This document shows positions 1 to 64,000 of a stretch of 64,000 nt of DNA, in pieces (positions within the stretch are counted from its first letter, which is position 1; each line of letters opens with the position of its first letter). Source of the DNA: an uncultured Pseudomonadota bacterium (GTDB lineage: Bacteria > Pseudomonadota > Alphaproteobacteria > RF32 > CAG-239); assembly GCA_902763535.1 (NCBI GenBank), contig CACWSG010000004.1, forward strand, positions 7,568 through 71,567, read 5' to 3'. The translations under genes and the position numbers were made by a program. The notes under the pieces were generated by a model. That model ran no database searches. It was given only the letters and a program-made list of their open reading frames with translations, and was not told the origin of the DNA.

Positions 1-146
1 TTGATAAGAAAATAGTCAATGCCATGAAGCGCGGAAGCCGCATGATTATTGACGGTACATCTTCTAAAGGAACATTAACCAAAGATACATATTCTTTGGA
101 TGGTTTTTCTTCTGCATACAAAGCTATAAGCAACAAGTGTAAATAA
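1..146 (+). CDS. 3' end of an upstream gene (last ~47 codons), possibly IalB (invasion-associated locus B) family
   Basis: Frame open from window edge to TAA 144-146 (..DGTSSKGTLTKDTYSLDGFSSAYKAISNKCK*). The stop overlaps the rlmN ATG (TAATG). Family call rests only on the remembered SL.GF..A....C C-terminal pattern. Confidence 0.4.
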   Translation, partial: DKKIVNAMKRGSRMIIDGTSSKGTLTKDTYSLDGFSSAYKAISNKCK

Positions 147-1204
147 TGAAAGACTTAATAGGATTATCCAAAGAGGAATTGCAGAACGAGATTGCCGCTA
201 TCGGCGAAAAGCCTTTTCGTGCTAAGCAGCTGTGGCAATGGATTTATTTTCATGGTGAAACGGATTTCACCAAAATGAGTAATTTTTCAAAGCCTTTGCG
301 GGAAAAGCTGCAGCAAAATTATTTTATTTCGCGCCCAAAAATTGTTACCGAACAGCAATCTTCGGATGGAACACATAAGTGGCTTTTAGAGTTTTCGGAT
401 GGTGAGCGTATAGAAACGGTCTATATCCCCGAAGAAGATCGCGGAGCGGTTTGCATATCTACGCAGGTCGGTTGTGCGGTGGGATGCAAATTTTGCCACA
501 CCGGCAGCCAAAAAATTACCCGTAATCTCAATGCCTGTGAAATTGTTGCTCAGTTTATGGTCGCCCGAGATGCATACGGTGAATGGCCATCGCCCACCAA
601 TGAAACGCGTTACCTTTCCAATATTGTGGTAATGGGAATGGGCGAGCCTTTGCACAACAAGGCTGAGGTTTTTAAGGCTCTTAAAATATTATCCGATGGC
701 GATGGAATTGCTATTTCAAAACGCCGTATAACCTTATCAACTTCCGGTATTGTGCCGCATATTGAAGCCGTTGCTCAGGAATTAGGCGTAAAATTGGCCA
801 TAAGTTTACACGCGCCCACCAATGAAAAGCGTTCGGCTATTATGCCGATTAACAATAAATACTCGATAGAACAAGTTTTGGAGGCTTGCCAAAAATATCA
901 GGCTGTCATGGGAATGAGTCGCATGATAACTTTTGAATATTTAATGCTCAAAGATTTCAATGACACCCCTGAAGATGCTCGTCTGCTGATTTCTTTGATG
1001 AAAAAGTATAAATTGGGAGCAAAATTCAATCTTATTCCCTTTAATCCGTGGCCGGGATGCGATTTTCAGCCCAGTTCCAACAATAAAGTACACGCATTTT
1101 CTAAAATATTGGAGCAGGCCGGTTATGAGGCGCCTATTCGTGTAGCCAGAGGCCAAGATATCCTCGCCGCCTGCGGGCAGCTCAAAAGCAAAGTTAGTAG
1201 CTAA
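146..1204 (+). CDS. rlmN: 23S rRNA/tRNA adenine-C2 methyltransferase RlmN (radical SAM)
   Basis: 352-aa ORF with radical-SAM CxxxCxxC (CAVGCKFC), MGMGEPL, and the C-terminal GQDILAACGQL typical of RlmN/Cfr. Confidence 0.9.
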   Translation: MKDLIGLSKEELQNEIAAIGEKPFRAKQLWQWIYFHGETDFTKMSNFSKPLREKLQQNYFISRPKIVTEQQSSDGTHKWLLEFSDGERIETVYIPEEDRGAVCISTQVGCAVGCKFCHTGSQKITRNLNACEIVAQFMVARDAYGEWPSPTNETRYLSNIVVMGMGEPLHNKAEVFKALKILSDGDGIAISKRRITLSTSGIVPHIEAVAQELGVKLAISLHAPTNEKRSAIMPINNKYSIEQVLEACQKYQAVMGMSRMITFEYLMLKDFNDTPEDARLLISLMKKYKLGAKFNLIPFNPWPGCDFQPSSNNKVHAFSKILEQAGYEAPIRVARGQDILAACGQLKSKVSS

Positions 1205-1242
1205 CTCTTGCCATCAACTACATAAAAAAACAATATGGACAA

Positions 1243-2811
1243 CTAAAACAAACTTAATATAGAGTTACTTGATTCTGACGCTAAAGCTAAAGCGTTAACA
1301 GCAAGCTGTTGGCGTGTCTGTAAGGCTAGATAATTAGCACTTTCTTCATTTATTTCAGCCAAAACTAAATTATCAGCTCCGGTTTGCAAAACATCAATTA
1401 AGCCATCGGTAAAATTTTGTCTTGTTTTAATAATGGAAAAATCATTACCCAATTGCTCGCTAATATTGCGCAAAAGTTCTGTTGCATTCTGCAATTGCAA
1501 AATGGTATTTTGCATATCCTCTACATTATTCCATTTTGCTTTGGTTATCCCCAGTGACAACGCATCGGCATTTTTGCCCAAAATTACATATCCATTTGTA
1601 CGTGTCTCATTAAATATTACTGTAAGATTGTTACCATTGAGCAAATTAATACCTTGATAAGATGCATCGTTAATCATTTTGTTGAACGAATCATACATAT
1701 TGTTAAATTGCTGACATGCCCTACTAACTTTATCATCAACGACCCATGTTCCTTTATTGCCAGTGGTATATATTGCATTTAACTCAGTAGCCCTAATATC
1801 ATCAAGTCCTTCAACATTGTAAGTTCTAATATCCGATGTGCACCACTGCGCATAATTTGAACTACCGGTATAAGGAGTTCCTGGATTAAAATTATTAGGC
1901 TGATTATATGTACTAAACTTAAAATCCTTAAGATTGATAACTCTTGCTGATCCGCCATCATCAGACACCCATGTTACCACACCGACAAGAGTTTTAGAAA
2001 CATCACCAGGATTATAATCTCTTGCTGATCCATACGTCATATCGGAATACACAACATCGCCAATTATCGGAAAACCGTCATCACTAACAAATTTATTCTC
2101 CAATAATGTCAAGGCTCTTACATATAATCCGGTGCTTTTATTCGTTTCCGACACATTACCATTGCTCATTGATATAGTCAAAGCTGTATTATCACCGCTT
2201 TCTGATGATGACCAATACGTTCCCGTCCCTATGGTAGAGGATACACTTCTGTCTATATTATATAATTCTGTAAATGCTCTATTAATAGCAGTTTTATGAT
2301 TATAAATATCAACTAATTCACAAGCTGACGGCAAATACCATTTACCTTGCCCCCAATCACCATCATTAGAACTAACTCCAGGAGCATAAAATTGACTGGT
2401 AGCTCTTGCAGCTAAACCCTTCTCTTGTAATTGATCAATGATAATAGGTGAACTTACACGCCCATCAAACTCCGGATCCGCTTCAAAATATGAGGAAACA
2501 AAACTACTCATTGCCGTGGCACTAGCCATGGAATTCATTTGTTCAATCATTTTTAAACCGGCTTCAATTCCCTCGATAGATGCTTGAATAGTTTGAATAC
2601 TCTGTCCCATACTATCCAACAAAGCGTCTAAATCTTTGGAGCGATTCGACAATGCTCTTGACTGATAATAAGATGAGGCATTATCAATTGCATCATTTAC
2701 CTTTTTACCTGTTGACAACCTTGTCTGTGTCGTTCCCATTTTTTTATTAAGTGATTTCAACGACGACAAATTACTCCGCATACTGGCCGTTAATGTTATA
2801 TTGTTTGCCAT
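1243..2811 (-). CDS. Flagellin-family protein with a large non-flagellin central insert (DUF1566/Lcl-C-like)
   Basis: N-terminus ITLTASMRSNLSSLKSL..TQTRLSTGKKVNDAIDNASSYYQSRALSNRSKDLDALLDSMGQ and C-terminus NFTDGLIDVLQTGADNLVLAEINEESANYLALQTRQQLAVNALALA match flagellin D0/D1 helices. GGAGG lies 7 nt before the ATG. The centre carries W-Y-LPS..EL / YWSSSE / YVRAL motifs. Confidence 0.8.
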   Translation of the reverse strand: MANNITLTASMRSNLSSLKSLNKKMGTTQTRLSTGKKVNDAIDNASSYYQSRALSNRSKDLDALLDSMGQSIQTIQASIEGIEAGLKMIEQMNSMASATAMSSFVSSYFEADPEFDGRVSSPIIIDQLQEKGLAARATSQFYAPGVSSNDGDWGQGKWYLPSACELVDIYNHKTAINRAFTELYNIDRSVSSTIGTGTYWSSSESGDNTALTISMSNGNVSETNKSTGLYVRALTLLENKFVSDDGFPIIGDVVYSDMTYGSARDYNPGDVSKTLVGVVTWVSDDGGSARVINLKDFKFSTYNQPNNFNPGTPYTGSSNYAQWCTSDIRTYNVEGLDDIRATELNAIYTTGNKGTWVVDDKVSRACQQFNNMYDSFNKMINDASYQGINLLNGNNLTVIFNETRTNGYVILGKNADALSLGITKAKWNNVEDMQNTILQLQNATELLRNISEQLGNDFSIIKTRQNFTDGLIDVLQTGADNLVLAEINEESANYLALQTRQQLAVNALALASESSNSILSLF

Positions 2812-2940
2812 GATGTACCTCCGGCAATACCATTACATAGCCCAACCTCTGCAAAGCTCAATAAGTTAGCATTATCTTTTACAATTAAAAAATCATCATA
2901 ATGTAATAGCGTATTGATTTTAGGTAATATTATTCCTATC

Positions 2941-2950
2941 GGGGGGGGGG
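2941..2950. repeat. G10 (C10 on the coding strand) homopolymer about 130 nt upstream of the flagellin-like gene
   Basis: Directly visible run gggggggggg in an AT-rich intergenic region. On the minus strand it reads TTGTTG-C10-gatagga-(a)TAATAT. Confidence 0.9.
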
Positions 2951-3271
2951 CAACAAAACATCGCGCCCTCACACAAGTGCACAAAAGATGATATCCTCCT
3001 AAAAGACCTGCCTTTCATAGCATTTCCCCTAACTTTTCGTTGTTTTCACACCACTACGTTATTTATATTATACAATAAACAAAAATACTTGCAATCAAAA
3101 ATACTTCCACGACCACAAAAACATTCTAACATCAAGAAGTTAAATAAACATTAATGTTAATCTAATCTATTTGTGGGCAATTAAAGAGCAAAAATTTAAC
3201 AAAATTAACATAATTTTTACCATAAAATAGTGTTATAATAAAAAGTGTCACGATAGCAAAAGGAGGGGGCT

Positions 3272-4831
3272 ATGCGAAAAGTTGTTATTTTCGGAGCGGT
3301 GTGTAGTGCGTTGCTTGTTTCTTCATCAGCATCGGCTAAAATTACTCCTATTCAGCAATATAAGTTTGGAGAATTAAATCTTGAAAATGATTTCAGATGT
3401 GAGGATATGGACGGATATTATTCTTCCGAACCAGCAGGTCATCAATGTAGCAAAAAAAGCTTTAAAGGGCATGAATGTTACTATAATTGCACTCTAGTGT
3501 GCAACAGTAGTGATTATCCTTATACGGAAAGTAATTGTGTAACCGCCAAGCACGGAGCATTGGGCGGAAATTCTTGCACATTTGAAGGCATAACTCGTTA
3601 CAAAACTTGTTCATGTTCCGATGATTATACAACCTGCGCTTCGCCTAAAACTCACTCAGATGAAGTTTGTACAGCCGATGGTGAAGCCAAATATAAAAAT
3701 TGCGCTTGCCCTGCTGAATATCAATATGCTTGTGATGGAGCCAATCAAACCGGCAGCGGACAATCTTGTGACGGAAGATATACGGCTTGTAATACGACTT
3801 GCCCAGGATCTTATAACAAATTGTGTGATGGTGTCGGAGAAGTCGGTGTAGGTACGCAATGCGGCGGCAAATATCAAAGTTGTGCCTGTGCCAGCACCTA
3901 TCACACTTGCAGTGGTAACGGAGTTGTAGGGATAGGGCAGGCCTGCACAACAGATGGTGGTAACAAATATGCTTCCTGCGGTTGCTCAAGCAATTACAAC
4001 TATTGTGCAAGCAATCAAACCGGTGTCGGTACTCCCTGTACTGCTGATGGTGGAAATAAATACACCAGTTGTGAAACAGTTCCGGAATGTTCTGCAGGTA
4101 AAATTTTGGCCGATGATATGAATTGTTATTCACAATTACCTGTAGGCAGAACAGCTATAGGTGTTATGTTTACTGAGGATTTGGCGGTTGATATTGCGGC
4201 AGTTTCAAGAAACACTTCAACTTATACAGCCGAATTCAGTACCGAAGCTATGAGCTGCAATTATTCTTCTGATTATAGTTTTGGGGCAAACGGAAAGCCT
4301 TGTAACTTTTTGCAGGGGTATCATGTAGGAGTTTCCTCCAGCAGTAGACCTTATTCATGTTATTGCTATGAAAACGGGCAATACGAAACTTATAAGGCCA
4401 ATGCCGTGACTACTGCAAGTAATCCTAAAGGAAAGACCGATACGGCTACTTTTGTAACAAGATTTGGTAGTACCAGCTACGGAGGCAATACTTATTCTGG
4501 AACACCTTTCCATATATGTTACAATAAAACAACATCAGGGTTAGCAGCTCACAGTTGGTTTTTACCGGCTGTAGGTGATATTATTGCTCTAAAGAATAAT
4601 TTGTCTGCAGTTAACAATGGGCTGGAAGCGGTTGGAGGTTTAACTATTTCAAACGGCACCAGTAGCGGTTGTGGAGTAGATGCAATGAATTCATCAACTC
4701 CGCAATATGGTTATGTTTCGAGTAGTGGTAGCGCTTGGTCCTCAGCTTACTTTGCCAGAACCGGACAAGTTACATACGGACAAGGTAATACTCGTTGTAT
4801 TATATCTCGAGCATTAACCACTGCAAACTAA
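3272..4831 (+). CDS. Secreted cysteine-rich repeat protein with DUF1566-like C-terminal domain
   Basis: Signal peptide MRKVVIFGAVCSALLVSSSASA. About 6 degenerate Cys repeats (C..DG(G/E).KY..C.C...Y..C). C-terminus has HSWFLPAVGDIIAL ... SAWSSAYF ... RCIISRAL. Strong RBS AAGGAGGGGG. Confidence 0.7.
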   Translation: MRKVVIFGAVCSALLVSSSASAKITPIQQYKFGELNLENDFRCEDMDGYYSSEPAGHQCSKKSFKGHECYYNCTLVCNSSDYPYTESNCVTAKHGALGGNSCTFEGITRYKTCSCSDDYTTCASPKTHSDEVCTADGEAKYKNCACPAEYQYACDGANQTGSGQSCDGRYTACNTTCPGSYNKLCDGVGEVGVGTQCGGKYQSCACASTYHTCSGNGVVGIGQACTTDGGNKYASCGCSSNYNYCASNQTGVGTPCTADGGNKYTSCETVPECSAGKILADDMNCYSQLPVGRTAIGVMFTEDLAVDIAAVSRNTSTYTAEFSTEAMSCNYSSDYSFGANGKPCNFLQGYHVGVSSSSRPYSCYCYENGQYETYKANAVTTASNPKGKTDTATFVTRFGSTSYGGNTYSGTPFHICYNKTTSGLAAHSWFLPAVGDIIALKNNLSAVNNGLEAVGGLTISNGTSSGCGVDAMNSSTPQYGYVSSSGSAWSSAYFARTGQVTYGQGNTRCIISRALTTAN

Positions 4832-4845
4832 ATGCTGATTAAAAA

Positions 4846-4878
4846 AATAGCGGTTATCATGAGATAGCCGCTATTTTT
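4846..4878. terminator. Bidirectional intrinsic terminator between the Cys-rich gene and clpB
   Basis: 13-bp stem aatagcggttatc/gatagccgctatt with 4-nt loop, A-run before and T-run after. Confidence 0.7.
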
Positions 4879-4888
4879 AGTGAAATTA

Positions 4889-7480
4889 TTATTTCTTTTC
4901 TTTAGCTTTGGTTATTTCCAGCCCTCCGTTAAGGACAATTATCTCAGCTGTATCATTGTCTTTAATGTCGCCGTTGATAATTTTAACCGCCAGCTTATTT
5001 TCTATATTATTTTTGAGCAGGCGTTTAAGCGGACGCGCTCCATAAATCGGATCATAACCATTGTTGACAATCCATACAAAAGCGGTGTCGTGTACTTTGA
5101 GTTTTATATTACGCGAGCTCAAACGCTTTTCGATATTAGCAATTTGAATTTGGGCTATTTCTTTGATTGCACTCTTATCCAAGCGATGGAAAATGGTTAT
5201 TTCATCAATTCGGTTGATAAATTCAGGACGAAAAGCACCCTTTACAATATCCATTACTTGAGCACGAATTTTCTTGCCATCATCAGCACCACTGACATTG
5301 CTTAAAATTTCTGATCCGAGGTTTGAAGTCATTATAATCAAGGTATTTTTAAAATCTACCGTGCGTCCTTTACCATCGGTAAGTCTGCCATCATCAAGTA
5401 CTTGCAGCAAAATATTAAAGACATCGGGATGAGCCTTTTCCACTTCATCAAACAAAATTACCTGATAAGGGCGGCGTCGTACCGCTTCTGTCAAAAATCC
5501 TCCTTCTTCATAACCGACATATCCCGGAGGAGAGCCGATTAAACGAGCAACGGCGTGCTTTTCCATGTATTCTGACATATCAACTCGCAAAATCGCGCGT
5601 TCGTCATTGAATAAAAATTCAGCTACGGCTTTGCTGAGTTCGGTTTTGCCTACACCGGTCGGTCCAAGGAACAAAAACGATCCAATCGGTTGGTTGGCAT
5701 CAGAAATGCCGGCTCTTGAGCGTCGAATTGCATTGGCTATGGCCGAGATTGCCTCTTTTTGCCCGACTACACGACGGCTGAGATATTCTTCCATCTTCAG
5801 CAATTTTTCTTTTTCGCCGGTCAGCATTTTATCGACCGGAATACCGGTGCGTTTTGATACAACATGAGCTATATCTTCTTCGGTGACAGTTTCAGAGAAG
5901 GAGCTTTTTTTGTTGCCGTTAAGTTTTTCAGCTTCGGCAATTTTCTTTTCCAAATCAGGAATGATGCTGTATTGCAATTCTCCGGCACGTTCAAATTTGC
6001 CTTCTCTTTTGGCGATATCAACCTCAATTTTAGCTTTGTCAAGTTTGTCTTTTAAAATCGTAAAATCAGCCAAATCGCGCTTATTTTTTTGCCACTTATC
6101 TTCCATTGCCGAGGCTTTGCTTTGTAATGCGTTGATTTCATAATTAATACTCTGTAATCTTTCTTTCGATTGCGCATCGTTTTCTTTGCTCAAAGCGGCA
6201 GCTTCGATTTTGAGTTGAGTTATTTTTCTATCCAACTCGTCCAAATCTTCCGGTTTTGAATCAATAGCCATACGCAAAGCACTGGCTGCTTCATCCATCA
6301 AATCAATGGCCTTATCGGGTAAAAATCTGTCATTTATGTATCTGTCTGATAAAGTGGCTGCGGCTAATAGAGCATTATCAGAGATTTTTACTCCGTGATG
6401 CAGTTCAAATTTTTCCTTTATGCCGCGCAAAATTGAAACAGTGTCTTCAACAGTCGGTTCAGCTACATAAATTTCTTGAAAGCGTCGAGCCAGTGCCGCA
6501 TCTTTTTCGATGTACTTTTTATATTCATTTAAGGTAGTTGCTCCCATGCAGTGCAATTCGCCGCGTGCCAAAGCAGGTTTCAGCAGATTGGACGCATCCA
6601 TAGACCCTTCGGCCGCTCCGGCACCCACAAGAGTATGCATCTCATCAATAAAAAGTATTATTTCTCCTTGAGCTGCTTCAATATCTTTCAAAACAGCTTT
6701 CAACCGTTCTTCAAATTCACCTCTGAATTTTGCGCCGGCAATTAATGCGCCTAAATCCAAAGACAATAAACGCTTTCCCTGTAAGCTTTCCGGTACATCA
6801 TTATTAATTATACGATTGGCCAATCCTTCGACAATAGCGGTTTTGCCTACTCCGGGTTCACCGATTAATACAGGGTTGTTTTTCGTACGCCGTGATAAAA
6901 CCTGAACGGCACGCCTGATTTCTTGTTCGCGTCCGATAACCGGATCAAGCTTTCCTTCTTTGGCGCGTTGAGTTACATCAATGGTGAATTTTTTTAAGGC
7001 ATCAAATGTATCCTCAGCAGTTTGACTTTCGGCCAAGCGTCCTTGTCTGTATTCATTAATGGCGGCATTTAGTTTAGCCGCATCTAATCCGGCCTTGGAT
7101 AAAATGGTACAAGCATCGCTGCTGGGATTAATTGTCAAAGCTTGTAACAAACGTTCTACTGTTACAAATTTATCATTAGCTTTTTCTGCTAATTTTTCAG
7201 CCTCTTGCATGGTGTAGGTAAATTCTTGGCTCATTAATGTTTGTACGGATCCGCCGGCAACTTGAGGCAGCTTAGCAATTTCCGCATCAACACCTTCTTT
7301 GACCGAAGCAACAGAAGCTCCCGCTTTTGTAATCAAATCATTTATAACCGGATTTTTAGCATTCAAAAGAGCTTTCAATAAATGCAATGGTGTAACATAT
7401 TGATTTTTAGCCGCCACAGCCATATTAACGGTCTTTTCAATAATGTCTTTTGATTTATCAGTAAGTTTTTCAAAATCCAT
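4889..7480 (-). CDS. clpB: ATP-dependent chaperone/disaggregase ClpB
   Basis: 863 aa with two AAA+ modules (GEPGVGKT and GPTGVGKT Walker A), a long middle coiled-coil, and a Clp N-domain. Confidence 0.95.
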
Positions 7481-7513
7481 GACTTTTATCTCCCATACAT
7501 CTTCTAATATATA

Positions 7514-7543
7514 ATATAGGAAATACTATGGTTAAAAATCAAG
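7514..7543 (-). promoter_or_regulatory. Sigma-32 (RpoH)-type heat-shock promoter for clpB
   Basis: Minus strand reads CTTGAT-N17-CCTATAT about 35 nt upstream of the clpB ATG. This matches the remembered alphaproteobacterial sigma-32 consensus CTTG-N17/18-CYTATNT. Confidence 0.5.
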
Positions 7544-7557
7544 AGACTTTTTGTGAT

Positions 7558-8697
7558 TTATTGTTTAGGGTGCAAATTTACAACGGCAATGTCAGCAGGA
7601 GCCAATAAACGCATATTCGGTCCTAAGGTTCCGGCGCCGCGTGAAACAAACAAATCAATATCGTTAACTTTGTATGTTCCGGCCAAATAATGATTAAGTT
7701 TTTGCACAAACCAGTGAACAGGGAAAAATTGACCGCCATGGGTGCGTCCCGACAACACAATATCAAACAACTCTTTAGATAAAGCATCTACAATTAAAGG
7801 TGAGTGGGATAACAAAACTCTGTAATTTTCTTTTTTTGATTTATAGATGGTGCGCCACAAATTTATTCTTTCGGCCATTGTAGAATAGTCAGGAATTCCG
7901 GCTATAAATATATTGGCAATTTTAATTGTCGCCCCGCCGTTAAACAAAAAGGTTATTCCTCTCTGCTCAAAAGCTTTTTTTGCATCATAAACATTATTAT
8001 AAAATTCATGATCTCCCATTATTGCATAAATGCCATAGGGAGCACTCAACTCGCGCAACTCATCTAACAAACCGTTTATCTTATTTATATTATCTCCGAT
8101 TGTGTCACCGGTAAGTACAATGGCGTCCGGAGATAAGGCGTTTACTTGATCAACAATGCTCTTAACTCTCTCTTTAGAAGTAGTTCTTGATATGTGTAAA
8201 TCACTTACTTGCACAATCTTTACATTGTTTTTTATCTTGTCACTGTAAAAATTTAATTCTTCTACATAAGGCAGTTTATTGGCTTGCCATGCAGCATAAA
8301 AACAAACTACAAAACTCAGGATAATTACCGCAAAATTGGTTTTATTTAATTTATCGCTGTTATTAGGATCCCATTCCCAAGAAGCTTTATCAAACAATTT
8401 TAAGAGTCTGAATAAAATAAACCAAAAAATATCGCGCAGCATCAAGCAAACAAACAAAATAAACACAAATGCCAGCATACAGTAAAAAATTTGATGCAGT
8501 GAAGTATATGTCATGTCGGTGACAAGATCATATTTCCCGACAAAATATAATATTGGAGCTCCAAACCAGCCAATTATAACCAACGCAATCACAGAATTTT
8601 TAATAATTGGGCTGAAATCACTATAACCAACCAAGTTTCTTATGGTTATTATAGAACAAGCAGCTGCTATTATAACAAAAGCCAATATTACAGACAT
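7558..8697 (-). CDS. Membrane-anchored metallophosphoesterase (YaeI/YkuE-like)
   Basis: N-terminal TM helices followed by calcineurin-like motifs VQVSDLHIS, LTGDTI, GDHEF, LLSHSP, GRTHGGQ. Confidence 0.75.
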   Translation of the reverse strand: MSVILAFVIIAAACSIITIRNLVGYSDFSPIIKNSVIALVIIGWFGAPILYFVGKYDLVTDMTYTSLHQIFYCMLAFVFILFVCLMLRDIFWFILFRLLKLFDKASWEWDPNNSDKLNKTNFAVIILSFVVCFYAAWQANKLPYVEELNFYSDKIKNNVKIVQVSDLHISRTTSKERVKSIVDQVNALSPDAIVLTGDTIGDNINKINGLLDELRELSAPYGIYAIMGDHEFYNNVYDAKKAFEQRGITFLFNGGATIKIANIFIAGIPDYSTMAERINLWRTIYKSKKENYRVLLSHSPLIVDALSKELFDIVLSGRTHGGQFFPVHWFVQKLNHYLAGTYKVNDIDLFVSRGAGTLGPNMRLLAPADIAVVNLHPKQ

Positions 8698-8717
8698 AAT
8701 ATCCCTTTACCGTTCAC

Positions 8718-9224
8718 CTATTCGTTAGCAATATTTTCGTTATCTTCTTTTTTTTGTCTTGATTTATAAACGCGGCGAGTTTTAGGCTCGGCCTGCTTTT
8801 CTTCAGTTATCTCAATTACTTTGAAAGATTTTTTAGGTTTTGTTTCAACCAAAGTATTGCCGATATCACTATTTTGGGAAGTTGTATTTTCTTCTTCCGA
8901 TACAGCCTCTGCGACAGAAGCATCATTTATATCGGCAACCGTATTATTATCTATTGAAGGAGTTGTATCTTTGGGCTCAAAACGTTGTTTGCGCTCATTT
9001 ATTTCGGTTACAATTTTGCGATAATGTTCAGCATACTGACGAAAAACCTCAGCTTCCACATAATCTCCGTTGCCATGTGCCTCTTTAGCCAAGTCATTAT
9101 AGCGTTTGATAAGATCCAAAGCTGTGCCGCAGCATTTTCCTGCCGGAGAAACGCTGTCAAATTTGTAATTCAAAGAATATCCCTGATTATTATAGTTATT
9201 ATTGCGAAATTTATTTTTTTTCAT
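8718..9224 (-). CDS. DUF4167-domain protein
   Basis: GTALDLIKRYNDLAKEAHGNGDYVEAEVFRQYAEHYRKI matches the DUF4167 core (..Y..LA.DA...GD...AE...QHAEHY). Position next to prmC is typical of Alphaproteobacteria. Confidence 0.65.
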   Translation of the reverse strand: MKKNKFRNNNYNNQGYSLNYKFDSVSPAGKCCGTALDLIKRYNDLAKEAHGNGDYVEAEVFRQYAEHYRKIVTEINERKQRFEPKDTTPSIDNNTVADINDASVAEAVSEEENTTSQNSDIGNTLVETKPKKSFKVIEITEEKQAEPKTRRVYKSRQKKEDNENIANE

Positions 9225-9351
9225 AAAACACTACCACATAAGGCGCTCTACAATTAGCGCAGTTAAAAACATAAAAACAGAAAATTGCGTGGCACACCCG
9301 CTTAACGCCACATTTTAAGGGCATAATAATCAAAAATTTATTAAAAGCAAA

Positions 9352-10212
9352 TCATTTTTTTAAAATTATACAGCGGTCAATATTGTTTAAATCTTTTAAG
9401 ATTTTTAGGCATTGCATTTTATAGCCTTCTGCCATTTGTTTAATTTGTCTTAGTTGCTGTCCGTCTCCGGCTTCAAGTATAATTATGCCATTTGGCTTTA
9501 ATAACTTTTCGGATACTTGCAAAATTCGATTATAGTCTTTTAAGCCATTTGCTCCTCCGTCTAAGGCAATTAGCGGATCAAAGTCTTTTACTTCTATATC
9601 CAATTTATCAATTTCCGAAGTGGCAATGTATGGAGGATTGCTTACAACCATATCAAAAGGTGCATAATCGCTTAATTTTTCAATTATATCTTCATCAAAC
9701 CAACTGGCTTTAAGCAAATTTAGGCGTTCGGGTTCTATCTTAAGATTTTCCGCATTAAGATCTGTTATTGCCAGTGCGGCATCGGACACATCTATTCCTA
9801 CTCCGGAGACAAAGGGCAAATCGGCCAAAACAGACAAGATAATACAACCTGAACCGACACCAAGTTCTAAAATATTGGCATTTTGAGATGGTGCCAATAA
9901 TTCTATGGCTTTTTCTACCAAAATTTCCGTGTCATATCTTGGTGAAAGAACATCATCAGACACAGCAAAGTCATATTTATAAAATCCTTTTTTGCCGATA
10001 ATTTTATCAATCGGACGATGGTTGCATCTTTCTTTTAGCATATCATCCAAAAGAGCTGCCTGATGTTCAGTTATTTCCATATTGGGGGATATATTTTTGG
10101 GCTCAATTCCTAAAATATGAGCAAGAAGCAATTTTATCTCAAAAACAGACGAATCAATGCCGCTTTCCAGCAGCATTTTCAGTCTGTCGTTTATAAAATC
10201 ATTAATATTCAA
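9352..10212 (-). CDS. prmC: Release-factor glutamine N5-methyltransferase PrmC
   Basis: SAM motif LELGVGSGC and catalytic NPPY (VSNPPYI). 286 aa. Confidence 0.85.
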   Translation of the reverse strand: MNINDFINDRLKMLLESGIDSSVFEIKLLLAHILGIEPKNISPNMEITEHQAALLDDMLKERCNHRPIDKIIGKKGFYKYDFAVSDDVLSPRYDTEILVEKAIELLAPSQNANILELGVGSGCIILSVLADLPFVSGVGIDVSDAALAITDLNAENLKIEPERLNLLKASWFDEDIIEKLSDYAPFDMVVSNPPYIATSEIDKLDIEVKDFDPLIALDGGANGLKDYNRILQVSEKLLKPNGIIILEAGDGQQLRQIKQMAEGYKMQCLKILKDLNNIDRCIILKK

Positions 10213-10224
10213 ATTTTCCTCAAA

Positions 10225-10392
10225 TTAACCATTTTGGTTTTGTGCTTTTTGCAAAGGCTGTTTAGTTGTAGCGCCATTTTTGATTACTGCATTATGAACT
10301 TTATCTTTTAAGTGAGTTATAAAATCTTTAACACCACTCATAGTTCTTTCACTGTCTTGAGGATTTGGCTCTTTATAGTTGTAACTTGTCAT
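10225..10392 (-). CDS. Small hypothetical protein (about 55 aa from ATG 10392; track ORF extends to a TTG at 10413)
   Basis: Only an intergenic ORF between prmC and rpoH. No recognisable motif. Confidence 0.25.
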   Translation of the reverse strand: MTSYNYKEPNPQDSERTMSGVKDFITHLKDKVHNAVIKNGATTKQPLQKAQNQNG

Positions 10393-10437
10393 GACCTTAT
10401 TCCTATCGCTCAAATTTTGTCTATTTATGTCAGTGTA

Positions 10438-11337
10438 TCACTTTTTTACCGATATTGCAAGCAAAACTAATTCTTTTAATTTTTTCATCGCAGCATCTTC
10501 AATTTGACGCACTCTTTCGCGGCTGATGCCAAATTCCTCGCCGACCTCATTCAGTGTTTTCGGGGTGCTTGTCAACAGGCGATTCTTTATGATATATTGC
10601 TCGCGTTCACTGAGTTGAGCCAAACATTTTTTTATAATATCTTTTTTATAAGATGCTTCTTGAGCCAAAGCAATTCTTTCTTCTATATTCTGGCTCTTAT
10701 CGACCAGCAAATCGATTCGCTCTGCCCGCTCATCATCAGAATTAGCAATAGTTGCATTCAATGAAGTATCGCCGCCAAGTCTGCTGTTCATATCCTTGAC
10801 TTCTTGCTCATCAACCACCAATTCATGAGCAATCTGCTTAACTTCTTGAGGCGAAAGTTCCTTGTTTTCATAAATTCCCAAATGCGCTTTCAGTCTTTTA
10901 AGATTATAGAATAGCTTTTTTTGTGCTGCACTGGTACCCATCTTAACCAACGACCAAGACCTTAAAATATAGTCATTGATAGCAGCTTTTATCCACCAAA
11001 TGGCATAAGTTGCCAAGCGCACTTTTTTTGATAAATCAAACTTTTTGACAGCTTGTATCAGCCCAATGTTTGCCTCAGATATAATATCAGCCATGGGCAA
11101 TCCGTAATGGCGATAAGTCATAGCAATCTTGGCAGCCAAGCGCAGGTGTGAGGTTACCAAAGTTTGAGCAGCTTCCATATCGCCCTTTTGTTGTAATTTA
11201 TTTACTAATTCAACTTCCTGTTCTTCGCTCAAAACCGGAAATGTCTTTATTTTATCCAAATAAGCAACTAACGAGTTGTCGTTAATGACAACCGGCAGAT
11301 TGCTTTTTCTTACAACAAGACCATTGTGATCACTCAT
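10438..11337 (-). CDS. rpoH: RNA polymerase sigma-32 factor RpoH
   Basis: Sigma-70 regions 2-4 plus the RpoH box QKKLFYNLKRLK. Confidence 0.9.
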   Translation of the reverse strand: MSDHNGLVVRKSNLPVVINDNSLVAYLDKIKTFPVLSEEQEVELVNKLQQKGDMEAAQTLVTSHLRLAAKIAMTYRHYGLPMADIISEANIGLIQAVKKFDLSKKVRLATYAIWWIKAAINDYILRSWSLVKMGTSAAQKKLFYNLKRLKAHLGIYENKELSPQEVKQIAHELVVDEQEVKDMNSRLGGDTSLNATIANSDDERAERIDLLVDKSQNIEERIALAQEASYKKDIIKKCLAQLSEREQYIIKNRLLTSTPKTLNEVGEEFGISRERVRQIEDAAMKKLKELVLLAISVKK

Positions 11338-11417
11338 AAAACTACTTACGCTCCTTATCGCTGATTAACACAACAGCATATACTTTTTTCATTTTTTTGC
11401 AATATCTAATTTAGATT

Positions 11418-11975
11418 TTATTTTTCGAAAACAAACGACGGGCTTTTATTGTTAAAATTAATTAATTCAACCACTAACTTATCTTCAACATAGTACATAA
11501 TCGTGTAAAAATTTAAATCGACAGCATGATTAGACATTTTGCATATCTTTATATCTTCGTTATTTTTTCGCGAATTTATCTTAATTTCAATCAATCTGTT
11601 GGCTGCCGGTTTGTCATTTTTAGGATTGACTTCCGATGAGTTCAATTCGATAAAATTTTTAATATTTTTCAACAGGATGCGCATTTTTCGTTGATTACGG
11701 ATGGTTTTATCGCTTTCATCCATATAAGGCATCAAATTTGTTCGGAGTTGTTCAAGCAATTTGGAGTCGTTGCAATCCGGCATATTGGCACTTTCGCCCT
11801 TAAGAGAAGCCTTCTCATTTGATTCTATAACCGTAACCAACTCTTTATCGGGATAACCGAAAGCGTTAAGTTCTGCTTCATTTACATCATCTGTGCTATC
11901 CTCTTGTGCCGAAAGCGCAAAAGGATAACACAAAAGTCCCAATATAAAGCTTAATAACAACCCTCTTTTTAGCAT
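11418..11975 (-). CDS. Secreted hypothetical protein
   Basis: Signal peptide MLKRGLLLSFILGLLCYPFALSA. No recognised domain. Confidence 0.5.
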   Translation of the reverse strand: MLKRGLLLSFILGLLCYPFALSAQEDSTDDVNEAELNAFGYPDKELVTVIESNEKASLKGESANMPDCNDSKLLEQLRTNLMPYMDESDKTIRNQRKMRILLKNIKNFIELNSSEVNPKNDKPAANRLIEIKINSRKNNEDIKICKMSNHAVDLNFYTIMYYVEDKLVVELINFNNKSPSFVFEK

Positions 11976-11983
11976 TTTCTACC

Positions 11984-13381
11984 TTAAAAACTAATAGATT
12001 TAGGAGTTCTGGGGAAGGGAATTGTATCGCGGATATTGCCGATTCCTGTAATCAACATCATCATGCGCTCAAACCCAAGACCAAATCCTGCGTGCGGTAC
12101 CGAGCCATAACGCCGCGAGTCTAAATACCATTCATAATCGCTGAGTTCCATACCTAATTCTTTGATGCGCGCTTCCAAAACTTCCATGCGCTCCTCGCGT
12201 TGGGATCCGCCGATAAGCTCACCGATTCCCGGAACCAAAACATCCATTGCGGCAACCGTACGCCCATCATCGTTAAGTCTCATATAAAAAGCCTTAATCT
12301 CTTTGGGGTAATCGCGCACAATCACCGGACGCTTAAAGTGTTCTTCTGCCAAAAATCTCTCGTGTTCGGTTTGCATATCAATGCCGAATTCCGGTTTATA
12401 TTCAAATTTTTTGCCGGATTTCTGCATAATTTCAATGGCCTCGCTATATGTAATGCGTGCAAACTCGGTGTTCAAGATATGATTTAACTTGTTGAGCAAT
12501 CCCGGTTCAACAAATTTATCAAACAATTCCAAATCTTCTTTGCAAGTATCCATCACATATCTGATACAGAACTTGACCATATCTTCAGCCACATCCATAT
12601 CATCATGAATATCAGCAAAAGCCATTTCCGGCTCAATCATCCAAAACTCGGCAGCATGACGAGTGGTGTTGGAGTTTTCAGCACGAAAAGTCGGACCAAA
12701 GGTATAAATATCACCTAAAGCACAAGCATACATTTCGCCATTGAGCTGACCGGAAACCGTCAAATGAGCCTGTTTGCCGAAAAAGTCTTGGCTGTAATCA
12801 ACTTTGCCGTCGGCAGTCTTGGGTACATTGTTCAAGTCCAAAGTTGTAACTTGAAACATCTCTCCGGCGCCTTCACAGTCCGATCCGGTAATAATCGGGG
12901 TGTGAACATATCTAAAACCGCGCTCGTTGAAAAATTTGTGAATAGCATAAGACAATTCCGAACGAACTCTGAAAGCCGCGCCGTATTTATTGGAACGCGG
13001 GCGCAAATGAGCAATGGTGCGCAAATATTCGTCGGTATGTTTTTTCTTTTGCAAAGGATAATCTTCCGGAGCAATTGAATAAATTTCAATTTTTTCAGCA
13101 GCCAATTCAAACTTTTGATTACCGCCTTGTGATGGAACAAGCGCGCCTTCGATTGCCAAAGAAGATCCGGTAGAAAGTTTTTTGATTTCTTCATAGTTAT
13201 TCAAAGAGTTTTTGGCAATAACCTGCATATTTTTCAGGCAAGAACCGTCATTTACTTCAACGAACGAAAAATCTTTGGCATCGCGCCTTGTTCTCACCCA
13301 ACCTTTAATTAATACTTTTTCTATCGGCTGTTCTGATTTCAGCAATTCAGCAATCTTTGTTCTTTTCAACATAACTAACAC
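11984..13381 (-). CDS. asnS: Asparagine--tRNA ligase
   Basis: Class IIb aaRS with OB-fold N-terminus, motifs [21 protein letters not shown] and [11 protein letters not shown], and C-terminal FPRTP. Confidence 0.9.
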
Positions 13382-13510
13382 CTTCTTTATAAAATTTAAC
13401 TGTTTTTCGACACTCTATAACCTTTTTTATCAAAAGTCCAGCATTGACAAATCTTATTCTACGGTTTAAAAATAACACAGTGTTTAATTTATTTTTTTTG
13501 AGGTCAAATC

Positions 13511-13963
13511 ATGAAAAAAGAGCTTTTATCGCTTGGTGCATTGTCAATGTTGCTGACAGCTTGCGCTCCCAACATCAATTCTAATCACTATGCCACATCG
13601 GGTACCGGTGCGGTCGGTCAGGCCATGGGGTGCACTGTTGTTAGTGTCCGTCAGGTTAATGTTTCGTCATCCGATTCGTCTGCCGGTGCAGTTTTGGGAG
13701 CTATCGGCGGTGGTGTTGCCGGATCAACCGTTGGTCGCGGCCGCGGTTCATTGTTAGGTGCTTTAGGCGGTGCTGCTCTGGGTGGTTTGGCTGGTAATTA
13801 TGCCCAAGAGGGTTTGTCTTCGCAAAGTGGTGTTGAATATATCGTAAAACTTGACAATGGCAATTTGCGCACCATCACTCAAGGTACAGATGTGTATATG
13901 CAGCCCGGTCAAAGGTGCTATTTGCTTTACGGCGACCAGTCGCGTGTAATTCCTGCCAACTAG
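13511..13963 (+). CDS. Glycine-zipper outer-membrane lipoprotein (SlyB/17-kDa antigen-like)
   Basis: Lipobox LLTAC. Glycine zipper GAVLGAIGGGVAGSTVGRGRGSLLGALGGAALGGLAG. Confidence 0.65.
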   Translation: MKKELLSLGALSMLLTACAPNINSNHYATSGTGAVGQAMGCTVVSVRQVNVSSSDSSAGAVLGAIGGGVAGSTVGRGRGSLLGALGGAALGGLAGNYAQEGLSSQSGVEYIVKLDNGNLRTITQGTDVYMQPGQRCYLLYGDQSRVIPAN

Positions 13964-13984
13964 TAGAATTTCATCAAAACAACC

Positions 13985-14820
13985 GAGAAACCTAAAATTC
14001 TCGGTTGTTTTTTTATATATCCCCCTCGGACACTTTTTTATTGTCATCCTTGGGGACGCGTTTTTTTTATATGTCATCCTTGGGGACGCGTCAGCGTAAC
14101 CCGAGGATCCAAGCAAATTAGATTCAGAATAGATTCTCGGGTCATACACTCAGTGTATCGCCCGAGAATGACTTTTGGACACTTTTGGTCACTCAAAAGT
14201 GTCAATAATATAAAAAAATTCGAAGATGCCTAATTCGCTCATTTCACTCGCTCAGGCATGACAAAAAACTGTCACCCCTGAAGCCCCTCTACTGTCACCC
14301 TCGGACTTGGAGTCGATAGTTGGCGAGAACAAGGCGCTAGCCGCAGTTCAAGGCTTACGAGACGAAAGGGGCCCAGCTTCGTTGGGAATATCCATCCGAG
14401 GGTCAAACAAATTATCTTCGATTCTCGGGTCAAGCCCGAGAATGACATAAAAGAAAATAAGCCCAAGAATGACAGAAGAAAAATATCGCCCGAGAATGAC
14501 TTTTTATATAGGGTTTGGGATTGCGAGACAAGCGGAATAAGCAAACAGCGAAAAGGCTGGCAAAGATTTGCTTTATGCGGCTTTTGTCGGGCGCGTAAGT
14601 CGCCTGTAAATAAGCCGCAGCCTTATGCCTTTGAGCTGTTTGCCCGCTTGGCGAACAGCCCAATGACTTTTGGACACTTTTGGTCACTCAAAAGTGTCAA
14701 TAATATAATAAAATCGGAAGATGCCTAATTCGCTCATTTCACTCGCTCAGGCATGACAAAACCGGTAATGTCACCCCTGAGTGGTTTGCCAAAACCACGA
14801 ATTAGGGGTCTTCGATGTTT
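13985..14820. repeat. Repeat-dense non-coding region made of several hairpin-repeat families
   Basis: gtcatccttggggacgcg appears twice. (c)ccgagaatgac/attctcggg inverted copies appear at least 5 times. A unit of about 115 nt (approx 14167-14281 and 14662-14780) contains gacacttttg-gtcact-caaaagtgtc and atgcct-aattcgctcatttcactcgctc-aggcat hairpins. Confidence 0.85.
14511..14663. mobile_element. MITE-like 153-nt self-complementary element, copy 1
   Basis: Matches 16653-16805 with 2 mismatches, same orientation. Imperfect terminal inverted repeats (ttgggattgcgagacaagcgg / ccgcttggcgaacagcccaa). Nested internal pairings gcaaacagc/gctgtttgc, aaggctg/cagcctt, tgcggctt/aagccgca. Confidence 0.7.
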
Positions 14821-16526
14821 TAGAACAATTTCAACACTGCATTATTGGATTGTGCCGCTAAGGCAAGAGCATTGACTGCTAATGAATTTCTAGTTTGCAA
14901 AGCAAGATAATTTGCTGACTCTTCATTCATATCCGCCAATACCAAATCATCAGCACCAGTCTGTAATACATCAACCAAACCATCAGTGAAATTCATGCGT
15001 GTTTCAATGATACTTAAATTGTTGCCCAACCTTGCAACCTCATCACGAATAGAAATCATTGCATTTTGAATTTCTTTGATGCTTGCGGCAATATCGCCTT
15101 TGGTCTGCCACTCGCGAGTTGTAATGCCCAATCCGCTCAAGCTCATATCTTTGCCGTTAATAGTATAACTATGCGTGCGGTCTTCATTAAACATTGTGGT
15201 CAACTTGCCGCCTTTGAGCAGGTTGACACCTTGATAACTACTGTCTGATATCATCTCATCAAAAGCACTCATCGCCGTCAAATATTGCTCCGCGCTTTGC
15301 GCTAAAACTTTTTCATCAGCTCGCGGTTCGGCAGTCGGATAAACAAATTGCTCATCTTCAGCCATTCTCTGCACATTCAAAAGGCTTTGAATATTTGATG
15401 CTTGTATATTTTGATTTATTAAACTGGCATCTTCCATCACTTCATAACTTCGCCCACCAACCGTAACATGTGCTCCTTTAGCATAATTAATAACAACCAT
15501 ATTGCTTTCATAGGCCCCTCTTATAGCATTACCCAAAACATCAGCCGAAGCAGCTATATTAACAGTTCCACCTTCACAACCCCACCACCCGTTATTAAAC
15601 ATTTTTCCTTCTATATTTAATACACCATTACTGCAACACAAAACCCCAAAACCTTGAGTTTTGCAGGTTAATTTAGCTCCACTTTTTATCATCATATTTG
15701 CATTGTTTCTAATACCGCGGTTTTGGTTGTCTCCCATAGTTTTAAGATTAACATTTCCTTCAATGGATAAATTCCCCAGATTATAAACAGTGTATGACCA
15801 ATTTGAGCGAATTGGATTGTCTTGATTTATTTCTACATTCTTGATAGTCATCGTTCCATTGTTGCGCAAACAACTATTTGCTGATGAATTAGTGGTAGCA
15901 AAATTGATACTCAAATCCGATATCAAATTGTTTGCCGTGGTATTATTAGCTAACATAATAATGTTACGAGTGCAAGAGGCACTTATCGATGAGAATTTAT
16001 CTATCTCGCTGTCAAAATCGCCAAAATATCCGACACCGACCAGTTTTTGGTTATCATTTAAGGTTAAACCGGAAGTTATTTCGCCCATATCGATATGCCC
16101 ATAAACACAAATGGTTTCCTTGTTAGCATTGACCGCATCTTTGAGCTCTTGTGCTGTTGATACAACCGCGCCATTAGGGCCGACTTGAGCTTCAAACCAA
16201 GCCTTTTCCGGTATGATTGCTGCCTCGTATGCTTCTTTGGCAATCACCGCGGCATTTTCCAATATCTCGCCGCTGGCTTCTAAGCCTTTTACCGCCGTGG
16301 TAATAGTCTGGATACTTTGCCCCATGCTATCAAGGAGCATATCAAGGTCGCTTGCTCGGTTGGTCAAAGCTCGGCTTTGATAATAAGAGTTGGCATTATC
16401 AATCGCTGAGTTCACTTTTTTGCCGGTAGAAAGTCGTGTCTGGGTGGTGGACATCTGACTTGCCAACGACTTCAAGGAACTCAAGTTGCTGCGCATACTG
16501 GAGGTCAAAGTTATGTTAACAGACAT
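14820..16526 (-). CDS. Flagellin-family protein with beta-helix-like central insert
   Basis: True start is ATG 16526 (MSVNITLTSSMRSNLSSLKSL..), preceded by AAGGAGGGGG. The track ORF to 16808 is read-through of the repeat. Flagellin N- and C-terminal helices are present (..NFTDGLVDVLQTGADDLVLADMNEESANYLALQTRNSLAVNALALA). The centre has N.G.l.I-type repeats. Confidence 0.8.
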   Translation of the reverse strand: MSVNITLTSSMRSNLSSLKSLASQMSTTQTRLSTGKKVNSAIDNANSYYQSRALTNRASDLDMLLDSMGQSIQTITTAVKGLEASGEILENAAVIAKEAYEAAIIPEKAWFEAQVGPNGAVVSTAQELKDAVNANKETICVYGHIDMGEITSGLTLNDNQKLVGVGYFGDFDSEIDKFSSISASCTRNIIMLANNTTANNLISDLSINFATTNSSANSCLRNNGTMTIKNVEINQDNPIRSNWSYTVYNLGNLSIEGNVNLKTMGDNQNRGIRNNANMMIKSGAKLTCKTQGFGVLCCSNGVLNIEGKMFNNGWWGCEGGTVNIAASADVLGNAIRGAYESNMVVINYAKGAHVTVGGRSYEVMEDASLINQNIQASNIQSLLNVQRMAEDEQFVYPTAEPRADEKVLAQSAEQYLTAMSAFDEMISDSSYQGVNLLKGGKLTTMFNEDRTHSYTINGKDMSLSGLGITTREWQTKGDIAASIKEIQNAMISIRDEVARLGNNLSIIETRMNFTDGLVDVLQTGADDLVLADMNEESANYLALQTRNSLAVNALALAAQSNNAVLKLF

Positions 16527-16652
16527 AACCCCCTCCTTTTTATTATAACTAATTCGTAGACCCCTAATTCGCTCCTTACAGTCGCTCAGGGGTGACAGGT
16601 GGTGAAATAGACCCCTAATCTTGCTCAAGGGGTGACAGTTTAAAGATTCATC

Positions 16653-16805
16653 GGGTTTGGGATTGCGAGACAAGCGGAATAAGCAAACAGCGAAAAGGCT
16701 GGCAAAGATTTGCTTTGTGCGGCTTTTGTCGGGCGCGTAAGTCGCCTGTAAATAAGCCGCAGCCTTATGCCTTTGAGCTGTTTGCCCGCTTGGCGAACAT
16801 CCCAA
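16653..16805. mobile_element. MITE-like 153-nt element, copy 2 (in the 5' leader of the flagellin-like gene)
   Basis: See copy 1. Followed by the 12-bp perfect hairpin gttacttttggg-tg-cccaaaagtaac. Confidence 0.7.
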
Positions 16806-16894
16806 CACTTTTTGGTTACTTTTGGGTGCCCAAAAGTAACATAAACCGCTTGCAATTACATTGATTAACTGATTGATTTTATTAGATATTCCAT

Positions 16895-16902
16895 GGGGGG
16901 GG
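16895..16902. repeat. G8 (C8 on the coding strand) homopolymer upstream of flagellin-like gene 2
   Basis: Visible run. Minus strand reads TTGAGT-gtta-C8-atggaa-TATCTA (18-nt spacer). Confidence 0.9.
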
Positions 16903-17194
16903 TAACACTCAAACGGGTGGATTTTTGTGCTACTCGGGCGGACACACCAAAACCCATCGTATAATCATACGATGAGCGCTTTCGTCCCATAATTGTCCAC
17001 CCTAAAACCAACATTCTTGTCAGTCCTTCTTTTACTATAAGTTTCGCACGATACTACAATAATTATACCACATTTTTAAGCCCTATTCAACCCTAAAAAG
17101 CGATTCGTTTTTCAACGAGTTAGCTCAAGTCTGACTCGATTTTATTAAGATTCTCTGAACGTTTTCGATTCGAATTTTTTTTATTTTTTTTTCA

Positions 17195-17232
17195 TAAAAA
17201 AAGGAGCTTTAATTTCTCAAAGCTCCTTTTTT
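17195..17232 (-). terminator. Intrinsic terminator ending the AKR-flavodoxin-larBCE-transporter operon
   Basis: 9-bp stem aggagcttt/aaagctcct flanked by A-run and T-run, 3 nt after the stop of the 17235-17897 gene. Confidence 0.7.
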
Positions 17233-17234
17233 AG

Positions 17235-17897
17235 TTACAAGCCGCACAGTATTGCAACACCGCAAAGTATAATGGTCAATCCGGCCAACTCGTGCGTCCA
17301 GTTTTCCAATTTGTGCCAATGCAATTTTTGCAATCCCAGCAAGCCGATTGACACCATTGCCATCATCGCCGCAATTGTTGCAACCGAAAAAATAAAGGTT
17401 GAGCTGATGACGGCTTTGGTGCTCAAGACGCTTGCCGCGGTTAAAATCGGCAACAAAGCTTCACATGGGCCCAATACAAAAATAATAAAAATCACCCAGA
17501 CACTGATGTTTTTATCTTTGGGCAAATCATGGTGATGATGATTGTGCGGAGCGCGTAATTTGTGTTGCAACTTGTGTCGCAAGGCAAAAATTATATAAAC
17601 CACACCCAGTACAATCAAAGCCCAAGCCGCCACATCCGAGCGATGTTCTTCCAACCACGCAAACTGCTCTTGATTCAAAAAATGCGACAGATAGACAAAG
17701 CCCAAAGCAATCAACAAAGCACTGCCGATATGCCCGATACCGCATATAAAAGTCCACAGCAAAGTTTTTTTCAAACTGTAATTGCGAGCTTTGGCAATGG
17801 CGATAAACGGCAGATAGTGATCCGGTCCGGTAACTGTGTGAATGACGGCAGTCAAAAAAGCGGTCAACCACAATGAATAAATTGTAATATGTGTCAT
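17235..17897 (-). CDS. His-rich-loop membrane protein, probable Ni/Co transporter (NicO/RcnA-like)
   Basis: 6 TM helices, HTVTGPDH in TM1, GPCE in the second half, cytoplasmic loop APHNHHHHD. Sits at the end of the lar cluster. Confidence 0.5.
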   Translation of the reverse strand: MTHITIYSLWLTAFLTAVIHTVTGPDHYLPFIAIAKARNYSLKKTLLWTFICGIGHIGSALLIALGFVYLSHFLNQEQFAWLEEHRSDVAAWALIVLGVVYIIFALRHKLQHKLRAPHNHHHHDLPKDKNISVWVIFIIFVLGPCEALLPILTAASVLSTKAVISSTFIFSVATIAAMMAMVSIGLLGLQKLHWHKLENWTHELAGLTIILCGVAILCGL

Positions 17898-17917
17898 AAT
17901 CGTAAAAATAATTTAAG

Positions 17918-18748
17918 TTAAATTGTTCTTGTTTTTTTTAAGGTCTCATTCATGCTGCCGGTGCGATAACCTTTTAGGTCGAGAGTTGTATAAGCAAAAC
18001 CCATTTCGGTAAACTCATTATTGATTTTTTGGCGTACATTATCGACCATAATTTTAGCAAAGTCTTCCGGCAAAATTTCTATTCGAGCTAAATTGCCATG
18101 AATTCGCACCCTAAACTGTCTAAATCCCAAATTAAGCAAAAGCTGTTCAGCCTTATCAACCATCATCAGTTTTTCTTTGGTGATTGTTTCGCCATAAACA
18201 AAACGCGAGGCCAAACAGGCAAAAGATGGTTTATCCCAAGTCGGCAACCCCATTTCTTTTGAAATGTCGCGAATGTCTTGTTTGGAAAGATTACAATCCC
18301 GCAAAGGGCTTTTGATGTTTTGTTCACTCAATGCCTGCAATCCGGGACGATAATCTCCCATATCATCCAAATTGGAGCCTTCAACAATATGCTCAAATCC
18401 TTTATCCAAAGCAATTTTTTTGAGTTGCGTAAAAATAGCCGACTTGCAAAGATAACAACGATTAGCAGGATTTTTTACCACTGCATCATTATGCAGAATA
18501 TCTATCGGTACAATGATATGATTTATCTTTCGGTTGGCACAAAATTCTTTCGCTTCGTCCATTTCGCGCAGTGGGAAAAAATCTGATATTGCAGTCAAAA
18601 CCAGCAATTTATTGGAAGGCAAAACTTCTTTTGCTACCGCGACCAAAAAGGTTGAATCAACTCCGCCGGAGAAGGCTATTGCAACCGATTCCAAATTTTT
18701 AAGGTAGCACTTTAAATCCGCCAACTTTTGTTCTAAATCTTTATTCAT
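17918..18748 (-). CDS. larE: LarE, ATP-dependent sacrificial sulfur transferase (PP-loop)
   Basis: Likely start is MNKDLEQ at 18748, an 8-nt overlap with the larC stop. PP-loop SGGVDS. SFACLASRF contains the conserved Cys. Confidence 0.8.
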   Translation of the reverse strand: MNKDLEQKLADLKCYLKNLESVAIAFSGGVDSTFLVAVAKEVLPSNKLLVLTAISDFFPLREMDEAKEFCANRKINHIIVPIDILHNDAVVKNPANRCYLCKSAIFTQLKKIALDKGFEHIVEGSNLDDMGDYRPGLQALSEQNIKSPLRDCNLSKQDIRDISKEMGLPTWDKPSFACLASRFVYGETITKEKLMMVDKAEQLLLNLGFRQFRVRIHGNLARIEILPEDFAKIMVDNVRQKINNEFTEMGFAYTTLDLKGYRTGSMNETLKKTRTI

Positions 18749-20027
18749 AATACTCTTTGCTTTCAGCTTTTTGTTGCGCGGCGGTAAAAATTTCGTGAAA
18801 CGAAGCACCCGATTTCAGCGCCAATTCTTTAACACTTTCATATTCCGGCTGACAACGGATAATGTCTTTATAGGTGGAAATTTTGACCTTTACCTCGCCA
18901 TTTTGCAATTTTACTTTAACAATTTTACGCTCCATGCAAGAACGATCCACCATATATTTGCGCAAACCGATTGTCGATGTATGGCGAAAGACGGCATCTT
19001 CAACTTTTGCCAAAGCAGCGCCATTGGTAATTGCCCGCAACATATACGCCGGACGGCACTTTTTCATATAACAGGGCTCAAAATGCACATCAAAAGCACC
19101 GGCTGAAAAAATTTGTTCCATTGCAAAACCCAGTTCTTCAGGTGTTGAGTCGTCAATATTGCTTTCTACCACCCACATCTGGTCGTCATCCGAAACATCT
19201 TCAATCAGCATAATGCGCAAAAAATTAGCTTTGCCAAAGTCGCGTTTGCCTAATCCGATGCCTGATTTTAAGATTTTGTATTGTGCCGGCAATCTGTCAT
19301 GCGTTTTTATGGCTGCGGCAATAGCTATGCCGGTAGGGGTAACCATTTCTCCTTTTACGGCACTGGAGCGCAAAACAATACCTTCGGCTTGTGCAATATT
19401 AAACACGGCCGGAACCGGTACGGGAAGCTCACCATGCTGGCACATAATAGTGCCTTCACCCTCGGTCAAACCGCAGACAATGCAATTCTCTATTCTCAAA
19501 TCATCAATCAACACAGCTGCTGAAATAATATCGACTATTGAATCAATTGCGCCGACTTCGTGAAAATGCACTTCTTCTTTTTTCACTCCGTGAGCTTTGG
19601 CTTCGGCAACAGCCACGATGTCAAAAATTTTTTTAGCCAATGTTTTGGCTTTATCGCTCATATCAGCACTGTCAATAATAGCAATAACATCATTCAAGTG
19701 GCGATGCTGATGGTGATGGTGCTCATGTTCATGATGATGTTCATGTTCATGTTCATGTTCATGATCGTGATGATGGTGCTCATGTTCATGATGATGCTCA
19801 TGATAATGTTCTTCATGCGGTGCATCTTCATGATGGTGTACGGCAAAATCAAGTCCGGCAATGCTGTATGAATTTTTATGCTCAATGTGATAATGAAATT
19901 CATCGGAATTAAGACTGCGCAAAGCCTTTTCCATTTTTTCTTTTGCTGCTCCCATATTCAAAAGAGCGGCCACCGTCATATCGCCGGAAATTCCGCTTGC
20001 ACCTTCAATATAGAGATATTTAGTCAT
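18741..20027 (-). CDS. larC: LarC, nickel insertion (NPN cyclometallase), DUF111 family
   Basis: N-terminal GASGISGDM. Very long His/Glu tract (HHHEDAPHEEHYHEHHHEHEHHHHDHEHEHEHEHHHEHEHHHHQHRH). DUF111-type C-terminus. Confidence 0.85.
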   Translation of the reverse strand: MTKYLYIEGASGISGDMTVAALLNMGAAKEKMEKALRSLNSDEFHYHIEHKNSYSIAGLDFAVHHHEDAPHEEHYHEHHHEHEHHHHDHEHEHEHEHHHEHEHHHHQHRHLNDVIAIIDSADMSDKAKTLAKKIFDIVAVAEAKAHGVKKEEVHFHEVGAIDSIVDIISAAVLIDDLRIENCIVCGLTEGEGTIMCQHGELPVPVPAVFNIAQAEGIVLRSSAVKGEMVTPTGIAIAAAIKTHDRLPAQYKILKSGIGLGKRDFGKANFLRIMLIEDVSDDDQMWVVESNIDDSTPEELGFAMEQIFSAGAFDVHFEPCYMKKCRPAYMLRAITNGAALAKVEDAVFRHTSTIGLRKYMVDRSCMERKIVKVKLQNGEVKVKISTYKDIIRCQPEYESVKELALKSGASFHEIFTAAQQKAESKEYYE

Positions 20028-20700
20028 TATTTTTTCCTTTTAATTTGAGAATGCGAAACGCTTGCACCGCAGCCCCAAAACCATTGTCAATATTGACAAC
20101 CGATACCCCCTCAGCACAGGAATTTAACATTGCCAAAAGCGCAGACAGCCCGCCTAAAGAAGCACCATAGCCAACCGAAGTTGGTACGGCAATCACCGGC
20201 GAACTTACCAATCCTGCCACTACCGAGGCAAGCGCACCTTCCATGCCGGCAACCGCAATTATAACATCATTTTGGCGGATATCCTCGATTTTGCTCAACA
20301 AACGGTGCAGTCCGGCTATTCCGACATCATAATGGCGTGATACTTCGCTTCCGAAAAATTCCAAAGTTTTGGCAGCTTCTTCCGCCACCGGCAAATCAGC
20401 CGTTCCTGCACAGCAGACTGCGACTTTGCCGCCGACATTGGGTAAAGGCTCACCTAAAGTTAAAACTTTTGATGTTACATCATATTCAACAGCCAATCCG
20501 TTGGAGACCACAAAGTCAGCCTGTTCTTGGGAGCATCGCGTTCCCAAAACCGCACAATTTTTTTTCTGAAAAGTGCGCAAAATTTCTACTAACTGCTCCT
20601 TAGTTTTGCCGGCACAAAAAATTGTTTCCGGCAATCCGGTGCGCTCTTTTCTACTCAAATCGAGTTTGGCAAAACCTATGTCTGTATATGTATCGGCCAT
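20020..20700 (-). CDS. larB: LarB, NaAD carboxylase/hydrolase (PurE-like)
   Basis: AIR-carboxylase-like core VAVCCAGTADLPVAEEA ... AVAGMEGALASVVAGL ... PVIAVPTSVGYG. Start shares one base with the flavodoxin stop (TAATG). Confidence 0.85.
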   Translation of the reverse strand: MADTYTDIGFAKLDLSRKERTGLPETIFCAGKTKEQLVEILRTFQKKNCAVLGTRCSQEQADFVVSNGLAVEYDVTSKVLTLGEPLPNVGGKVAVCCAGTADLPVAEEAAKTLEFFGSEVSRHYDVGIAGLHRLLSKIEDIRQNDVIIAVAGMEGALASVVAGLVSSPVIAVPTSVGYGASLGGLSALLAMLNSCAEGVSVVNIDNGFGAAVQAFRILKLKGKNND

Positions 20701-21278
20701 TATTTTACATCAAATCCCAAACCTTTAAGCCAATCGGCAATTCCCATTGTGCGGTCGTTATAACCGACCCAAGGTGCATCGCTTACTTTGCAGCCTTTGC
20801 ATTGAGCAGTCAAATCGCTGACTGTATTTTGAACACCGCCGCCACCGTGAGTGATGAACGGAATAACAGTTTTACCGCTCAGGTCATAAGCTTGAAGAAA
20901 ACTGGACAATTGCGGAGTGATAGTGCTCCACCAATTGGGAGTACCGATAAATACTACATCATATTGCGCCAAATTCTCAAGTTTTGTTGTCAAGGCCGGA
21001 CGATAATTGTTGGTAATTTCTTCTTTGGCTTGTTGAACCATTTCATTATAATTTTCCGGATAAGTTCCCTCAGTTTTGATTTCAAACATATCGCCGCCGA
21101 TTTTGTCTTGAATGGCTTGAGCAACTTTTTTGGTATTGCCGCTGTACGAATAATAAACAATTAAGACTTTTCCCTCAGCGGATACTTTCTCGCTCGGGGT
21201 TTTTTGCGCCAAGGCTTTATATGTGCCAAACGATGCTGCCGCCATAATTAAAATTGCAATAATCAAATATTTATACAT
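20700..21278 (-). CDS. Flavodoxin-family protein with N-terminal signal peptide
   Basis: Signal MYKYLIIAILIMAAASFGTYKALA. Flavodoxin motifs VLIVYYSYSGNTKKVA, VFIGTPNWWSTI, PFITHGGGG. Confidence 0.75.
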   Translation of the reverse strand: MYKYLIIAILIMAAASFGTYKALAQKTPSEKVSAEGKVLIVYYSYSGNTKKVAQAIQDKIGGDMFEIKTEGTYPENYNEMVQQAKEEITNNYRPALTTKLENLAQYDVVFIGTPNWWSTITPQLSSFLQAYDLSGKTVIPFITHGGGGVQNTVSDLTAQCKGCKVSDAPWVGYNDRTMGIADWLKGLGFDVK

Positions 21279-21303
21279 ATCAATTCTCCTTAATGTTTAT
21301 CAA

Positions 21304-22542
21304 TTAAGCTTCAAAAACTTTTGCAACCTCTTTCATCCAGTCGCTGATTTTTATGTGTTGCGGACAATGTTTTTCACAAGCATGACAATGCAAGCAAGCT
21401 GATGATTTGGTTGAGTTTTTAATAAGGTTACTATAATAAACTTTTTGCACGGTAAAGGGCTTATCACTGCGTTCTTGTTTTTCGGCATTATAGAGGGCAA
21501 ACATCGCCGGAATATCAATCTTCATCGGGCAATATTCAACACAATAACGGCAAGCCGTACAAGGAATAGCAATTGCCGAATGCAGTTCTTTTACTGCATT
21601 TTCAACCACTTTGTATTCATCGCTGGTCAAAGGCTTAAAGTTTTGCATATAAGAGGTATTGTCCTCCAATTGTTCCATGGTGGTCATGCCGGATAGTACC
21701 ATCATCACTCCATCTAATGAGGCAGCATAACGAATTGCCCAAGAAGCCGGAGACATATCAGGTTCGGCATCCTTAAATACTTTTTCAACTGCCGGAGGAA
21801 CTTGGGCCAATGATCCGCCTTTAACCGGTTCCATGACCACAACCGGCAAATTGTATTTTTGCGCTATTTCATAGCACTTGCGCGATTGAATGGAGGTGTT
21901 GTCCCAATCAATATAGTTGATTTGCAACTGCACAAAATCAAGGTCAGGATTCTCTTTAATAACCTCTTCCAACAATTCAGGTGAATCATGGAATGAAAAT
22001 CCGATATTTTTAATCAAACCTTGCTTTTTCTTTTCTTTAATAAAGTTAAAGCTGTTGTGTTTGCGAATTTTATCAATTGTTCCGGCATTAACATTGTGAA
22101 TCATATAATAGTCAAAATATTTTAAACCGGTCTTTTCCAGTTGTTTATTGAAAACTTCTTCTTGTTCGGCTTCAGATTTTAAGTACCCTGCCGGCAGTTT
22201 GCTGGCTACGGTGAAACTATCGCGCGGGTGGCGTTCTACCACGGATTTACGAATAGCAACTTCACTTTCATAGCCCATATACATCCATGCTGTATCAAAA
22301 TAGGTGAAGCCGCGTTCCATAAATTTATCAACCATCTGATTGAGCAATTCATAATCAATTGAAGTCTGATCATCGGGATTTTTCAATGGTAAACGCATAA
22401 ATCCAAATCCCAATTTGTTCTTTGGATTCACAACAGCTTTTACCTTATCGGATACGGCAATTGTTTCACCGAATGTTAATTTGGGCAAAGCAGCACAGGC
22501 AAAAAAGGCTAAAGTACTCATTAAAAACTCGCGACGATTCAT
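21304..22542 (-). CDS. Aldo/keto reductase with C-terminal 2x[4Fe-4S] ferredoxin domain and twin-arginine signal
   Basis: MNRREFLMSTLAFFACAALP matches RRxFL plus an h-region. AKR TIM-barrel motifs (FDTAWMY, GFSFHD). CTACRYCVEYCP and CLHCHACEKHCP. Confidence 0.8.
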   Translation of the reverse strand: MNRREFLMSTLAFFACAALPKLTFGETIAVSDKVKAVVNPKNKLGFGFMRLPLKNPDDQTSIDYELLNQMVDKFMERGFTYFDTAWMYMGYESEVAIRKSVVERHPRDSFTVASKLPAGYLKSEAEQEEVFNKQLEKTGLKYFDYYMIHNVNAGTIDKIRKHNSFNFIKEKKKQGLIKNIGFSFHDSPELLEEVIKENPDLDFVQLQINYIDWDNTSIQSRKCYEIAQKYNLPVVVMEPVKGGSLAQVPPAVEKVFKDAEPDMSPASWAIRYAASLDGVMMVLSGMTTMEQLEDNTSYMQNFKPLTSDEYKVVENAVKELHSAIAIPCTACRYCVEYCPMKIDIPAMFALYNAEKQERSDKPFTVQKVYYSNLIKNSTKSSACLHCHACEKHCPQHIKISDWMKEVAKVFEA

Positions 22543-22577
22543 TTTATCATATCTCCTTATAATTATAAAAACGACTG

Positions 22578-22608
22578 ATTGTAAAATTTAGAGCTTACTC
22601 TAAGTCAA
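22578..22608 (-). promoter_or_regulatory. MerR-type promoter/operator, site A (upstream of the AKR-lar operon)
   Basis: Minus strand: TTGACT-TAGAGTAAGCTCTAAATTT-TACAAT. The spacer is 19 nt and the dyad is TTAGAGT-AA-GCTCTAA (one arm mismatch). The -35 overlaps the tatC stop codon. Confidence 0.6.
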
Positions 22609-23321
22609 GATTTTTTTTGTTGTTTTTTTAATTTTCCAAAATACAGTCCTAATTCAAATAGAGCATAAGTCGGTAAAGTTAACATCAGTTGACTCACAAC
22701 ATCCGGAGGTGTCAAAACTCCCGCCAAAATCAGAATGCCCACAAAAACATAAGTTCTTTTGTTTTTAATCGCTTCATAAGCGACAATATCATTGGTAATC
22801 AGCGCATAGGTTATCAGCGGAAATTGAAAACATATCCCGAAAATCAGTGCCAGCCACAAAGCCAAACTTATCACATTCGATATTCCAAACACTGCCGTTA
22901 TATTGTCGGTAGCAAAACTAAGTCCGAATTTTATAATCATCGGCAAAATAAAAAACAGACAAAACATCACCCCGATTATAAACAATGTGCTGGAAATTAA
23001 AACAATTGACCGAATAAACCGACGCTCATTATCATATAATGCCGGCAAAACAAAATTCCAAATTTGTTTTGCAATATAAGGAAAGCAAACCAATATATCC
23101 AGCACTAAAGCTGTTTTAATTTGCAAAATAAAAACTTCCATCGGTGAAAAATAGTTCAGGCTGACACTTTGTCCGTCAATCATAACCTTAATCAGCCAAT
23201 TAATTACCTGTGGCGCAACAAAAAACAACGGCACAATGCCGATGGCCAAAGAAAGCAAACACTTTATCAGTGTTGAGCGCAATGCCTCCAAATGTGCTAT
23301 AAGACTTTTGTCTTCATCCAT
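22605..23321 (-). CDS. tatC: Twin-arginine translocase subunit TatC
   Basis: 238 aa, 6 TM, N-terminus LIAHLEALRSTLIK typical of TatC. Directly abuts the tatA stop. Confidence 0.85.
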   Translation of the reverse strand: MDEDKSLIAHLEALRSTLIKCLLSLAIGIVPLFFVAPQVINWLIKVMIDGQSVSLNYFSPMEVFILQIKTALVLDILVCFPYIAKQIWNFVLPALYDNERRFIRSIVLISSTLFIIGVMFCLFFILPMIIKFGLSFATDNITAVFGISNVISLALWLALIFGICFQFPLITYALITNDIVAYEAIKNKRTYVFVGILILAGVLTPPDVVSQLMLTLPTYALFELGLYFGKLKKQQKKS

Positions 23322-23528
23322 TTATTTTGACTTTTTTTCTTCTTCGTTTGCTGCTTCCTCAACGCTTTCTTTCAGCTCATTAACTTCGTTTTCAATAGCT
23401 GTCTTGGCTTTTTTGTATTCTGCTTGGGCTTTACCCAAAGCGCGGGCTAATTCAGGAATTTTCTTACCGCCGAACAGTACCAAGACTACGACTAAAATAA
23501 GAGCTATTTCGGTAACACCTAATGACAT
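23322..23528 (-). CDS. tatA: Twin-arginine translocase subunit TatA/E
   Basis: 68 aa. TM plus hinge [16 protein letters not shown], acidic C-terminal tail. Confidence 0.8.
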
Positions 23529-23540
23529 ATTTAATCTCCT

Positions 23541-24839
23541 TTACAAATTTCGATGTTGTTCCACCGGATAGATTGTGATGGCTTCAACCGGACAAGCACT
23601 GTGGCAAGCACCGCAACCGATACATTCTGAAGCATCAATAATCGGTTTTTCGCCTTCCTGTTTGGCTATAATACCTTTGGGACAAGTATGAACACACAAA
23701 CCGCATTCAATGCATTTTTCTTCATCAATCACAGCCATCGCGATTTGGGTATTCTGCTTTTGTTTCAGGCTTATATGCTCAATTGCACCGGAAGGACAAA
23801 CTCTTGCACATTTATTGCAATCATATTTACAGAAATTTTTGCCATAGTCAAGATGAACGACCGGATATTCGTTGTTGGCTTTTTTGATGATTTTCATCGG
23901 ACAGTTGTTTACGCACAAATTACAGTTTAAGCAGCGATTGGCAAAATCATGATAATTTTTGGCTCCGGCCGGAACAATGACTCTTTTAACTTTTTTCGCT
24001 ATATCCTGACTTATTTTAAGACCGGATTTATAAGCTCCTGCCAATGCTCCCAGAACCACAGCGCCAATTAACAGTTTTCGCCGCGTCGGGCTGAAATCCG
24101 GTTGGGGTTTGGGAGCGGCTTTTTGTCTGATAATATGACCTTTAGGGCAGGGAGCCAAGCAACGCAGACATTTCACACAGGTCTCATTATTGATGACTTG
24201 ATTTTGATAATCTATGCTGTTTGAAGGACATCCTCTTGCACACATTCCGCATTTGACGCAACCGGATTCGGCAAATTTTATTTTAAATAACGCAAAACGC
24301 GACAAAAAGCCTAAGATTGCGCCCACCGGACAGATGTTGGTGCAGAAAAAGCGCTTTTTTATAAATGTCAAAATTGCCAATAAAACAAAAAATGTTATCC
24401 CGTAAACCGCAAGAGAAGACAAATTGCCGCTGACGGAATAGGGATCAATATAGCGTATTATTACCGCACTTCCGCCCATCAACAAACCAAACGCAATTAC
24501 CGCAATCAGGTAATGAATAGCATAATGCTTCTGGTAAAAGTTACCTCTTTTCTTTTTCATGCGATGAAAAATCGGTTTATACAACCATAACAACAATTCC
24601 TGTAACAAACCTAAAGGACACAAGGTTGAACAATAAATTCGCCCGAATAATAATGTGATTAGTATTAAAAAAGTCAGTAATACCAAGGCGGTTATTGAGG
24701 GATATATAATGACTCTTTGCACAAGCGGGGCAACTTGCAAATCAAAAAAGGAAATCGGGTAGAAATACCCCAAAAATCCCAACAACATAAAAACACCAAA
24801 ACATATCGCAACTATTCTGCGCAGATAAAAATAAAGCAT
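23541..24839 (-). CDS. Membrane-bound polyferredoxin (NapH/MauN-like, multiple 4Fe-4S motifs)
   Basis: N-terminal TMs with GRIYCSTLCPLG. At least four CxxCxxCxxxCP motifs (CVKCGMCARGCP, CLNCNLCVNNCP, CIECGLCVHTCP, CIGCGACHSACP). Confidence 0.7.
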   Translation of the reverse strand: MLYFYLRRIVAICFGVFMLLGFLGYFYPISFFDLQVAPLVQRVIIYPSITALVLLTFLILITLLFGRIYCSTLCPLGLLQELLLWLYKPIFHRMKKKRGNFYQKHYAIHYLIAVIAFGLLMGGSAVIIRYIDPYSVSGNLSSLAVYGITFFVLLAILTFIKKRFFCTNICPVGAILGFLSRFALFKIKFAESGCVKCGMCARGCPSNSIDYQNQVINNETCVKCLRCLAPCPKGHIIRQKAAPKPQPDFSPTRRKLLIGAVVLGALAGAYKSGLKISQDIAKKVKRVIVPAGAKNYHDFANRCLNCNLCVNNCPMKIIKKANNEYPVVHLDYGKNFCKYDCNKCARVCPSGAIEHISLKQKQNTQIAMAVIDEEKCIECGLCVHTCPKGIIAKQEGEKPIIDASECIGCGACHSACPVEAITIYPVEQHRNL

Positions 24840-24869
24840 ACAACACTCCTTTATTGTGAAATATTCACA

Positions 24870-24900
24870 ACTATAAATTTTAGAGTTTACTCTAAGTCAA
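24870..24900 (-). promoter_or_regulatory. MerR-type promoter/operator, site B (upstream of polyferredoxin-tatA-tatC)
   Basis: Minus strand: TTGACT-TAGAGTAAACTCTAAAATT-TATAGT. 19-nt spacer, perfect dyad TTAGAGT-AA-ACTCTAA. Confidence 0.6.
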
Positions 24901-24901
24901 G

Positions 24902-25807
24902 TTATTTTTTGTTAATGGGAAATACTTGCACGGAAGCATTCGCACCTTTAGCCTGAGTACCGGAATTTACAGAACTGCTGATTCCTGCCGCAGCACTTGC
25001 CGAAGATTTGGCGGCATTTTTAGGTGCTTGCAAAGCCGGAGCTAACGGATAAGCATTTTTCGCCAAGCGCAAAATCATATAGCCGTTGCCTCCGCCATAA
25101 GCCGGTCCGGAAATACCGATTGAATAATATCCACCGATATAACCATAATCCAAATCTATGTAATCGACCACAAAAACAGTCTTTACGCTGGATGAACCGA
25201 TTGTTGTCATGTTGCAGGTATATTGACTATCTTCCAATAAAATGTGATCAATATCACGGATAAATAAAATAGATTGGGACGGAGTGCACGAGGCAACCTG
25301 ACCGCCATAAGTCAAGTTGTAATTTAGAATTAATTTCATGCTGTCATTTTTCTTGCCCAATATAACATCAGTAATTTTTACGCTGTCGATATAAGCATAA
25401 GTGGGCACAATACCAACCTTAACAGGTAAAGCGATATAATTTTCCAAGCAAGTATGGGCGGTGTCGCTGGCTTTACAAATAAGGGCGGTGGAATAATTGT
25501 TGTTATCTAATAACTGCAATAAAGAATTATGAATGTATTCTTTGGTCATTGACAGCTTAGCCGGAGCACATTGTTGCGAACGACATACAACAACCGGAGC
25601 ACGACCGGGAACTGAGGGCTGAAAATCAGTATTGGCTTCCGGATTATCAGAACAATCTTCACAAACTTTCTCAACAAACCTGTTTGAATCATCAATAAGA
25701 TCGCCAGATAAAATCTGTTTAGGTGTATGCGTGCGCAAATAATTACACCCAACCAATGTCTGAGATACAGCCAAAACCATCGCAATAAAAAATGTTTTTC
25801 GTAACAT
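24902..25807 (-). CDS. Hypothetical lipoprotein
   Basis: Likely start MLRKTFFIAMVLAVSQTLVGC (lipobox). Ala/Ser-rich low-complexity tail. No recognised domain. Confidence 0.5.
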   Translation of the reverse strand: MLRKTFFIAMVLAVSQTLVGCNYLRTHTPKQILSGDLIDDSNRFVEKVCEDCSDNPEANTDFQPSVPGRAPVVVCRSQQCAPAKLSMTKEYIHNSLLQLLDNNNYSTALICKASDTAHTCLENYIALPVKVGIVPTYAYIDSVKITDVILGKKNDSMKLILNYNLTYGGQVASCTPSQSILFIRDIDHILLEDSQYTCNMTTIGSSSVKTVFVVDYIDLDYGYIGGYYSIGISGPAYGGGNGYMILRLAKNAYPLAPALQAPKNAAKSSASAAAGISSSVNSGTQAKGANASVQVFPINKK

Positions 25808-25965
25808 ATCGCACCAAGCCCGATTCATCCAAAATATATTCTATAATATGCATGCTTCATATAAATACAAAGTTTTTTTTTAGGTTATTCTATGAATTTT
25901 TATTTTTTTGCTTGATAATTTTTTTTAATCGGAGCAAATTACTGAGCAAACAGCAGGTAAATGAA

Positions 25966-26457
25966 ATGAAAAAGATTTTGCTTTTTATTGTGTTTGCAAC
26001 ATTGGTTGCATTTTCTGTCTCGGGCAAATATACTGATTATCGGGTTGTCGATGGAGATAGTTTGGAATCCGGTGAAGAAAGAATTCGGCTGCAAGGAATT
26101 GATGCACCGGAGTATTTACAGTATTGTTTTGATAAAAATGGCGACAAATATCATTGCGGTGCCAAGTCAAGTGAGTATTTGCAATCTTTGGTGAACGGTG
26201 AAATAAAATGCAATCACCAAAGCAAAGATCGTTATGGCCGTTATTTGAGTGAGTGTTTCAACTCAGGCGGGATTAATATCAATCGCCAGATGGTAATATC
26301 GGGTTGGGCAGTTGCCTATGGTGATGAATATACCGAAGAAGAAAAAATTGCTAAAAAGTCTAAAATAGGCGTTTGGCAGGGCAAGTTTATGCGGCCGGAA
26401 TTGTTTCGTGCGCTTAATCGCTCCAAAGATAAACGCAATAAAAATGAAAAAAGATAG
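25966..26457 (+). CDS. Secreted thermonuclease (staphylococcal nuclease-like)
   Basis: Start MKKILLFIVFATLVAFSVSG at 25966. SNase motifs VVDGDS, IRLQGIDAPE, DRYGRYL, GWAVAY. Confidence 0.75.
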   Translation: MKKILLFIVFATLVAFSVSGKYTDYRVVDGDSLESGEERIRLQGIDAPEYLQYCFDKNGDKYHCGAKSSEYLQSLVNGEIKCNHQSKDRYGRYLSECFNSGGININRQMVISGWAVAYGDEYTEEEKIAKKSKIGVWQGKFMRPELFRALNRSKDKRNKNEKR

Positions 26458-26466
26458 AGATTCTTG

Positions 26467-26494
26467 TTGACACCGCCGAAAAGTTATGTATATT
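26467..26494 (+). promoter_or_regulatory. Sigma-70-like promoter for rplU-rpmA
   Basis: TTGACA-N16-TATATT about 30 nt upstream of the rplU ATG. Confidence 0.45.
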
Positions 26495-26523
26495 GCAAAG
26501 CAACATTTTATTTTATATAAAGG

Positions 26524-26835
26524 GTGAAAAATATGTATGCAGTAATTAAAACCGGCGGAAAACAGTACCGCGTTGCTTCTGGCGATGTACTGAAGATCGA
26601 AAAAATCGCTGGAGAAGAAGGAAAAGAAGTCGTTTTTAACGAAGTTTTGGCTATGGGCGATGTAATTGGCAATCCTTTGGTTGCTAATGCATGCGTTAAG
26701 GCTTTGGTATTGAAACAAGCTAAAGATAAAAAGGTTGTTGTTTTCAAGAAAAAGAGAAGACAAAACTATCGTCGTAAAAACGGTCACAGACAAAACATTA
26801 CATTGGTAAAAATTACCGATGTATGTGGTAAGTAA
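26524..26835 (+). CDS. rplU: 50S ribosomal protein L21
   Basis: MYAVIKTGGKQYRV.. is the canonical L21 N-terminus. Confidence 0.95.
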   Translation: MKNMYAVIKTGGKQYRVASGDVLKIEKIAGEEGKEVVFNEVLAMGDVIGNPLVANACVKALVLKQAKDKKVVVFKKKRRQNYRRKNGHRQNITLVKITDVCGK

Positions 26836-26847
26836 AGGAGATAAACA

Positions 26848-27102
26848 ATGGCACATAAGAAATCAGGCGGTAGCTCGAATAACGGACGCGATTCTATCGG
26901 ACGCCGTTTAGGTCTGAAAAAATCTGGTGGTCAGACTGTTATTCCCGGAAACATCATTGTTCGTCAACGCGGAACACAGTATCATCCCGGTGCCAATGTG
27001 GGCATGGGTAAAGATCACACAATCTTTGCTATTGCTGAAGGCAAAGTTGCTTTCACTAAGAAAGCTGGCAATAAGACCTTTGTTTCAGTTGTAACCGAAT
27101 AG
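26848..27102 (+). CDS. rpmA: 50S ribosomal protein L27
   Basis: [26 protein letters not shown] is canonical L27. Confidence 0.95.
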
Positions 27103-27139
27103 TTTTATCGCGAAAAGTTGCAATAAATCAAGGTAACAT

Positions 27140-27178
27140 AAAGGGGATGTGCTTTTTGTAGGCGTCCCCTTTGTTTTT
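27140..27178 (+). terminator. Intrinsic terminator after rpmA
   Basis: Stem aaagggga/tccccttt followed by gttttt. Confidence 0.55.
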
Positions 27179-27207
27179 CCTAAATATCAAGAGGGTTATA
27201 TCTCAAG

Positions 27208-28269
27208 ATGAAGTTTTTGGATCAAGCTAAAATATATGTTCAATCGGGTAATGGCGGCGCAGGTTGCGTTTCATTCCGCCATGAAAAGTATATTGAGTTT
27301 GGCGGACCTAACGGTGGAGACGGCGGCAAAGGCGGCAGTGTTTATGTTGAAGCAGTGCCTAATTTGAACACTTTAATCGATTTTCGTTACCATCAACATT
27401 TTAAGGCTCAAAAAGGTCGCAACGGTATGGGTTCGGAAAAAAATGGACCCAAAGGCGAAGATTTGATAATAAAAGTTCCGGTTGGTACCGAAATTTTGGC
27501 TGATGATCAAGAAACGGTTATTGTTGATATGGTTGAAGACGGACAGCGATTCTTGTTGGCCAAGGGCGGCGATGGTGGTCGCGGCAATACCCAATTCAAA
27601 ACTTCAACCAATCAAGCTCCGCGTTATGCTGAGCCGGGATGGCCCGGTGAAGAAAAATGGGTTTGGTTGCGCCTGAAAGTTATTGCTGATGTCGGATTGC
27701 TGGGTTTGCCGAATGCCGGTAAGTCAACTTTTCTATCGGTAGTATCCAAAGCGCGTCCCAAGATTGCCGATTATCCTTTTACCACGATTCATCCCAATTT
27801 GGGTGTAGCTTGGGTTAACAACTACGAAATGGTCATAGCTGATATTCCGGGGTTGATTGAGGGTGCTCATGACGGAGTCGGTTTGGGTGATAGATTCCTA
27901 AAGCACGTTGAACGTTGCTATGCTTTGTTGCATTTGGTAGACGGAACTTCGGAAGATGTTGCCAAATCCTATCTTGATATTCGCAACGAATTAGCTTTAT
28001 ATGATCAAAAATTGGCTGACAAGCCTGAAGTGGTTGCTTTGAGCAAAATAGATGCTCTTGATGAAAAAGAGATTGCCCGAAAAAAGAAAGAACTGGAAAA
28101 AGTTTCTCACAAAAAAGTTTTTGTTATTTCATCTGTTGCCAAACAAGGTGTTTATGAGTGCCTAAACGAGGTTAATCAATTTATTACCCGCGATCGTAAA
28201 CAAAAAGATGAAATTCAACTTCAAACTACCGAAACCCAAGAAAACAATACGGCATGGTCGCCGATTTAA
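27208..28269 (+). CDS. obg: GTPase Obg/CgtA
   Basis: [28 protein letters not shown] Obg fold. G motifs [22 protein letters not shown]. Confidence 0.9.
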
Positions 28270-28652
28270 ATTTTAAGGAGTACAGCAAATTGGTTAGAGC
28301 AAAAAAACAAACATCTGATGAAACCGCCCAAAAAATATTAGATATAGTAAAAAAATCTTTGGACGATGGCAAAGCTGAAGATATTTCTGTGATTGATTTG
28401 GAAGGCAAATCATCTATTGCCAATTATATGGTGGTTGCCAGCGGAACATCTAATCGCCATGTTGCTTCATTGGCCGAGAATTTGCAGCTCAAACTGAAAG
28501 AACAAGGTTTTAAATCAATATCGGAAGGAGAAGAAAAGGCCGATTGGATTCTCATCGATGCCTATGATGTGATTATTCATATCTTCAAACCTGAAGTGCG
28601 CTCTTTTTACAGTCTTGAAAAAATGTGGTCGATTGCCCGCAAAGATATCTAA
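28254..28652 (+). CDS. rsfS: Ribosomal silencing factor RsfS
   Basis: [33 protein letters not shown] ... [15 protein letters not shown] is typical RsfS/IojAP. Confidence 0.8.
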
Positions 28653-28667
28653 AAAAGCAGATTCTGA

Positions 28668-29054
28668 TTAAAACATTTCAATCATCGCTTTGGCATCATC
28701 GCTCATCATGCTGATGTCCCAAGCCGGTTCCCACACTACTTTAACCTCGACACATCCAACCCCTTCGAGTGCTGCCACAACTTCAGCTGCTTGGTTGGGC
28801 AATACTTCGGCCACCGGACACATTGGCGAAGTTACCGTCATTTCAATATAAACATCGCCATTATCTTTTTGTTCCAGCTTGTAAACCAACCCCATATCCC
28901 ATATATTGATTGTAATTTCAGGATCAGAAACGGTTTTTAGTGCATCAATAATTGCCTCACGCGAAGCAGAATTTTGGCCTTGTAAAGGTGTTCCTGCTTT
29001 GGCTACATAGTTTTTTTTATATTGTTCCAAATCTATATCTTCAATTTCTTCCAT
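28668..29054 (-). CDS. sufT: Fe-S assembly protein SufT (DUF59/MIP18 family)
   Basis: DPEITINIWDMGLVY ... MTVTSPMCP motif. Last gene of the suf operon. Confidence 0.7.
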   Translation of the reverse strand: MEEIEDIDLEQYKKNYVAKAGTPLQGQNSASREAIIDALKTVSDPEITINIWDMGLVYKLEQKDNGDVYIEMTVTSPMCPVAEVLPNQAAEVVAALEGVGCVEVKVVWEPAWDISMMSDDAKAMIEMF

Positions 29055-29066
29055 AACTTTGACCTG

Positions 29067-30281
29067 TTAAAAAAATGTTTTAGCTTTTTGCAAGGCATTG
29101 CATAAAATATCAATATCTTCTTTGGTGTTATACATTCCCAAAGATGCTCTCAAAACCGACTCATAACCCATGCGGCGCACCAAAGGAGCGGCACAATGGT
29201 GTCCGACTCGCAAAGCCAGCCCTTCTTTATCCAGTATAAAGGCCAAATCTTGCGGATGAATTCCCTCAATCACAAAAGAATAAATTCCGCTTCGGCTTTT
29301 GTGAGTGCCGAGCATTTTAAGCCCCTCAATTTTATGCAGTTTATCAAAAGCATATTCGGCCAAATCGTCTTCATAGGCTTTAATATTATCCATGCCCAAA
29401 TTCATCATATATTGCAAAGCCTCACCCATACCGATTGCCTGTACAATCGCCGGTGTTCCGGCCTCAAATCTTGCCGGAGGCTCATCAAATGTGGTTGAAG
29501 TATAGGTAACAACATTAACCATATCGCCGCCATATTGATAGGGAGGCATTGCCGATAATATATCATATTTGGCATAAAGTACGCCGATTCCGGTCGGACC
29601 ATAGGTTTTATGTCCGGAAAAGGCTAAAAAATCACAGTCTAAATCTTGTACATCAATCTTTTGGTGTACTGCATATTGGCAGGCATCAATCAAAACTTTA
29701 GCTCCGATTCGGTGTGCTGAAGCAATAATATCTTTAATCGGGAAAATCGTACCCAATACATTGGACATTCCCGTAATCGCCACCAATTTGGTTTTTCCGC
29801 TCAGTTTGGAACAAAAATCATCCCAATCAAATGAACCGTCATCATTGACACGGCATATTTTCAGCTCAAAACCTATTTCGTCGCGCAGGACCTGCCATGG
29901 CACAAGGTTGGCATGATGTTCGGCTTCTGAAATAATAACCTCATCAATTTTGGTTAAAAATTTTCTGCCCCAAGTAAAAGCCGTTAAATTAATAGCTTCG
30001 GTTGCATTGCGGGTAAAAACGATATCTTCTTTTTGTTTGGCATTAATAAATTTTTGCACAATCTGCCGTGCATTTTCATAAGCGGAAGTAATTTCTTCGG
30101 ACAGCAGATAAGATCCGCGATGTACATTGGCATATTCCGAACCATAAGTTTTCACAATTCGGTCAATCACGCATTGAGGTTTTTGCGCTGAGGCTGCCGT
30201 ATCTAAAAAAGTGTTAGGTTTACCGTTGACAGCAACCTTAAAAATAGGAAAATCTTGGCGAACTTTTTCTACATCAAACAT
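29067..30281 (-). CDS. sufS: Cysteine desulfurase SufS
   Basis: Class V aminotransferase. FSGHKTYGPTGIGVL carries the PLP Lys and RVGHHCAAPL the catalytic Cys. Confidence 0.9.
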   Translation of the reverse strand: MFDVEKVRQDFPIFKVAVNGKPNTFLDTAASAQKPQCVIDRIVKTYGSEYANVHRGSYLLSEEITSAYENARQIVQKFINAKQKEDIVFTRNATEAINLTAFTWGRKFLTKIDEVIISEAEHHANLVPWQVLRDEIGFELKICRVNDDGSFDWDDFCSKLSGKTKLVAITGMSNVLGTIFPIKDIIASAHRIGAKVLIDACQYAVHQKIDVQDLDCDFLAFSGHKTYGPTGIGVLYAKYDILSAMPPYQYGGDMVNVVTYTSTTFDEPPARFEAGTPAIVQAIGMGEALQYMMNLGMDNIKAYEDDLAEYAFDKLHKIEGLKMLGTHKSRSGIYSFVIEGIHPQDLAFILDKEGLALRVGHHCAAPLVRRMGYESVLRASLGMYNTKEDIDILCNALQKAKTFF

Positions 30282-30311
30282 TGTTATCTATATCCTCTAT
30301 ATTGCTCTTTA

Positions 30312-31559
30312 CTATGATTGCAGCAATAATTTAATCCAGTCAGCAATTTTTTCATTATCAACTTTAGCAATAACTTCCTGCAAGTATGCATCAACCAACA
30401 TTGCTTTGGCCTCTTCTTCACCCAGTCCTCTCGAGCGCAGATAGAAAAGTTGTTCAGCATCAAGTTGCCCGCAAGCTGAGCCATGGGAGCATTGGACATC
30501 ATCAGCAAAAATCTCCAACTCCGGTTTTACATCAACTTCGGCTTCATCGGTTAAAAGAAGTGCGCGGTGTTGTTGATAACCTTTAGTTTTGATTGCGTTT
30601 GGTTCAATGTGGATGCAACCCTGAAAAACGCCTTTGGCCTGTCCTCCGACCACACCTTTAACCAGCTGATCAGAAAAAGTTTCAGCCACCAAATGTTCAA
30701 TATCGGTAGTGGTATCAATCGTAGCCCATCCGTTCATCATATAAGCTGCATTAACTTCGGCTTTTGCTAAAGTATCGGCAAGCCGAACTTTTGATTCATT
30801 GCGTGCCAAATCCGCACCTTTTTGCAGACAAAAGCTTTTGTAATAACCTGATTTTTTAACTTCAACGCAGCTTAGGGCCAAATGAATGGCTTTGAAAGCC
30901 TCCATCTGAGCTTTATAATGCTTTAGAACAGCATTTTCTCCGATATGAATTTCATTCACCACATTGTTAAAATAGACCGATTTTTGATCGCCGGTATAGT
31001 TAAAATATTCGATTAACTCTGCTCTGGCACCTTTCTCCAGTACAACTAAATTGCGTATATTAGACATCGGGCGTGCATTTTGACAACTTGAATGATATAC
31101 CAAAGCTAAAGGCTTTTCCAATTGGCAATCATTGGGAATTTTGATATAAATTCCTTCATTAAGATAAGCTGTATTCAATGCGGCAAAAGGGTGTTTTGTG
31201 TTATCGACTAATTTACCAACCATATTTTTGGCTTGAGCGTCAAACATCACAAACTCTGCCAACGGCATTATCTCAATTTCCGACGGAAGATTGGATATAT
31301 TAGGAGCAAAAACGCCGTCAATAAAAGTTACCTGATATGTTGCAAACGGAAATTCATAACGATAGTTTGCAGAACATCCGGCGCTGTAAACCTCAAATTC
31401 ATCGGTTAAAAACATATTGGGTTTGGTATATTTCCAAGCTTCAGTCTTAGCATTCGGAATACCCAAAGCAGTAAAAGTGTCGCGCCCGCTTTGACGCAAC
31501 TCTTTCAGCCAAGGAATGTTTTCTCCCAACAGTTTTACCTGATGCAGCAACTTGGTCAT
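30312..31559 (-). CDS. sufD: Fe-S cluster assembly protein SufD
   Basis: 415 aa beta-helix protein, C-terminus DVQCSHGSACGQLDAEQLFYLRSRGL, overlaps the sufC stop. Confidence 0.85.
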   Translation of the reverse strand: MTKLLHQVKLLGENIPWLKELRQSGRDTFTALGIPNAKTEAWKYTKPNMFLTDEFEVYSAGCSANYRYEFPFATYQVTFIDGVFAPNISNLPSEIEIMPLAEFVMFDAQAKNMVGKLVDNTKHPFAALNTAYLNEGIYIKIPNDCQLEKPLALVYHSSCQNARPMSNIRNLVVLEKGARAELIEYFNYTGDQKSVYFNNVVNEIHIGENAVLKHYKAQMEAFKAIHLALSCVEVKKSGYYKSFCLQKGADLARNESKVRLADTLAKAEVNAAYMMNGWATIDTTTDIEHLVAETFSDQLVKGVVGGQAKGVFQGCIHIEPNAIKTKGYQQHRALLLTDEAEVDVKPELEIFADDVQCSHGSACGQLDAEQLFYLRSRGLGEEEAKAMLVDAYLQEVIAKVDNEKIADWIKLLLQS

Positions 31560-32332
31560 GCTTGTTCCTTTACAAATTCGGAATATCCGGTGCGTTCCAG
31601 CTCTTCTGCTAAATCTTTGTTGCCGGTTTTAACAATTTTGCCGCCGGTATATACATGCACAAAATCAGGCACAATATAGTTTAACAGTCTTTGGTAGTGA
31701 GTAATAACCAACAATCCGCTTTGCGGGGTGCGGCAGGCATTAACCCCTTCGCCGATAATACGCATGGCATCAATATCAACACCGGAGTCCGCTTCATCCA
31801 AAATTGCCAAGCAGGGGCGCAAAATTGCCATTTGCAAAGTTTCCAATCTTTTAGCCTCACCGCCGGAAAAACCGACATTTATTGAGCGTTTCAACATATC
31901 AGCATTAAGATTCAGCTTACGGCCTTCTTCACGCAGCAGTTTCATAAATTCCACGGTGTCCATTTCTTTTTCGCCGCGATAAGCTCGCAGACTGTTTAGG
32001 GCGTGTTTCAAAAACGGAGTGATGGATACTCCCGGAATTTCAACCGGTTTTTGCATCGATAAGAACAAACCTTCACGAGCTCTTTCTTCGACCGACATTT
32101 GCAATAAGTCTTTTCCCTTAAACAAGACTCTGCCGGAAGTTACTTCATAACCCGGCTTGCCGCATAACACATAGGATAATGTCGATTTTCCGGCACCGTT
32201 CGGGCCCATGATGGCATGAACTTCACCTTCATTAATGGTCAAATTAAAACCTTTGATAATTTCTTTATTTTCAACTTTGGCATGCAAGTCTTCAATTTCG
32301 AGTAGAGGTTTGCTCATTTTTGTGCACTCCAA
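31556..32332 (-). CDS. sufC: Fe-S cluster assembly ATPase SufC
   Basis: Walker A GPNGAGKST, signature FSGGEAKR, Walker B AILDEADSG. Start may be the internal MSKPLLEIEDL (32317). Confidence 0.95.
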   Translation of the reverse strand: MECTKMSKPLLEIEDLHAKVENKEIIKGFNLTINEGEVHAIMGPNGAGKSTLSYVLCGKPGYEVTSGRVLFKGKDLLQMSVEERAREGLFLSMQKPVEIPGVSITPFLKHALNSLRAYRGEKEMDTVEFMKLLREEGRKLNLNADMLKRSINVGFSGGEAKRLETLQMAILRPCLAILDEADSGVDIDAMRIIGEGVNACRTPQSGLLVITHYQRLLNYIVPDFVHVYTGGKIVKTGNKDLAEELERTGYSEFVKEQA

Positions 32333-32589
32333 TCATCCAATCTTTGCTCAATTTTTTGCAGTTTTTGTTCTTTGTAATCAGCCACTTGTTTATGGATATT
32401 ATAGCAATATTTTAATTGTTCCAACATAATTTCGACATCGGCAGTTTCTTCAATAATCTCATCCACATTATCTTTGTGCCGATTAATGTTTTTAAGTATT
32501 TCTTTAATCAGTTCGCTCATTTCTTCAATAACTTGCAGCATTTGCGGCTCTTTGCCCCAAGTTTTTAAGGCTCTTTCATAAGTGTTCAT
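32314..32589 (-). CDS. Small MazG-like (all-alpha NTP pyrophosphohydrolase-type) protein inserted between sufB and sufC
   Basis: 91 aa. The start abuts the sufB stop and the end overlaps sufC. EEMSELIKEI ... IIEETADVEIMLEQL resembles the EExxE...ExxD metal motif of MazG-type domains. Confidence 0.45.
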   Translation of the reverse strand: MNTYERALKTWGKEPQMLQVIEEMSELIKEILKNINRHKDNVDEIIEETADVEIMLEQLKYCYNIHKQVADYKEQKLQKIEQRLDDWSAQK

Positions 32590-34044
32590 CTATCCGACAC
32601 TCCCTTCTAAACTTATGTTGATTAATTTGGCTGCTTCAATTGCAAATTCCATCGGCAGTTTTTGCATAACTTCTTTGCAAAATCCGTTTACGATAAGACT
32701 GATAGCCTCTTCTTCGGATATACCGCGTTGACGGCAATAAAAAAGTTGTTCATCCGATATTTTGGAGGTTGTAGCTTCATGTTCCAGTTGAGCAGTTTTA
32801 CAGCGGCTTTCTATATATGGCACAGTATGAGATCCGCAAGTTGCTCCAATCAAAAGACTGTCGCAACGCGTATAATTGCGGGCATTAGCGGCACTGGCAG
32901 CGGCTTTGACCAATCCGCGGTAGGTTTGGTTAGAAAATCCGGCGGAAATACCTTTTGATATAATACGAGAAGAAGTGTTTTTACCGATATGAATCATTTT
33001 GGTGCCGGTATCAGCTTGTTGACGATTATTGGTCAGGGCAACCGAATAAAACTCACCACATGAGTTGTCGCCCTGTAACACACAAGACGGATATTTCCAA
33101 GTAACGGCCGAACCTGTTTCGACCTGAGTCCATGAAACTTTGGAATTTACGCCGCGACAAGCGGCTCGTTTGGTTACAAAGTTATATACACCGCCTTTGC
33201 CTTCTTTGTCACCGGGATACCAGTTTTGCACGGTAGAATATTTTACTTCGGCATTATTCAACACCACTATTTCGACTATTGCCGCGTGCAGCTGATTCTC
33301 ATCGCGTTGCGGTGCCGTGCAACCTTCAAGATAAGAAACATAACTATCATCATCGGCTACAATCAATGTGCGCTCAAACTGACCGGTATTGCGGCTGTTG
33401 ATGCGAAAATAGGTCGATAATTCCATCGGACAGCGCACGCCTTTGGGAATATACACAAAAGTACCGTCGGTAAACACTGCTGAGTTAAGACAAGCAAAAA
33501 AATTGTCGGTGTAAGGTACGACAGAGCCAAGATATTTTTGCACCAAATCAGGATATTCTTTGATTGCTTCGGAAATTGAGCAGAAAATAATGCCTTTTTC
33601 TTTGAGTTGTGCTTGATAAGTCGTCGCTACCGAAACACTGTCAAAAACAGCATCAACCGCAACGACTCCGGCCAAAGCCTCTTGCTCTTTTAAGGGAATT
33701 CCAAGCTTTTCATAGGTCTTGAGAAGTTCTTTATCAACCTCATCCAAACTTTTAGGTGCAGTTTTTTGTTTGGGCGCCGAGTAATAGGCCAAAGCTTGAT
33801 AATCTATTGCATCATACTTTAGTTTTGCCCAATGCGGTTCCTTCATGGTCTGCCAAAATTCAAAAGCTTGCAATCGCTTTTGCAGCAGCCATTCCGGTTC
33901 ACCTTTTTTGTGCGAGATTATGCGGATAATATCGGCATTCAAGCCCGTTGGTACCGTATCGGCTTCAATATCTGTAACGAAGCCGTACTTATATTTATCT
34001 CCGCTTTCATCTGCGATTTGAATTTCATTTTTTGTATCAGTCAT
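32590..34044 (-). CDS. sufB: Fe-S cluster assembly scaffold SufB
   Basis: 484 aa with [19 protein letters not shown] and [21 protein letters not shown], typical of SufB. Confidence 0.95.
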
Positions 34045-34143
34045 GACACAAGGAAATTAGTTTCTTTTTTTGATAAAATCAACCGATATTTGCTTTAAAA
34101 TCAGCTTTATTTAGAAAATATTAAGTCTTAAAGGCATATCATA

Positions 34144-35070
34144 ATGCAGGTTTATGATAAGTTGAGAGTATTTATGCGCGCCAGAATATGGACTATTTTA
34201 ACCATTCTTTTGCTCGTCGGTGCCTGTTCGAACGGAGCCCGCATCGGCAATTATACTTTGTGGGGAGGTTATAGTAATTATACAAGCGGCGCGTCAAAGG
34301 TAGTAGTTCGCAAAGGTGATACATTATACAGTATAGCCAATCGCAATAATGTACCGTTACGCAGTCTTATTGAAACCAATAATCTTTATCCGCCATATAC
34401 CTTAAAAGTCGGGCAAACTTTAAGATTGCCGGCAGCTAAATACCATATTGTTGCCAAAGGCGATACATTGTATAACATATCCAAACGCTACAATGTCGAT
34501 ATGCCGAAACTCAGTGCTGAAAATAACTTGAGCGCGCCTTTTACCTTAAAATTAGGACAAAAGCTCACTATTCCTGATAGTCTCTATACCAAAAGTTCGA
34601 CTAAGTCTGTCTCTTCAACTAAAAAGACAACTAAAAGCTCAACCCCTTCCCAAAGTGTGACCAAATATTCCTATGTCCAACCTTCAACCAACCGCAAGCA
34701 AAAATTTGACTGGCCGGTAAAAGGGCAGGTAGTCTCCGGTTATGGTCCGATTGCTAAAGGGCGCAATAATGATGGTATCAACATCAAAGCGCCTGCCGGT
34801 ACTGCAGTAAAAGCAGCAGACTCGGGCACGGTTGCTTATGCCGGTAATGAGCTGAAAGGATTCGGCAATTTGGTTTTGATAAAACATGATGATGGTTGGG
34901 TAACTGCCTATGCCCACAACCAGACCCTTAAAGTGAAAAAAGGTCAGAAAGTTAAGCGTGGTGAACAAATAGCCACAGTCGGTTCTACCGGCGGGGTAGG
35001 GACACCGCAACTGCATTTTGAAACTCGTGCCGGCAAAAAAGCCCTTAATCCGCAAAATTATCTGCGTTAA
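34144..35070 (+). CDS. nlpD: LysM-repeat M23 peptidase lipoprotein (NlpD-like)
   Basis: Lipobox LLLVGAC (start possibly 34174). Three LysM repeats (V..GDTLY.I..R....). M23 core GINIKAPAGTAV.. GNLVLIKHDDGWVTAYAH .. GSTGGVGTPQLHFE. Confidence 0.8.
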   Translation: MQVYDKLRVFMRARIWTILTILLLVGACSNGARIGNYTLWGGYSNYTSGASKVVVRKGDTLYSIANRNNVPLRSLIETNNLYPPYTLKVGQTLRLPAAKYHIVAKGDTLYNISKRYNVDMPKLSAENNLSAPFTLKLGQKLTIPDSLYTKSSTKSVSSTKKTTKSSTPSQSVTKYSYVQPSTNRKQKFDWPVKGQVVSGYGPIAKGRNNDGINIKAPAGTAVKAADSGTVAYAGNELKGFGNLVLIKHDDGWVTAYAHNQTLKVKKGQKVKRGEQIATVGSTGGVGTPQLHFETRAGKKALNPQNYLR

Positions 35071-35106
35071 AGCATAAATAAATCTCATCTATGTGACAAA
35101 AAAACC

Positions 35107-35135
35107 TTGACTTTTGTCTACGGGGGGGGTATAAT
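35107..35135 (+). promoter_or_regulatory. Near-consensus sigma-70 promoter with a G8 tract in the spacer
   Basis: TTGACT (35107-35112), 17-nt spacer tttgtctacGGGGGGGG, TATAAT (35130-35135). Confidence 0.65.
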
Positions 35136-35161
35136 GAGATTAACATTATAACCAAACATAG

Positions 35162-36223
35162 ATGAGGATAAAGGAAATGAACTTAGACTTTACATTTTTG
35201 AAGGAAGATCAGATATGGGGCGATGATGCCCTGGAAGTAATGAAGAAGTATGGCACGAAGGTTGCGCCAACGGATCTGACCGTTATATTGGGTGTCTGTA
35301 TGAGCGGTATGAGCGGTTGGGGTGAGCTTTATTATAATTATAAAGGTTATTTAGCTTGTACTACCCCTGAAGGCGATTTAACTTGTGGCTCTTGGTCCGC
35401 GTCTTCGGGTGAGGATGGGAGCGTGCGTTGCGTCGGCTATAATGGTTATAATTACTGTTATCTACCGAATGTACGTATAAGCTCGGCGCACCCCGCTTTG
35501 CCGCAAAAGGAGGCATCTAAAATCAGCCCGAGCGAAGCGAAGGTTATCGATGGAATCCGCGTAGCGGAATATGGGGAATACCCGCAAACGGTCGCCGATG
35601 AGCGCACTAGCGAGAAATTAGAAAGATTACATGGCTCAAACTCTCTTCGTTCGACCGGAAAAAATTACACATTTGATTCAGTTGAATTAGAAAATTATGA
35701 TACCCCTTTTAAGGCTATATCCTACCCCGAATATGAAATGGATGGCAAAAGGTATATTCGTGTCCCCGGACGGCCTGCTGACGACGATAGTAAGTTATCT
35801 ACCGGGGAACAAGTAGAGGAAGGGAAACCATACTGGGTTGAGGTTCAACCGATAGAATGGTTGATGGACAGAAGTGGCACCATGGTGGCCAGGAAATGTT
35901 TGTTCGCCGGTATTCAGTTTGATACAAAAAGCTCGTATGATGGTGATTTTAAGGGAACGTTCATGAAACATTATTTGGATACCTATTTTGCCAAAGAAAT
36001 GCAACCTTTAGAACGCACAAATGTAAAAGAAAATTCAACGAAAAAGACAGATGATGATCCCGCGACAAAAAGAATTAAAAAAATAAAAGAGCAAATGTTG
36101 CGCACTATTGCCGCCGAAAATGTATCACCCCAAAAAGGTGTGGTAAAACGCAAACGCTCTGATGCTGAGAAACAAATCATTAAAGCAGCGTTAGATAGTG
36201 CATCTAAAGGTATCGGAAGATAA
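35162..36223 (+). CDS. DUF6273-like protein with basic C-terminal tail
   Basis: APTDLTVILG ... VRISSAHPAL ... EYGEYPQTV ... VQPIEWLMD resemble the TDYA / RPAL / YPQ / IEW.VL motifs of DUF6273 proteins. No signal peptide seen. Alternative SD-preceded start at 35177 (MNLDFTF). Confidence 0.55.
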   Translation: MRIKEMNLDFTFLKEDQIWGDDALEVMKKYGTKVAPTDLTVILGVCMSGMSGWGELYYNYKGYLACTTPEGDLTCGSWSASSGEDGSVRCVGYNGYNYCYLPNVRISSAHPALPQKEASKISPSEAKVIDGIRVAEYGEYPQTVADERTSEKLERLHGSNSLRSTGKNYTFDSVELENYDTPFKAISYPEYEMDGKRYIRVPGRPADDDSKLSTGEQVEEGKPYWVEVQPIEWLMDRSGTMVARKCLFAGIQFDTKSSYDGDFKGTFMKHYLDTYFAKEMQPLERTNVKENSTKKTDDDPATKRIKKIKEQMLRTIAAENVSPQKGVVKRKRSDAEKQIIKAALDSASKGIGR

Positions 36224-36253
36224 TTTTATTTTCAGTTAGCTAAATTTTATTCC

Positions 36254-36290
36254 AGAGGTGACAATACTGTTTATTGTTACCTCTTTTTTT
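36254..36290 (+). terminator. Intrinsic terminator of the DUF6273-like gene
   Basis: 13-bp stem agaggtgacaata/tattgttacctct (one G.U) followed by T6. Confidence 0.65.
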
Positions 36291-36422
36291 GGATTCTCAA
36301 TTTATCCCATTAATATTTCCCCTCTTATACAAAAAATAACTTGTGAAATAATAAAAATTTCCCTATATATGCTTTAGAATATGTTATATAGTGTAGAAAA
36401 ATTTTAAAACGGAGTTGAGAAT

Positions 36423-36785
36423 ATGTTTATCAGTTCAGCTTTGGCGGCCGATATGGCAGCCTCATCTGCGGGCGGAGTGTCCAGCATGATTATTCAGTTG
36501 TTGCTTATATTTGCAATTTTCTATTTGTTGTTGATTCGTCCCCAACAAAAACGCATTAAAGAGCATGAGGCTAAAATCAATGCTCTCAAAAAAGGCGATG
36601 AAATTATTACCGGTGGCGGTATTGTTGCCAAAGTCGTTGAGATTAACGAAGCTGACGATGAACTGAAGGTTGAAATTGCCTCCGGCGTTGTAATCAGAAT
36701 TGCTCGTCCTACTGTGCGCGAGGTTTTAACGGAAGAGCTTAAGTCGGCTGATAACAACAATAAAAAAACTAAAAACAAGAAATAA
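36423..36785 (+). CDS. yajC: Preprotein translocase subunit YajC
   Basis: Single TM plus FYLLLIRPQQKR motif. Precedes secD. Confidence 0.85.
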   Translation: MFISSALAADMAASSAGGVSSMIIQLLLIFAIFYLLLIRPQQKRIKEHEAKINALKKGDEIITGGGIVAKVVEINEADDELKVEIASGVVIRIARPTVREVLTEELKSADNNNKKTKNKK

Positions 36786-36794
36786 GGTGTAGAA

Positions 36795-38339
36795 ATGTAC
36801 AAATTGTCAAAATCACGAATTATAATCATCTTGGCTATATGTTTGGTCGGGTTTTTCTTTGCTTTGCCTAATGTTATGCCAAATAAAGATGCACTTCCCA
36901 AATGGTGGCAGCCTGTTAGTTTGGGACTCGATTTGCAGGGCGGATCCAACCTTTTGTTGGAAGTAAAATTAGATGAAGTCTTAAAGGAGCGTATGTCATC
37001 AATTGAGGATTCGGCTCGTCAGATTTTGCGTGAAAACAAGATTCGTTACAAGAGCATTACCTCAAATGAGAATGGGGTTAAGGTTATAATTGACAATGCC
37101 GGATCGCGCACCAAAGCGGCCGGATTGTTCCGCAAAATTGATGAAGGTATCATTGCAAACGAAACAGAAGATGGCGGGTTGCTTATCAATTATAGTGAAG
37201 TGGCAATTAATCAGTTGAAAGCTAAAGTTGTTGAACAGTCAATTGAGATTGTTCGTCGTCGTATTGATGAACTTGGCACCAAAGAACCTTTGATTCAATC
37301 GCAGGGCACCAGCCGAATTGTTGTTCAACTTCCCGGATTGCAAAATCCTGAACAAGTCAAAGCTTTGCTAGGCAAAACCGCTAAAATGTCGTTCCACCTG
37401 GTTGACAGCAATGCCAAAATGTCAGATGCCAAACGCGGTATGGTCGGCGGAAAATACAAACTGGTTTATGGTGAAATGGGCGAGCCTTATTTCGTAACTC
37501 GCAAGCCGGTTGTCGGCGGCGAAAATTTGGTTGATGCACAAGCCACATTCCAAAACGGTGAGGCAGTGGTCTCTTTCCGTTTTAATTCATTGGGTGGTAA
37601 AAAATTTGGCGAAGCAACCAAAAACAATATTGGTGAAAGATTGGCCATCGTTTTGGATAACGAGGTAATTTCTGCTCCCACTATTCAGGGGGCAATTATG
37701 GGTGGATCCGGTGTCATTACCGGCAACTTTACTATTCAGTCGGCCAATGATTTGGCTTTGTTGTTGCGCTCCGGTGCTTTGCCTGCTCCGTTGGAGGTTT
37801 TGGAAGAACGCACGGTCGGGGCCGGATTGGGCGCCGATTCGATTAAGGCTGGTGTTATCGCTTCCATTATCGGACTTATAGCTGTTGTTGCTTTTATGCT
37901 TGCGGCCTATGGACTGTTCGGTGTGTTCACTACCATTGCCGTATTTACCAACCTGATTTTGATGATGGCCGCCTTGAGTGTGTTGGGTGCTACTTTGACT
38001 TTGCCCGGTATTGCCGGTATGATTTTGAGTATCGGCATGGCGGTTGATGCTAATGTTTTGATTTTTGAACGTATGCGTGAAGAGGTAAAAGGCGGTCGCT
38101 CGACTCGTGATGCTGCCGATGCCGGATTTAACGAGGCTTGGGCAACTATTGTCGATTCTAACTTAACGACCTTGGTTGCGGCTTTGGTTTTGTTCTATTT
38201 TGGTACCGGACCGGTCAGAGGCTTTGCCGTTACTTTGGCAATCGGTATTGCGACCTCGATGTTTACATCTGTAACAATTACCCGCGTGATTATTACAACA
38301 TGGCTTAACAAATATAAGCCTACCAAGTTGCCTATATAG
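36795..38339 (+). CDS. secD: Protein translocase subunit SecD
   Basis: 514 aa, LGLDLQGG motif, C-terminal 6-TM RND-like domain. Confidence 0.9.
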   Translation: MYKLSKSRIIIILAICLVGFFFALPNVMPNKDALPKWWQPVSLGLDLQGGSNLLLEVKLDEVLKERMSSIEDSARQILRENKIRYKSITSNENGVKVIIDNAGSRTKAAGLFRKIDEGIIANETEDGGLLINYSEVAINQLKAKVVEQSIEIVRRRIDELGTKEPLIQSQGTSRIVVQLPGLQNPEQVKALLGKTAKMSFHLVDSNAKMSDAKRGMVGGKYKLVYGEMGEPYFVTRKPVVGGENLVDAQATFQNGEAVVSFRFNSLGGKKFGEATKNNIGERLAIVLDNEVISAPTIQGAIMGGSGVITGNFTIQSANDLALLLRSGALPAPLEVLEERTVGAGLGADSIKAGVIASIIGLIAVVAFMLAAYGLFGVFTTIAVFTNLILMMAALSVLGATLTLPGIAGMILSIGMAVDANVLIFERMREEVKGGRSTRDAADAGFNEAWATIVDSNLTTLVAALVLFYFGTGPVRGFAVTLAIGIATSMFTSVTITRVIITTWLNKYKPTKLPI

Positions 38340-38361
38340 ATAATGAAAAGGATTTAAGACT

Positions 38362-39297
38362 ATGATGAAAATGTTTAAGTGGGTTACACTTGATACCAAT
38401 TTCAATTTTATGAAAGCCAAAAAGCTGACCTATATATTGTCGTCTTCGTTGGTAGTATTGTCATTGGTATGTATTATGGTTAAGGGGTTTAATTTCGGTA
38501 TTGATTTTTCCGGCGGTATTTTGATGGAAATAAAGTCTGAAAACAAAATCAATGTTGATGAACTTCGCAATACATTAAACAAACTCAATGTTGACGATTT
38601 GAACTTGCAATCCATGGGCGATGACGGTACCGAAATGGTTATTCGTGCGCAGGCCAAAACCTTGGATGAAAAGGCACAAATGGCCGTTGTCAACGAAATA
38701 AAATCGACCTTGGGTAATGATTATGAGTATCGCCGCGTAGAGTTGGTCGGTCCGCAAGTCGGCGGTGAACTTAAAAAAGATGGGTTAATTGCATCTGTTA
38801 TTGCCATTTTAGCGATTACTGCTTATGTTTGGTTCAGATTCGAATGGCAGTTTGCTTTGGGTGCTATTCTTGGTTTGACCCATGATGTCATTGTTACTGC
38901 CGGATTGCTTTCATTGTTTGGTTTGGATTTCAGCCTGACTACGGTTGCCGCAATTTTAACCTTAGCCGGTTATTCGGTTAATGACACTGTGGTAACTTAT
39001 GATCGTATTCGAGAAAATTTGCGTAAATATAAAAAGATGAAACAAACCGATTTGCTCAATAAGAGCATCAACGATATTTTATCGCGTACATTTTTGACCG
39101 GTTTGACCACATTGTTTGCAGCCTTGGCTTTGTTGATTTGGGGCGGTGATGCATTGCGTTCGTTTGCTTTTACCATTTTCTTTGGTATTGTAATCGGTAC
39201 CTATTCATCTATTTATGTTTGCACCACATTACTGGAGTTGTTTGATTTGCGTGCTCATCAGGATGAAGCAACAATTAATCCGTTTGGTAATGCTTAA
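38362..39297 (+). CDS. secF: Protein translocase subunit SecF
   Basis: GIDFSGG motif, 6 TM, follows secD. Confidence 0.9.
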   Translation: MMKMFKWVTLDTNFNFMKAKKLTYILSSSLVVLSLVCIMVKGFNFGIDFSGGILMEIKSENKINVDELRNTLNKLNVDDLNLQSMGDDGTEMVIRAQAKTLDEKAQMAVVNEIKSTLGNDYEYRRVELVGPQVGGELKKDGLIASVIAILAITAYVWFRFEWQFALGAILGLTHDVIVTAGLLSLFGLDFSLTTVAAILTLAGYSVNDTVVTYDRIRENLRKYKKMKQTDLLNKSINDILSRTFLTGLTTLFAALALLIWGGDALRSFAFTIFFGIVIGTYSSIYVCTTLLELFDLRAHQDEATINPFGNA

Positions 39298-39312
39298 AAT
39301 TGGCGAGGTGAG

Positions 39313-40119
39313 ATGAGTAAAATATCTTGGAAACCTGGAACAATGCTTTTTCCGTTGCCGCCGGTAATGGTTACCTGCGGCACTATGGAAAAACCTAATG
39401 TGCTGACTATTGCTTGGACCGGAATAGTCAATTCAGAGCCGCCCTTGACTTATATATCAGTGCGTCCTTCCAGATATTCTCACGACATTATCGCTGAAAA
39501 CAAAGAATTTTGTATCAATTTGGTAAACCTTCCTCTGGCAAAAGCCTGCGATTATTGCGGTGTGAAGAGCGGAGCCAAAACCGATAAATTTAAGGATATG
39601 AATCTTGAGCTGGAAGCTTGCTCACAAATAAAAGCTCCTCAGCTCAAAGCTTCACCGGTAACTTTGGAATGTAAGGTTTTGGATAGTGATAAACTTGACA
39701 CTCATGAAATGTTTTTGGCTGAGATTGTCAATGTGAACATTGATGACAAATATATTGAAGAAGACAATCGCTTGGCGGTTGAAAAAATGGGTTTGGTTGC
39801 TTTTGCTCATGGCAGATATTATACTTTGGGGCGCGATTTAGGAGGATTTGGTTTTTCAGTTGATAAAACCAAAGAAAATAAAACTAAACCGCGTAAGTCC
39901 AAATTTATGGAAATCCTGAAGATTGAGGAGCAACTTAAAGAAGGCACTTTAAAAATAAAAGACAAAAAGCCATCGCTAAAGAAGGCTTTGGCCGAGAAAA
40001 AAGCTGCCGCTAAACATAACAAGCGTTCGCGCAATCATAATTTTTTGCAAATTGATCGCCGCCGACGCGCAAAAAAGCACAGACCGCAAGTCTCATCTCC
40101 TCAAAATGATAATAAGTGA
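39313..40119 (+). CDS. Flavin reductase-like (FMN-binding split-barrel) protein with an ~80-aa Lys/Arg-rich tail
   Basis: PLPPVMVTCGT..NVLTIAWTGIVNSEPPLTYISVRPSRYSH is typical of the Flavin_Reduct domain. The tail KENKTKPRKSK...RRRRAKKHR is low complexity. Confidence 0.7.
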   Translation: MSKISWKPGTMLFPLPPVMVTCGTMEKPNVLTIAWTGIVNSEPPLTYISVRPSRYSHDIIAENKEFCINLVNLPLAKACDYCGVKSGAKTDKFKDMNLELEACSQIKAPQLKASPVTLECKVLDSDKLDTHEMFLAEIVNVNIDDKYIEEDNRLAVEKMGLVAFAHGRYYTLGRDLGGFGFSVDKTKENKTKPRKSKFMEILKIEEQLKEGTLKIKDKKPSLKKALAEKKAAAKHNKRSRNHNFLQIDRRRRAKKHRPQVSSPQNDNK

Positions 40120-40215
40120 TTAAAAAAATTGTGGATTAAAGCTTGCTATTTTTGGGAAGATAATGTAGATTCCTGAGTGAATTTTGGGTATTAATTTTAA
40201 CAGTAAGGATATGAT

Positions 40216-40521
40216 ATGAGCACAATTACTCGTTCTGATGTTGTCGATGCGATATACAGTGAAATAGGTTTATCAAGAAAAGATTCCGGCGATATATTGG
40301 ATATGGTTATTGATGAAATTGTAAAAGAGTTGAGCTCAGGTAATGATGTTAAGTTATCAACTTTCGGTACTTTTTCGTTACATGATAAAAATGCTCGTAT
40401 TGGTCGCAATCCTAAAACCGGTGTTTCTGCGACAATTTCTCCTCGTCGGGTAATTTCTTTCAAAGCATCGCAGACATTGCGTAACCGCATAAATCGTCGC
40501 GGCAAGTATAAAGCAGCTTAA
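40216..40521 (+). CDS. ihfA: Integration host factor subunit alpha
   Basis: HU/IHF fold. GFGTF-like [22 protein letters not shown], 101 aa. Confidence 0.85.
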
Positions 40522-40522
40522 T

Positions 40523-40918
40523 ATGACAGTAAACAAAAGTAAATCTGCATTTCGCACCATTGCTGAACTGGCTGAAGAGCTGGGAGTTGCGACGCATGTT
40601 TTACGTTTTTGGGAAACCAAATTTGAACAAATCAAGCCGATGAAACGCGCCGGTGGACGCCGTTACTATCGTCCTGATGATGTCGAGCTTATCAAAGCTA
40701 TTAAGACTTATCTTTATGACAAAAGGTACACTATTGAGGGTGTGCAGAAGCTTTTTAAGGAAAAAGGCTTAAAAGCTATTTTGGGTGAAGAGATTCAAAA
40801 AGACTTTTTTGCGGAAGCCCCACAAGAAGTCGAATTAAACGAAAATTCCCGTGAGATATTGACACGCATTAAATCATCGCTTGAAGATATAAAAAGCAAA
40901 CTTTTGGAAGCTGTATAG
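40523..40918 (+). CDS. MerR-family transcriptional regulator (ihfA-linked type)
   Basis: [32 protein letters not shown]. Starts 1 nt after the ihfA stop, the conserved alphaproteobacterial arrangement. Confidence 0.8.
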
Positions 40919-41025
40919 TTTTTATTGCATAAAATTTATTTTGTATAACTGTTAGAAAGTGTTTGTATTAAAGCGCACTCTAACAGTTATTTTATATTTG
41001 CTTATAATATTAAGGAGTAATTATC

Positions 41026-42035
41026 ATGATGAGATTTTTGCTGACTTTGTTTTTAACCGTAATAATAGGGAAAAATGTAATGGCTGAAGATATACTAACC
41101 GCAAAAGAACAAGCTATCGCTTATGTGTCATCTTATGCAGCACGCGGCGATCAAATGGGCTTGAAAAAAGCAATTATACAAGGATTGGATAAAGGTGTTA
41201 CTATTAACGAACTTAAAGAAGTTTTGGTGCAGAGCTATGCCTATTGCGGTTTTCCGCGCAGTCTTAACGCATTGTCAACTTTGATGCAGACAGTGGAAGA
41301 ACGCGGCAATAAAGATGAAAAAGGTGCTGAGCCCGGTGCCAAACCGCAAGGAAGCAGCTTGGTATATGGCACGGAAAATCAGACCAAATTAACCGGAGCC
41401 GAGGTAAAAGGTAAACTGTTTGAATTTGCTCCGGCAATTGATGAATACTTAAAAGCCCACTTATTTGGTGATATTTTTGCTCGTGATAATTTGGATTGGA
41501 AAACTCGCGAACTGGCTACTATTGCTATGTTGGCTTCGCGTCAAGGAGTTGAAAGTCAATTGCAGGCGCACATAAATATCGGCAAACATAATGGGTTAAG
41601 TGATGAGCAAATCTCTGAAATCTTGAAAATTGCCTCTAAAACCGGAGCTGAGGCTGTGTTGTTTGGTTTTGGCGAAGAAAATACAGCTTATGCTCAATAT
41701 TTTATCGGTAAAAGCTATTTGCAGCCATTGACATCTGATGGAGTGGGAATGGCAAATGTCACATTTGAGCCCAAGTGCCGCAACAATTGGCATATTCATC
41801 ATAAAGGCGGTCAGATATTATTGGTTGTTGCCGGACAGGGATGGTATCAGGAATGGGGCAAACCGGCACAAAGCTTAAAGCCGGTGATGTAGTGAATATC
41901 CCTGCTGAGACAAAGCATTGGCACGGTGCCGCGGCTGATAGTTGGTTTACCCATATTGCAGTAGCCGTTCCGGCCGAAGGTGCAACAACCGAATGGCTGG
42001 AGCCGGTCAGCGATGAGGAATATAACAAATTGTAG
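41026..42035 (+). pseudogene. Exported carboxymuconolactone-decarboxylase (AhpD-like)/cupin fusion, interrupted by a 1-nt frameshift
   Basis: ORF 41026-41892 ends inside a cupin motif (HIHHKGGQILLVVAGQGWYQEWGKPAQSLK|PVM*). Frame +1 continues it (..LKAGDVVNIPAETKHWHGAA). The shift maps to ttaaag at 41875-41880, and one extra A would restore the frame. Signal peptide MMRFLLTLFLTVIIGKNVMA. Confidence 0.6.
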
Positions 42036-42128
42036 ATTAATCATTTGATATAAATAGCAATACCGCTTGCATCGTAAAACTTTTAGTTTTAATATACAGG
42101 CGGTTTTTGTTTTTATCAGAGGTCTAGT

Positions 42129-43601
42129 ATGTTGTCTTTATCTATTATTTTTATCGGTTATATGATTTTTGCCACAGCGAATTGGATTATTCATAAATTT
42201 GGTCCGGTAACTTATGAACAAATTATGTTTCATCTTAATATGCCGTTTGATTCTGAAACCAGATTGATGATGAGTTATTTCAAAAACTCAATTATGACTG
42301 CAACTATTGTTGTTTTGGTTTTGGTATTGCTCTTTTGCCGCAAATATAAATTTCATATAAAAGCAATCGATAAAATCAGAGACTACATTTACAACAAAAG
42401 GTTGATGATAAGTTTAGGCTGGTTGGCATTTTGTTGCTTGTGGTTTTTTGTGCGTATGAATGTTTGGACAATGATAAATTATCGCAATATCAAAAGCGAA
42501 ACCTCTAATTTTTATGAACAAAACTATGTTATTCCGCAACATACCAAAATAACTTTTCCCAAACACAAACGCAATTTAGTCTTGTTATTCATGGAAAGCA
42601 TGGAAGCGACCTATGCCAAAACTCCCAAACATGACTATTTTGACGCTGATTTAATACCTGAATTGCACCATTTGGCAAAACAAAACATCAATTTCAGCGA
42701 TAATGAATATATCGGAGGATCTTATCCGATTGATGGCACTCAGTGGACACAGGCAGGATTATTTGCACAAACTTGCGGAGCTCCAATTCAGCTTCCTATA
42801 GGTGACGCCAACTTATTTCACCCGAAAGAAAGTTTTTATCCCAATGCTTGGTGTCTGTACGACATTCTAAAGCAAAAAGGCTATGCGGAAAGTTTTCTCA
42901 TCGGTTCTAATGGTGAGTTTGCCGGTATGAACAGATTTGTCGAAACTCACGGCAAGCAAAAATTATTAGATATAATGTATTATGCCAAACGCGACAATAT
43001 TAAAGTATCATTTGAAAAAACCACCAAGTTGCCGGATAAACAACTTTTTGAATATGCTAAAGAAGAATTGTCTGATTTGGCAAAGCAAAATAAACCTTTT
43101 GTTTTTACTTTTATGACTTTGGATACTCATTATGGGACTGCCAAATTTGCTGATGATATTTGCGAGCGCAAATATGGAGCTGATAATAATATCAAAAATG
43201 TAATTTCTTGCTCCAGTTATCAAATCGGAGAATTTATCAATTGGTTGAAAGCACAAGACTTTTATCATGACACGGTGGTTGTTATGTTAGGCGACCATTT
43301 GACAATGAATGAGTGGTTCAGCTCGGATATGAATCGCAAAGTGCTTAATATATTTATCAATACTCCGATTGGTGCCGATAGAACTAAAAATCGTATTTTT
43401 ACTTCTTTTGATATTTATCCCACTATTGTCGAAAGCTTGGGGGCAAAAATTTCCGGACATCGCTTAGGTTTGGGCACATCTTTGTTTTCAGATATTCCGA
43501 CTTTAACTGAAAGTAAGATGAGTGTTGAAGAAATGGATACCGAAGTGCGTAAATCTTCCAAACTTTATGATTGGTTGCTTTACGGTAAAAATGTCAGATG
43601 A
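42129..43601 (+). CDS. Sulfatase-superfamily membrane transferase (LTA-synthase / phosphoglycerol-transferase OpgB-like)
   Basis: N-terminal TMs. MESMEATY, TLDTHYG and MLGDHL motifs of alkaline-phosphatase-superfamily transferases. Confidence 0.65.
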   Translation: MLSLSIIFIGYMIFATANWIIHKFGPVTYEQIMFHLNMPFDSETRLMMSYFKNSIMTATIVVLVLVLLFCRKYKFHIKAIDKIRDYIYNKRLMISLGWLAFCCLWFFVRMNVWTMINYRNIKSETSNFYEQNYVIPQHTKITFPKHKRNLVLLFMESMEATYAKTPKHDYFDADLIPELHHLAKQNINFSDNEYIGGSYPIDGTQWTQAGLFAQTCGAPIQLPIGDANLFHPKESFYPNAWCLYDILKQKGYAESFLIGSNGEFAGMNRFVETHGKQKLLDIMYYAKRDNIKVSFEKTTKLPDKQLFEYAKEELSDLAKQNKPFVFTFMTLDTHYGTAKFADDICERKYGADNNIKNVISCSSYQIGEFINWLKAQDFYHDTVVVMLGDHLTMNEWFSSDMNRKVLNIFINTPIGADRTKNRIFTSFDIYPTIVESLGAKISGHRLGLGTSLFSDIPTLTESKMSVEEMDTEVRKSSKLYDWLLYGKNVR

Positions 43602-43726
43602 GTGAAATTTGGGACTTATATAATGAACAACGCCAAATTATCGGAGAGCACACCCGAGGTGAGGAATTGCTGGATAACAACTTTATGATGAACATAAATT
43701 GGTGCAAACTCTGCAATATTTTCTGA
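43598..43726 (+). pseudogene. 42-codon remnant resembling the N-terminus of a NUDIX hydrolase
   Basis: MSEIWDLYNEQRQIIGEHTRGEELLDNNF.. resembles the EIWD.YDE.R..TG..H.RG N-termini of NUDIX proteins but stops before the NUDIX box. The ATG overlaps the upstream stop. Confidence 0.25.
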
Positions 43727-43740
43727 AATAACTTATCCTG

Positions 43741-45042
43741 TTATTCAGCCTCATCACTTTCTTTGATGCGTTCAATATCAGCACCGACACCACGCAATTT
43801 TTCTTCCAGTTTTTCATAACCGCGATCAAGGTGATAAACACGATTAACAATTGTCTCGCCTTCGGCAACCAGTCCGGCCAAAACCAGAGCAAAAGAAGCC
43901 CTTAAATCGGTTGCCATTACCGGAGCACCGGAGAGTTTTTCAACTCCGCGCACAATTGCCGAAGCGTGTCCGTGAACATTGATATTAGCTCCCATACGCA
44001 TCAATTCTGGCACATGCATAAAACGATTTTCCCAAATGGTTTCGGTAACCATTGATGCACCTTCGGCTGTCAGCATCAATGCCAAAAACTGTGCTTGCAA
44101 ATCGGTTGGAAAGCCGGGGTAAAAATCGGTCATAATATCTTGTCCGACCAGTTTTTTGCCTCTGGCATCAACAATGAGCGAGTTATCTTTTTCGGTTATC
44201 TCAACACCCATCGAGCGCAAAATACTCAAAGGAGTTTGCAAGGTTGAGCTTTGGGCATTTACCAATTCAATGCACCCGCGAGTAATAGCTGCTGCCACGG
44301 CATAGGATCCGGCTTCAATACGATCAGGGATAACTTTGTGAATAGCCTTGTGCAGACTCTCAACTCCTTCAATGGTTAAGGTTGAGGTATCGCGACCGGA
44401 TATTTTGGCACCCATGTCATTCAATAAATCAATCAAATCACCGATTTCCGGTTCCTTAGCCGCATTTTCGATTCTGGTTGTACCATCAGCCAAAGTTGCC
44501 GCCATTAAAATATTGCAGGTTGCCCCAACCGAGGCCACTTTAAATATAATGTCGGCACCATGTAAACGACCATTAATATCAGCATGAACATAACCGTTTT
44601 TAATTTCAATGGTTGCGCCCATTTGTTCCAAGGCACTTAAGTGTATGTCCATAGGTCTGGCACCGATAGCGCATCCCCCCGGCAAGGATAGTTCAACATG
44701 GCCATAACGCGCCAACAATGGTCCCAGAACATAATATGAAGCTCGCATTTTGCGCACATAATCATAAGGCGCAATCAAGCTGGTGGCTTCAAGGGTGGTA
44801 TAAGAATAAGTCTTAGTCGGGTGACCATCTACAAAATCATCAAACTCATCAATTTTGGTACCCATTTGCAAAAGTAGAGAGTTGAGCGACTTAATGTCCG
44901 ACAGCATTGGCATATTGGTCAAAGTAACCGTATCTTTGGTCAAGAGCGAAGCGCAAATCAAGGGCAGTGCGGCATTTTTAGCTCCGCTTATAAAAATTTT
45001 ACCGTTTAATTGATTACCGCCATGAATTTTGAGTTTATCCAT
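43741..45042 (-). CDS. murA: UDP-N-acetylglucosamine 1-carboxyvinyltransferase MurA
   Basis: 433 aa. ISGAKNAALP and active-site loop LPGGCAIGARPMD. Confidence 0.95.
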   Translation of the reverse strand: MDKLKIHGGNQLNGKIFISGAKNAALPLICASLLTKDTVTLTNMPMLSDIKSLNSLLLQMGTKIDEFDDFVDGHPTKTYSYTTLEATSLIAPYDYVRKMRASYYVLGPLLARYGHVELSLPGGCAIGARPMDIHLSALEQMGATIEIKNGYVHADINGRLHGADIIFKVASVGATCNILMAATLADGTTRIENAAKEPEIGDLIDLLNDMGAKISGRDTSTLTIEGVESLHKAIHKVIPDRIEAGSYAVAAAITRGCIELVNAQSSTLQTPLSILRSMGVEITEKDNSLIVDARGKKLVGQDIMTDFYPGFPTDLQAQFLALMLTAEGASMVTETIWENRFMHVPELMRMGANINVHGHASAIVRGVEKLSGAPVMATDLRASFALVLAGLVAEGETIVNRVYHLDRGYEKLEEKLRGVGADIERIKESDEAE

Positions 45043-45181
45043 TATTTGTCTCTTTCTTAAGTTCTGATCGTTTTGATTGTTGCAGTTTGCGTTTGGCTAT
45101 ATTTTTACGCAAAGCTTCCGCCTCACGAGAAATGCGAGCCTTAGAGCGAGGCTGATTGTTTTTTTTCTGATTTGCAACCAT
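45035..45181 (-). CDS. Small basic protein (48 aa), possibly DUF4169-like
   Basis: Start MVANQKK at 45181, end overlaps the murA start. Lys/Arg-rich SKARISREAEALRKNIAKRK. Weak family guess. Confidence 0.35.
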   Translation of the reverse strand: MVANQKKNNQPRSKARISREAEALRKNIAKRKLQQSKRSELKKETNNG

Positions 45182-45310
45182 AGCAAAGTCCTTATTTTTA
45201 TTTGAATATGGGGCATCATAACATAAAAGATGTAAAAAACAATTAAGATAATTAAAAAAATTACTTGATTTTTGTAATTTATGCTGTATGTTTGGCACAT
45301 ATTCAATGCC

Positions 45311-45362
45311 GGGCTCTACGAAAAAAAGATTTTATTATTATGCCGCTATAGCTCAGTGGTAG
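45311..45362 (+). repeat. Duplicate of the tRNA-Thr leader plus tRNA positions 1-21 (pseudo-tRNA fragment)
   Basis: 52 nt match 45488-45539 with 1 mismatch. After gccgctatagctcagtggtag the copy diverges. Confidence 0.85.
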
Positions 45363-45518
45363 TGCTAAGTAAAATTGATACAGTGTATCAATTTTGTCTG
45401 CAAACTCTTTGGAACATCTTAGCGAGAGAGGGCAGCTTAATAGCAACCGAAGCGAGCTTAGATGCCAAAGGCACACCCTTTAAGGGTGGGCTCTACGAAA
45501 AGAAGATTTTATTATTAT

Positions 45519-45593
45519 GCCGCTATAGCTCAGTGGTAGAGCACACCCTTGGTAAGGGTGGGGTCGCAAGTCCGATTCTTGCTAGCGGCACCA
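45519..45593 (+). tRNA. tRNA-Thr (anticodon GGT)
   Basis: Hand-folded cloverleaf: acceptor GCCGCTA/TAGCGGC, D-arm GCTC-AGTGGTA-GAGC, anticodon arm CACCC-TTGGTAA-GGGTG, T-arm GCAAG-TCCGATT-CTTGC, encoded CCA. The T-loop reads TCC rather than the usual TTC. Confidence 0.8.
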
Positions 45594-45755
45594 TTAAAAA
45601 AGCCACCTTTATGGTGGTTTTTTTAATGGTAACATAAGCCAAGAACAGACTTGCGGGGGTAACGCAAAGTCCGAACCGATTTCGCCAAAGCGTGAAATGC
45701 TTTGGCGGCAGAGGACGACAGCGAGCAAATGAGGATTTGCGAGCTGTCATTCGCA

Positions 45756-45786
45756 GCTAGCGGCACCATTAAAAAAACCACCTTTA
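45756..45786 (+). repeat. Duplicate of the tRNA-Thr 3' end plus terminator start (att-like)
   Basis: gctagcggcaccattaaaaaaaccaccttta matches 45581-45611 with 1 mismatch. Confidence 0.85.
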
Positions 45787-45810
45787 GAAGGTGGTTTTTT
45801 AATAAGCAAT

Positions 45811-46848
45811 TTACTTTAAATTTTCCTTGAAAAATTGTTCAATTTTATCAAACGGAATTTTGCTCATATTGTCATACAAATCAACATGGTTGGCATCGGG
45901 CACAATATACAATTCTTTGTTATCGCCTTTAAGTTTCTTAAAAGCATCTTCGCTGAAATAGCGGCTATGTGCTTTTTCGCCATGTACTACCAACACCGCA
46001 TTTTTAATAGTGTCGCTATATGCCAAAATCGGTTGAGTAATTAAAGACAATGCCGAAGTGGTATTCCAGTTGCCGTTCGAGTTAATTGAGCGGGGATGAA
46101 AACCGCGCGGTGTTTTATAATATTCAAAATATTCTTTGACAAACAACGGCTCTTCACCGGTCAATTTTTCCGGCAGCCCCGGAGCTTTGGCAAAAGTTCC
46201 TGCTTTATAATCTTTTGTGCGTTGGTTGTTTAGATCCTCACGCAATTTGTATAAATCCTCTTCGCTCATAACATCATTATAGCCTTTGGACGATACTCTG
46301 GTCATGTCATACATCGTTGAGGCTACGGTTGCTTTGATGCGGGTATCTTGTGCCGCGGCATTGAGCCCGAAACCGCCAAATCCGCAAATGCCGATAATAC
46401 CGATTTTGTTTTTATCAACTTGCGGCAAAGTCAGCAAATAATCTACCGCTGCACTAAAATCATCGGTATTGACATCAGGTGAAGCTACATTGCGCGCCTT
46501 ACCACCGGATTCACCGGTAAAAGACGGATCAAAAGCCAAAGTGATAAATCCGCGCTCAGCCAAGGTTTGGGCATATAATCCCGAGGCTTGTTCTTTAACT
46601 GCACCAAACGGACCTGATATGGCAATTGCCGAGCCGTTAATGGCATTTTTGTCTTTAGGCTCATACAAATCACCGGCTAAATCAATGCCAAAGCGATTGG
46701 TAAAACTAACCTTTTTTACTTCAACTTTGTCAGATTTTGCAAACACCTTATCCCAAGACTCGCCATCAGCCGCTATTGCCTTGCCGTTGGGAGCAAATGC
46801 CACACCCAAAGCGGCGATAGAACAAGCGCAAAGATTCTTCAAATTCAT
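45811..46848 (-). CDS. Secreted alpha/beta hydrolase (dienelactone-hydrolase-like, Cys nucleophile elbow)
   Basis: Signal peptide MNLKNLCACSIAALGVAFAPNGKAIA. Nucleophile elbow GICGFGG. C-terminal HVDLY His motif. Confidence 0.7.
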   Translation of the reverse strand: MNLKNLCACSIAALGVAFAPNGKAIAADGESWDKVFAKSDKVEVKKVSFTNRFGIDLAGDLYEPKDKNAINGSAIAISGPFGAVKEQASGLYAQTLAERGFITLAFDPSFTGESGGKARNVASPDVNTDDFSAAVDYLLTLPQVDKNKIGIIGICGFGGFGLNAAAQDTRIKATVASTMYDMTRVSSKGYNDVMSEEDLYKLREDLNNQRTKDYKAGTFAKAPGLPEKLTGEEPLFVKEYFEYYKTPRGFHPRSINSNGNWNTTSALSLITQPILAYSDTIKNAVLVVHGEKAHSRYFSEDAFKKLKGDNKELYIVPDANHVDLYDNMSKIPFDKIEQFFKENLK

Positions 46849-46878
46849 TTTTCACCTCACAAAATTAAAACTATAAGC

Positions 46879-46909
46879 AATATAATTATTAGAGTAAACT
46901 CTAAGTCAA
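46879..46909 (-). promoter_or_regulatory. MerR-type promoter/operator, site C (upstream of the alpha/beta hydrolase)
   Basis: Minus strand: TTGACT-TAGAGTTTACTCTAATAAT-TATATT. 19-nt spacer, perfect dyad TTAGAGT-TT-ACTCTAA. Confidence 0.6.
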
Positions 46910-46980
46910 GTACTTTTAATCATTTGTTAAAAAAACTCTGTTACAAATTGAACTAATTTAAGATTGTAAATGGGCAGATT

Positions 46981-47271
46981 ATGCAAGAATTTATCGGATT
47001 AATCGGATCACTTTGTTTTGCTTTCAGCTCTTGGCCGCAAGCGTGGTATTCATGGCGCCACCAAACAGCCAAAGGGGTTAAATGGTCGTTTATATTTTTG
47101 TGGCTTTCGGGGTCATTTTTCAGCACCATTTATGCAATTTATTATCAAAAATATATGTTGCTGCCCAATTATTTGTGCGGTGGTGCAGGGACTTTGGTAA
47201 TTTTGTATGTGCGAATTGTTGAATTTCGAAAACGTCATGATAAAGTTGATCAAAGGAGAAAAAATGCTTGA
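46981..47271 (+). CDS. PQ-loop (SemiSWEET-like) 3-TM protein
   Basis: 96 aa, SSWPQAWYSWR PQ motif in TM1, 3 predicted TMs. Confidence 0.55.
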   Translation: MQEFIGLIGSLCFAFSSWPQAWYSWRHQTAKGVKWSFIFLWLSGSFFSTIYAIYYQKYMLLPNYLCGGAGTLVILYVRIVEFRKRHDKVDQRRKNA

Positions 47272-47530
47272 GTTTATAATTGATATTTGCGGTTGGATTG
47301 GTGCTTTATCCTATTCAATTTATTCTATTCCTCAAGCGACATCAGCAATTCACTTAGGGCGCACTCAAGGGTTGAGCTCCGGCATGGTGATATTGTTGTT
47401 TGGCGGAGCGTTGTGCAGTTTGATTTATATCTTGCCCGATACTTCGTCACCATTGTTTTATAACTTTGGACTTTCGCTGATATCAGCAACTACTATTTTT
47501 CGTTATCACTTTTGGCCGCGAAAAAAATAG
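47264..47530 (+). CDS. PQ-loop (SemiSWEET-like) 3-TM protein, overlapping the previous gene by 8 nt
   Basis: Start MLEFIID at 47264 after AAAGGAGAA. YSIPQATSAIHLGRTQGLS PQ motif. Confidence 0.55.
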   Translation: MLEFIIDICGWIGALSYSIYSIPQATSAIHLGRTQGLSSGMVILLFGGALCSLIYILPDTSSPLFYNFGLSLISATTIFRYHFWPRKK

Positions 47531-47535
47531 CCGGT

Positions 47536-47796
47536 CTATCGCTTGTTTTGAATAATTATCCATAAAATGGGCAAAGCAAACGCTAAAGAAATACCGTTGC
47601 AAATCATCATTTGCCATGAACTTAAATATACGCCATAAGCAGTCCATAACAGCATGGTTATACAATATATTATATAAGAACTTAGTGATAACCCTGTAGT
47701 GTCGCGTGTTGAAATGGTCTTAATCGCTTGTGGTAAAAATACTACTGCCGAACCGATGCCGGCCAATATGCCCAAACTCTCGCCGATTATACTCAT
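47536..47796 (-). CDS. SemiSWEET/PQ-loop 3-TM protein
   Basis: 86 aa. VFLPQAIKTISTRDTTGLSL is the canonical bacterial SemiSWEET motif. Confidence 0.6.
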   Translation of the reverse strand: MSIIGESLGILAGIGSAVVFLPQAIKTISTRDTTGLSLSSYIIYCITMLLWTAYGVYLSSWQMMICNGISLAFALPILWIIIQNKR

Positions 47797-47872
47797 TTTA
47801 TTAATACCTTTGTAATAATGTTTAGGCTATGATACAGACAAATAAGTTAAATTTTAGTTTAGGTCAAAATAA

Positions 47873-48397
47873 ATGCAGCTTTATCACTACGCTAAAAAAG
47901 GTAATACGGTTTTAAGCAAGGGAATATTATCTTTTGCCGCTAACCCCAAAGCCGACTTGCATTATTATCAAAAACGCTCATGTGCTACCACTCATCAAGG
48001 AATAGTTGCTTGGATGGAAAGCTGCTTTGCGGGACGCTCAAGAGGTATCCGCTGTTTTTCCGAGCCGATAGCTTGGACGAACAAAAGCCTTCATTGCTTG
48101 AAAGATTTTGTTGATGAGTGTGATATGTTCGCCATTGATATTGATGCGCTCAAAAAAGATGGTCTGATAGAGGCGGTTTATGTATCCCCGCCGATTAGTG
48201 ATTTCCCTGAAATAAAAGAAAAACCCGGCATGGATGAAATTTTGTTAAAATTAAATTCGGTTAATGATATTGATTTTTCAGCCGTTGATTGGAGCGTTTG
48301 TGATGATGCAACCGGCAAACGCTTTGCCTTTGTCCGTTATTATTTATTGATAATCAAAGACGGGATAATTCCACCGAAATACATTAAAAAAGTATAA
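47873..48397 (+). CDS. Hypothetical cytoplasmic protein
   Basis: 174-aa ORF in an otherwise empty interval. No motif recognised. Confidence 0.4.
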   Translation: MQLYHYAKKGNTVLSKGILSFAANPKADLHYYQKRSCATTHQGIVAWMESCFAGRSRGIRCFSEPIAWTNKSLHCLKDFVDECDMFAIDIDALKKDGLIEAVYVSPPISDFPEIKEKPGMDEILLKLNSVNDIDFSAVDWSVCDDATGKRFAFVRYYLLIIKDGIIPPKYIKKV

Positions 48398-48398
48398 T

Positions 48399-48920
48399 CT
48401 ATTTCACCACTCCGCAAGCAATTCTTGCGCCTCCTCCGCCCAAAGGGGCAGGGGTGTCTTGATAGTTATCGCCGCCCTCGTGAATCATCAGCGAGCGGCC
48501 TTTAATTTCACTCAATTTAAGGTGCGGAGCATAAACTGTTTGTTTAACTTTTTGCTCTTTATCAGCACTCAAATAGGGCAAATCCCCTTTATGCCCGTTC
48601 TTATCCGGTCCTAAATGTTGTGCTGTTTTGTCCGGATCATAATGCCCTTTGGCTTTTAACCCGGCAGTCATTTTGCCGGTGCTGTCAGTATCTGCGCCGC
48701 AATCTCCCATCTCATGAACATGAAAACCATGCTCTCCTTGGGGCAAACCTTGCAGGTCAACTGCCAGTTGCAGTCCTTGAGGTGTATCCTGCATTTCTAT
48801 AGTTCCGATTTTTTTGCTTAAACCCTCAGCATTTATCAAATAAATTTCGGTTATGCTTTTATCTCTGCCATAACAAGCCGCTAATACTAACAAAGACAAC
48901 AACGCAAAATATTTTTTCAT
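48399..48920 (-). CDS. sodC: Periplasmic Cu/Zn superoxide dismutase lipoprotein
   Basis: Start MKKYFALLSLLVLAAC at 48920. GEHGFHVHEMGDCG and GGGGARIACGVV motifs. Confidence 0.85.
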   Translation of the reverse strand: MKKYFALLSLLVLAACYGRDKSITEIYLINAEGLSKKIGTIEMQDTPQGLQLAVDLQGLPQGEHGFHVHEMGDCGADTDSTGKMTAGLKAKGHYDPDKTAQHLGPDKNGHKGDLPYLSADKEQKVKQTVYAPHLKLSEIKGRSLMIHEGGDNYQDTPAPLGGGGARIACGVVK

Positions 48921-49003
48921 TCTATTTCTCCTCTTATAAGCTAAATATAATTTGCCTTTTGTTATTTTCCAAGTTATATCTTGCCGCATAAGGAGAAAAA
49001 ACA

Positions 49004-49528
49004 ATGCCGACCTATCTCATTATCGGTAACATATTTTCATTGCTTTCGGCAATATGTATTGCCATATCGGTGGCACAAAAAAGCAAAAAGAAGTTTATGC
49101 TGTGGCAGATTGGTGATACGGCTTTCGGAATAGGCGTTAATATCGCTTTGGTAACTTATGCGGCCTTAGTTATAAGCATAATCTGCCTTATTCGCAACAT
49201 CTTGTCTTATTGCGGCAAACTCACCAAAAGCATCACGGTTATCTTTACTGTTTTGGGGGTGATAATCGGTTTTTTAGTCAACAATCTGGGATTTATCGGG
49301 TGGTTTCCCATAGTCGCTTCTGCCAGTTATACCATTTTTATCTATACCACCAAAAATGAGCAACAAATGCGCTATGCCTCAATTTTGAATATGGTTTTGT
49401 GGTTGGTGCACAATGCTTATGTCGGGGCTTATCCTTCGGCAATAGCCAATGTCATCTTGTGCGGTTGGACAATCTGGCAGATATGGCAATACCATAAAAA
49501 CATTGACAAAAAATCAAAAGACATCTAA
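49004..49528 (+). CDS. YgjV-like inner membrane protein
   Basis: 174 aa with two 3-TM halves. N-terminal IGNIFSLLSAICIAISVAQKSKKK resembles the Imp-YgjV family. Confidence 0.5.
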   Translation: MPTYLIIGNIFSLLSAICIAISVAQKSKKKFMLWQIGDTAFGIGVNIALVTYAALVISIICLIRNILSYCGKLTKSITVIFTVLGVIIGFLVNNLGFIGWFPIVASASYTIFIYTTKNEQQMRYASILNMVLWLVHNAYVGAYPSAIANVILCGWTIWQIWQYHKNIDKKSKDI

Positions 49529-49582
49529 ACTGAGCCAAATTTTACTATTATGCAAATTATGTTTAACCTAAAAAAATAGATT

Positions 49583-49828
49583 ATGTATATAAAAGAGATA
49601 AAAAGAGCGCCCTACATTTGTATAGTGCCAAGCAGCGGGCCTCATGCCATCAAGTGTTATCCGGATGCTAAGACATGGGTCATAAACGGTCAAAAATTCG
49701 GATATTCCAAAAGAGAACAAACCATGATTGCCCCAATGGCTGTTAGTAAGGCTGAAATAGAAAATGCAAAAAAGTTCTTTGAGGAAATTTCTCTCTCCGA
49801 ATGGAAAGGATTATTTCCCTCTGATTGA
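49583..49828 (+). CDS. Small soluble protein, family A copy 1 (unknown function)
   Basis: 81 aa. Paralogous to 51240-51473 (IKRAPYIC.VP..G..A.KCYPDA.T.VING.KFGYS..EQT.I.P). No SD; A-rich leader. Confidence 0.5.
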   Translation: MYIKEIKRAPYICIVPSSGPHAIKCYPDAKTWVINGQKFGYSKREQTMIAPMAVSKAEIENAKKFFEEISLSEWKGLFPSD

Positions 49829-49905
49829 AAGCAGCAAAAGAGATGTTGGCGATGCTCTAGCTTCTCATTTATGCCAATTAAATGTCTAATTAAAAATAAA
49901 AAATT

Positions 49906-50205
49906 ATGACGGTATTATTGATTACAGGCATTAAGGTGGTCTTAATGGTGATGGCAATAATCCTGACGATTATCGCACTTGTTACCATCATAAGGTATGA
50001 TGATTCAGAGTTTTGCGCTCTTGTTGAAGTTTTGGTGCTGTTGGGTGCAATAGTGCTTTTAGTTTTGAAAATATTCCTTCTGATGGAATGGTTCAATCCG
50101 GAGGCAATATCAGCACTCTTGTATGTGATCAAAGTTATCTGGATCGTGCTGGCAATTATCGCTCTTATCGCTAACGGCGTAAGATTATTAACCATTTACT
50201 ATTAA
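49906..50205 (+). CDS. Small 3-TM membrane protein, family B copy 1
   Basis: 99 aa with three hydrophobic spans. Leader taaaaataaaaaattATG. Confidence 0.5.
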   Translation: MTVLLITGIKVVLMVMAIILTIIALVTIIRYDDSEFCALVEVLVLLGAIVLLVLKIFLLMEWFNPEAISALLYVIKVIWIVLAIIALIANGVRLLTIYY

Positions 50206-50224
50206 CCAATAAAAACAAAATATT

Positions 50225-50485
50225 ATGTTTGCAACCGTTTTTACAATCTTACTGGCTGCTATTATAGCAACTTGTGTCGTCGGCATCTGCATTATAGCCA
50301 AGGCAATTAAAGAATTGGGTGCAGGTGTGTTTTCCATTAGCGGCATAATAGCATTACTACTTGTTGTCGCCATTACAGCCTTAGGTATATGTCTATTACA
50401 AGGCTGGGGTGATGCTCGCATCATTGAGCAGTGGATGGCAGGTTTGGGAATTGCCGCCATTGTCATCGGTTTTGCTATTGCCTAA
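50225..50485 (+). CDS. Small 3-TM membrane protein, family B copy 2
   Basis: 86 aa with three hydrophobic spans. Leader aataaaaacaaaatattATG. Confidence 0.5.
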   Translation: MFATVFTILLAAIIATCVVGICIIAKAIKELGAGVFSISGIIALLLVVAITALGICLLQGWGDARIIEQWMAGLGIAAIVIGFAIA

Positions 50486-50534
50486 ATTGTGGGAATAGGA
50501 ATAATACTGATGATAAAAAACAAATAATCAATTT

Positions 50535-50559
50535 GCTCGCTTGAAAAAGCGAGCTTTTT
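50535..50559 (+). terminator. Intrinsic terminator inside the small-gene cluster
   Basis: gctcgctt-gaaa-aagcgagc followed by ttttt. Confidence 0.65.
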
Positions 50560-50642
50560 GTCGTTTAAAAACATTGACAAAAAACAAAAAAACTAATAAC
50601 TTGAGAACAATTCACATTATTTATAAATTAAATTTTAACAAT

Positions 50643-50921
50643 ATGGAAAAAGTAGTTGTAACTATTGTTTTCGCAGTGGTCATCACTGTCATTGCCGCAG
50701 TTTTCGTATTTTTATGGAGACTGATGGAAAATCACAAAGATTTTTCTGTTCTGTCAGGCTTAGCACTTCTGGAGCTGGTGCTCGGTTTCGCCTTTCTGTC
50801 CTATTGGGGATTGGCTTGGGCGACAACCGCGCTGAAAATTGTAACAGTTGTGTTGTATGCAGTGATTCTATTTCCGGCGGTGTTTCGCTGGTGCAAACGA
50901 CCGAAAGAAAGTAATGTTTAA
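50643..50921 (+). CDS. Small 3-TM membrane protein, family B copy 3
   Basis: Start MEKVVVTIVF at 50643. The track ORF from 50541 spans the terminator and is unlikely. 92 aa. Confidence 0.45.
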   Translation: MEKVVVTIVFAVVITVIAAVFVFLWRLMENHKDFSVLSGLALLELVLGFAFLSYWGLAWATTALKIVTVVLYAVILFPAVFRWCKRPKESNV

Positions 50922-50936
50922 CTAAAAACAAAAATT

Positions 50937-51227
50937 ATGAATGCTTTAATTATTATCGGGGCGATAGTTATCATCGCTTTCTTTATTTGGTGCATTTGCA
51001 CCCTCGCTCCATTCTACAAAGATGAGGGCTGGAACTTCTTCAATGTCGGCACAATTGCCAGCTTTGTGATGCTGATAGCCATTGTTATATTGACAGCGGC
51101 TTATTTCATCGGCTGTTGGCAATGGCTGACTCCAAATGTTATGTCGACAGTTTTTCTGTGTGCGTTGGTTTGGTTGGGTGTATACCTCGTAGCCATCGCC
51201 TTTAGTATGCGAGATAAAAAACAATAA
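50937..51227 (+). CDS. Small 3-TM membrane protein, family B copy 4
   Basis: 96 aa with three hydrophobic spans. Leader taactaaaaacaaaaattATG. Confidence 0.5.
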   Translation: MNALIIIGAIVIIAFFIWCICTLAPFYKDEGWNFFNVGTIASFVMLIAIVILTAAYFIGCWQWLTPNVMSTVFLCALVWLGVYLVAIAFSMRDKKQ

Positions 51228-51239
51228 AAAATAAAAATT

Positions 51240-51473
51240 ATGGTTATCATCAATGAAATAAAGCGGGCGCCCTACATCTGCACGGTTCCCGGCGGTGGTG
51301 TCAGAGCAACCAAATGTTATCCGGATGCGCAAACTTATGTCATAAATGGCAAAAAGTTTGGGTATTCTCAAAAAGAGCAAACTCTGATAACACCAATTGA
51401 TGCATCGGGAAGCGACATAAGTGCCGCTGAAGTTGCAATAAAGGCGATAAAAAATTTGAGCCTCTCAAGTTAA
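51240..51473 (+). CDS. Small soluble protein, family A copy 2
   Basis: 77 aa, paralogue of 49583-49828. Leader aataaaaaataaaaattATG. Confidence 0.5.
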   Translation: MVIINEIKRAPYICTVPGGGVRATKCYPDAQTYVINGKKFGYSQKEQTLITPIDASGSDISAAEVAIKAIKNLSLSS

Positions 51474-51546
51474 AAAAAGTATTAGTAGTTTTCTTGATAC
51501 TTTTTGGGGTGTCATTTTTTAAAATCGGTAAAGAGTAACTCCTCTC

Positions 51547-51577
51547 AGCTCGCTTGTTAAAAGCGAGCTTTTTTTTA
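51547..51577 (+). terminator. Intrinsic terminator ending the small-gene cluster
   Basis: agctcgctt-gttaa-aagcgagct followed by T8. The stem sequence is the same as in the 50535 terminator. Confidence 0.65.
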
Positions 51578-51588
51578 TTAAAATAACA

Positions 51589-51607
51589 TTGAAAATTTCA
51601 AAGCTCT
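51589..51607. repeat. 19-nt direct repeat, left copy (ttgaaaatttcaaagctct)
   Basis: Exact match to 53321-53339. Brackets the two-gene effector module. Confidence 0.9.
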
Positions 51608-51672
51608 CGGGGTTAAATATAAACAAGAACTCTTAACTCTTATTTATGAAATGTTACAATTTGTGATTGTTA

Positions 51673-52308
51673 CTAAAATTCCGATAAACCGACGCAGTTG
51701 TGATAATCGCTATCAGCATTTTCAAAATTACGCCAAGTTTCATAACCATAATAAGTAAAGCAACGTGCTTTATTTTCCTCTTTTTTGCAAGCCATGCTAT
51801 ATTCACCGATTGCTTTTTTCACTTCCCCATCATACCAATACATTTTGCAGTGACATTCATCACAATATTTTAAATTAAAACGCAAAGTTTTTTGTTTATC
51901 GTCTAAACAGTAGTTTACAACATAATTCCCATTACCAGTACTATGAAATACCACCTCTTCTCCTAACCCCACATGACAAGTTACTTCTGTATAATCATTA
52001 TTATGTTGTTCACAAAAAAAATTTAAGTCTTCTTTTCTTCCTGTATTTTTTTCCATGATTGTTCCCATACATCCAGCATTACCGCAATTCGCAAATGATG
52101 TCGGAAATTTGGAAGAACCTGAAAGGTTAATATTTAAACTATATCCTTTTGTATCTCCTTTATAAGCATATTCAAAAACACCATCATTATCGCTGATTGT
52201 TTCGTATTTTTCAACCTTCAGAGCAAAACACGGCCAATCTTGCGGTAAAGCATAAGCTCTGCCGCAAGAAAGGACCATAAACAACATTAAAATAATTTTA
52301 TTTTTCAA
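51673..52308 (-). CDS. Cys-rich secreted protein (candidate immunity/partner protein)
   Basis: TTG start at 52308 preceded by TAAGGGA. Signal peptide MKNKIILMLFMVLSCGRAYA. More than 12 Cys. Overlaps the upstream gene by 11 nt. Confidence 0.55.
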   Translation of the reverse strand: MKNKIILMLFMVLSCGRAYALPQDWPCFALKVEKYETISDNDGVFEYAYKGDTKGYSLNINLSGSSKFPTSFANCGNAGCMGTIMEKNTGRKEDLNFFCEQHNNDYTEVTCHVGLGEEVVFHSTGNGNYVVNYCLDDKQKTLRFNLKYCDECHCKMYWYDGEVKKAIGEYSMACKKEENKARCFTYYGYETWRNFENADSDYHNCVGLSEF

Positions 52309-53290
52309 ATTCCCTTAACCTTGTTTCAATCCATAAAAATTTCGTTTTCAAGTCTGGATCATTTATTTTACCATAATCCATATAATACATACCATTTTTA
52401 TCCTTTTCAATATGCTTGAAAAATTTATTCATATAATCAATTCCTGTTCTGTGAATTGCTGCTAATAATCCGGTATCTGTTATGGTAAAATTAAATTTTA
52501 ATCCTTTATATTTGGAACCTACATATTTTGTTTCTCCAAAGTGAGACAAATATCTATATTGAACTTTCATATATTCGTCTAATATTTGTTCCTGTATAGA
52601 TGGATTATTTAAAAAATCTTCAACAGAATATATACCATTTTTTCCGGTCCATTTATTGTCTTTTGTTAAATATCCTGTATCAATTAGTCCATCTCTGCGT
52701 ATCTGGTACATTCCTAAAGCACCAATTCCCCCACCTGAAGTATTAGTTTTATTATAATTGTTCTTACTTTCCTTATATCCTAATAAGTTACGCATTTTCT
52801 TTGAAAAAATGTAATGTTCATCTTTATGATTTTTATTTCGTATTTCCGATTCATTATTTTTAGCATATTGGGGCAAGCCGGATAAATCAACTTTCGTCAC
52901 ATCAGATTGTTTTACTCTATCCGATTGATATGGCTCTGCCCAGCAACGACAATTATAATCTTCACCGGGATTTCCGCCTTCAGGCGGAATATATTTGTTA
53001 AATATTTTCCCCTCACGTTCAGCGTGTGCGCCGCGAACTTTATCATCTCCTTTCGTGCGCCAAATATAATAATTTTCCGGATTTTCTTTTATATCATAAG
53101 CCAATATCTCTTTGAGTTTCGGATTGGGCGTATTTTCACTTTCAACATCTATTTGTTGCATATCCGAAACGGTTTCGGCATCTCTTGGATCAAGATAATA
53201 CCAATCTGTTTCTCCTTTTCTCTTAGAATCACGTCTAATCGGCTTAAATCCATTCATTCTTTGATATAAATCATTATATAATTCGTTCAT
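52298..53290 (-). CDS. MuF-domain (Phage_Mu_F/SPP1 gp7-like) protein fused to a lysozyme-like/lytic-transglycosylase-like C-terminal domain
   Basis: IWRTKGDDKVRGAHAEREGKIF....PGEDYNCRCWAEPY matches the MuF core (W.T..D.rVR..H..l.G......P....nCRC). The C-terminus has KES-(18 aa)-GALGMYQI, resembling the SLT E-S...GA.GLMQ motif. Preferred start is MNELYN at 53290 after GGAAAGGA; the track start is 53308. Confidence 0.6.
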   Translation of the reverse strand: MNELYNDLYQRMNGFKPIRRDSKRKGETDWYYLDPRDAETVSDMQQIDVESENTPNPKLKEILAYDIKENPENYYIWRTKGDDKVRGAHAEREGKIFNKYIPPEGGNPGEDYNCRCWAEPYQSDRVKQSDVTKVDLSGLPQYAKNNESEIRNKNHKDEHYIFSKKMRNLLGYKESKNNYNKTNTSGGGIGALGMYQIRRDGLIDTGYLTKDNKWTGKNGIYSVEDFLNNPSIQEQILDEYMKVQYRYLSHFGETKYVGSKYKGLKFNFTITDTGLLAAIHRTGIDYMNKFFKHIEKDKNGMYYMDYGKINDPDLKTKFLWIETRLREFEK

Positions 53291-53320
53291 TTTTACTGTC
53301 CTTTCCATAAAAAAAGAGCT

Positions 53321-53339
53321 TTGAAAATTTCAAAGCTCT
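53321..53339. repeat. 19-nt direct repeat, right copy, embedded in a perfect 12-bp-arm palindrome
   Basis: agagctttgaaa-a-tttcaaagctct (53315-53339) flanked by an A7 run. The right arm plus centre equals the left-copy repeat. Confidence 0.9.
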
Positions 53340-53580
53340 TTGGATTAAAAAATATGGCGGAAAAACGGGTACAAAAAAATCCCGCCATTTTTTATGACAG
53401 GATTTTCACCCACTCATCCACCATACTGATTTTTATATCATCAGCCGACGGCTTAAGTCAAGGTGCTGACCTCTATTATCCACAAAAAGTTGATGTTTGT
53501 AACATTATTCGCTTTTTTGCTATGAAAAATAAAATTTCCTTAAAATAAAATCATTTATCGTATAAGTTGTAACCAATAAC

Positions 53581-54249
53581 TTAAGAATTTAAGTCATCAT
53601 TGGGTTTATATTGCGTTTTGTAACCATGATTTTCTTTCGGGCGCAAATCGTTAGGATACATTGTATCAGCAAAAATATCGGTTTGCAATTTTTTTACCAG
53701 CTGGTAAACTTGTGCATAATCGGCAATATCGCAGATAGTGGTGCCGCGATATAAGTTATGTCGGGAATTATAGCCATCGTGATTGCTTGTCATTACCACA
53801 TCACCCACCCCAAGCATCTGATCAAAAATTCCTCGATGCAGGTTGACATTTGACATCTCACTAAAAGGCTTGCGCTCCAAATTTTGAGTAAATATTCCTC
53901 CTGAAGTATATACTCCCTGATCGGTAACAATAAAACTGGTATGTTTATAGCGCAAAAATGAAAATATTACTCCCGCCAGATAAATCCATACCGGCATTAA
54001 ATGCAAAGCAAAAAATCCGCCCATTATAAGCCCCATGGGTGCTGTTACTTGATTCGTTTGCATATTTCCGCTCATTGCCGCATACATAAACCCGCAATCA
54101 ATTGCACCCCAAATAAGAGCAATCGGCAACAGCGGATTAAAAATAGATTCCAAAATAAAACATCTTTTATTCGGTCGGCCTTGCCAAAGAATGTTTTCTC
54201 CCTCACTTACCAAGCTTAAAAGTTCATAAAGAGCCGGATGGTTTGACAT
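53581..54249 (-). CDS. Membrane bPH_2 (YdbS/YdbT-like, DUF304) domain protein
   Basis: ILWQGRPN, two TMs, then FIVTDQGVYTSGGIF...NVNLHRGIFDQMLGVGDVVM, typical of bacterial PH domains. Confidence 0.65.
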   Translation of the reverse strand: MSNHPALYELLSLVSEGENILWQGRPNKRCFILESIFNPLLPIALIWGAIDCGFMYAAMSGNMQTNQVTAPMGLIMGGFFALHLMPVWIYLAGVIFSFLRYKHTSFIVTDQGVYTSGGIFTQNLERKPFSEMSNVNLHRGIFDQMLGVGDVVMTSNHDGYNSRHNLYRGTTICDIADYAQVYQLVKKLQTDIFADTMYPNDLRPKENHGYKTQYKPNDDLNS

Positions 54250-54331
54250 GATTTTAGTCCTCTTGCCAATTATTGAATATTGACATTATAGCATAACTAT
54301 ATAAAATTTTAGTTAACTGTAATAAGGAGAT

Positions 54332-54880
54332 ATGATCATGCGCGACTATATCGAAAACAACCTCCAGCTCGACGAGGGAATAGTAATAGCCCCCAAACTT
54401 CATTGGGCTATCTACCTTGACACCTATTTGCAGTTGTCAGTGTTATACATTGTTTTTTGCCACTTTATGGCGCCCTTTATTAATTATGATCGCGATGTTA
54501 TGAATTTTTTTGAAATGTCGGAAAGAGTAATAGGCTTCATAATACTTTTGCGCATCATCTTTGTGTTTTTCCGCAATTATTCGGTGGAAATGGCCGTAAC
54601 TAATTATCGTGTGGTCTATAAAATCGGTATTCTTAATATCCATACGGACGAATTGGTTAACAGTCGTATTGAGGCTTTGAGCGTGCGCCAGTCAATTATG
54701 GGGAAAATTTTGAACTATGGCAACATTATGTTTTCCGGAACCGGAACTTCCAAAGTTGTGTTTAAAAAAGTTTATGCTCCTTGGTGGATAAAAACTCAGG
54801 CAGAAGAAATTATTCATCAAAGCATCGAAAACGATAACTCAATGGCATATAATCGCAACATTTATAATCGTCATCTATAA
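54332..54880 (+). CDS. Membrane bPH_2 (YdbS-like) domain protein
   Basis: Two TMs then VTNYRVVYKIGILNIHTDELVNSRIEALSVRQSIMGKILNYGNIMFSG. Confidence 0.65.
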   Translation: MIMRDYIENNLQLDEGIVIAPKLHWAIYLDTYLQLSVLYIVFCHFMAPFINYDRDVMNFFEMSERVIGFIILLRIIFVFFRNYSVEMAVTNYRVVYKIGILNIHTDELVNSRIEALSVRQSIMGKILNYGNIMFSGTGTSKVVFKKVYAPWWIKTQAEEIIHQSIENDNSMAYNRNIYNRHL

Positions 54881-54920
54881 AAAAACAGCCCTGTTGATGA
54901 GGGCTGTTTTTTATTGTAGG

Positions 54921-57098
54921 CTATGCAGCCTGTTTAGACAATTCTGCCAAAACTTCCTTTTTCAATGTTACATTGTCAACCTTACCGGTGCCGGAAGTCG
55001 GAATTTTATCTTTGTACAAGATGACCCTAGGCATATACAATTCCGGATAACCGTTTTTACGAATAAAGTCATGCAACATATCAGAGGTCAGTGTCGGTTC
55101 ATTAGTCACAACCACAATTTGTTCACCTTTGTTTTCGTGGGGAATTGCTACAACACCGCAGCAAAATTCATCTTTACCCTCAAAGGCTTTGCAAATCATG
55201 TTTTCAACCGCTTTCAACGATACCATCTCACCACCGATTTTGGCAAAGCGTTTAATGCGATCTTTAATTTTGATAAATCCGATATCATCAATTTCAACCA
55301 CATCTCCGGTGTGATACCAACCATTATGCGGTTCGACCAATACCCCCGGATTATCCGCCATAATATATCCGGCCATGACATTCGGACCTTTAACTACCAA
55401 TTCACCGCCCTCATCAATACCATCGACTTTTTCCAAACGGCACTCCATTCCCGGACAAAGCTTGCCGATAGTGCCGAATTTGTTAAATACCATATTGTTT
55501 CCGGCAACTGCAGGTGAGCATTCGGTAGTACCATAAGCTTCCATCAACCGAGCTCCTAATCTTTCATTCAGCAGGTTGCGGGTATCCAGTTTTACGCCTT
55601 CTGCACCGGCATAGCACAAGCGCAACGATCCAAAGTCCAAAGGATGAGCAATTTTGGCATAACTGCGGAAAAATGTATCGGTGCCAATCATTACCGTGGC
55701 GTTCAACTCATAAAGCAAGTCGCTGATAACGCGGAAATGCAAAGGTGAGGGATACAAGAAAACTTTTGCTCCTTGATACAGGGCGTACAATGTTCCCAGC
55801 ACCAAACCAAAGCTGTGGAACAGCGGCATTGAGTTTAAAACAACATCAGTGCGGTTCAATGTTTCAAACGAAGCAATTTGCCATACATTAGATATCACAT
55901 TGCGGTTGGATAATACAACGGCTTTTGGGGCACCCTCAGAGCCGGAAGTAAATAAAATTACGGCTCTGTCATCAGGAGTTGCTTTGTAAGGAACATATCT
56001 GATTTTATATTGCAACAAAGCCAACAATTTAGCCGGCAATGATATTTTCTTGGCAACTTCTTCCAAATAAATAACTTCGGTTCCGTTTTCTTCAATGGCT
56101 TTAACCACTTCTTCCAATCCGGCCTTTTTTACAAACAATTTTGAGGTTATAACTTTTTTGACCAAAGTTGTATTAATGCCGCTTACAATATTTTGCGCTC
56201 CGGCTGAAAAATTCAGCATAACCGGAACTTGTCCGTAGGCATTAAGTCCGAAAAATGTGCAAACCGCTGCAACCGAATTGGGGAGCATAACACCGATTGA
56301 TTCCTGATAGACCGAAGTTTTGTTAAAATATCTTCCCAAAACATAAGATCCCAGCATAATATCTTTAAAACTTTTTGGTTTGCGTCCGATATCTTCCAAA
56401 ACTTTCGGTCTTATCAAACCGAAACATTTTTTGGCATGAATTTTAGCAGCTTTAATGAGTTGAGTGAATACGGTCATTTTGGGATTATACATCGACTCAA
56501 ACATCATCTGGCGCATAATCATATAGATTTCATTTGAAATATGATTACGCACATGACGCAAATTATCTTTTAGTTTCAAAGGTCTGGGTTTTTCAACAAC
56601 AATTTTTACTTTAGGAAAATACCAGTGTGGCAATCTGCCTCCGGTTTTTGAGAAAAAGCGGCAATATTGCAGTCCGTTAATCCAAATCGGAATAATGGGC
56701 GAATTGGTTTTATCGGCAATCAAGCCGGCTGATTCATATATCTTCATAATATTGCCGTTGGTGGTCATGCGTCCTTCGGGAAAAATTACACACAATCTGC
56801 CGGCATCAACTTTGGCAATTAAATTCTTCAAATCTGGCACATCTAAGTTGCCATATTCCATAACATCGGCTTTGCGCATAAAAAATCTGACCCATATATT
56901 GCGATAAAGCTGTCCGTGCAGAGCAAAAATCGGATTTCCCGGCAGAAAAGCAAACAAAATTATCGGATCAACATAGGATACATGGTTTGATATATAAACA
57001 CCTTTATTGGGTAAATCCCTGAGATCAAAACGCATTTCAAAACGCACTTTGAACAACCTGAACATACATCTTAAACAAAAACGCACAAAATTTCGCAT
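54921..57098 (-). CDS. aas: Bifunctional lysophospholipid acyltransferase / acyl-ACP synthetase (Aas-like)
   Basis: Start MRNFVRF at 57098 after GAGGAA. N-terminal PlsC motif NHVSYVDP and FPEGR. C-terminal AMP-binding motifs LFTSGSEGAPKAV, YGTTE, GWYHTGD. Confidence 0.8.
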   Translation of the reverse strand: MRNFVRFCLRCMFRLFKVRFEMRFDLRDLPNKGVYISNHVSYVDPIILFAFLPGNPIFALHGQLYRNIWVRFFMRKADVMEYGNLDVPDLKNLIAKVDAGRLCVIFPEGRMTTNGNIMKIYESAGLIADKTNSPIIPIWINGLQYCRFFSKTGGRLPHWYFPKVKIVVEKPRPLKLKDNLRHVRNHISNEIYMIMRQMMFESMYNPKMTVFTQLIKAAKIHAKKCFGLIRPKVLEDIGRKPKSFKDIMLGSYVLGRYFNKTSVYQESIGVMLPNSVAAVCTFFGLNAYGQVPVMLNFSAGAQNIVSGINTTLVKKVITSKLFVKKAGLEEVVKAIEENGTEVIYLEEVAKKISLPAKLLALLQYKIRYVPYKATPDDRAVILFTSGSEGAPKAVVLSNRNVISNVWQIASFETLNRTDVVLNSMPLFHSFGLVLGTLYALYQGAKVFLYPSPLHFRVISDLLYELNATVMIGTDTFFRSYAKIAHPLDFGSLRLCYAGAEGVKLDTRNLLNERLGARLMEAYGTTECSPAVAGNNMVFNKFGTIGKLCPGMECRLEKVDGIDEGGELVVKGPNVMAGYIMADNPGVLVEPHNGWYHTGDVVEIDDIGFIKIKDRIKRFAKIGGEMVSLKAVENMICKAFEGKDEFCCGVVAIPHENKGEQIVVVTNEPTLTSDMLHDFIRKNGYPELYMPRVILYKDKIPTSGTGKVDNVTLKKEVLAELSKQAA

Positions 57099-57349
57099 GG
57101 TTTTATTCCTCAAATTTAACATAATTGCCCAAAAAATACTTCTTTTACACAAGGATGTAAAGTAGGCACTTTAGGGAAACTATTAAAATATTTCGGTAAT
57201 CGTCAGCCGGTTGTAATAATCAGTCATATTAAGTTATTTATTCCAGTCAAAGATATGCTTGCAACTGCCGGTAAAACCTATAAAATACCCCTCAAACTGA
57301 TAGCCAGTTCAGTTTTATTTTTTTTTGTGAACTATAATGAGATTGAACT

Positions 57350-58555
57350 ATGAATAAAACAAATTTATATGCTTTACTGCTTGGTGCAGCTTTGATTCCG
57401 GCCAATGCTTATGCCGGAGGTTTTCAATTATCCGAATATTCAGCATCAGCAATTGGTCGTGCTTTTGCCGGAATTGGGGTTGCCGGTGATGATTATTCGG
57501 CCGTGGCTTATAATCCGGCAGCAATGACTTTAAAAGAAACCGGTATGCAAGGTGTGGCCACTTATTTCAAATTGCGTGGACATGCCTATAATTTAGATAA
57601 TCCCGGTCAGAATGAAGGTTTGTTATCAACTAAGGTAACTGTTCCGGCCTTTTTTGCTCAATATAAACTCAACGATAAATGGCATATTGGTGCCGGCGTT
57701 TATGTGCCTTTCGGTTTGGGTACCAACTGGAAAGGTCGTTGGTTTGGTGACACTGAAGCCACCGATTCGGTTATCGAAGATGTAAACTACAATCTTTCAG
57801 TTGCCTATAAAGCCACCGATAAACTATCTTTGGGAGTATCAGTTATCGCTGATGCAATGCACGCTGAATTAACCAACTATTCAGCGGCTATTCCCAATGC
57901 ATATTCTATGATGGAAGCCGATGGCTTTAATGTTATTTGGCAGGCTGGTTTAATGTATGAGTTGTCCAAAGATACTCGTTTTGGTTTGTCTTATCGTCCG
58001 AAATCAGCGCAAGAATTGCATGGTGATCACGATGTAACAGTTGCAAATTTGCAAGGACGTGTTCACACTCGTTTAACTTTACCTGAATACATTAATGCTT
58101 CGGTATATCACAAATTGAATGATAGTTTTGCGGTTATGGCCGGTGCTCGTTGGACACGTTGGAGTAGATTTAAAGCCTTGGATATTTGGTCAACAGCCAG
58201 ACCGGGAGGAGCTGATCAATCTACCGGTAAAGTTGATGAATGCTGGAAAGATGTTTGGATGTTGTCTGCCGGTGCCGATTGGTATGTTAACGATCAGTGG
58301 ACTTTGCGTGGTGGTATTGCTTGGGATGAAAGTCCGGTTAAAGATTCTAATCATCGTACTGCTCGTATTCCCGATAGCAGTCGTGTAATCTTGTCTGTGG
58401 GCGCAACCTATAAAACAGGTAATTGGACATGGGATGCCGCTTTTTCGCATCTGATTATGCAAAAACATGATGGATATCGTCAGTCTCATAACTTTAACTA
58501 TCGTCGTGAACTTAATACTGATATGTTAAGTTTGGGAGTTCAATACAACTTCTAA
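57350..58555 (+). CDS. fadL: Outer-membrane long-chain fatty acid/hydrophobic compound channel (FadL/OmpP1/TodX family)
   Basis: Signal peptide, GGFQLSEYSASAIGRAFAG hatch motif, C-terminal beta-strand ending in F. Confidence 0.8.
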   Translation: MNKTNLYALLLGAALIPANAYAGGFQLSEYSASAIGRAFAGIGVAGDDYSAVAYNPAAMTLKETGMQGVATYFKLRGHAYNLDNPGQNEGLLSTKVTVPAFFAQYKLNDKWHIGAGVYVPFGLGTNWKGRWFGDTEATDSVIEDVNYNLSVAYKATDKLSLGVSVIADAMHAELTNYSAAIPNAYSMMEADGFNVIWQAGLMYELSKDTRFGLSYRPKSAQELHGDHDVTVANLQGRVHTRLTLPEYINASVYHKLNDSFAVMAGARWTRWSRFKALDIWSTARPGGADQSTGKVDECWKDVWMLSAGADWYVNDQWTLRGGIAWDESPVKDSNHRTARIPDSSRVILSVGATYKTGNWTWDAAFSHLIMQKHDGYRQSHNFNYRRELNTDMLSLGVQYNF

Positions 58556-58576
58556 TCATAATTGATTAAATTAAAA

Positions 58577-58609
58577 ACCGTCGCGATAATTTGTTGCGGC
58601 GGTTTTTTT
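58577..58609 (+). terminator. Intrinsic terminator after fadL
   Basis: accgtcgc/gcggcggt stem (one G.U) followed by T7. Confidence 0.55.
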
Positions 58610-58629
58610 CAGGAGCTGTGATGAAAGGT

Positions 58630-58833
58630 TTATAATATTTTTATATTGCCGGCGGCAATCCTTCCGCGATCGTCATAAAGTTCATAACCGACGCGTTGCC
58701 CGTCATTCAAACGATGTAATCCGATTTTTTCCAGTTGGGTAATGTGAAGAAAAACATCTTTTTTATCTGCTTCCGGTTCAATAAAACCATAGCCTTTTTT
58801 ATAGTTAAACCATTTAATCGTCCCTGTTAACAT
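58630..58833 (-). CDS. cspA: Cold-shock domain protein
   Basis: Start MLTGTIKWFNYKKGYGFI at 58833 after AAGGAAGGA. RNP1 KGYGFI and RNP2 VFLHI motifs. Confidence 0.85.
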   Translation of the reverse strand: MLTGTIKWFNYKKGYGFIEPEADKKDVFLHITQLEKIGLHRLNDGQRVGYELYDDRGRIAAGNIKIL

Positions 58834-58953
58834 AACATACAATCCTTCCTTTAGTTTTTTAATTGTAAACAATCTTTATTTAAACCAAAGGTTGATAATT
58901 GTATATATAACATTTTTCGAATTTAGACTTCTAAAAATTAGCAGTTATCGATA

Positions 58954-59718
58954 TTAGCTTATTTTACGGATGAAATAGTCTAAATGCTCTTGTGAGGCAG
59001 CGGCAATAATTGAGGATGATTGAAAATAGTTTTCAAATTTTTGATTGTTGAAGTTTCTGATTTCACCACCGGCCTCGGTAACTATCAGGCTGCCGGCAGC
59101 ATAGTCCCAAGGTAATGTTTCCAGTTCCCAATAAACTCCAAACCTCCCAACAGCAACTCCGGTCAAATCTAAAACTGCCGCTCCGTTGCGCCGCACATCC
59201 AAAGCCATATTAAAACTTTTTTCCGCTAAATTCCACGTCTTGCCATGTAGAGACTTGTTGTATGGTGAGGTTCCAAAAACGATTAACGAGTTTTGTAAAG
59301 GGATATTTGTCGTATGGATAACATTTTCGTTTAGAAAAGCACCTTTTCCCTTTTCTGCCCAAAACATCTCATCAAGGTAAGGATCATAAATTACGCCGAT
59401 AATCGGTTGTCCATCATATAGCAATGCAACCGAAACAGCACTATGCTTTAACCCTTTAATAAAATTGGTTGTTCCGTCAATAGGATCACAGATAAAGCAA
59501 TAACCTTTATCCTTAAAATTTTTTTCTTGTTCCTCGCCTAAAAATCCGGCTTCAGGTACAATATCCAACAATTCTTGCTTTAGGATTTTTTCAATTTTAC
59601 CATCATATTCGGTTACCAAATTGCGCATATCATCATTTTTAGATTCAATGTGGTTAATATGTGCATCTTTGATGATGCCGCCGCACTTTCGTACGACATC
59701 TTTAATTTGCTTCAACAT
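58954..59718 (-). CDS. suhB: Inositol monophosphatase family protein (SuhB-like)
   Basis: GEE, CDPIDGTTNF, WDYAAG motifs. Confidence 0.8.
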   Translation of the reverse strand: MLKQIKDVVRKCGGIIKDAHINHIESKNDDMRNLVTEYDGKIEKILKQELLDIVPEAGFLGEEQEKNFKDKGYCFICDPIDGTTNFIKGLKHSAVSVALLYDGQPIIGVIYDPYLDEMFWAEKGKGAFLNENVIHTTNIPLQNSLIVFGTSPYNKSLHGKTWNLAEKSFNMALDVRRNGAAVLDLTGVAVGRFGVYWELETLPWDYAAGSLIVTEAGGEIRNFNNQKFENYFQSSSIIAAASQEHLDYFIRKIS

Positions 59719-59720
59719 AA

Positions 59721-61553
59721 TTACTTTTTCCTGCTAACTGATTTATCTAATTTTTCCAGCTCATCAATATAGCTTGAAATCAGGCTTAAGCCAAAATCCC
59801 AAAACTTGGCATCTTTTGCATCAAGTCCGAAAGGCTTTAAGATTTCATCATAGCGTTTAACACCGGTCAGAGACAGCATATTCAGGTATTTGTCAGCAAA
59901 ATCCTTTACTTTTCCCTGTTGATATACTTGATACAGTGAGTTAACCAAGCAATCCGCAAAGGAATAAGCATAAACATAAAATGGTTTCCAGAAAAAGTGT
60001 CCGACCTGAACCCAGTTATTTTCGGTTACTTCATCAATATTAACATATTTTCCAAGTGAAGCAGCCATCTCTTCTTTCCAAATTTGTGCCAAACGCGCTT
60101 GGCTGACTTCGCCTTGACGGCGTTCATCATGAACACGCGTTTCAAAAAAGTGAAAAGCAATCTGGCGAACGGCAGTGTTAATCATGTCATTAACTTTACC
60201 GGCAATCAGACACAGTTTTTCTTTGTCGCTTTTTGCCTGACGCAATAATGATTGGAAAGTCAACATCTCGGCAAAAACCGAGGCAACCTCAGCCAAAGTT
60301 AACGGAGTTGCATCATTCAGATCACCTTGTTTGGAGCTCAAGCGCATATGACAACCATGTCCCAACTCATGAGCAAGTGTCAAAACATCATTTTGGCGTC
60401 CGGTAAAGTTTAAAAATAAATAAGGGTGATAAGCTTCCGGCAAAGGCATGGCAAAAGCCCCGCTTCGTTTGCCGTCACGAGGCGGAACATCAATCCATGA
60501 ACTTTTCTTATTGAAAAAGTCTTTGGCTAAATCATAGAGTTTCGGCGAAAATTCTTTATAAGCTTTTAATACAATTTCAACCGCTTCATCCCAAGCATAT
60601 TTTTTATCATTTTCAAAAGGTAACGGCGCATTTCTATCCCAATACTCCAACTTTTTAACATTGAGCCATTTGGCTTTAAGTTTGTAGAAACGGTGAGCAA
60701 TGTTGGCATAATTGGCACGAACTTCTTTGGCCAAAGCTTCAACCGCTTTGTCATCAACACGATTGGCCAAATTTTGTGATGCTACCGGAGATTTAAAACC
60801 GCGTTTCATGTCTTCTATGGCTTTGTCTTTTATAATCATGTTATAGTTGAGGGTAAAAAGCGGTGCATTTTCGGTGCAAACTCGAGCAATCTCTTTTCCG
60901 GCCTTTGCTCTTGTTTTGGCGTTTTTATCCAAAGTCAATTTAGCAATTTCGGCATCATTATATTCTTTTTTATCTACGATATATTTCAGCCGTGCGGAAG
61001 TTTCTTCGTACAATCTTTCCCAACCCTCGCCGGAAGTAACCGATTTTTCATGTAAAATTTCTTCAACTTCTTCACTCAGTTCATACTTTTTGAACATTCG
61101 TATTCTGCTCAACCAAGGCTTGAAATAAGCGGCGTTTTTATCTTTCATCCATTCATCTATTTTTGTATCGGGCAATTTGTTTATTTCCAAAGACAAAAAG
61201 ATTATCGGTTTGCTGTATTCATTGAGTTTCTCTGAAGTATTTTGATAAAAAGTCATCGCTTCAGCATTTTTCATTTGTGTTACCATTGACAGATAGGCGA
61301 ATACACCGATTTTATTGCTCAAAACTGAGCGAGCTTCACAATCTTTTGCCATTTCGGTAAAAGCTTTAGCTGACAATTTAGCTATTTTTCCCTTATACTT
61401 TTTAGCAAAATCTGCCGCCGATTTTTTATAGGTATTCAAATCCTTGGTTATTTGCGGATCGTTGATGCTTTTATATAAATCTCCCAAATCCCATGCCGGA
61501 AGTGTGGATTTAGGGGATGAATTTTTCGATGGAGCTATCTTTGTCTTGGGCAT
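59721..61553 (-). CDS. pepF: Oligoendopeptidase F (M3B family)
   Basis: 610 aa, zinc motif HELGHGCH, length and layout typical of PepF. Confidence 0.8.
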   Translation of the reverse strand: MPKTKIAPSKNSSPKSTLPAWDLGDLYKSINDPQITKDLNTYKKSAADFAKKYKGKIAKLSAKAFTEMAKDCEARSVLSNKIGVFAYLSMVTQMKNAEAMTFYQNTSEKLNEYSKPIIFLSLEINKLPDTKIDEWMKDKNAAYFKPWLSRIRMFKKYELSEEVEEILHEKSVTSGEGWERLYEETSARLKYIVDKKEYNDAEIAKLTLDKNAKTRAKAGKEIARVCTENAPLFTLNYNMIIKDKAIEDMKRGFKSPVASQNLANRVDDKAVEALAKEVRANYANIAHRFYKLKAKWLNVKKLEYWDRNAPLPFENDKKYAWDEAVEIVLKAYKEFSPKLYDLAKDFFNKKSSWIDVPPRDGKRSGAFAMPLPEAYHPYLFLNFTGRQNDVLTLAHELGHGCHMRLSSKQGDLNDATPLTLAEVASVFAEMLTFQSLLRQAKSDKEKLCLIAGKVNDMINTAVRQIAFHFFETRVHDERRQGEVSQARLAQIWKEEMAASLGKYVNIDEVTENNWVQVGHFFWKPFYVYAYSFADCLVNSLYQVYQQGKVKDFADKYLNMLSLTGVKRYDEILKPFGLDAKDAKFWDFGLSLISSYIDELEKLDKSVSRKK

Positions 61554-61965
61554 TTTCCATATCCTTTCTCAAATTTTTTAATCTTTCCATTTCATCTAAA
61601 GTATCGGGGTATTCTTTTAAATAAGCTTTAATTTCTTCATCATCAAAATAAGATGGGCGAGGCTGTTCGGGCTCAAATATATAGCCGCTCCACGGATAGG
61701 GATTTTTTCCGTCAATCCAGTCAGTAAAACTTTTAGCGATAATTTTTATATCACACCAAGTATTATTCAAAACGGCCTGCATGGAACACAACGATTCTCT
61801 TTCACAATCCGCCAGATTATCGGCCAAATTTTGAGTGCAAAAAGCAAACCCGCGATTTTGTGCATCATAATGAGGAGCCGCCAGCACAATTCCAACCAAT
61901 CCTATGAATAAAACCATCCATAATCCCAGCAAAGCTCCAAACCAATGATGTTTTATAAAATTCAT
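61510..61965 (-). CDS. Hypothetical single-TM protein
   Basis: Start MNFIKHHWFGALLGLWMVLFIGLVGIVLAA at 61965. No recognised domain. Confidence 0.4.
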   Translation of the reverse strand: MNFIKHHWFGALLGLWMVLFIGLVGIVLAAPHYDAQNRGFAFCTQNLADNLADCERESLCSMQAVLNNTWCDIKIIAKSFTDWIDGKNPYPWSGYIFEPEQPRPSYFDDEEIKAYLKEYPDTLDEMERLKNLRKDMENAQDKDSSIEKFIP

Positions 61966-61970
61966 TGATA

Positions 61971-62717
61971 TTAAGCCTCGTTTTCGGCACAACGCTTTTT
62001 ATAAAGTTCTTCCAATAAAGCCAGTTCTTCCAAGGTGTTTGCCGCCGATGCTTCCTCAACCGAACATTCAACGGCAGAACATTTTAAGCCTTTGCGCAGT
62101 GCAATTTCGACAGCATCGGTCAAATAGTATTCTTGAGCGGCATTGGCATTAGTTATAGCACCTAAAATTTCAAACAATTTAGTGCCATCAAAACACATAA
62201 TTCCCGAATTGCAAAATGTTATGGCTTTTTCTTCATCAGTAGCATCTTTAAATTCGACAATACGTTTTAAATCATCACCATCCATAACCAATCTTCCGTA
62301 ACGAGCCGGATCGGCAGGGCGAAAGCCCATGCATACAACCGAGTATCCTTGAGCGCGGCGTTTTAGCAGTTTACGAATACTGGCTTTGGTATATAAAGGC
62401 TGATCACCGAATATGACCAAAATATCACCCTTAAATCCGACAAACTCTGAACTTGCCGCCAACACGGCATGACCGGTACCGAGCTGTTTTTCTTGTACAC
62501 AAGTGGTATGAGGGGCAACAACTTGTTTAACGGCAGCACCATCCGGCGAAATCACGGTAACGATTTTGTTTATTTTCAAATCTTCCAAGGTGTCGATGAT
62601 ATGACGGATCATAGGTTTGCCGCCAACCGGCATCAAAACCTTCGGCAGATCAGATTTCATGCGAGTTCCTTTACCGGCACCTAAAATAATTGCACCTATT
62701 TCATCTGAATTGACCAT
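61971..62717 (-). CDS. GlmU-like N-terminal nucleotidyltransferase (uridyltransferase domain only)
   Basis: ILGAGKGTRMKSDLPKVL, QLGTGHAV, GDQPL, EYYLTD motifs of the GlmU pyrophosphorylase domain. The ORF ends at 248 aa with no left-handed beta-helix acetyltransferase domain. Confidence 0.7.
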   Translation of the reverse strand: MVNSDEIGAIILGAGKGTRMKSDLPKVLMPVGGKPMIRHIIDTLEDLKINKIVTVISPDGAAVKQVVAPHTTCVQEKQLGTGHAVLAASSEFVGFKGDILVIFGDQPLYTKASIRKLLKRRAQGYSVVCMGFRPADPARYGRLVMDGDDLKRIVEFKDATDEEKAITFCNSGIMCFDGTKLFEILGAITNANAAQEYYLTDAVEIALRKGLKCSAVECSVEEASAANTLEELALLEELYKKRCAENEA

Positions 62718-62802
62718 ATTTATGTATCTCCTTTATAACTTTTTAATAACTTAATGTTATACTATCATATATAATAAAACAGTTAATAGTGAGTTTAAAG
62801 TT

Positions 62803-64000
62803 ATGAATAAATTTTTTATTGCAATATGTTTCAGTTTATTTTTGGCGACATCCGGTTATGCCGGAATAACTCCGATTAATAACTATAAAGGTACTTTGCA
62901 ACCATCGCAGCGCAATGCCACGCCTACTGTTAAGGTTGTGGACTATAACGATTTTGCATCTTTTGTTCATGAAGCAATTAAAAAAGCCAAATTTGCCACT
63001 AAGGAAGATATGGCAGGAAAAACCACAAGCTATGTGCCAAGTCTTAAGCGGCAGAAACAAGAGAGTGAAAGCAAAAAGAGCATATTCGAAAAAATTTATG
63101 ATCAAGCCATGCATAGAGCATCAGCCGGCACTAATATCACAAGATCTGATGTTGCAGTTAACAACTTGCAAAAATTACAACCGACTAAGGTTCAGCAACA
63201 ACAGTGGCAAAATCCCAAAATCCCGACTATCACCGTTAAAATGCTTCCCGATAATGTGGCAACAGCTATTCCTGCAGTTGAGCACATTCCCTATTGCATG
63301 AGCTCAATAGAGGTTCTCAATGACGGATTGGTTAAGATAGTAGAAACGGTTATGGTGGTAGCAAACGGCGAAAAGTTAAAATACGGATTAACCAAAATTC
63401 TACCGGCTAAAGTTTACAACGGTAAAAGCAAAATGCAAACATTGGATTATTCCATAGTCAGTGTCTTGCGCAATGACCAACCTGAAGATTATCGTTTGGT
63501 TGCTCAAGGCAATAATGTATTTTTAGTTCCGCAAGATGATTCGCCTTTAGCCCCAGGAGTATATACTTATCGATTCGAATATTTGGTCGATAATTTGCTG
63601 ATTGATAAAGGCGATTCGTATATGTTATATTGGGATGTCGGCGGCCATGGTTGGAATTTGGTAATCGATCGTTTAGGAGCCATACTAAACCTTCCGGAAA
63701 GAAAAGGATTGTTACAGCATAATGTTTTGTTCGGCAATGAAAATAATCTCTATTCCGGCGGTGTTTTGGTCGGACAACATGGTCCGGCAAGTATGGCTTA
63801 TGTTGCACAAAATCCTCTGTTTGTAGGGGAGGGAATGTATCTGCTGGCCTTAATTGACAAGTCTGTTATGATGCCGGTAGGATTATTGCAAAAATTTATG
63901 CGTTCTTTTTATGATTTTGGAGACATATACTTATCAGTTATAGGTTGTCTGTTTATAGCTGTTTCGTTGATTATATCTTGGCGTTACATTAAATCAGGGA
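62803..64000 (+). CDS. DUF2207-like membrane protein, 5' part (runs off the window)
   Basis: ATG at 62803 (frame 1) is open to the window end and is absent from the ORF track because it has no stop. Signal peptide MNKFFIAICFSLFLATSGYA. YTYRFEYLVDN..YWDVGGHGW resembles the DUF2207 N-domain. A TM helix lies at the end. Confidence 0.6.
   Translation, partial: MNKFFIAICFSLFLATSGYAGITPINNYKGTLQPSQRNATPTVKVVDYNDFASFVHEAIKKAKFATKEDMAGKTTSYVPSLKRQKQESESKKSIFEKIYDQAMHRASAGTNITRSDVAVNNLQKLQPTKVQQQQWQNPKIPTITVKMLPDNVATAIPAVEHIPYCMSSIEVLNDGLVKIVETVMVVANGEKLKYGLTKILPAKVYNGKSKMQTLDYSIVSVLRNDQPEDYRLVAQGNNVFLVPQDDSPLAPGVYTYRFEYLVDNLLIDKGDSYMLYWDVGGHGWNLVIDRLGAILNLPERKGLLQHNVLFGNENNLYSGGVLVGQHGPASMAYVAQNPLFVGEGMYLLALIDKSVMMPVGLLQKFMRSFYDFGDIYLSVIGCLFIAVSLIISWRYIKSG

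Follow-up and report, generated by a model that had tools for sequence, protein, structure and literature searches.

Two promoter-like sites in the window (the whole 64-kb stretch of DNA analysed here) precede genes for a membrane polyferredoxin, Tat components and an aldo-keto reductase (AKR) linked to larB, larC and larE, which raises the question of what kind of regulator would act on them and what it would control. The preliminary description took these sites, which we call A and B, for identical MerR-type promoters driving back-to-back operons.

Promoter sites and dyads in the window

Reading the sequence confirmed both sites on the minus strand, each with TTGACT, a 19-nt spacer and TAnnnT, and with a dyad that begins at the final T of the -35 and occupies the spacer. 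The two are not identical, as they agree at 27 of 31 positions and differ at four. The perfect 7+2+7 dyad described for both is present in site B (TTAGAGT-AA-ACTCTAA), and site A instead has a 6+4+6 dyad (TTAGAG-TAAG-CTCTAA); their common core is TTAGAG-N4-CTCTAA. Nor are they a pair, because the window holds two more sites, for a total of four:

Site B, 24870-24900, minus strand, read 24900 to 24870: TTGACT-TAGAGTAAACTCTAAAATT-TATAGT; -35 TTGACT at 24895-24900, 19-nt spacer, -10 TATAGT at 24870-24875, dyad at 24880-24895; polyferredoxin-tatA-tatC genes downstream
Site A, 22578-22608, minus strand, read 22608 to 22578: TTGACT-TAGAGTAAGCTCTAAATTT-TACAAT; -35 TTGACT at 22603-22608, 19-nt spacer, -10 TACAAT at 22578-22583, dyad at 22588-22603; AKR-flavodoxin-larBCE-orf220 genes downstream
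Site C (newly found), 46879-46909, minus strand: TTGACT-N19-TATATT; -35 TTGACT at 46904-46909, 19-nt spacer, -10 TATATT at 46879-46884, perfect dyad at 46889-46904; upstream of an alpha/beta-hydrolase gene
Site D (newly found, weaker), 40963-40993, plus strand: TTGTAT-N19-TATTTT; dyad at 40968-40983, TTAAAG-CGCA-CTCTAA, with one mismatch (G to A in one half-site); upstream of a CMD-cupin gene

The -35 and -10 hexamers, which are sequence matches only, are 19 nt apart in all four sites, and every site is intergenic, points toward its gene and ends 30-35 nt upstream of the start codon. Allowing up to two mismatches, we counted nine strand-matches to the dyad pattern in the window. Shuffled sequence would be expected to give 1.42, and in 100 shuffles the count stayed below nine each time. 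The full 31-nt promoter pattern had no match in shuffled sequence. The consensus YYNGAGNNNNCTCNRR had exactly three matches in the window, one each at sites A, B and C (shuffle mean 0.58), and site D departs from it at one position (TTAAAG). No further sites were found in the 10-kb flanks beyond both window ends, and an Rfam scan returned one tRNA only, with no riboswitch in the short leaders.

The dyads might instead have no regulatory role, being palindromes that arose by chance, copies of a dispersed repeat or weak terminator hairpins beside constitutive promoters. Such an origin would suit the AT-rich sequence, the location of sites A and B directly after stop codons and the ability of the dyad to form a 6-bp hairpin. 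However, this hairpin is worth only -4.4 to -4.6 kcal/mol, shuffles never reached the observed counts, all four sites face a start codon at nearly the same distance, and the layout is kept across phyla, including flanking hexamers that lie outside the search pattern (see below). We find a non-regulatory origin hardly credible. The terminator reading was rejected on the hairpin energy (just about -4.5 kcal/mol), and a dispersed repeat without promoter bias, which the preliminary description had listed as a possible objection, is contradicted by the uniform orientation and the cross-phylum layout.

The operator and its regulators in other genomes

The pattern TTGACTTAGAGTNNNCTCTAA is present in at least 119 species genomes from many phyla. 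Among the 119 matches listed, TAnnnT follows at exactly a 19-nt spacer in 109 loci and at spacings of 16-18 or 20-22 nt in 0-5 loci; TAnnnT is not part of the search pattern. In the same listed matches the start codon lies a median of 32 nt from the -10, and a MerR-family gene immediately adjoins the motif at 54 of the 119 loci. The first downstream gene, recorded for 115 of the listed loci, most often encodes a MerR-family protein (29), an AKR (19), a short-chain dehydrogenase (15) or a CMD protein (14), and FMN reductase and flavodoxin genes are also frequent there. The operator is conserved nearly letter for letter in Firmicutes, cyanobacteria and Proteobacteria. On this comparative evidence of spacing and adjacent MerR genes among the listed matches, the original proposal of MerR-type promoters in which a dyad operator fills an over-long spacer of 19 nt was upheld.

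A literature search for the literal motif gave no relevant match. The consensus YYNGAGNNNNCTCNRR, however, is the published NmlR-type recognition sequence derived from the structure of Haemophilus influenzae NmlR (HiNmlR) bound to DNA (PMC5001606), and the one mismatch of site D falls on a guanine important for HiNmlR affinity. In five gut alphaproteobacterial relatives (L033, L059, L091, L114 and L116) an NmlR-like regulator gene adjoins the motif. The best matches of the L114 regulator were the HiNmlR structures 5D8C, 5D90 and 5E01 (E about 2e-31), and NCBIfam NmlR was the top match for three representative regulators (L114, L006 and L018), with the metal-binding loop models CueR, ZntR, CadR, MerR and SoxR scoring far below it for the linked regulators. 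Their scores with the NmlR equivalog model, 75-99 bits for the regulators of the relatives, fall under its cutoff of 175 bits, so they are NmlR-like rather than proven orthologues. A sensing cysteine within 'IECLK' is kept in the aligned regulators of L033, L059, L091 and L114. The linked regulators' profiles and the operator fit thus place the sites with the thiol-based NmlR/AdhR subfamily, in place of the metal sensors (merT, zntA, copA) with which they had been compared.

Sequence architecture, cross-phylum conservation, linkage to NmlR-like genes and fit to a published operator were each observed, and they suggest, with a probability of roughly 80%, that sites A-D are NmlR/AdhR-type MerR operators in 19-nt-spaced sigma-70-type promoters. 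This promoter class is already known; the new part is what it controls here.

Alternatively, the dyads could be operators of a regulator from another family (e.g. TetR-, Rrf2- or AraC-type) overlapping ordinary promoters. No gene for their regulator was found in the window or the 10-kb flanks, and in one lineage (L239) the CMD-cupin orthologue adjoins an AraC-type gene and lacks the motif, which indicates that regulators get swapped. Yet the fixed 19-nt spacing is a MerR hallmark, the genes adjoining the motif so often encode MerR-family proteins, and the dyad fits exactly the operator from the HiNmlR-DNA crystal structure. We judge control by another family very unlikely.

The window does contain one MerR-family gene, which the preliminary description had put forward as a candidate regulator:

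40523-40918, plus strand: MerR-family gene, HU-linked, 131 aa, cysteine-free; the only MerR-family gene in the window

This protein could bind all four dyads, since its gene lies directly upstream of site D, with its stop codon about 45 nt ahead of the site, and no other MerR-family gene is present in the window. NmlR-clade proteins contact DNA through Tyr/His17, Arg20, Phe/Tyr21 and Lys24 of the alpha-2 helix; of the four equivalent positions, three are occupied in this protein by His, Arg and Phe. However, Thr replaces Lys24, the reader of the GAG guanine (PMC5001606), and the protein has no cysteine, whereas the sensing cysteine is absolutely conserved in the NmlR clade (PMC4776306); it thus lacks the combination of sensing cysteine and helix contacts that marks the clade. 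Its best NCBIfam match is the CarH N-terminal domain, not NmlR. The gene belongs to a conserved housekeeping cluster, yceD-rpmF-plsX-HU-MerR, whose downstream neighbours in relatives vary and come without the dyad, and motif-bearing CMD-cupin orthologues in other lineages are not beside this gene. Nor can the protein account for the occurrence of the motif beside NmlR-like genes in Firmicutes, cyanobacteria and other phyla. Judged by its sequence and gene neighbourhood, the protein is probably not the regulator of sites A-D, and we consider such a role unlikely.

Searches with phmmer and tblastn retrieved no NmlR-type gene in the window, and there was none within 10 kb beyond either end, from which we infer that the cognate regulator gene is located outside the window. 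An NmlR-like MerR gene beside the motif was seen in the relatives and not in the window or its 10-kb flanks. Two NmlR homologues considered as genes of the source genome (P0222 and P0215) were set aside because they come from other samples.

In the mechanism that we propose, DNA binding, the inducing signal, activation through untwisting, and which regulator acts and where its gene lies are all inferred. A regulator dimer encoded elsewhere would sit on TTAGAG-N4-CTCTAA and hold the 19-nt-spaced promoter in a poorly active state. Carbonyl, electrophile or nitrosative stress would then modify the conserved cysteine (Cys54 in H. influenzae NmlR), and the modified dimer would twist and shorten the spacer, such that RNA polymerase could engage both hexamers.

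Genes behind the four promoters

The genes downstream of the four sites are as follows:

23541-24839, minus strand: membrane polyferredoxin, 432 aa, NapH-like N-terminal half fused to a NapG-like C-terminal half
23322-23528, minus strand: tatA (PF02416, 2.1e-15)
22605-23321, minus strand: tatC (PF00902, 3.3e-56)
21304-22542, minus strand: AKR with a C-terminal Cys-rich 4Fe-4S-type domain and an N-terminal twin-arginine signal, MNRREFL
20700-21278, minus strand: Flavodoxin_4-family protein with an N-terminal signal peptide
20020-20700, minus strand: larB (AIRC)
18741-20027, minus strand: larC (Ni_insertion, 6.7e-125)
17918-18808, minus strand: larE (PP-loop)
17235-17897, minus strand: multi-pass membrane protein (orf220) with an HNHHHH stretch; final gene of the string
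45811-46848, minus strand: alpha/beta-hydrolase with a signal peptide, target of site C
41026-42037, plus strand: CMD (AhpD-like)-cupin fusion with a signal peptide, target of site D

LarB, LarC and LarE make the nickel-pincer nucleotide cofactor. The tatC stop codon TGA is embedded in the -35 of site A (tTGAct), which leaves no terminator between the polyferredoxin-tatAC and AKR-larBCE genes. Site A sits as an internal promoter within a single string of genes 7.7 kb long, and the supposed back-to-back operons are better read as a single predicted transcription unit with two inducible promoters. In three relatives (L108, L039 and L103) the motif of site A occupies the same position between tatC and the AKR gene; it is likewise found ahead of the AKR gene in L043 and L106, for which tatC was not seen, and upstream of the AKR orthologue of L125, which was retrieved without motif selection. 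The equivalent of site B in L108 keeps TTGACT-N19-TATTAT with a degenerate dyad, and it is absent from L039 and L055. For site D, CMD-cupin orthologues retrieved by protein carry TTGACT-N19-TAnnnT with a dyad in two of three lineages (L233 and L236), and L111 has a perfect counterpart of the site. Among distant AKR-FeS homologues from metagenomes, the motif stands directly upstream in 7 of 74 loci, only a modest enrichment. Most of these 74 loci hold distant cytoplasmic paralogues from other phyla.

The polyferredoxin matches NapH over residues 52-234 (E 2.4e-25) and NapG over residues 249-424 (E 4.7e-16), with scores far under the family cutoffs, and has a twin-arginine-like segment, RRKLL, at the junction of its halves. 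In the AKR, R3 and R4 of the twin-arginine signal are invariant in eight orthologues. The CMD-cupin gene carries an apparent frameshift in the window, at 41878-41882, its ORF ending at 41892; a 99%-identical protein (P0272) has 336 aa. Every enzyme product inspected carries an export signal.

The genes had been called unexpected for such a switch. AKR, flavodoxin and CMD genes proved typical behind the motif among the matches listed, and the term remains apt for polyferredoxin-tatAC and larBCE. The AKR, flavodoxin, CMD-cupin and hydrolase families match what would be expected of carbonyl or electrophile detoxification, and the same families dominate among the listed loci. The larBCE genes are explained by the existence of nickel-pincer-dependent AKRs (PMC13524815). 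The AKR gene clusters with larB, larC and larE, and no LarA gene was seen among the annotated operon genes or in the L128 and L168 flanks; the AKR-larBCE linkage recurs in four relatives (L039, L108, L128 and L168). LarBCE and the His-rich membrane protein probably supply the nickel-pincer cofactor to the AKR. The latter protein had no Pfam match and is possibly a nickel transporter.

The putative regulon in view would thus comprise four promoters serving the polyferredoxin and TatAC, the AKR, the flavodoxin, LarBCE with the His-rich protein, the hydrolase and the CMD-cupin protein. The likely electron acceptor of the polyferredoxin is the exported AKR-FeS protein. We tentatively propose, as a possibility that we hold at well under even odds, that these genes form an extracytoplasmic carbonyl-stress module not described before: an NmlR-type switch would induce a quinol-fed NapH/NapG-like polyferredoxin that feeds electrons to a Tat-exported Fe-S and nickel-pincer AKR with its LarBCE-made cofactor, helped by an exported flavodoxin, CMD-cupin protein and hydrolase. 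If true, the module would give nickel-pincer AKRs a physiological context, the periplasmic detoxification of reactive carbonyls, and the AKR would be the first exported, electron-transfer-coupled member of its kind. The tie between a stress switch and the AKR-LarBCE operon yields a testable hypothesis for the native substrates of these enzymes, and an uncultured gut alphaproteobacterial lineage gains a recognisable, predicted electrophile-stress regulon.

Comparison with known systems

The closest parallel is H. influenzae NmlR on its PadhC-estD/nmlR operator (PDB 5D8C, 5D90 and 5E01; Counago et al. 2016, PMC5001606). Its operator core, YYNGAG-N4-CTCNRR, is shared by sites A, B and C. Motif-linked regulators in relatives align with HiNmlR over their full length (E about 2e-31), keep Arg20, Lys24 and the Cys54 position, and have His/Tyr at Tyr17/Phe21; like HiNmlR, they are short MerR proteins without a separate sensor domain. 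In H. influenzae, two divergent promoters overlap on the one operator, with their -35 elements within the inverted repeat (PMC5001606). The sites here follow the canonical MerR layout instead, the -35 lying against the 5' edge of the dyad. HiNmlR targets adhC-estD, whereas the genes annotated here include neither an adhC nor an estD homologue; nor does a gene for an NmlR-type regulator adjoin the sites.

AdhR (YraB) of Bacillus subtilis, a MerR activator that is thiol-based (Cys52) and responds to formaldehyde and methylglyoxal, has a regulon described by Nguyen/Huyen et al. 2009, as summarised in PMC4776306. According to that summary the regulon includes the CMD-family protein YraC, comparable to the CMD-cupin protein at site D. 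The AdhR targets it names, AdhA, YraA and YraC, are cytoplasmic, whereas export signals mark the products here, among which are Tat components, a NapGH-like polyferredoxin and LarBCE, unlike the AdhR regulon as summarised there. These signals suggest that it is the periplasm, not the cytoplasm, that is defended, an unusual role for an NmlR/AdhR regulon.

Metal-sensing MerR promoters and SoxR-soxS have 19-20-bp spacers with the dyad between -35 and -10 and are activated by DNA distortion (PMC9909328). The sites here share the spacer and dyad layout of the merT, zntA, copA and soxS promoters and differ from them in operator sequence and presumed effector. The NapG/NapH quinol dehydrogenase of periplasmic nitrate reductase matches both halves of the polyferredoxin; unlike NapG and NapH, the halves are fused in one polypeptide here, and no nap catalytic genes are present.

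Finally, the NphT family comprises nickel-pincer (NPMN)-dependent AKRs (Semersky et al. 2026, PMC13524815), discovered through AKR genes that sit together with larB, larC and larE but lack a neighbouring LarA (427 instances). The discovery paper leaves the native role of these enzymes unestablished, and its main text makes no mention of MerR. The AKR here shares the NphT grouping with larBCE and no LarA. The cofactor-binding residues of NphT (9YEB) are H144 and K200. In a comparison at the level of patterns only, the conserved His of the AKR in GFSFHD (His185, invariant in eight orthologues) stands beside T142-x-H144 of NphT, and no Lys matching NphT K200 is evident. Unlike NphT, the AKR here bears a Tat signal and has an Fe-S domain at its C terminus, and its gene is accompanied by those for a NapGH-like polyferredoxin, TatAC and an exported flavodoxin.

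Four candidate MerR-type promoters

The preliminary description had reported two identical MerR-type promoters in the window, sites A and B, each with a 7+2+7 dyad. The minus-strand sequences reported for both agree exactly with our reading; the observation holds and is far from random. Because only 27 of 31 positions match, however, the two sites are not identical, and a perfect 7+2+7 dyad is present in site B but not in site A; the core common to both is TTAGAG-N4-CTCTAA. Searching for the dyad with up to two mismatches returned nine strand-matches in the window against 1.42 expected (no shuffle reached nine) and thereby uncovered two more sites, C and D.

Site A, 22608->22578, minus strand: TTGACT-TAGAGTAAGCTCTAAATTT-TACAAT
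Site B, 24900->24870, minus strand: TTGACT-TAGAGTAAACTCTAAAATT-TATAGT
Site C, dyad at 46889-46904, minus strand: TTGACT-TAGAGTTTACTCTAATAAT-TATATT
Site D, dyad at 40968-40983, plus strand: TTGTAT-TAAAGCGCACTCTAACAGT-TATTTT

The spacer measures 19 nt in all four, and each site stops 30-35 nt short of a start codon: 30 nt for site C, which faces an alpha/beta-hydrolase gene, and 32 nt for site D, which faces a gene with CMD (AhpD-like) and cupin parts. A further match at 53223, intragenic, with two mismatches and without flanking hexamers, was treated as chance.

The half-site TTAAAG replaces TTAGAG in site D (40968-40983), in the compared locus L233 (1448-1463) and in the site B equivalent upstream of the polyferredoxin gene of locus L108. 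The L233 variant is a perfect palindrome, TTAAAG-TACT-CTTTAA, and in L233 and L108 the half-site stands in well-formed TTGACT-N19-TAnnnT promoters. It may be a tolerated variant; it could also mark a lower-affinity class or a second, paralogous regulator.

Conservation of the motif and its link to NmlR/AdhR regulators

An exact scan for TTGACTTAGAGTNNNCTCTAA, with one genome per species, identified at least 119 loci against about 17 by chance, the latter figure being our own uniform-composition arithmetic. Matches listed include Bacillus, Paenibacillus, Clostridium, lactobacilli, Vibrio, Shewanella, cyanobacteria, Chloroflexota, Actinomycetota, Fusobacteriota and many gut Alphaproteobacteria. 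The search pattern did not include the -10 hexamer. TAnnnT nevertheless lay exactly 19 nt past TTGACT in 109 of the 119 loci listed, with counts of 0-5 for spacers 16-18 or 20-22 nt long, and a start codon followed the -10 at a median of 32 nt in these loci. This fixed geometry identifies a conserved promoter and rules out a dispersed repeat. The dyad is not a terminator either, since its RNA fold reaches only about -4.5 kcal/mol.

The MerR-type reading was borne out by this spacing and by a MerR-family gene directly adjoining the motif in 54 of the 119 loci listed (first downstream in 31, divergent in 23). These MerR proteins form one alignable group. The regulator of L114, a gut alphaproteobacterial locus, best matches the Haemophilus influenzae NmlR (HiNmlR) structures 5D8C, 5D90 and 5E01 (E about 2e-31). 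For the L114, L006 and L018 regulators the top match is NCBIfam NF041849 'NmlR' at 75-99 bits, below the equivalog cutoff of 175 bits, so they are NmlR-like and not proven orthologues. Architecture, conservation and family linkage are established here.

The HiNmlR-DNA structure gives the recognition sequence 8'-YYNGAGNNNNCTCNRR-8, and changing a GAG/CTC base pair lowers affinity 10- to 190-fold (PMC5001606). The YYNGAGNNNNCTCNRR consensus has exactly three window matches, namely sites A, B and C (shuffle mean 0.58). A sensing cysteine is absolutely conserved in the NmlR clade, including B. subtilis AdhR, whose targets are adhA, yraA and the CMD-family yraC (PMC4776306). NmlR-like proteins are encoded beside the motif in gut alphaproteobacterial relatives (L033, L059, L091, L114, L116), and all four that were aligned (L033, L059, L091, L114) keep the cysteine in 'IECLK'. 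Judged by sequence, the sites fall within the NmlR/AdhR operator class, which is already known and has a published sequence pattern used as a genome-mining tool. In the intergenic region that separates the NmlR-like gene of L033 and L114 from the target on its divergent side, two dyads lie ~50 bp apart, one in the target's TTGACT promoter and the other nearer the regulator gene, where it may serve autoregulation.

Binding, inducer and activation we infer as follows. An NmlR/AdhR-type dimer would occupy the dyad inside the spacer of 19 nt. Once its cysteine had been modified in an electrophile-dependent way, it would adopt an activating conformation, which would under-twist and shorten the spacer so that sigma-70 could reach both hexamers (mechanism reviewed in PMC9909328).

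The window holds a single MerR-family gene, at 40523-40918, which had been suggested as a candidate regulator. It is unlikely to be one: the protein has no cysteine and carries Thr at the position of the guanine-reading Lys24 of HiNmlR, its orthologues' yceD-rpmF-plsX-HU-MerR cluster lacks the dyad in relatives and has varying downstream genes, and motif-bearing CMD-cupin genes elsewhere do not adjoin those orthologues. An NmlR-like gene was not found in the window or within 10 kb past either end. In gut Alphaproteobacteria (L205-L212) the HU/IHF-like gene and this cysteine-free 131-aa MerR gene (40216-40918) stay together behind yceD-rpmF-plsX as a conserved pair, with 73-100% identity among the 120 clusters listed; the MerR protein has no recognisable sensor region.

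Genes behind the sites

23541-24839, membrane polyferredoxin (432 aa), downstream of site B, followed by tatA and tatC
21304-22542, aldo-keto reductase (AKR), downstream of site A; twin-arginine signal MNRREFL, C-terminal Fe-S domain
20700-21278, flavodoxin, 3' of the AKR gene; Sec-type signal peptide
17235-17897, multi-pass membrane protein containing HNHHHH; final gene of the string
45811-46848, alpha/beta-hydrolase, target of site C; Sec-type signal peptide
41026-42037 (ORF part 41026-41892), CMD-cupin protein, target of site D; Sec-type signal peptide

Sites A and B had been described as driving back-to-back operons. The TGA stop of tatC falls within the site A -35 (tTGAct), leaving no space for a terminator, and site A is therefore an internal promoter of a single 7.7-kb gene string. 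Behind flavodoxin follow larB, larC, larE and the His-rich membrane protein.

Among first downstream genes at the 115 motif loci listed were MerR (29), AKR (19, 10 with a Fer4 domain), short-chain dehydrogenase (15), CMD (14), DXP-synthase-like (6), Fe-ADH (5), FMN reductase (5), flavodoxin (4) and DUF362 (4). AKR, flavodoxin and CMD are thus typical cargo at these loci, and AKR and flavodoxin are not the unexpected targets they were first taken for; what is new is the regulon membership of export-signal-bearing enzymes, of a NapGH-like polyferredoxin with tatAC, and of an AKR with LarBCE. A ~580-aa DXP-synthase/transketolase-like gene, an unusual member of a carbonyl-stress regulon, lies behind the motif in several gut Alphaproteobacteria and one Gastranaerophilales MAG (L037, L098, L077, L114, L217-L226), divergent from an NmlR-like gene in L114 and L217-L226.

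The polyferredoxin matches NapH over residues 52-234 (N-terminal half) and NapG over residues 249-424 (C-terminal half); where the two halves meet there is an internal hydrophobic segment, RRKLL, that is twin-arginine-like. It looks like a NapH-NapG fusion, which suggests that its C-terminal Fe-S half is periplasmic. Export signals in all four enzyme products inspected (twin-arginine in the AKR; Sec-type in flavodoxin, hydrolase and CMD-cupin) point to a periplasmic role. A periplasmic reductase chain could run from quinol through the polyferredoxin to the Tat-exported AKR-FeS protein, and the dedicated TatAC suits a substrate that folds and takes up its cofactor in the cytoplasm before export.

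The CMD-cupin gene is frameshifted near 41878-41882 relative to the 99%-identical 336-aa protein P0272: the window reads ttaaagcc for the frame-restoring ttaaaagcc, one base missing from the A-run, and the cupin end is read in a different frame. Either the assembly is wrong here or the gene has begun to decay. The frameshift falls in the gene behind site D, which is the weakest of the four promoters. Divergent from site C, overlapping ORFs at 46981-47271 and 47207-47530, with one PQ-loop repeat each, represent two SemiSWEET-like genes in tandem or a single gene with a frameshift. The sole Rfam match in the window is a tRNA gene (45519-45590); an overlapping 118-aa ORF (45281-45637) is probably spurious.

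The window (GC content 39.5%) shares sequences with public metagenome assemblies; human-gut and ruminant MAGs are among its closest genome loci, and its closest protein matches come from MAGs with the source name uncultured 'Alphaproteobacteria bacterium'. Synteny of the polyferredoxin-tatA-tatC-[motif]-AKR-(flavodoxin)-larBCE string extends to L108, L039 and L103, and in part to L055. In L090 the order is motif-AKR-polyferredoxin-tatA-tatC, and an NmlR-like gene lies close by. At the position of site B, L108 retains TTGACT-N19-TATTAT with a degenerate dyad, and L039 and L055 have no such site, so site B is evolutionarily softer than site A. We also drew 74 AKR-FeS loci from metagenomes by protein similarity, without selection on the motif. 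In seven, the 280 nt upstream contained the dyad (<=2 mismatches), in each case preceded by CTTGACT; these seven include the sole close relative, L125 (77% identity), and most other loci of the 74 are distant cytoplasmic paralogues. A protein search also gave three lineages with CMD-cupin orthologues, two of which have the promoter (L233, TTGACT-TAAAGTACTCTTTAACAAG-TAGATT; L236, TTGACT-TCGAGTATACTCTAAAAAT-TATAGT); in the third, L239, the gene stands in an operon beside an AraC-type gene and lacks the promoter.

Comparison with nickel-pincer AKRs

An AKR-FeS gene clusters with larB, larC and larE, with no LarA alongside, in the window (17918-22542), L039 and L108, and AKR-larBCE without LarA recurs in unrelated metagenome lineages (L128, larC-larE-larB-AKR-AKR-msrAB; L168, AKR-larB-larC-larE). 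Nickel-pincer (NPMN)-dependent AKRs, described in 2026, were found through AKR-larBCE co-occurrence (427 instances) and have a His/Lys motif (PMC13524815). In the window AKR the His in GFSFHD is invariant across 8 orthologues, and no NphT-like Lys is evident. This AKR may use NPMN; if it does, that explains cofactor biosynthesis and a putative His-rich transporter within a stress regulon. No Pfam entry matches the HNHHHH membrane protein (17235-17897), which might transport nickel for LarC. Like the NphT family, the window cluster shows the AKR-larBCE association by which nickel-pincer-dependent AKRs were discovered (PMC13524815). Set beside the NphT-type enzymes, the window AKR bears a Tat signal and an Fe-S domain.

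What the first reader, a model, noticed from the sequence alone, without database searches (positions are those of the whole stretch)
35107..35135. G8 tract inside the 17-nt spacer of a near-consensus promoter: candidate phase-variable switch
The sequence is TTGACT (35107-35112), then tttgtctacGGGGGGGG (17 nt), then TATAAT (35130-35135). It lies 27 nt before ATG 35162 and 42 nt before the SD-preceded ATG 35177. The downstream gene is monocistronic, with its own terminator at 36254-36290.

A homopolymer between -35 and -10 is the classical slipped-strand rheostat, as in Neisseria porA/opc and Haemophilus hif. G8 gives the optimal 17-nt spacing, and G7 or G9 would weaken the promoter. Runs of 8 or more G/C occur only three times in this window, each in a promoter-like spacer.
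Basis: partly seen in the sequence, partly recalled or inferred. Interest (0 to 1): 0.75.

Follow-up and report, generated by a model that had tools for sequence, protein, structure and literature searches.

The report
Variable poly-G tract inside a promoter
A run of eight G's sits between the two recognition boxes of a strong-looking promoter in an uncultured rumen alphaproteobacterium, and its length differs (8, 9 or 11) between otherwise identical strains, so it is most likely a slippage-driven dial on an accessory gene of unknown function, a well-known kind of switch seen here in a new organism and gene.

Summary
TTGACT (35107-35112), a 17-nt spacer ending in G8 (35122-35129) and TATAAT (35130-35135) lie 41 nt upstream of the real start codon, ATG 35177.

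In 12 independent metagenome assemblies of the same species, the tract is G8 in eight, G9 in three and G11 in one. The surrounding DNA is otherwise identical: there are no other differences across 3.5 kb upstream in two of the variants. None of the 21 A/T runs of 7-9 nt gains or loses a base. A second tract (G10, 2941-2950, upstream of a flagellin-like gene) also varies, as G8, G9 or G10.

The -35 and -10 hexamers are conserved in a sister species that has no homopolymer. Paralogues carry sigma-70 promoters with 17-nt spacers at the same position.

The downstream gene (348 aa) has no Pfam, NCBIfam, PHROG, PADLOC or PDB relative. Its confident AlphaFold model has no structural match. Its alleles are hypervariable. 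Together with its promoter and terminator it forms a roughly 1.26-kb cassette that is absent from relatives about 90% identical.

The best explanation is a promoter-spacer phase or rheostat switch of the porA / fetA / T. pallidum tp0126 type. No effect on expression has been tested. It is a new member of a known kind, of moderate interest.

The parts
35107..35112 (+). -35 hexamer TTGACT
   Evidence: Identical in sister species L097/L022.
35113..35129 (+). 17-nt promoter spacer (tttgtctac + G8)
   Evidence: The spacer becomes 18 nt in L010/L012/L015 and 20 nt in L014.
35122..35129 (+). Hypermutable poly-G tract (G8 here; G9 and G11 in other assemblies)
   Evidence: It is the only indel, and in L012/L014 the only difference, across 31644-35225.
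35130..35135 (+). -10 hexamer TATAAT
   Evidence: Conserved in L097.
35164..35168 (+). Shine-Dalgarno GAGGA, 8 nt before ATG 35177
   Evidence: Read from the sequence. Homologues have GGAGG at similar spacing.
35177..36223 (+). 348-aa protein of an uncharacterised family. The core (residues 1-275) is conserved. Residues about 39-100 are hypervariable. The C-terminal tail is variable and basic.
   Evidence: No Pfam, NCBIfam, PHROG, PADLOC or PDB hit. AlphaFold model pLDDT 84 with no Foldseek match. dN/dS is about 1 in residues 39-100.
36254..36290 (+). Intrinsic terminator (13-bp stem followed by T7)
   Evidence: Deleted in L002 and L003.
35072..36335 (+). Approximate extent of the promoter-gene-terminator cassette between nlpD-like and yajC. 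It is absent in relatives about 90% identical.
   Evidence: L192, L194-L196: nlpD is followed directly by yajC.
2941..2950 (-). Second variable tract (C10 on the gene's strand), 130 nt upstream of flagellin-like gene 1243-2811
   Evidence: G8, G9 and G10 occur among assemblies, and the tract is the only difference in the 460-nt intergenic region.
16895..16902 (-). Third tract (C8 on the gene's strand), 370 nt upstream of flagellin-like gene 14820-16526
   Evidence: The length is the same in the two other contigs that cover it.

Best explanation
The G tract is a hypermutable simple-sequence repeat in the spacer of the sigma-70-type promoter that drives a self-contained accessory gene cassette.

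Proposed mechanism:
- Slipped-strand mispairing during replication adds or removes G's.
- This changes the -35/-10 distance: G8 gives 17 nt (optimal), G9 gives 18 nt and G11 gives 20 nt.
- Transcription of the 348-aa gene is thereby turned up or down heritably and reversibly. This is a phase-variation rheostat of the porA / fetA / tp0126 type.

Shown here:
- the promoter-like anatomy;
- conservation of the hexamers in a sister species;
- the prevalence of 17-nt spacers at paralogues' promoters;
- variation restricted to the tract among near-identical strains.

Inferred, not shown:
- that this is the active promoter;
- that tract length changes expression;
- that switching is frequent and reversible within a population;
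- that it is adaptive.

An adaptive role is consistent with the gene's hypervariable alleles and its presence/absence polymorphism, which suggest a product under diversifying pressure from host, phage or competitors.
For: Anatomy: TTGACT-N17-TATAAT scores 11/12. It lies 41 nt upstream of the ATG, an SD is present, and the gene has its own terminator.

Tract variation: 8 assemblies have G8 (ERR3211460, ERZ1038122, ERZ28613096, ERZ28613845, ERZ28614710, ERZ27279976, ERZ913632, ERZ27280590). Three have G9 (ERZ920186, ERZ28613745, ERZ1062265). One has G11 (ERZ1029115).

Background:
- L012 and L014 have no other difference from the window over 31644-35225.
- L010 has one SNP in 2.6 kb.
- L012 and L014 carry nearly the same allele but G9 and G11 respectively.

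Control: the 21 A/T runs of 7-9 nt covered by the same contigs never gain or lose a base; the few shorter readings are substitutions in divergent alleles or relatives. Two of the three G tracts vary.

Run-length distribution: G/C runs of 6-7 are depleted (1 against 8.9 expected). Runs of 8 or more are enriched (3 against 0.41 expected).

Promoter conservation:
- Sister species L097/L022 keeps TTGACT, the first 8 spacer bases and TATAAT while the rest of the intergenic region has diverged.
- Paralogues have TTGACA-N17-TATAAT, TTGCAG-N17-TATACT and TTGCTT-N17-TAAAAT at the same position.

Precedent:
- fetA poly-C and porA poly-G between -35 and -10 (PMC5320596).
- T. pallidum tp0126 poly-G between -35 and -10, optimal at 17 nt (PMC7864442).
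Against: - There are no expression data, no mapped TSS and no read-level data, so within-population switching was not observed.
- Some ENA assemblies may be re-assemblies of the same samples, so the 12 are not all strictly independent.
- An 11/12 promoter match is not rare by itself (4 observed against 2.6 expected).
- The sister species has a 15-nt non-repetitive spacer (tttgtctaaagggag). The gene therefore tolerates a non-optimal, fixed spacer, and the tract is a recent acquisition, not a conserved device.
- There is no terminator between nlpD and the promoter, so read-through could give tract-independent expression.
- The product has no signal peptide or known surface or R-M function, unlike typical phase-variable genes.
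Confidence: 0.7

Rival explanations
1. The tract is mutationally unstable but functionally neutral. It arose by expansion of a G-rich spacer (aaagggag in the sister species). Its length changes have little effect on expression, or the changes are not selected. On this view the tract is a by-product, not a switch.
For: - The sister species lacks the homopolymer and has a 15-nt spacer.
- The cassette is dispensable, being absent in L192 and L194-L196.
- G/C runs of 7 or more are no denser in or upstream of family genes than elsewhere in related loci: 5 of 18 independent runs fall in 23% of the DNA.
Against: - -35/-10 spacing is one of the best-established determinants of sigma-70 promoter strength. 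A change from 17 to 20 nt is very unlikely to be silent.
- Short G/C runs are strongly depleted in this window while three long ones persist, all intergenic.
- The modal length is the optimal one.
Confidence: 0.2
2. The length differences are sequencing or assembly artefacts at a poly-G homopolymer.
For: - Poly-G is error-prone on some Illumina chemistries.
- One contig (L009) breaks 10 nt after the tract.
- Coverage of the contigs is unknown.
Against: - The same length recurs in independent assemblies made with different assemblers: G8 eight times and G9 three times.
- The differences reach +3.
- Lengths track strain alleles: L012 and L015 share an allele and both have G9.
- T8 and T9 runs are invariant.
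- The second tract shows three reproducible lengths, paired consistently with the first tract by sample.
Confidence: 0.05
3. The tract acts through something other than hexamer spacing. One possibility is that it lies in the 5' leader of a read-through transcript from nlpD. Another is that it serves as a protein-binding or structural element, as proposed for opc or the tpr genes, where the tract overlaps or precedes the -35.
For: - There is no terminator between nlpD (which ends at 35070) and the tract.
- The two flagellin-linked tracts are not in recognisable sigma-70 spacers yet at least one of them varies.
Against: - The tract lies exactly between two near-consensus hexamers that are conserved across species.
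- The cassette as a whole, promoter included, is gained or lost as a unit.
Confidence: 0.05

Closest known systems
Neisseria meningitidis porA (poly-G) and Neisseria fetA/frpB (poly-C) promoter-spacer phase variation
   Same: - A G/C homopolymer lies between the -35 and -10 hexamers of a sigma-70 promoter.
- Tract length differs between strains.
- 17-nt spacing gives the high state (PMC5320596; PMC7864442).
   Different: - The host is an uncultured rumen alphaproteobacterium.
- The target is not a known outer-membrane protein but a protein with no signal peptide and an unknown fold.
- No expression data exist.
- The tract here abuts the -10 hexamer directly.
Treponema pallidum tp0126 (OmpW homologue) poly-G between -35 and -10, and the poly-G tracts upstream of the tpr genes
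   Same: - A poly-G of about 7-11 lies in a promoter.
- Transcription is optimal when the spacing is 17 nt.
- Eight G's is the permissive state and longer tracts are poor (PMC7864442).
   Different: In T. pallidum, in-vivo length heterogeneity and reporter effects were measured. Here only between-assembly variation is shown.
Contingency loci in the sense of Moxon (simple-sequence repeats in Haemophilus, Neisseria, Campylobacter, Helicobacter)
   Same: - There are several long G/C tracts against a background depleted of such runs.
- The tracts vary between strains.
- They are linked to flagellin-like genes and to a hypervariable accessory gene.
   Different: - Only three tracts in 64 kb were examined.
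- The genome-wide repertoire and the mismatch-repair status are unknown.
- The organism is a commensal of the rumen, not a pathogen (statement from general knowledge of the concept).

Membership tests
SSR-mediated transcriptional phase variation, promoter-spacer type | Homopolymer long enough to slip (about 7 or more G/C) | tested here: met
   G8 at 35122-35129.
SSR-mediated transcriptional phase variation, promoter-spacer type | Tract located between recognisable -35 and -10 hexamers upstream of the regulated gene | tested here: met
   TTGACT-N17-TATAAT scores 11/12 and lies 41 nt before the ATG. The hexamers are conserved in L097. Paralogues have promoters at the same place.
SSR-mediated transcriptional phase variation, promoter-spacer type | Tract length polymorphic among strains while the flanks are conserved | tested here: met
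   G8 in 8, G9 in 3 and G11 in 1 of 12 assemblies. There are 0-1 other differences in 2.6-3.5 kb of flank. The A/T-run control is negative.
SSR-mediated transcriptional phase variation, promoter-spacer type | Length heterogeneity within a clonal population (high-frequency, reversible switching) | not testable with these tools
   No reads are available. Only a contig break next to the tract (L009) was seen, which is weak.
SSR-mediated transcriptional phase variation, promoter-spacer type | Transcription starts at this promoter and its level depends on tract length | not testable with these tools
   This needs 5'-RACE and reporter fusions.
Contingency gene (product under diversifying or fluctuating selection) | Product is variable between strains and interacts with the environment (surface, host, phage) | tested here: inconclusive
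   - Alleles are 73-77% identical within one species, with a sharp boundary at 35226.
- dN/dS is about 1 in residues 39-100.
- The cassette shows presence/absence polymorphism.
- However, the function and location of the product are unknown, and it has no signal peptide.

The most novel reading that the evidence does not exclude
The 348-aa protein would belong to a large, unannotated family with a new fold. The family has 488 or more members in gut and rumen Alphaproteobacteria and some Bacilli; some are fused to ankyrin repeats and some genomes carry several copies. On this reading the members are diversifying host- or phage-interaction factors, and different lineages have independently placed them under poly-G/C control at different levels.

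- Promoter spacer: this window, and L074 (TTGACT-tttaC8tgt-TAAAAT).
- Shine-Dalgarno position: the human-gut group, with G7, G8 or G9.
- Coding region: L042, L067 and L073.

Together with the variable tracts upstream of flagellin-like genes, this would reveal a contingency-locus repertoire in an uncultured commensal lineage.
Probability: 0.2. Interest if true: 0.65.

Novelty: new member of a known kind. Interest (0 to 1): 0.45.

Why it matters
Promoter-spacer homopolymer switches are textbook in a few pathogens (Neisseria, Treponema, Bordetella, Mycoplasma). They are hardly documented in uncultured gut or rumen commensals, where invertible promoters have had most of the attention.

This case shows that public metagenome assemblies alone can validate a candidate SSR switch. 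It also flags an abundant, completely uncharacterised protein family as likely to be under fluctuating selection. The family has a confident new fold, hypervariable alleles and a cassette-like gain/loss pattern.

The case also points to variable tracts next to flagellin-like genes in the same organism. If confirmed, it would add a tractable example of stochastic gene control in rumen Alphaproteobacteria and a lead to the function of the family.

Tried and rejected
- **Paralogy with the other 353-aa ORF (27208-28269):** none.
- **ATG 35162 as the start:** no gene call on record uses it, and homologues start at the codon equivalent to 35177.
- **Function of the protein:** Pfam (single sequence and 27 members), NCBIfam, PHROGs, PADLOC, PDB sequence profile, Foldseek against PDB and against BFVD all returned nothing significant.
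- **JGI metagenome pattern scan for the promoter with a variable gap:** 0 hits.
- **Rfam on the whole window:** only one tRNA.
- **Alignment of the two flagellin upstream regions:** only a short shared motif after the C tract.
- **Sigma-70 scan over the two other tracts:** no site spans them. My hand reading of TGTTrC-N17-TAATAw on the minus strand is weak and unsupported.
- **Enrichment of G/C tracts at family genes:** not significant.
- **P0003 and P0002 as alleles of this locus:** rejected. P0003 is the orthologue in a sister species and P0002 sits in another genomic context.

Full report
**1. The observation**

The sequence is as described:
- TTGACT at 35107-35112;
- a 17-nt spacer, tttgtctacGGGGGGGG, with G8 at 35122-35129;
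- TATAAT at 35130-35135.

The consensus scan scores it 11 of 12, the best site in 34000-37000. Across the whole window, 11/12 sites are not rarer than chance: 4 were observed against 2.6 ± 1.6 in first-order Markov simulations. The promoter call therefore rests on position and conservation, not on the match alone.

The coding start is ATG 35177, not 35162. All gene calls on record and all homologues begin there (MNLDFTFL...). GAGGA at 35164-35168 is a well-spaced Shine-Dalgarno.

The terminator at 36254-36290 is a 13-bp stem followed by T7, with a folding energy of -17.6 kcal/mol and z = -4.0.

G/C runs of 8 or more occur three times, against 0.41 expected. Runs of 6-7 occur once, against 8.9 expected. 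Each deviation was reached by about 0.3% of simulations. The distribution is bimodal, as expected if incidental slippery runs are purged and a few are kept.

**2. The decisive test: tract length in other assemblies**

Exact-protein look-ups of the 348-aa product, the upstream NlpD-like protein and YajC returned contigs from 12 different assemblies that cover the promoter.

| Tract | Assemblies |
|---|---|
| G8 | 8 |
| G9 | 3 (L010, L012, L015) |
| G11 | 1 (L014) |

The lengths were read.

- In L012 and L014 the tract is the only difference from the window across 31644-35225 (3.5 kb). Dense divergence, about 19%, starts abruptly at 35226.
- L010 differs by one SNP and one extra G in 2.6 kb.
- L012 and L014 carry almost the same allele but have G9 and G11.
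- As a control, none of the 21 A/T runs of 7-9 nt covered by the same contigs gains or loses a base; the few shorter readings are substitutions in divergent alleles or relatives.
- One contig (L009) ends 10 nt after the tract.

The tract is therefore specifically unstable, and an assembly artefact is unlikely. The same lengths recur with different assemblers, differences reach +3, and lengths track strain alleles.

**3. Is it a promoter?**

The sister species (L022/L097, with the same sufB-nlpD-gene-yajC-secDF synteny) keeps TTGACT, the first eight spacer bases and TATAAT, while the rest of the intergenic region has diverged. Its spacer is the non-repetitive tttgtctaaagggag, 15 nt long.

Paralogues and orthologues in other rumen Alphaproteobacteria have sigma-70-type promoters at the same distance from the start, nearly always with 17-nt spacers: TTGACA-N17-TATAAT, TTGCAG-N17-TATACT, TTGCTT-N17-TAAAAT and TTGACA-N17-TACACT. 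This supports two points:
- this clade uses E. coli-like promoters for this family;
- 17 nt, the G8 state and the commonest one, is the optimal spacing.

G9 gives 18 nt and G11 gives 20 nt, which by established sigma-70 rules should weaken the promoter progressively. This step is inferred; no TSS or expression data exist.

**4. The gene and its setting**

The organism is an uncultured rumen alphaproteobacterium. The contigs come from rumen metagenome studies, and relatives are titled as Alphaproteobacteria MAGs from yak, sheep, goat and cattle.

The 348-aa protein belongs to a family of at least 488 proteins. The family has a conserved core of about 275 residues and variable, basic C-terminal tails. 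Some members are fused to ankyrin repeats, and several contigs carry more than one copy.

It has no match in Pfam, NCBIfam, PHROGs, PADLOC or PDB sequences. The AlphaFold model is confident (pLDDT 84, pTM 0.76), mostly beta, and has no significant Foldseek hit in PDB or BFVD.

Within the species the gene is hypervariable:
- alleles are 73-77% identical at the protein level, next to a 100% identical NlpD;
- dN/dS is about 1.0 in residues 39-100, 0.5 in the core, and 0.05 in secD.

Relatives at about 90% nucleotide identity (L192, L194-L196) have nlpD followed directly by yajC. The promoter, gene and terminator (about 35072-36335) therefore form a cassette that is gained or lost as a unit. Two strains (L002, L003) have deletions that remove the terminator.

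**5. The other tracts**

The G10 tract at 2941-2950 lies 130 nt upstream, on the minus strand, of a flagellin-like gene (Flagellin_N). It is G8 in three assemblies, G9 in two and G10 in three. It is again the only difference in the 460-nt intergenic region.

The G8 tract at 16895-16902 lies 370 nt upstream of a second flagellin-like gene, whose true start is ATG 16526. It has the same length in the two other contigs that cover it.

**6. Other family members**

L074 has TTGACT-tttaCCCCCCCCtgt-TAAAAT upstream of its family gene. A human-gut orthologue group has G7, G8 or G9 immediately before the ATG. L042, L067 and L073 have G7-G9 inside the coding region.

The density of such runs in and upstream of family genes is not higher than elsewhere in those loci: 5 of 18 independent runs fall in 23% of the DNA. 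I therefore treat this as a lead, not a finding.

**7. Comparison with known systems**

The anatomy and the strain-to-strain variation match the promoter-spacer class of phase variation:
- fetA poly-C and porA poly-G between -35 and -10 (PMC5320596);
- T. pallidum tp0126, where a poly-G between -35 and -10 gives optimal transcription at 17 nt;
- the tpr genes, where 8 or fewer G's is the permissive state (PMC7864442).

Three defining features were tested and met: tract length, position between the hexamers, and polymorphism with conserved flanks. Two cannot be tested here: within-population switching, and dependence of expression on tract length.

**8. Verdict**

My confidence is about 0.7 that this is a functional promoter-spacer rheostat. 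The rival readings score about 0.2 for an unstable but inconsequential tract, 0.05 for an artefact and 0.05 for another mechanism.

It is a new member of a known kind. Interest is moderate (0.45). It is raised somewhat by the unknown-fold, hypervariable, cassette-like target gene and by the flagellin-linked variable tract in the same organism.

Noticed in passing
window 2941-2950 (and L090, L091, L104-L110): A G10 tract lies 130 nt upstream, on the minus strand, of flagellin-like gene 1243-2811. It varies as G8, G9 or G10 among assemblies and is the only difference in the 460-nt intergenic region. Gene callers call a small ORF across the tract that overlaps the flagellin start: 62 aa with 10 C's, 73 aa with 9, and none with 8.
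   Followed up: partly
window 16895-16902: A G8 tract lies 370 nt upstream of a second flagellin-like gene (14820-16526, minus strand; true start ATG 16526). It shares the motif GGAATA..CTAAnAAAATCAAT after the tract with the first flagellin locus. No length variation was seen in the two other contigs that cover it, and many contigs break in this region.
   Followed up: partly
window 35226-36230: There is a sharp recombination boundary. L012, L014 and L015 are identical to the window up to 35225, then about 20% divergent through the gene. dN/dS is about 1 in residues 39-100 and about 1.6 in the C-terminal tail. Downstream, secD shows dS of about 0.17 with dN/dS 0.05.
   Followed up: yes
window ~35072-36335: The whole promoter-gene-terminator unit is missing in relatives about 90% identical (L192, L194-L196), where nlpD is followed directly by yajC. 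The junction is A-rich and has no clear direct repeats.
   Followed up: yes
window 36236-36348: Two strains carry deletions that remove the intrinsic terminator: L002 lacks about 36248-36348 and L003 lacks about 36236-36300. In those strains the variable promoter could read into yajC-secDF.
   Followed up: partly
L074 1140-1180; L045/L055/L137/L141/L142/L144/L149 just before the ATG; L042 3227-3234; L067 2953-2961; L073 3099-3105: Other members of the protein family carry G/C tracts:
- C8 in a TTGACT-N15-TAAAAT spacer (L074);
- G7-G9 at the Shine-Dalgarno position in a human-gut orthologue group, with length differing between contigs;
- G7-G9 inside the coding region, in frame.

These are not statistically enriched relative to the flanking DNA.
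   Followed up: partly
whole window: G/C runs of 6-7 nt are strongly depleted (1 observed against 8.9 expected). Runs of 8 or more are enriched (3 against 0.41 expected). All three long runs are G on the plus strand and all are intergenic.
   Followed up: yes
window 1243-2811 and 14820-16526 (minus strand): Two flagellin-like proteins (522 and 568 aa) have conserved N- and C-terminal helical ends and large, unrelated central inserts. One insert has a weak Lcl_C hit. The flagellin alleles also differ between strains (L104 517 aa; L109 divergent).
   Followed up: no
window 16527-16640; L092 and L095 upstream of flagellin 2: Short repeated elements (TAGACCCCTAAT...GGGGTGACAG) lie upstream of flagellin 2. 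L092 and L095 carry an insertion of about 95 nt just before the Shine-Dalgarno that the window lacks. Several contigs end here.
   Followed up: no

Follow-up and report, generated by a model that had tools for sequence, protein, structure and literature searches.

A predicted MerR-type promoter of the NmlR/AdhR-like branch recurs ahead of putatively exported redox enzymes in an uncultured alphaproteobacterium

We find that a short sequence on the minus strand of an alphaproteobacterial contig (site C, positions 46879..46909 of the window, by which we mean the whole 64,000-nucleotide stretch of DNA analysed) is likely to be a MerR-type sigma-70 promoter that depends on an activator and has an NmlR/AdhR-like operator, and that the same switch likely recurs at a minimum of three transcription units. 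Judged by sequence comparison, site C is a predicted MerR-type promoter of the NmlR/AdhR-like branch, and the regulators associated with its counterparts in other genomes are classed as NmlR-like. Although promoters of this type are known, it is unusual for putatively exported redox enzymes to make up most of the target set. The novelty lies in how broadly the operator class is distributed and, in gut alphaproteobacteria, in a predicted exported target set accompanied by Tat machinery and Lar cofactor genes.

Read directly from the window, the minus-strand letters of site C are TTGACTTAGAGTTTACTCTAATAATTATATT, which resolve into a -35 element TTGACT (46904-46909), a 19-nt spacer (46885-46903) and a -10 element TATATT (46879-46884), i.e. 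TTGACT-TAGAGTTTACTCTAATAAT-TATATT. The site contains a perfect dyad, TAGAGT/ACTCTA, the arms of which reach 7 bp as TTAGAGT-TT-ACTCTAA (46889-46904) and the centre of which lies 7.5 bp past TTGACT. The predicted 20-bp operator footprint, ACTTAGAGT-TT-ACTCTAATA, occupies 46887-46906 and overlaps the 3' end of the -35 by 3 nt. Downstream, the ATG (46848) of an alpha/beta hydrolase ORF (45811..46848, minus strand) follows the -10 after a gap of 30 nt that contains a GAGG ribosome-binding site. The preliminary description had given these letters, the perfect dyad and the 19-nt spacer exactly, and had correctly placed the site about 30 nt ahead of a signal-peptide alpha/beta hydrolase carrying the motif GICGFGG. 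An Rfam search of the window returned tRNA-Thr only, with no riboswitch or other RNA element in the site C leader, and a literature search for the exact dyad sequence returned nothing relevant. A weak candidate promoter with a 17-nt spacer (TTTACT-17-TATAGT) overlaps site C; a window-wide promoter consensus scan yielded 4 matches where 3.4 were expected from shuffles, and so is uninformative on alternative promoters.

A search of the window with a 21-position consensus, TTGACTTAGAGTNNNCTCTAANNNNTANNNT, recovers three matches without mismatch (sites A, B and C), site C being an exact match where 0 are expected by chance. Across 20 mononucleotide shuffles of the window, 0 matches turned up when as many as 3 mismatches were allowed and 0.1 when as many as 4 were, and dinucleotide-preserving shuffles likewise gave 0, bearing out the earlier view that the motif stands at three promoters and is unlikely to do so by chance. 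A possible degenerate fourth copy, site D (TTGTATTAAAGCGCACTCTAACAGTTATTTT, 40963..40993, plus strand), has 4 mismatches and keeps both the 19-nt spacing and TAnnnT. All four sites have a 19-nt spacer and end 30-35 nt ahead of a start codon.

Site A (TTGACTTAGAGTAAGCTCTAAATTTTACAAT, 22578..22608, minus strand, 0 mismatches), the -35 of which overlaps the tatC stop codon, precedes an operon with tight or overlapping gene junctions (17235..22542, minus strand). According to Pfam matches, the operon comprises genes for an aldo-keto reductase (AKR) with a Tat signal (leader MNRREFL) and a C-terminal 4Fe-4S dicluster domain (AKR-FeS, 21304-22542), a flavodoxin_4 protein with a signal peptide (20700-21278, the second gene), LarB (20020-20700), LarC (18741-20027) and LarE (17918-18808, start uncertain), together with a 220-aa membrane protein (17235-17897), all on the minus strand. 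The gene order is repeated in loci L108 and L039, and we take AKR-FeS fusions to be of the COG1453 type. Site B (TTGACTTAGAGTAAACTCTAAAATTTATAGT, 24870..24900, minus strand, 0 mismatches) heads a second Pfam-annotated operon (22605..24839, minus strand), which encodes a polytopic membrane polyferredoxin with two CxxxCP (Fer4_5, NapH-like) motifs (23541-24839), a 68-aa TatA (23322-23528, from ORF and Pfam) and TatC (22605-23321), again all on the minus strand; synteny of this operon was found in L108, L039, L055 and L103. In the Gastranaerophilales loci L104 and L090, the AKR-FeS, polyferredoxin and TatC genes form a single operon under the motif. The other two sites had earlier been said to control an exported AKR and an exported flavodoxin: both proteins are indeed encoded behind the motif, but both lie under site A, the flavodoxin as the second gene rather than under a site of its own, and site B heads the membrane polyferredoxin instead.

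The candidate target of site D, which begins 32 nt downstream, encodes a 288-aa CMD (carboxymuconolactone decarboxylase/AhpD-like) protein that has a signal peptide and a cupin-like C-terminus (41026..41892, plus strand, Pfam CMD). Homologues of it occur in the perfect-motif loci L111, L085, L038 and L013, with no other gene between motif and homologue in L111. From these arrangements we propose that at least three transcription units of the window (hydrolase; polyferredoxin-TatA-TatC; AKR-FeS-flavodoxin-LarBCE) stand under the same predicted switch, and the putatively exported CMD protein may constitute a fourth.

The motif extends far beyond this lineage. An exact scan for TTGACTTAGAGTNNNCTCTAA (18 specified bases) across 185,579 species genomes (GTDB) recovered at least 119 loci, from Bacillota, Cyanobacteria, Actinomycetota, Chloroflexota, Fusobacteriota, Elusimicrobiota, Gastranaerophilales and alpha-, beta- and gamma-proteobacteria. 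Among the 119 sites listed, TAnnnT is found at exactly 19 nt in 109, with other spacings accounting for 0-5 each, and the flanks of the listed sites complete a 9-2-9 palindrome, ACTTAGAGT-NN-ACTCTAAGT, preceded by a C and an A-tract. Moreover, 80 of these 119 listed loci (8 kb around the site) carry a gene of one MerR subfamily, for which we built an HMM from the motif-locus regulators and whose members score 120-190 bits. The 82 subfamily ORFs at the listed loci include 29 located directly downstream of the site, 24 divergent from it and 23 in other arrangements, many of which end at the -35. Both the spacing and the MerR linkage agree with the earlier reading of a MerR-type promoter repeated at several operons, and the motif is a conserved promoter architecture across phyla. 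The first non-MerR gene after the motif, in the 106 loci among the matches listed for which it was recorded, is most commonly an AKR (26), a short-chain dehydrogenase (SDR, 17) or a CMD protein (17), followed by Fe-S-domain (9), DXP-synthase-like (6), flavodoxin_4 (5), FMN_red (5; 10 together with flavodoxin), DUF362 (5), Fe-ADH (4) and cupin (3) proteins; the 25 commonest families behind the motif at the loci listed do not include zinc alcohol dehydrogenases.

The motif-linked regulators resemble NmlR in several respects. In all four that were tested the best NCBIfam match is NmlR (NF041849), at 75-99 bits against a cut-off of 175. Their best PDB matches are H. influenzae NmlR (HiNmlR; 5D8C/5D90/5E01, E 2e-31) and 3GPV, and they align with HiNmlR from end to end and possess no sensor domain. 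Across 75 such regulators, residue 20 is always Arg, residue 24 is Lys or Arg without exception (75/75) and residue 21 is aromatic. NmlR and AdhR are thiol-based sensors of carbonyls and formaldehyde, Cys54 of HiNmlR is needed for its response to formaldehyde, and the equivalent cysteine (Cys52) for activation by AdhR (PMC5001606, PMC4776306). Among the motif-linked regulators this cysteine aligns within 'IECLKETGM'. Twenty-seven of the 75 retain it, among them every one of the 5 that come from MAGs of gut alphaproteobacteria (L033, L059, L091, L114, L116), while the remaining 48, from other phyla, have Arg, Lys or His at this position; Cys71 and Cys95 of HiNmlR are not conserved.

The operators are comparable in layout. 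Mutation of dyad positions 5' and 5 lowers HiNmlR binding approximately 10-fold (PMC5001606), and in the 16-bp numbering the dyad of site C has G at 5' and C at 5, a likeness to the HiNmlR operator that is one of position and not base by base. In MerR-family sites generally, the dyad centre lies about 7-8 bp after the -35 (PMC5045206). The inverted repeat of HiNmlR holds the entire -35 (PMC5001606), whereas the 9-bp half-site of the present motif, ACTTAGAGT, takes in the final 3 nt of TTGACT, so that its overlap with the -35 is partial. Furthermore, Pfam searches found neither adhC/adhA nor estD, the hallmark NmlR targets, behind sites A-D. Given the scores below the equivalog threshold and the lack of the adhC/estD hallmark, we do not regard the target set as an NmlR regulon in the strict sense.

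We infer regulator binding in the source genome, the direction of regulation and the inducing signal along the following lines. A dimer of a short MerR protein without a ligand-binding domain, encoded elsewhere in the genome, would bind the 9-2-9 sequence ACTTAGAGT-NN-ACTCTAAnn, a pseudo-palindrome centred 7.5 bp after the -35. With 19 nt between the -35 and the -10, RNA polymerase would use the promoter poorly while the regulator is at rest. Modification of a conserved thiol (corresponding to HiNmlR Cys54 or AdhR Cys52) by a carbonyl or other thiol-reactive electrophile would then cause the dimer to untwist the spacer, turning the promoter on.

The predicted target of site C is a 345-aa alpha/beta hydrolase of the PA2218/YcjY family, assigned from Pfam and PDB matches. 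It matches Pfam Peptidase_S9, DLH and Abhydrolase_1, with the DLH match spanning the nucleophile elbow, and its N-terminus reads by eye as a Sec-type signal-like sequence, MNLKNLCACSIAALGVAFAPNGKAIA|AD. Its best PDB matches are 2HDW (PA2218 of P. aeruginosa, E 2.6e-117), which aligns with residues 30-344 and has the G-I-C-G-x-G-G elbow in common with it, and 5XB6 (YcjY of E. coli, E 6e-50), which begins at the position of residue 46 and thus lacks the signal peptide. Of 81 hydrolase homologues, 79 retain the elbow GICG[FW]GG, to which GICAGAG corresponds in YcjY, and it follows that a Cys at the nucleophile position is a family trait; the catalytic role of this residue is putative. PA2218 and YcjY were both deposited as uncharacterised or hypothetical proteins, and no function can therefore be transferred from them. 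The hydrolase cassette adjoins duplicated tRNA-Thr fragments and has weak 15-nt inverted repeats at its flanks.

Conservation of the dyad in relatives had been set beforehand as a test of the promoter reading, and its outcome differs between targets. At the AKR-FeS promoter the dyad is conserved: site A recurs ahead of the orthologues (70-89% protein identity) in five related MAGs (L108, L039, L043, L103, L106) as an invariant island, comprising the A-tract, the -35, the dyad and TA.A.T of the -10, within flanking DNA that has diverged. Of these, L108, from a roe-deer omasum MAG, is the closest GTDB locus among the matches listed, and the source of the window is a gut or rumen alphaproteobacterium. 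Site B has a counterpart in L108, ahead of the orthologue and with 3 mismatches, and none at the orthologous locus of L055. Contigs identical to the window occur in several ENA metagenome assemblies.

For the hydrolase itself the outcome runs in part against that reading: its homologues and orthologues mostly lack the dyad, which nevertheless recurs ahead of homologues in L196 and L208/L209 and, with 2 mismatches, in L127. We found no metagenomic locus syntenic with the window around this gene, and four copies of the hydrolase locus (L200-L203) are identical and from the same strain, and are thus uninformative on conservation. Of the 80 closest metagenomic homologues, 78 are without the motif, and L196 is the sole case with the motif directly upstream; in L127, a motif with 2 mismatches heads an operon containing a hydrolase homologue. 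Among alphaproteobacterial orthologues picked out by protein identity, L208/L209 (80% identity) have a perfect site followed by FMN_red and Flavin_Reduct genes with the hydrolase third, the orthologues in L204-L206 (81% identity) have an ordinary promoter with a 17-nt spacer, and the alphaproteobacterial orthologue in L207 has no motif; among orthologue contexts in alphaproteobacterial MAGs, the motif is present in one of three. Hydrolase homologues also occur inside the motif loci L017 (a Bacilli MAG with regulator, flavodoxin and hydrolase) and L047 (a Streptococcaceae MAG), and the companions of the hydrolase elsewhere (DXPS-like proteins, FMN_red, rubredoxin fusions and flavodoxin) are themselves typical motif targets. 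In the orthologues L122 and L123 the 5' UTR is homologous and the spacer measures 19 nt, yet they were not counted as conserved sites because their dyad is different and lies off-centre. Given the 78 of 80 homologues without the motif and the one in three orthologue contexts with it, membership of the hydrolase in the regulon appears to be lineage-specific; for the family as a whole, predicted membership is evolutionarily labile yet recurrent.

It is pertinent to ask which protein, if any, recognises these sites in the source genome. Regular-expression and HMM searches in six frames identified a single MerR-family gene in the window (40523-40918, Pfam MerR_1), just downstream of ihfA, and one might suppose that the sites are recognised by its product and not by an NmlR-like protein encoded elsewhere. 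As the only such gene present, located 45 nt upstream of site D in the same orientation, it mimics the regulator-site-CMD order of Vibrio and Shewanella loci, and its recognition helix has H17, R20 and an aromatic residue 21 in common with the motif-linked subfamily. However, we rejected it as the cognate regulator on its score with the subfamily HMM, 45 bits as against 120-190 for motif-linked regulators. Its best NCBIfam match is CarH-like rather than NmlR, and it has Thr at the DNA-contacting position 24, which is Lys or Arg in 75 of 75 motif-linked regulators. Moreover, none of the 80 motif-linked regulators at the listed loci is of this type, the one relative (L003) lying more than 220 nt from its site, and ihfA-merR is a conserved housekeeping gene pair, which counts against a cognate role for this protein. 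We consequently hold recognition by the window's own MerR protein to be very improbable. The 10 kb past each end of the window (available from the identical contigs L210 and L213) contain no NmlR-like gene and no further site; with none in the 64-kb window either, the presence of the regulator in the source genome is an assumption of the NmlR/AdhR-like reading.

This lack of a cognate regulator within about 84 kb is also what one would expect of relic promoters, i.e. if the regulator had been lost or had never been present, leaving weak constitutive promoters with a poor 19-nt spacer that share a motif through descent or acquisition. The duplicated tRNA-Thr fragments next to the hydrolase cassette are compatible with acquisition, and site D looks decayed. 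Nonetheless, three copies, set in wholly different flanking DNA, match the consensus at each of its 21 positions, and site A is invariant in five species despite diverged neighbouring intergenic DNA, strongly suggesting ongoing selection that is difficult to explain without a binding protein. Additionally, the regulator is encoded in five related MAGs of gut alphaproteobacteria, and we consider relic promoters very improbable. Still less can be said for the view that the 31-mer has no promoter function and arose by chance or as one copy of a small mobile or repeated element. The AT-rich intergenic setting and the weak inverted repeats about the hydrolase cassette would suit such an origin, but the shuffles yield 0 matches, the likeness between copies ends at the motif edges, a start codon follows each copy, always in the same orientation, after 30-35 nt, and Rfam has no family at the site. 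The cross-phylum linkage to MerR genes and the exact 19-nt spacing of the -10 among the matches listed likewise oppose it, and we regard this last explanation as effectively refuted, with a negligible probability.

Signal sequences, which we judged by eye, bear on where the targets of the proposed NmlR/AdhR-like switch would act. The twin-arginine leader MNRREFL of AKR-FeS is kept in 7 orthologues, and the flavodoxin, hydrolase and CMD proteins each have n-, h- and c-regions with an AxA-like site. Elsewhere, FMN_red in L040 starts MNRRRFI and a DUF362 protein in L119 starts MKRRDF, and Tat- or Sec-like leaders recur, again by eye, on orthologous targets in related gut alphaproteobacterial MAGs. 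This recurrence supports the earlier idea of an extracytoplasmic response, and the AKR-FeS, flavodoxin, hydrolase and CMD proteins are predicted to be exported. The putative regulon of exported detoxification and redox enzymes is probably a response to carbonyls or electrophiles.

A bolder proposal, which we advance tentatively and consider possible rather than probable, is that an NmlR-like thiol switch runs a complete extracytoplasmic reductase system, instead of cytoplasmic detoxification enzymes, in alphaproteobacteria of the gut and rumen and, independently of these, in Gastranaerophilales. In such a system the NapH-like polyferredoxin would feed electrons outward, and the 4Fe-4S dicluster of the Tat-exported AKR would replace NAD(P)H, which is absent from the periplasm. 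The exported flavodoxin and the system's own TatA and TatC would be further parts, the co-transcribed LarBCE genes would contribute synthesis of the nickel-pincer cofactor, and the exported Cys-hydrolase and the CMD protein would be satellites. If true, this would amount to a periplasmic, membrane-energised defence against carbonyls and xenobiotics from diet or host, and would provide a new context for AKR and Lar chemistry.

The operator ACTTAGAGT-NN-ACTCTAAGT with its 19-nt spacing ties a large and mostly uncharacterised NmlR/AdhR-like group of regulators to their putative targets in at least seven phyla, well beyond the few cases from Neisseria, Pasteurellaceae and Gram-positives in the literature. 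It leads to the prediction that little-understood gut and rumen alphaproteobacteria co-induce exported redox enzymes along with a Tat translocase of their own. Furthermore, this regulatory context offers a functional hypothesis for three protein groups of unknown function, namely the PA2218/YcjY hydrolases, the AKR-FeS fusions and LarBCE clusters without LarA in the operon.

With regard to known systems, the sites share with the classical promoters of the metal or redox sensors MerR, CueR, ZntR and SoxR a spacer of 19-20 bp and a dyad 7-8 bp past the -35; those regulators repress when bound and activate by untwisting the DNA (PMC5001606, PMC5045206, PMC9909328). Unlike them, the regulators associated with the present motif have neither a C-terminal metal-binding loop nor a 2Fe-2S motif, the letters of the dyad are different, and the putative targets encode reductases and a hydrolase, where the classical regulators control efflux pumps or soxS. 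A closer parallel is found in AdhR (YraB) of B. subtilis, which PMC4776306, citing Huyen/Nguyen et al. 2009, describes as a thiol-based (Cys52) MerR activator responding to formaldehyde and methylglyoxal, with a regulon of adhA-yraA and yraC, the latter a CMD-family gene. CMD targets are a point of agreement with AdhR, since a CMD gene comes first after the motif in 17 of 106 listed loci and also lies behind site D. By contrast, the AdhR targets named there are cytoplasmic, and no class III alcohol dehydrogenase or DJ-1/PfpI protein is encoded behind the sites of the window.

HiNmlR and the NmlR of Neisseria are likewise without a sensor domain, and Arg20, Lys/Arg24 and, in the alphaproteobacterial regulators, Cys54 are kept; the PadhC-estD promoter of HiNmlR is similarly of MerR type, with an elongated spacer, a half-site overlapping the -35 and G/C at positions 5' and 5. 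The present case differs in that no regulator gene is adjacent to the sites of the window, in the scores of the motif-linked regulators (99 versus 175 bits) and in its targets, which are here an exported AKR-FeS and flavodoxin, a polyferredoxin with Tat components, a hydrolase with a Cys elbow and a CMD protein. Finally, while NmlR in Gram-negatives has been reported only for Neisseria and Pasteurellaceae (PMC4776306), the motif and its regulator occur here in alpha-, beta- and gamma-proteobacteria, cyanobacteria and other phyla.

Site D, a degenerate fourth copy of the putative MerR-type promoter (40963-40993, + strand), carries 4 mismatches and retains the 19-nt spacing. The start of a signal-peptide CMD/cupin-like gene (carboxymuconolactone decarboxylase/AhpD-like; 41026-41892, +) lies 32 nt downstream, and perfect sites are present in loci L111, L085, L038 and L013, each with a homologue of this gene. 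Upstream, ihfA is directly followed by a gene for a 131-aa MerR-family protein (together 40200-40918, +), which ends 45 nt before site D. These two genes form a conserved pair. The window has no MerR gene other than this ihfA-linked one, which is not of the NmlR-like type.

The surroundings of the signal-peptide hydrolase behind site C contain partial duplications of a tRNA-Thr gene (45519-45593). Its 5' part and upstream region are copied 177 nt upstream at 91% identity (45302-45365 versus 45479-45542), while its 3' end and terminator are copied at 97% identity (45581-45611 versus 45756-45786), the latter copy immediately adjoining the hydrolase stop codon. Judged from this arrangement, the duplications may represent an integration scar, and they suggest that the hydrolase could have been gained, together with its promoter, as a cassette. 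The closest full-length orthologues of the hydrolase (L122 and L123) have 5' UTRs homologous to each other, and share a promoter with a 19-nt spacer (TTGCGT/TTGCAT-19-TATATA/TATATC) some 70 nt ahead of the start of the hydrolase gene. The inverted repeat in these promoters (TAATGC-N8-GCATTA in L122) is off-centre and differs from the motif dyad, and may be either the site of another regulator or a chance occurrence. A region that looks like an island lies in the 10 kb of the source contig beyond the window start (L210 1-7700), with genes for a cupin, an Rrf2 regulator, a CsoR/RcnR-like repressor, a cation-efflux protein, ankyrin-repeat proteins and a phage-integrase fragment; it is unrelated to the promoter finding.

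Thiamine-diphosphate proteins resembling DXP synthase (581-645 aa) are encoded by the first gene behind the motif in 6 of the 106 listed loci, and also occur in hydrolase operons lacking it (loci with such proteins: L037, L098, L114, L077, L123 at 7838-9775, L204 at 6472-8232). Motif targets in related MAGs also include membrane-anchored metallophosphoesterases (L033, L057, L114 at 6516-7664); the window encodes a membrane-anchored protein of the same Pfam family (7558-8697, -), with no motif site before its gene.

Behind site A, genes for nickel-pincer cofactor synthesis (LarB, LarC and LarE) are predicted to be co-transcribed with a Tat-signal aldo-keto reductase bearing a 4Fe-4S dicluster domain (AKR-FeS) and a flavodoxin (17235-22542, -). 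Lar genes are likewise linked to AKR-FeS/flavodoxin in a MAG of the Bacillota (L078) as well as in the related MAGs L108 and L039, and these operons showed no LarA-type user enzyme. Behind site B, a NapH-like polyferredoxin is followed by TatA (23322-23528, -) and TatC (together 22605-24839, -), and Tat translocase genes therefore lie under a predicted stress promoter. In Gastranaerophilales (L104, L090), AKR-FeS, polyferredoxin and TatC are found in a single operon under the same motif.

Follow-up and report, generated by a model that had tools for sequence, protein, structure and literature searches.

In a bacterium whose genes mostly rely on Shine-Dalgarno (SD) sequences, what are six consecutive small genes doing with A-rich leaders that have no SD? 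The genes lie in a 64,000-nucleotide stretch of DNA from an uncultured alphaproteobacterium (hereafter, the window). They encode two related soluble proteins (A1 and A2) and four membrane proteins (B1 to B4), for which a preliminary description had found no familiar relatives. We asked how the cluster is organized, how its translation may start, how its genes move between genomes, and what they might be for.

Two homologous promoter-to-terminator modules

All six ORFs that had been proposed earlier were found in their places, arranged on the plus strand in two homologous modules, A1-B1-B2 and B3-B4-A2, each running from a promoter to a terminator. The predicted promoter of the first module, P1 (49503-49531, plus strand), consists of a −35 element TTGACA (49503-49508), a 17-nt spacer and a −10 element TAAACT (49526-49531), with 10 of 12 matches in the consensus scan. 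It overlaps the 3′ end of the YgjV gene, and about 90 nt around it are homologous to the second promoter, P2, and to the promoters of the modules in three other contigs (L005, L016 and L018). Downstream come the A-rich, SD-less leader of A1 (ttatgtttaacctaaaaaaatagatt, 49557-49582) and A1 itself (49583-49828), a soluble protein of 81 aa from an orphan family with the motif PYICTVP..G..A..CYPDA. The linker attaaatgtctaattaaaaataaaaaatt (49877-49905) precedes B1 (49906-50205, 99 aa), and the linker accaataaaaacaaaatatt (50206-50224) precedes B2 (50225-50485, 86 aa), both three-helix membrane proteins. In the window, B2 is truncated by a nonsense change of TCA to TAA at 50483-50485; the ancestral stop is at 50525-50527, and the homologues reach 100 aa. 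The module ends in the intrinsic terminator T1 (50535-50554), in which GCTCGCTT-GAAA-AAGCGAGC is followed by a T run.

The second module has its own predicted promoter P2 (50574-50602), homologous to P1, with a −35 element TTGACA (50574-50579) and a weak −10 element TAACTT (50597-50602) that was read by eye. It comprises B3 (50643-50921, 92 aa, with an A/T-rich, G-free leader) and B4 (50937-51227, 96 aa), again three-helix membrane proteins, then A2 (51240-51473, 77 aa), the paralogue of A1, and the intrinsic terminator T2 (51547-51569), all on the plus strand. The stem of T2 is identical to that of T1, so that GCTCGCTT/AAGCGAGC occurs in both, as the preliminary description had reported; its idea of a duplicated module is upheld by the homology of both the promoter regions and the terminators. 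There is one promoter-like region per module, and the individual genes lack promoters of their own. The region may thus be viewed as a strain-variable cassette island of two duplicated mini-operons, in each of which a sigma-70-type promoter would be followed by two or three cassettes, each a small promoterless gene, and by an intrinsic terminator. Upstream neighbours are sodC and YgjV; downstream follow a MuF-like gene, two bPH_2 genes and an acyltransferase gene. An Rfam scan of the window returned only a single tRNA.

Leaders without SD in an SD-using host

The pairing energy with the anti-SD was +0.5 to +1.6 kcal/mol for the six ORFs of the cluster, as compared with a median of −5.8 kcal/mol for the 41 other genes of the window, 73% of which were at or below −4 kcal/mol (Mann-Whitney p=5e-5). 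Between positions −15 and −5 the six leaders contain no G at all, against a mean of 3.05. The absence of SD sequences noticed earlier therefore holds for all six starts and is unusual in the window.

Comparison of the cassettes from five genomes (21 cassettes, 14 distinct linkers) showed that each of them opens with a conserved A-rich linker, some 20-30 nt long and free of G, with the consensus ..TAAYY.ATAAAAAYAAAAWWTT-ATG. Over the whole set G makes up 2.9%, and all 14 linkers have A at −13 and −11, a purine at −3 and T at −1. The leaders of the cluster match the signature of Bacteroidia, where SD-independent initiation regions lack an SD and are enriched in A at −3, −6 and −11 to −14 (Baez 2019, PMC6847099): here too the SD is missing and A is found at −3, −6 and −11 to −13. 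By the criteria of that study, the leaders are indeed of a distinct type, Bacteroidia-like and unlike the norm of the host, as had been supposed. The linker would then serve as an SD-independent translation initiation region. Since it is predicted to be unstructured and bears A at −3, −6 and −11 to −13, initiation probably depends on ribosomal protein S1 and on the lack of structure, on a host ribosome that is presumably SD-competent. The 14 variants provide a clean natural test set for SD-independent initiation outside Bacteroidota.

Gain, loss and swapping of cassettes

The main point missed by the preliminary description concerns the independence of the single genes and the boundaries between them. 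Related strains (L010-L015) lack exactly the nucleotides corresponding to 49909-50209 of the window, i.e., B1, and the crossover falls in 'ATTAAAAA' of the linker, the B1 linker being its left point and the B2 linker its right point. In a related species (L005) the module has the order A2-B1-B2, with the A2 cassette in the position of A1. The breakpoints of both the B1 presence/absence and the A1/A2 swap fall at the linkers. Other combinations are A2-B4′-B in L016, B1-B-B2′ with no A in L018, and A alone, with no B, in L038; L019 and L020 have six cassettes. Taken together, these data show that the A and B genes are independently swappable cassettes, separated from one another at the A-rich leaders. 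The linker would supply short homology for the insertion, deletion and exchange of cassettes; the position of the crossover is seen directly, and the recombination mechanism is what we infer from it. If this reading is right, one short sequence would do two jobs, namely the SD-less expression of foreign genes in an SD-using host and their modular shuffling. In the window and in six syntenic contigs, the 5 kb to the left and to the right of the cluster showed no gene of any recombinase family.

The free shuffling bears on two other explanations of the cluster. According to the first, it is a toxin-antitoxin or addiction system in which the B proteins are membrane-depolarizing toxins, kept low by the SD-less leaders and neutralized or regulated by A. 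Small hydrophobic proteins with poor translation signals do resemble membrane toxins, and A, being small, soluble and first or last in its operon, resembles many antitoxins and regulators. However, A2 is found combined with B1-B2, B3-B4 or B4′-B, and the modules of L018 and L038 do without A and without B, respectively, so that the fixed two-gene unit of such systems is not seen. Moreover, typical type I toxins are smaller than three-helix proteins of 86-104 aa, and the structural model of A is unlike the known antitoxin folds. We consider this explanation distinctly improbable.

According to the second, the genes are housekeeping accessories: the B proteins would modulate the YgjV-type protein or the envelope, in keeping with the sodC neighbourhood, and the A-rich leader would set a low level of expression. 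The island does follow the YgjV gene nearly always and in the same orientation, and its predicted promoter reaches into the YgjV coding end. Nevertheless, the L016 module is intact next to a YgjV remnant of only 44 aa, the L018 module follows a different gene, and hhalign detected no relationship between B and YgjV (probability 1%). The extreme strain variability and the exchange between species are unexpected for accessory subunits, and we regard such a role as very unlikely.

A more far-reaching, speculative possibility is that the rumen and gut Alphaproteobacteria of this lineage own an undescribed cassette system, which would work either with no recombinase or with a novel one. The G-free A-rich linker would be both a translation start and a recombination junction, and A/B immunity families would cross the borders of species and even phyla. 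At least two kinds of hypervariable arrays would belong to it, namely the sodC-YgjV island and, upstream of rpsB, a larger one that has a 'ACAAAACAAAAGATAAAAGG' linker of its own.

Recent exchange between genomes

The cassettes are 96.6-98.8% identical to those of L005 (98% in the case of B1), while the flanking genes are only 81-84% identical; likewise, pS is 0-0.06 for the cassettes and 0.53 for YgjV. Cassettes so much more alike than their flanks indicate that the exchange between the two genomes was recent. The codon usage of the cluster is atypical for the host and falls below that of all 41 host genes. Hence, the part of the earlier proposal that concerned horizontal mobility is supported, also by one A homologue (65-67% identity) in a Bacteroidetes MAG. 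The origin in phages or Bacteroidota at which it had hinted was not supported. No homologue was found in IMG/VR, INPHARED, PHROGs or BFVD, and PLSDB, too, contained no relative of A. A scan of viral contigs with the promoter motif gave scattered matches only, which we read, uninspected, as chance matches to a low-complexity motif. Six of the seven genome loci with A are proteobacterial, the Bacteroidetes MAG being the exception, and the only contigs in which B was found are syntenic with, or close relatives of, the window. An origin of the cluster in Bacteroidota or in phages is not demonstrated.

Strain variability, horizontal exchange and diversification are also typical of defence genes. 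The B proteins might bring about abortive infection or superinfection exclusion, and A might be their sensor or regulator: defence systems often use small membrane proteins as effectors, and the adjoining gene has phage-derived MuF and lysozyme-like regions. However, PADLOC gave no match, there is neither a phage homologue nor a prophage context, A and B are not inherited as one unit, and modules made of three different B genes alone would be odd for a sensor-effector system. An anti-phage or exclusion function therefore seems unlikely.

The A and B protein families

A1 and A2 are clearly related, as had been noted (57% identity, E=1e-30). They belong to a tiny orphan family, which has about 27 true members out of 1.84 billion and occurs for the most part in Alphaproteobacteria of gut and rumen. 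Three large proteins from an exhaustive search (P0032, P0037 and P0038) matched the A profile through unrelated repeats and were dropped (P0032 and P0038 after inspection). The motif PYIC..P..G..A..CYPDA is strongly invariant down to about 30% identity. We take A to be a small, beta-rich protein of the cytoplasm in which the motif with its two cysteines is invariant. The AF2 model of A1 has a pLDDT of 80. Foldseek retrieved nothing below E=0.1 for this model in PDB or BFVD, and the A profile had no match among PDB sequences. None of 30 family members scanned one by one matched Pfam, NCBIfam or PADLOC. Both A and B were unmatched in Pfam, NCBIfam, PHROGs and PADLOC, in agreement with the initial failure to recognize a family and, for A, with the structure search. 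Copies of A also occur in large arrays adjoining rpsB, among DUF3419/methyltransferase-like and PP-binding-like genes, and in the Bacteroidetes MAG (contig CACZUZ010000036) an Rhs/TcdB toxin gene and the membrane-protein gene beside it lie upstream of the A copy.

Hydropathy confirmed three hydrophobic helices in each of the four B proteins. Their paralogy is less straightforward: it rests mainly on the common length and topology and on a Trp motif after the second helix, the similarity of the sequences being weak (15-29% identity, BLASTP E from 0.001 to above 10). B is a lineage-restricted family of three-helix membrane proteins. They are predicted to sit in the inner membrane with the N-terminus out and the C-terminus in, such that the conserved Trp would be in a periplasmic loop. 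B4 was modelled by AF2 with three helices, but at a confidence (pLDDT 64, pTM 0.38) too low for a structure search. We also considered B as a fragment or relative of YgjV or of SemiSWEET-like three-helix bundles, and rejected this at an hhalign probability of 1%.

The dN/dS ratio is 0.1-0.4 across the cassettes (about 0.1-0.4 for A1; 0.25 for B4 against its L016 copy), showing that the ORFs are coding. A value above 1 for B3 against L019 was discarded as an artefact of a C-terminal frameshift variant.

A separable toxin-like slot next to the cluster

Outside the six-gene cluster, two copies of a palindrome-containing element (51580-51617 and 53312-53349) bracket a variable toxin-like slot on the reverse strand (51673-53308). 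Two proteins are encoded there. One, of 336 aa, combines a partial MuF domain (Pfam score 30.5 bits, cut-off 29.6) with a region resembling tail lysozymes; the other, of 211 aa, is rich in Cys and has a signal peptide. In L005 two copies of the element bracket a different insert, which holds an SAA-like protein, and L019 and L020 lack the slot. Slot and modules are separable, since the latter two genomes keep their A/B cassettes all the same.

This separability weighs against a holin-type lysis cassette tied to the MuF protein. Class I holins, with about 90-110 aa, resemble B in size and three-helix topology, and the convergent neighbour does have its tail-lysozyme-like region. The MuF slot is, however, entirely gone from two genomes that retain all A/B cassettes; its orientation is convergent and the transcription units are separate; and there is no prophage around and no endolysin in the operon. 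A genome has four to six different B proteins, whose C-termini are short instead of long and charged and whose genes lack a dual-start motif; the fit to class I holins is one of topology alone. We see hardly any chance for this explanation.

A putative pool of immunity genes

Our best guess for the function, at a probability of roughly 35%, is an island of orphan immunity-type cassettes. The A and B genes may form a pool of putative orphan immunity proteins that counter the toxins of competing bacteria, a pool in which the Alphaproteobacteria of rumen and gut would share by horizontal transfer. The B proteins would counter membrane- or envelope-acting toxins and A a cytoplasmic toxin, each cargo gene acting independently of the others. 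Three helices are also found in the immunity proteins of E1-type pore-forming colicins and in MceB, the immunity protein of microcin E492. The toxin-like content of the adjacent slot differs between genomes (MuF with a lysozyme-like region in the window, an SAA-like protein in L005), and the Bacteroidetes copy of A lies downstream of a toxin gene; both observations favour the immunity reading. Several others speak against it. No cognate toxin was found, the modules contain no bacteriocin-like gene, and neither A nor B matched Pfam (which we take to hold the curated Imm families), NCBIfam, PADLOC or PHROGs. The invariant motif of A would suit a conserved active or binding site better than an immunity surface that evolves fast, a recombinase is absent nearby, and the neighbours of A in the rpsB arrays are unlike immunity genes.

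If the immunity reading is right, the island would add two protein families to those known, one of which has no relatives that fold searches could detect. Both circulate in poorly studied uncultured rumen and gut Alphaproteobacteria, where they probably take part in competition between strains.

Comparison with known systems

The initiation regions share with those of Bacteroidia (PMC6847099) the lack of an SD, the positions of A and the very low G content, and differ in that the signature is limited to one island of a host whose other genes mostly use SD. As in integrons, promoterless single-gene cassettes are gained and lost as units at a repeated boundary and would be expressed from a common upstream promoter. 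In contrast to integrons, no IntI integrase was found in the neighbourhood of the cluster, and imperfect inverted repeats of the attC type were not seen at the cassette boundaries; each boundary is formed by an A-rich leader of 20-30 nt, and the crossover resembles short-homology recombination.

MuF polymorphic toxins are known from temperate phages (Jamet et al. 2017, PMC5576092). The neighbouring slot resembles them in that a MuF-type region is joined to a C-terminal part of another kind and in that the small gene coming next could encode an immunity partner, but its MuF domain is partial and no prophage surrounds it. BmiA (three helices) and PmiA (four), immunity proteins for colicin M-like toxins, are hardly conserved in sequence except for a short motif in the periplasm (PMC5277000). 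The B proteins follow this pattern, with 86-104 aa, three helices and a barely conserved sequence apart from the invariant loop Trp; yet they have neither sequence similarity to BmiA, PmiA, the E1-type colicin immunity proteins and MceB nor an adjacent cognate bacteriocin gene, and several different B genes stand in tandem.

In gut Bacteroidales, recombinase-associated acquired interbacterial defence clusters (rAID-1) and other arrays of orphan immunity genes carry repetitive sequences between their genes (Ross et al. 2019, doi 10.1101/471110). Unlike them, the island lacks a XerD-family tyrosine recombinase gene such as stands at the 5′ end of the array, has only two or three genes per operon, none matching a known immunity family, and resides in an SD-using alphaproteobacterium; its repeat is a short A-rich leader instead of an integron-like site, and its immunity role is a putative one. 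What the two have in common are co-directional small genes, unrelated or diverged, separated by repetitive intergenic sequences, together with strain variation, horizontal transfer, a gut habitat and toxin-like neighbours.

Two Duplicated Modules with Leaders Devoid of Shine-Dalgarno Sequences

All six plus-strand ORFs of the preliminary description were found exactly where it had placed them: A1 (49583-49828, 81 aa), B1 (49906-50205, 99 aa), B2 (50225-50485, 86 aa), B3 (50643-50921, 92 aa), B4 (50937-51227, 96 aa) and A2 (51240-51473, 77 aa). At 57% identity (E=1e-30), A1 and A2 are evidently paralogous. B2 and A2 are each followed by an intrinsic terminator, the two having the same stem, and about 90 nt upstream of A1, including 'AACATTGACAAAAAA', are homologous to about 90 nt upstream of B3, thus indicating that the locus consists of two duplicated promoter-to-terminator modules, A1-B1-B2 and B3-B4-A2. 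An overlapping 41-aa ORF (49764-49889, plus strand) ends in ..NV and a stop right before the B1 linker; over its last 28 nt it shares 75% identity with the B3 3′ end plus the B4 linker (repeat D7), and it resembles what is left of the 3′ end of an earlier cassette.

The coding status of the ORFs was borne out by their homologues, since dN/dS was low in distant pairs (~0.1 for A vs. the copy from a Bacteroidetes MAG, 0.25 for B4, 0.38 for B1 and 0.18 for B2). In close comparisons, substitutions were few, with ratios of 0-0.4 for A1, A2, B1 and B4 and uninformative ones for the few changes in B2 and B3. As judged from these ratios, the A/B genes are shown to be real and under purifying selection.

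To characterize the leaders, anti-SD pairing was scored over positions -22 to -3, with the 41 other genes of the window as a reference. The reference genes had a median best pairing of -5.8 kcal/mol (73% at or below -4), while the six A/B genes gave +0.5 to +1.6 kcal/mol (Mann-Whitney, p=5e-5). None of the six leaders bears a G between -15 and -5, where the background mean is 3.05. Across the window and four related contigs, 21 cassette starts yielded 14 distinct leaders, in which G occupies 2.9% of positions -20 to -1. All of these leaders have A at -13 and -11, a purine at -3 and T at -1, and A is nearly invariant at -12, -7, -6 and -5. This pattern matches the initiation regions of Bacteroidia, which have A at -3, -6 and -11 to -14 and lack an SD (Baez et al. 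2019, PMC6847099). Thus, the A-rich, SD-less leaders noticed earlier are confirmed, and they are not typical of this genome segment.

The A and B Proteins

The A family is tiny: a word-indexed search of 5.8 billion proteins returned six clusters, and an exhaustive profile search of 1.84 billion representatives gave 30 matches, of which ~27 are genuine. The invariant core, (V/I)xRAPYIC(T)VPxxGxxAxxCYPDA...G.K.GYS...T.I, contains two invariant cysteines. Genomic loci were found in six uncultured proteobacterial/alphaproteobacterial MAGs from rumen and gut and in one Bacteroidetes MAG, RUG12980 (L003 4991-8210), whose gene is 65-67% identical to A1; the latter places a member of an otherwise alphaproteobacterial family in another phylum. 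A 2933-aa Rhs/TcdB-type toxin is encoded ~1.5 kb upstream of the RUG12980 gene, and a 1064-aa protein downstream of it; a 141-aa multi-helix membrane-protein neighbour of the toxin and a DUF4248 gene also precede the A-family gene. Searches of IMG/VR, INPHARED phages, PLSDB plasmids, PHROGs and BFVD gave no A homologue, and the proposal that the cassettes are phage exclusion genes is weakened.

In the AF2 model of A1 (30-sequence alignment, pLDDT 80), four short strands are accompanied by a C-terminal helix and a long conserved loop on which both cysteines lie. The model had no significant structural match in PDB or BFVD, and the A sequence had no relative in PDB, so that, as far as these libraries show, A may be regarded as an orphan fold.

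B1-B4 each have three hydrophobic helices according to hydropathy, and the AF2 model of B4 likewise shows three, at low confidence. Their pairwise identities are only 15-29%; B-B scores exceed those of composition-preserving shuffles for some pairs and not for others. They have in common their length, their topology and a Trp-containing motif following helix 2 (EWFNPE, GWGDAR, YWGLAW and WQWLTPN in the window; NWGNIT, NGWGDPQ and FNWIAPC in relatives). By the positive-inside rule, the C-termini would be cytoplasmic and the Trp loop periplasmic. The view of the cluster as a holin cassette is likewise weakened. For B, homologues turned up only in contigs that are syntenic with the window or closely related to it. 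In the window, a TCA-to-TAA nonsense change at 50483-50485 (compared with L005, L010 and other strains) deprives B2 of its last 14 residues, which all relatives keep; this may be early pseudogenization or a tolerated truncation. Contigs L019 and L020 hold a frameshifted 87-aa B3 variant.

Gain, Loss and Swapping of Cassettes at the Linkers

Comparison with related contigs showed that the genes are independent cassettes gained, lost and swapped at the A-rich linkers. In strains L010-L015, the layout is A1-B2/B3-B4-A2, and exactly 49909-50209 of the window, corresponding to B1, is missing, the alignment placing the crossover within the linker 'ATTAAAAA'. MAG RUG14511 (L005) bears a single module, A2-B1-B2, where the A2 cassette occupies the A1 position. 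L016 has A2-B4′-B(104 aa) behind a remnant of YgjV, the gene just upstream of the island; L018 has B1-B(94 aa)-B2′ without A; L038 has A alone; and L019 and L020 carry six cassettes, one being a new 92-aa B. With such varied combinations, there is no fixed A-B pairing; a toxin-antitoxin interpretation of the cluster is weakened.

The anchor of the island is plastic. In L016 (2566-2700), YgjV is cut down to a 44-aa remnant made up of its N-terminus and C-terminus, and in L018 (4362-5001) the module follows a 174-aa gene (homologue of window 47873-48397), with neither sodC nor a second YgjV in between. A role of the cassettes as a YgjV accessory is also weakened.

Furthermore, the cassettes of the window and RUG14511 are 96.6-98.8% identical (pS 0-0.06), whereas the flanks (YgjV, with pS 0.53, the 174-aa gene upstream and the bPH_2 gene downstream) share only 81-84% DNA identity, thus indicating recent exchange between diverged genomes. 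The same flanks assign the host to the low-GC alphaproteobacterial group of RUG14511 ('uncultured proteobacterium'). In synonymous codon usage, the A/B genes resemble the host less than any of the 41 reference genes does. Taken together, the initial interpretation is upheld in part: horizontal mobility is supported, as is a distinct initiation signal like that of Bacteroidia, and a phage origin is not supported.

From 47847 rightwards, L010-L015 share 97% identity with the window, and blastn detected no similarity to 46001-47846, the segment compared left of this point. By this comparison, the window may be mosaic left of ~47847; a tRNA gene lies at 45519-45590.

Variable Regions Downstream of the Island and near rpsB

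A second variable slot lies directly downstream of the modules on the opposite strand. In the window and L005, a palindrome-containing element, AAAGAGCTTTGAAAATTTCAAAGCTCTTT, which has the shape of a bidirectional terminator, brackets this swappable slot in two copies (51580-51617 and 53312-53349 in the window; 9276-9366 and 10557-10647 in L005). The window slot holds, outside any prophage, a gene for a 336-aa protein (52298-53308, minus strand) with a partial MuF/SPP1 gp7 region (aa 76-124) and similarity to the PHROG 'baseplate hub/tail lysozyme' family (aa 170-258). An overlapping gene follows (51673-52308, minus strand); it encodes a 211-aa Cys-rich protein whose N-terminus bears a signal peptide or possibly a lipobox. 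With a GC3 of 0.23-0.25, both genes fall far short of the window mean (0.38), and together they resemble a polymorphic toxin-immunity pair. The L005 slot encodes a 250-aa protein (9778-10530, minus strand) with a serum-amyloid-A-like domain (PF00277, E=2.7e-14) and two small membrane-anchored Cys-containing proteins, and the slot is empty in L019 and L020. Thus, the A/B modules are independent of the MuF gene and sit in a hotspot for toxin-like cargo.

A larger hypervariable array occurs in related alphaproteobacterial MAGs, usually directly upstream of rpsB-tsf (L008 5884-10387, L040 1635-6325, L041 3554-7982, L007 6950-10341, L004 1898-3377 and L006 7549-8694). It has up to ~11 co-directional genes varying by genome, including A-family copies, an 'EYITVNKDGxFVGGKPAT' family (140-230 aa), 146-aa single-helix proteins, and DUF3419/methyltransferase-like and PP-binding-like proteins. 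Proteins of this array that are unrelated to one another all end in ..QQIKR, ..AQNKR or ..TQQNKR because the conserved junction 'ACAAAACAAAAGATAAAAGG..ATG' spans each 3′ end and the next start.

Discussion

The linker would serve two purposes. It may support SD-independent initiation, as A-rich unstructured regions are functional in Bacteroidia and also boost initiation in E. coli (PMC6847099), and it may provide the short homology for cassette recombination.

As for the cargo, we tentatively favour orphan immunity-type proteins, at a probability of roughly one in three (0.35). This reading draws on the autonomy of the genes, their extreme strain variability with sweeps across species, the toxin-like cassettes adjoining the modules, the small three-helix membrane proteins, and the precedent of rAID-1. 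Against it, no partner toxin was found for A or B, neither matches an immunity family, no recombinase lies nearby, the A motif is unusually rigid, and A also occurs in arrays among genes not resembling those for immunity.

Among known systems, rAID-1 comprises orphan immunity gene arrays with repetitive intergenic sequences in gut bacteria (doi 10.1101/471110). The immunity proteins BmiA and PmiA, known counterparts among small membrane proteins, lack sequence conservation save for a short periplasmic motif (PMC5277000), and the B proteins likewise show none beyond a short motif. Strain-variable cassette or immunity-type islands are thus a general phenomenon with precedents, and the island, with its putative immunity role, offers a neat and testable case in a lineage that has received little study. 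What is unusual here is the A-rich linker with its proposed dual purpose and a cargo of two uncharacterized protein families.
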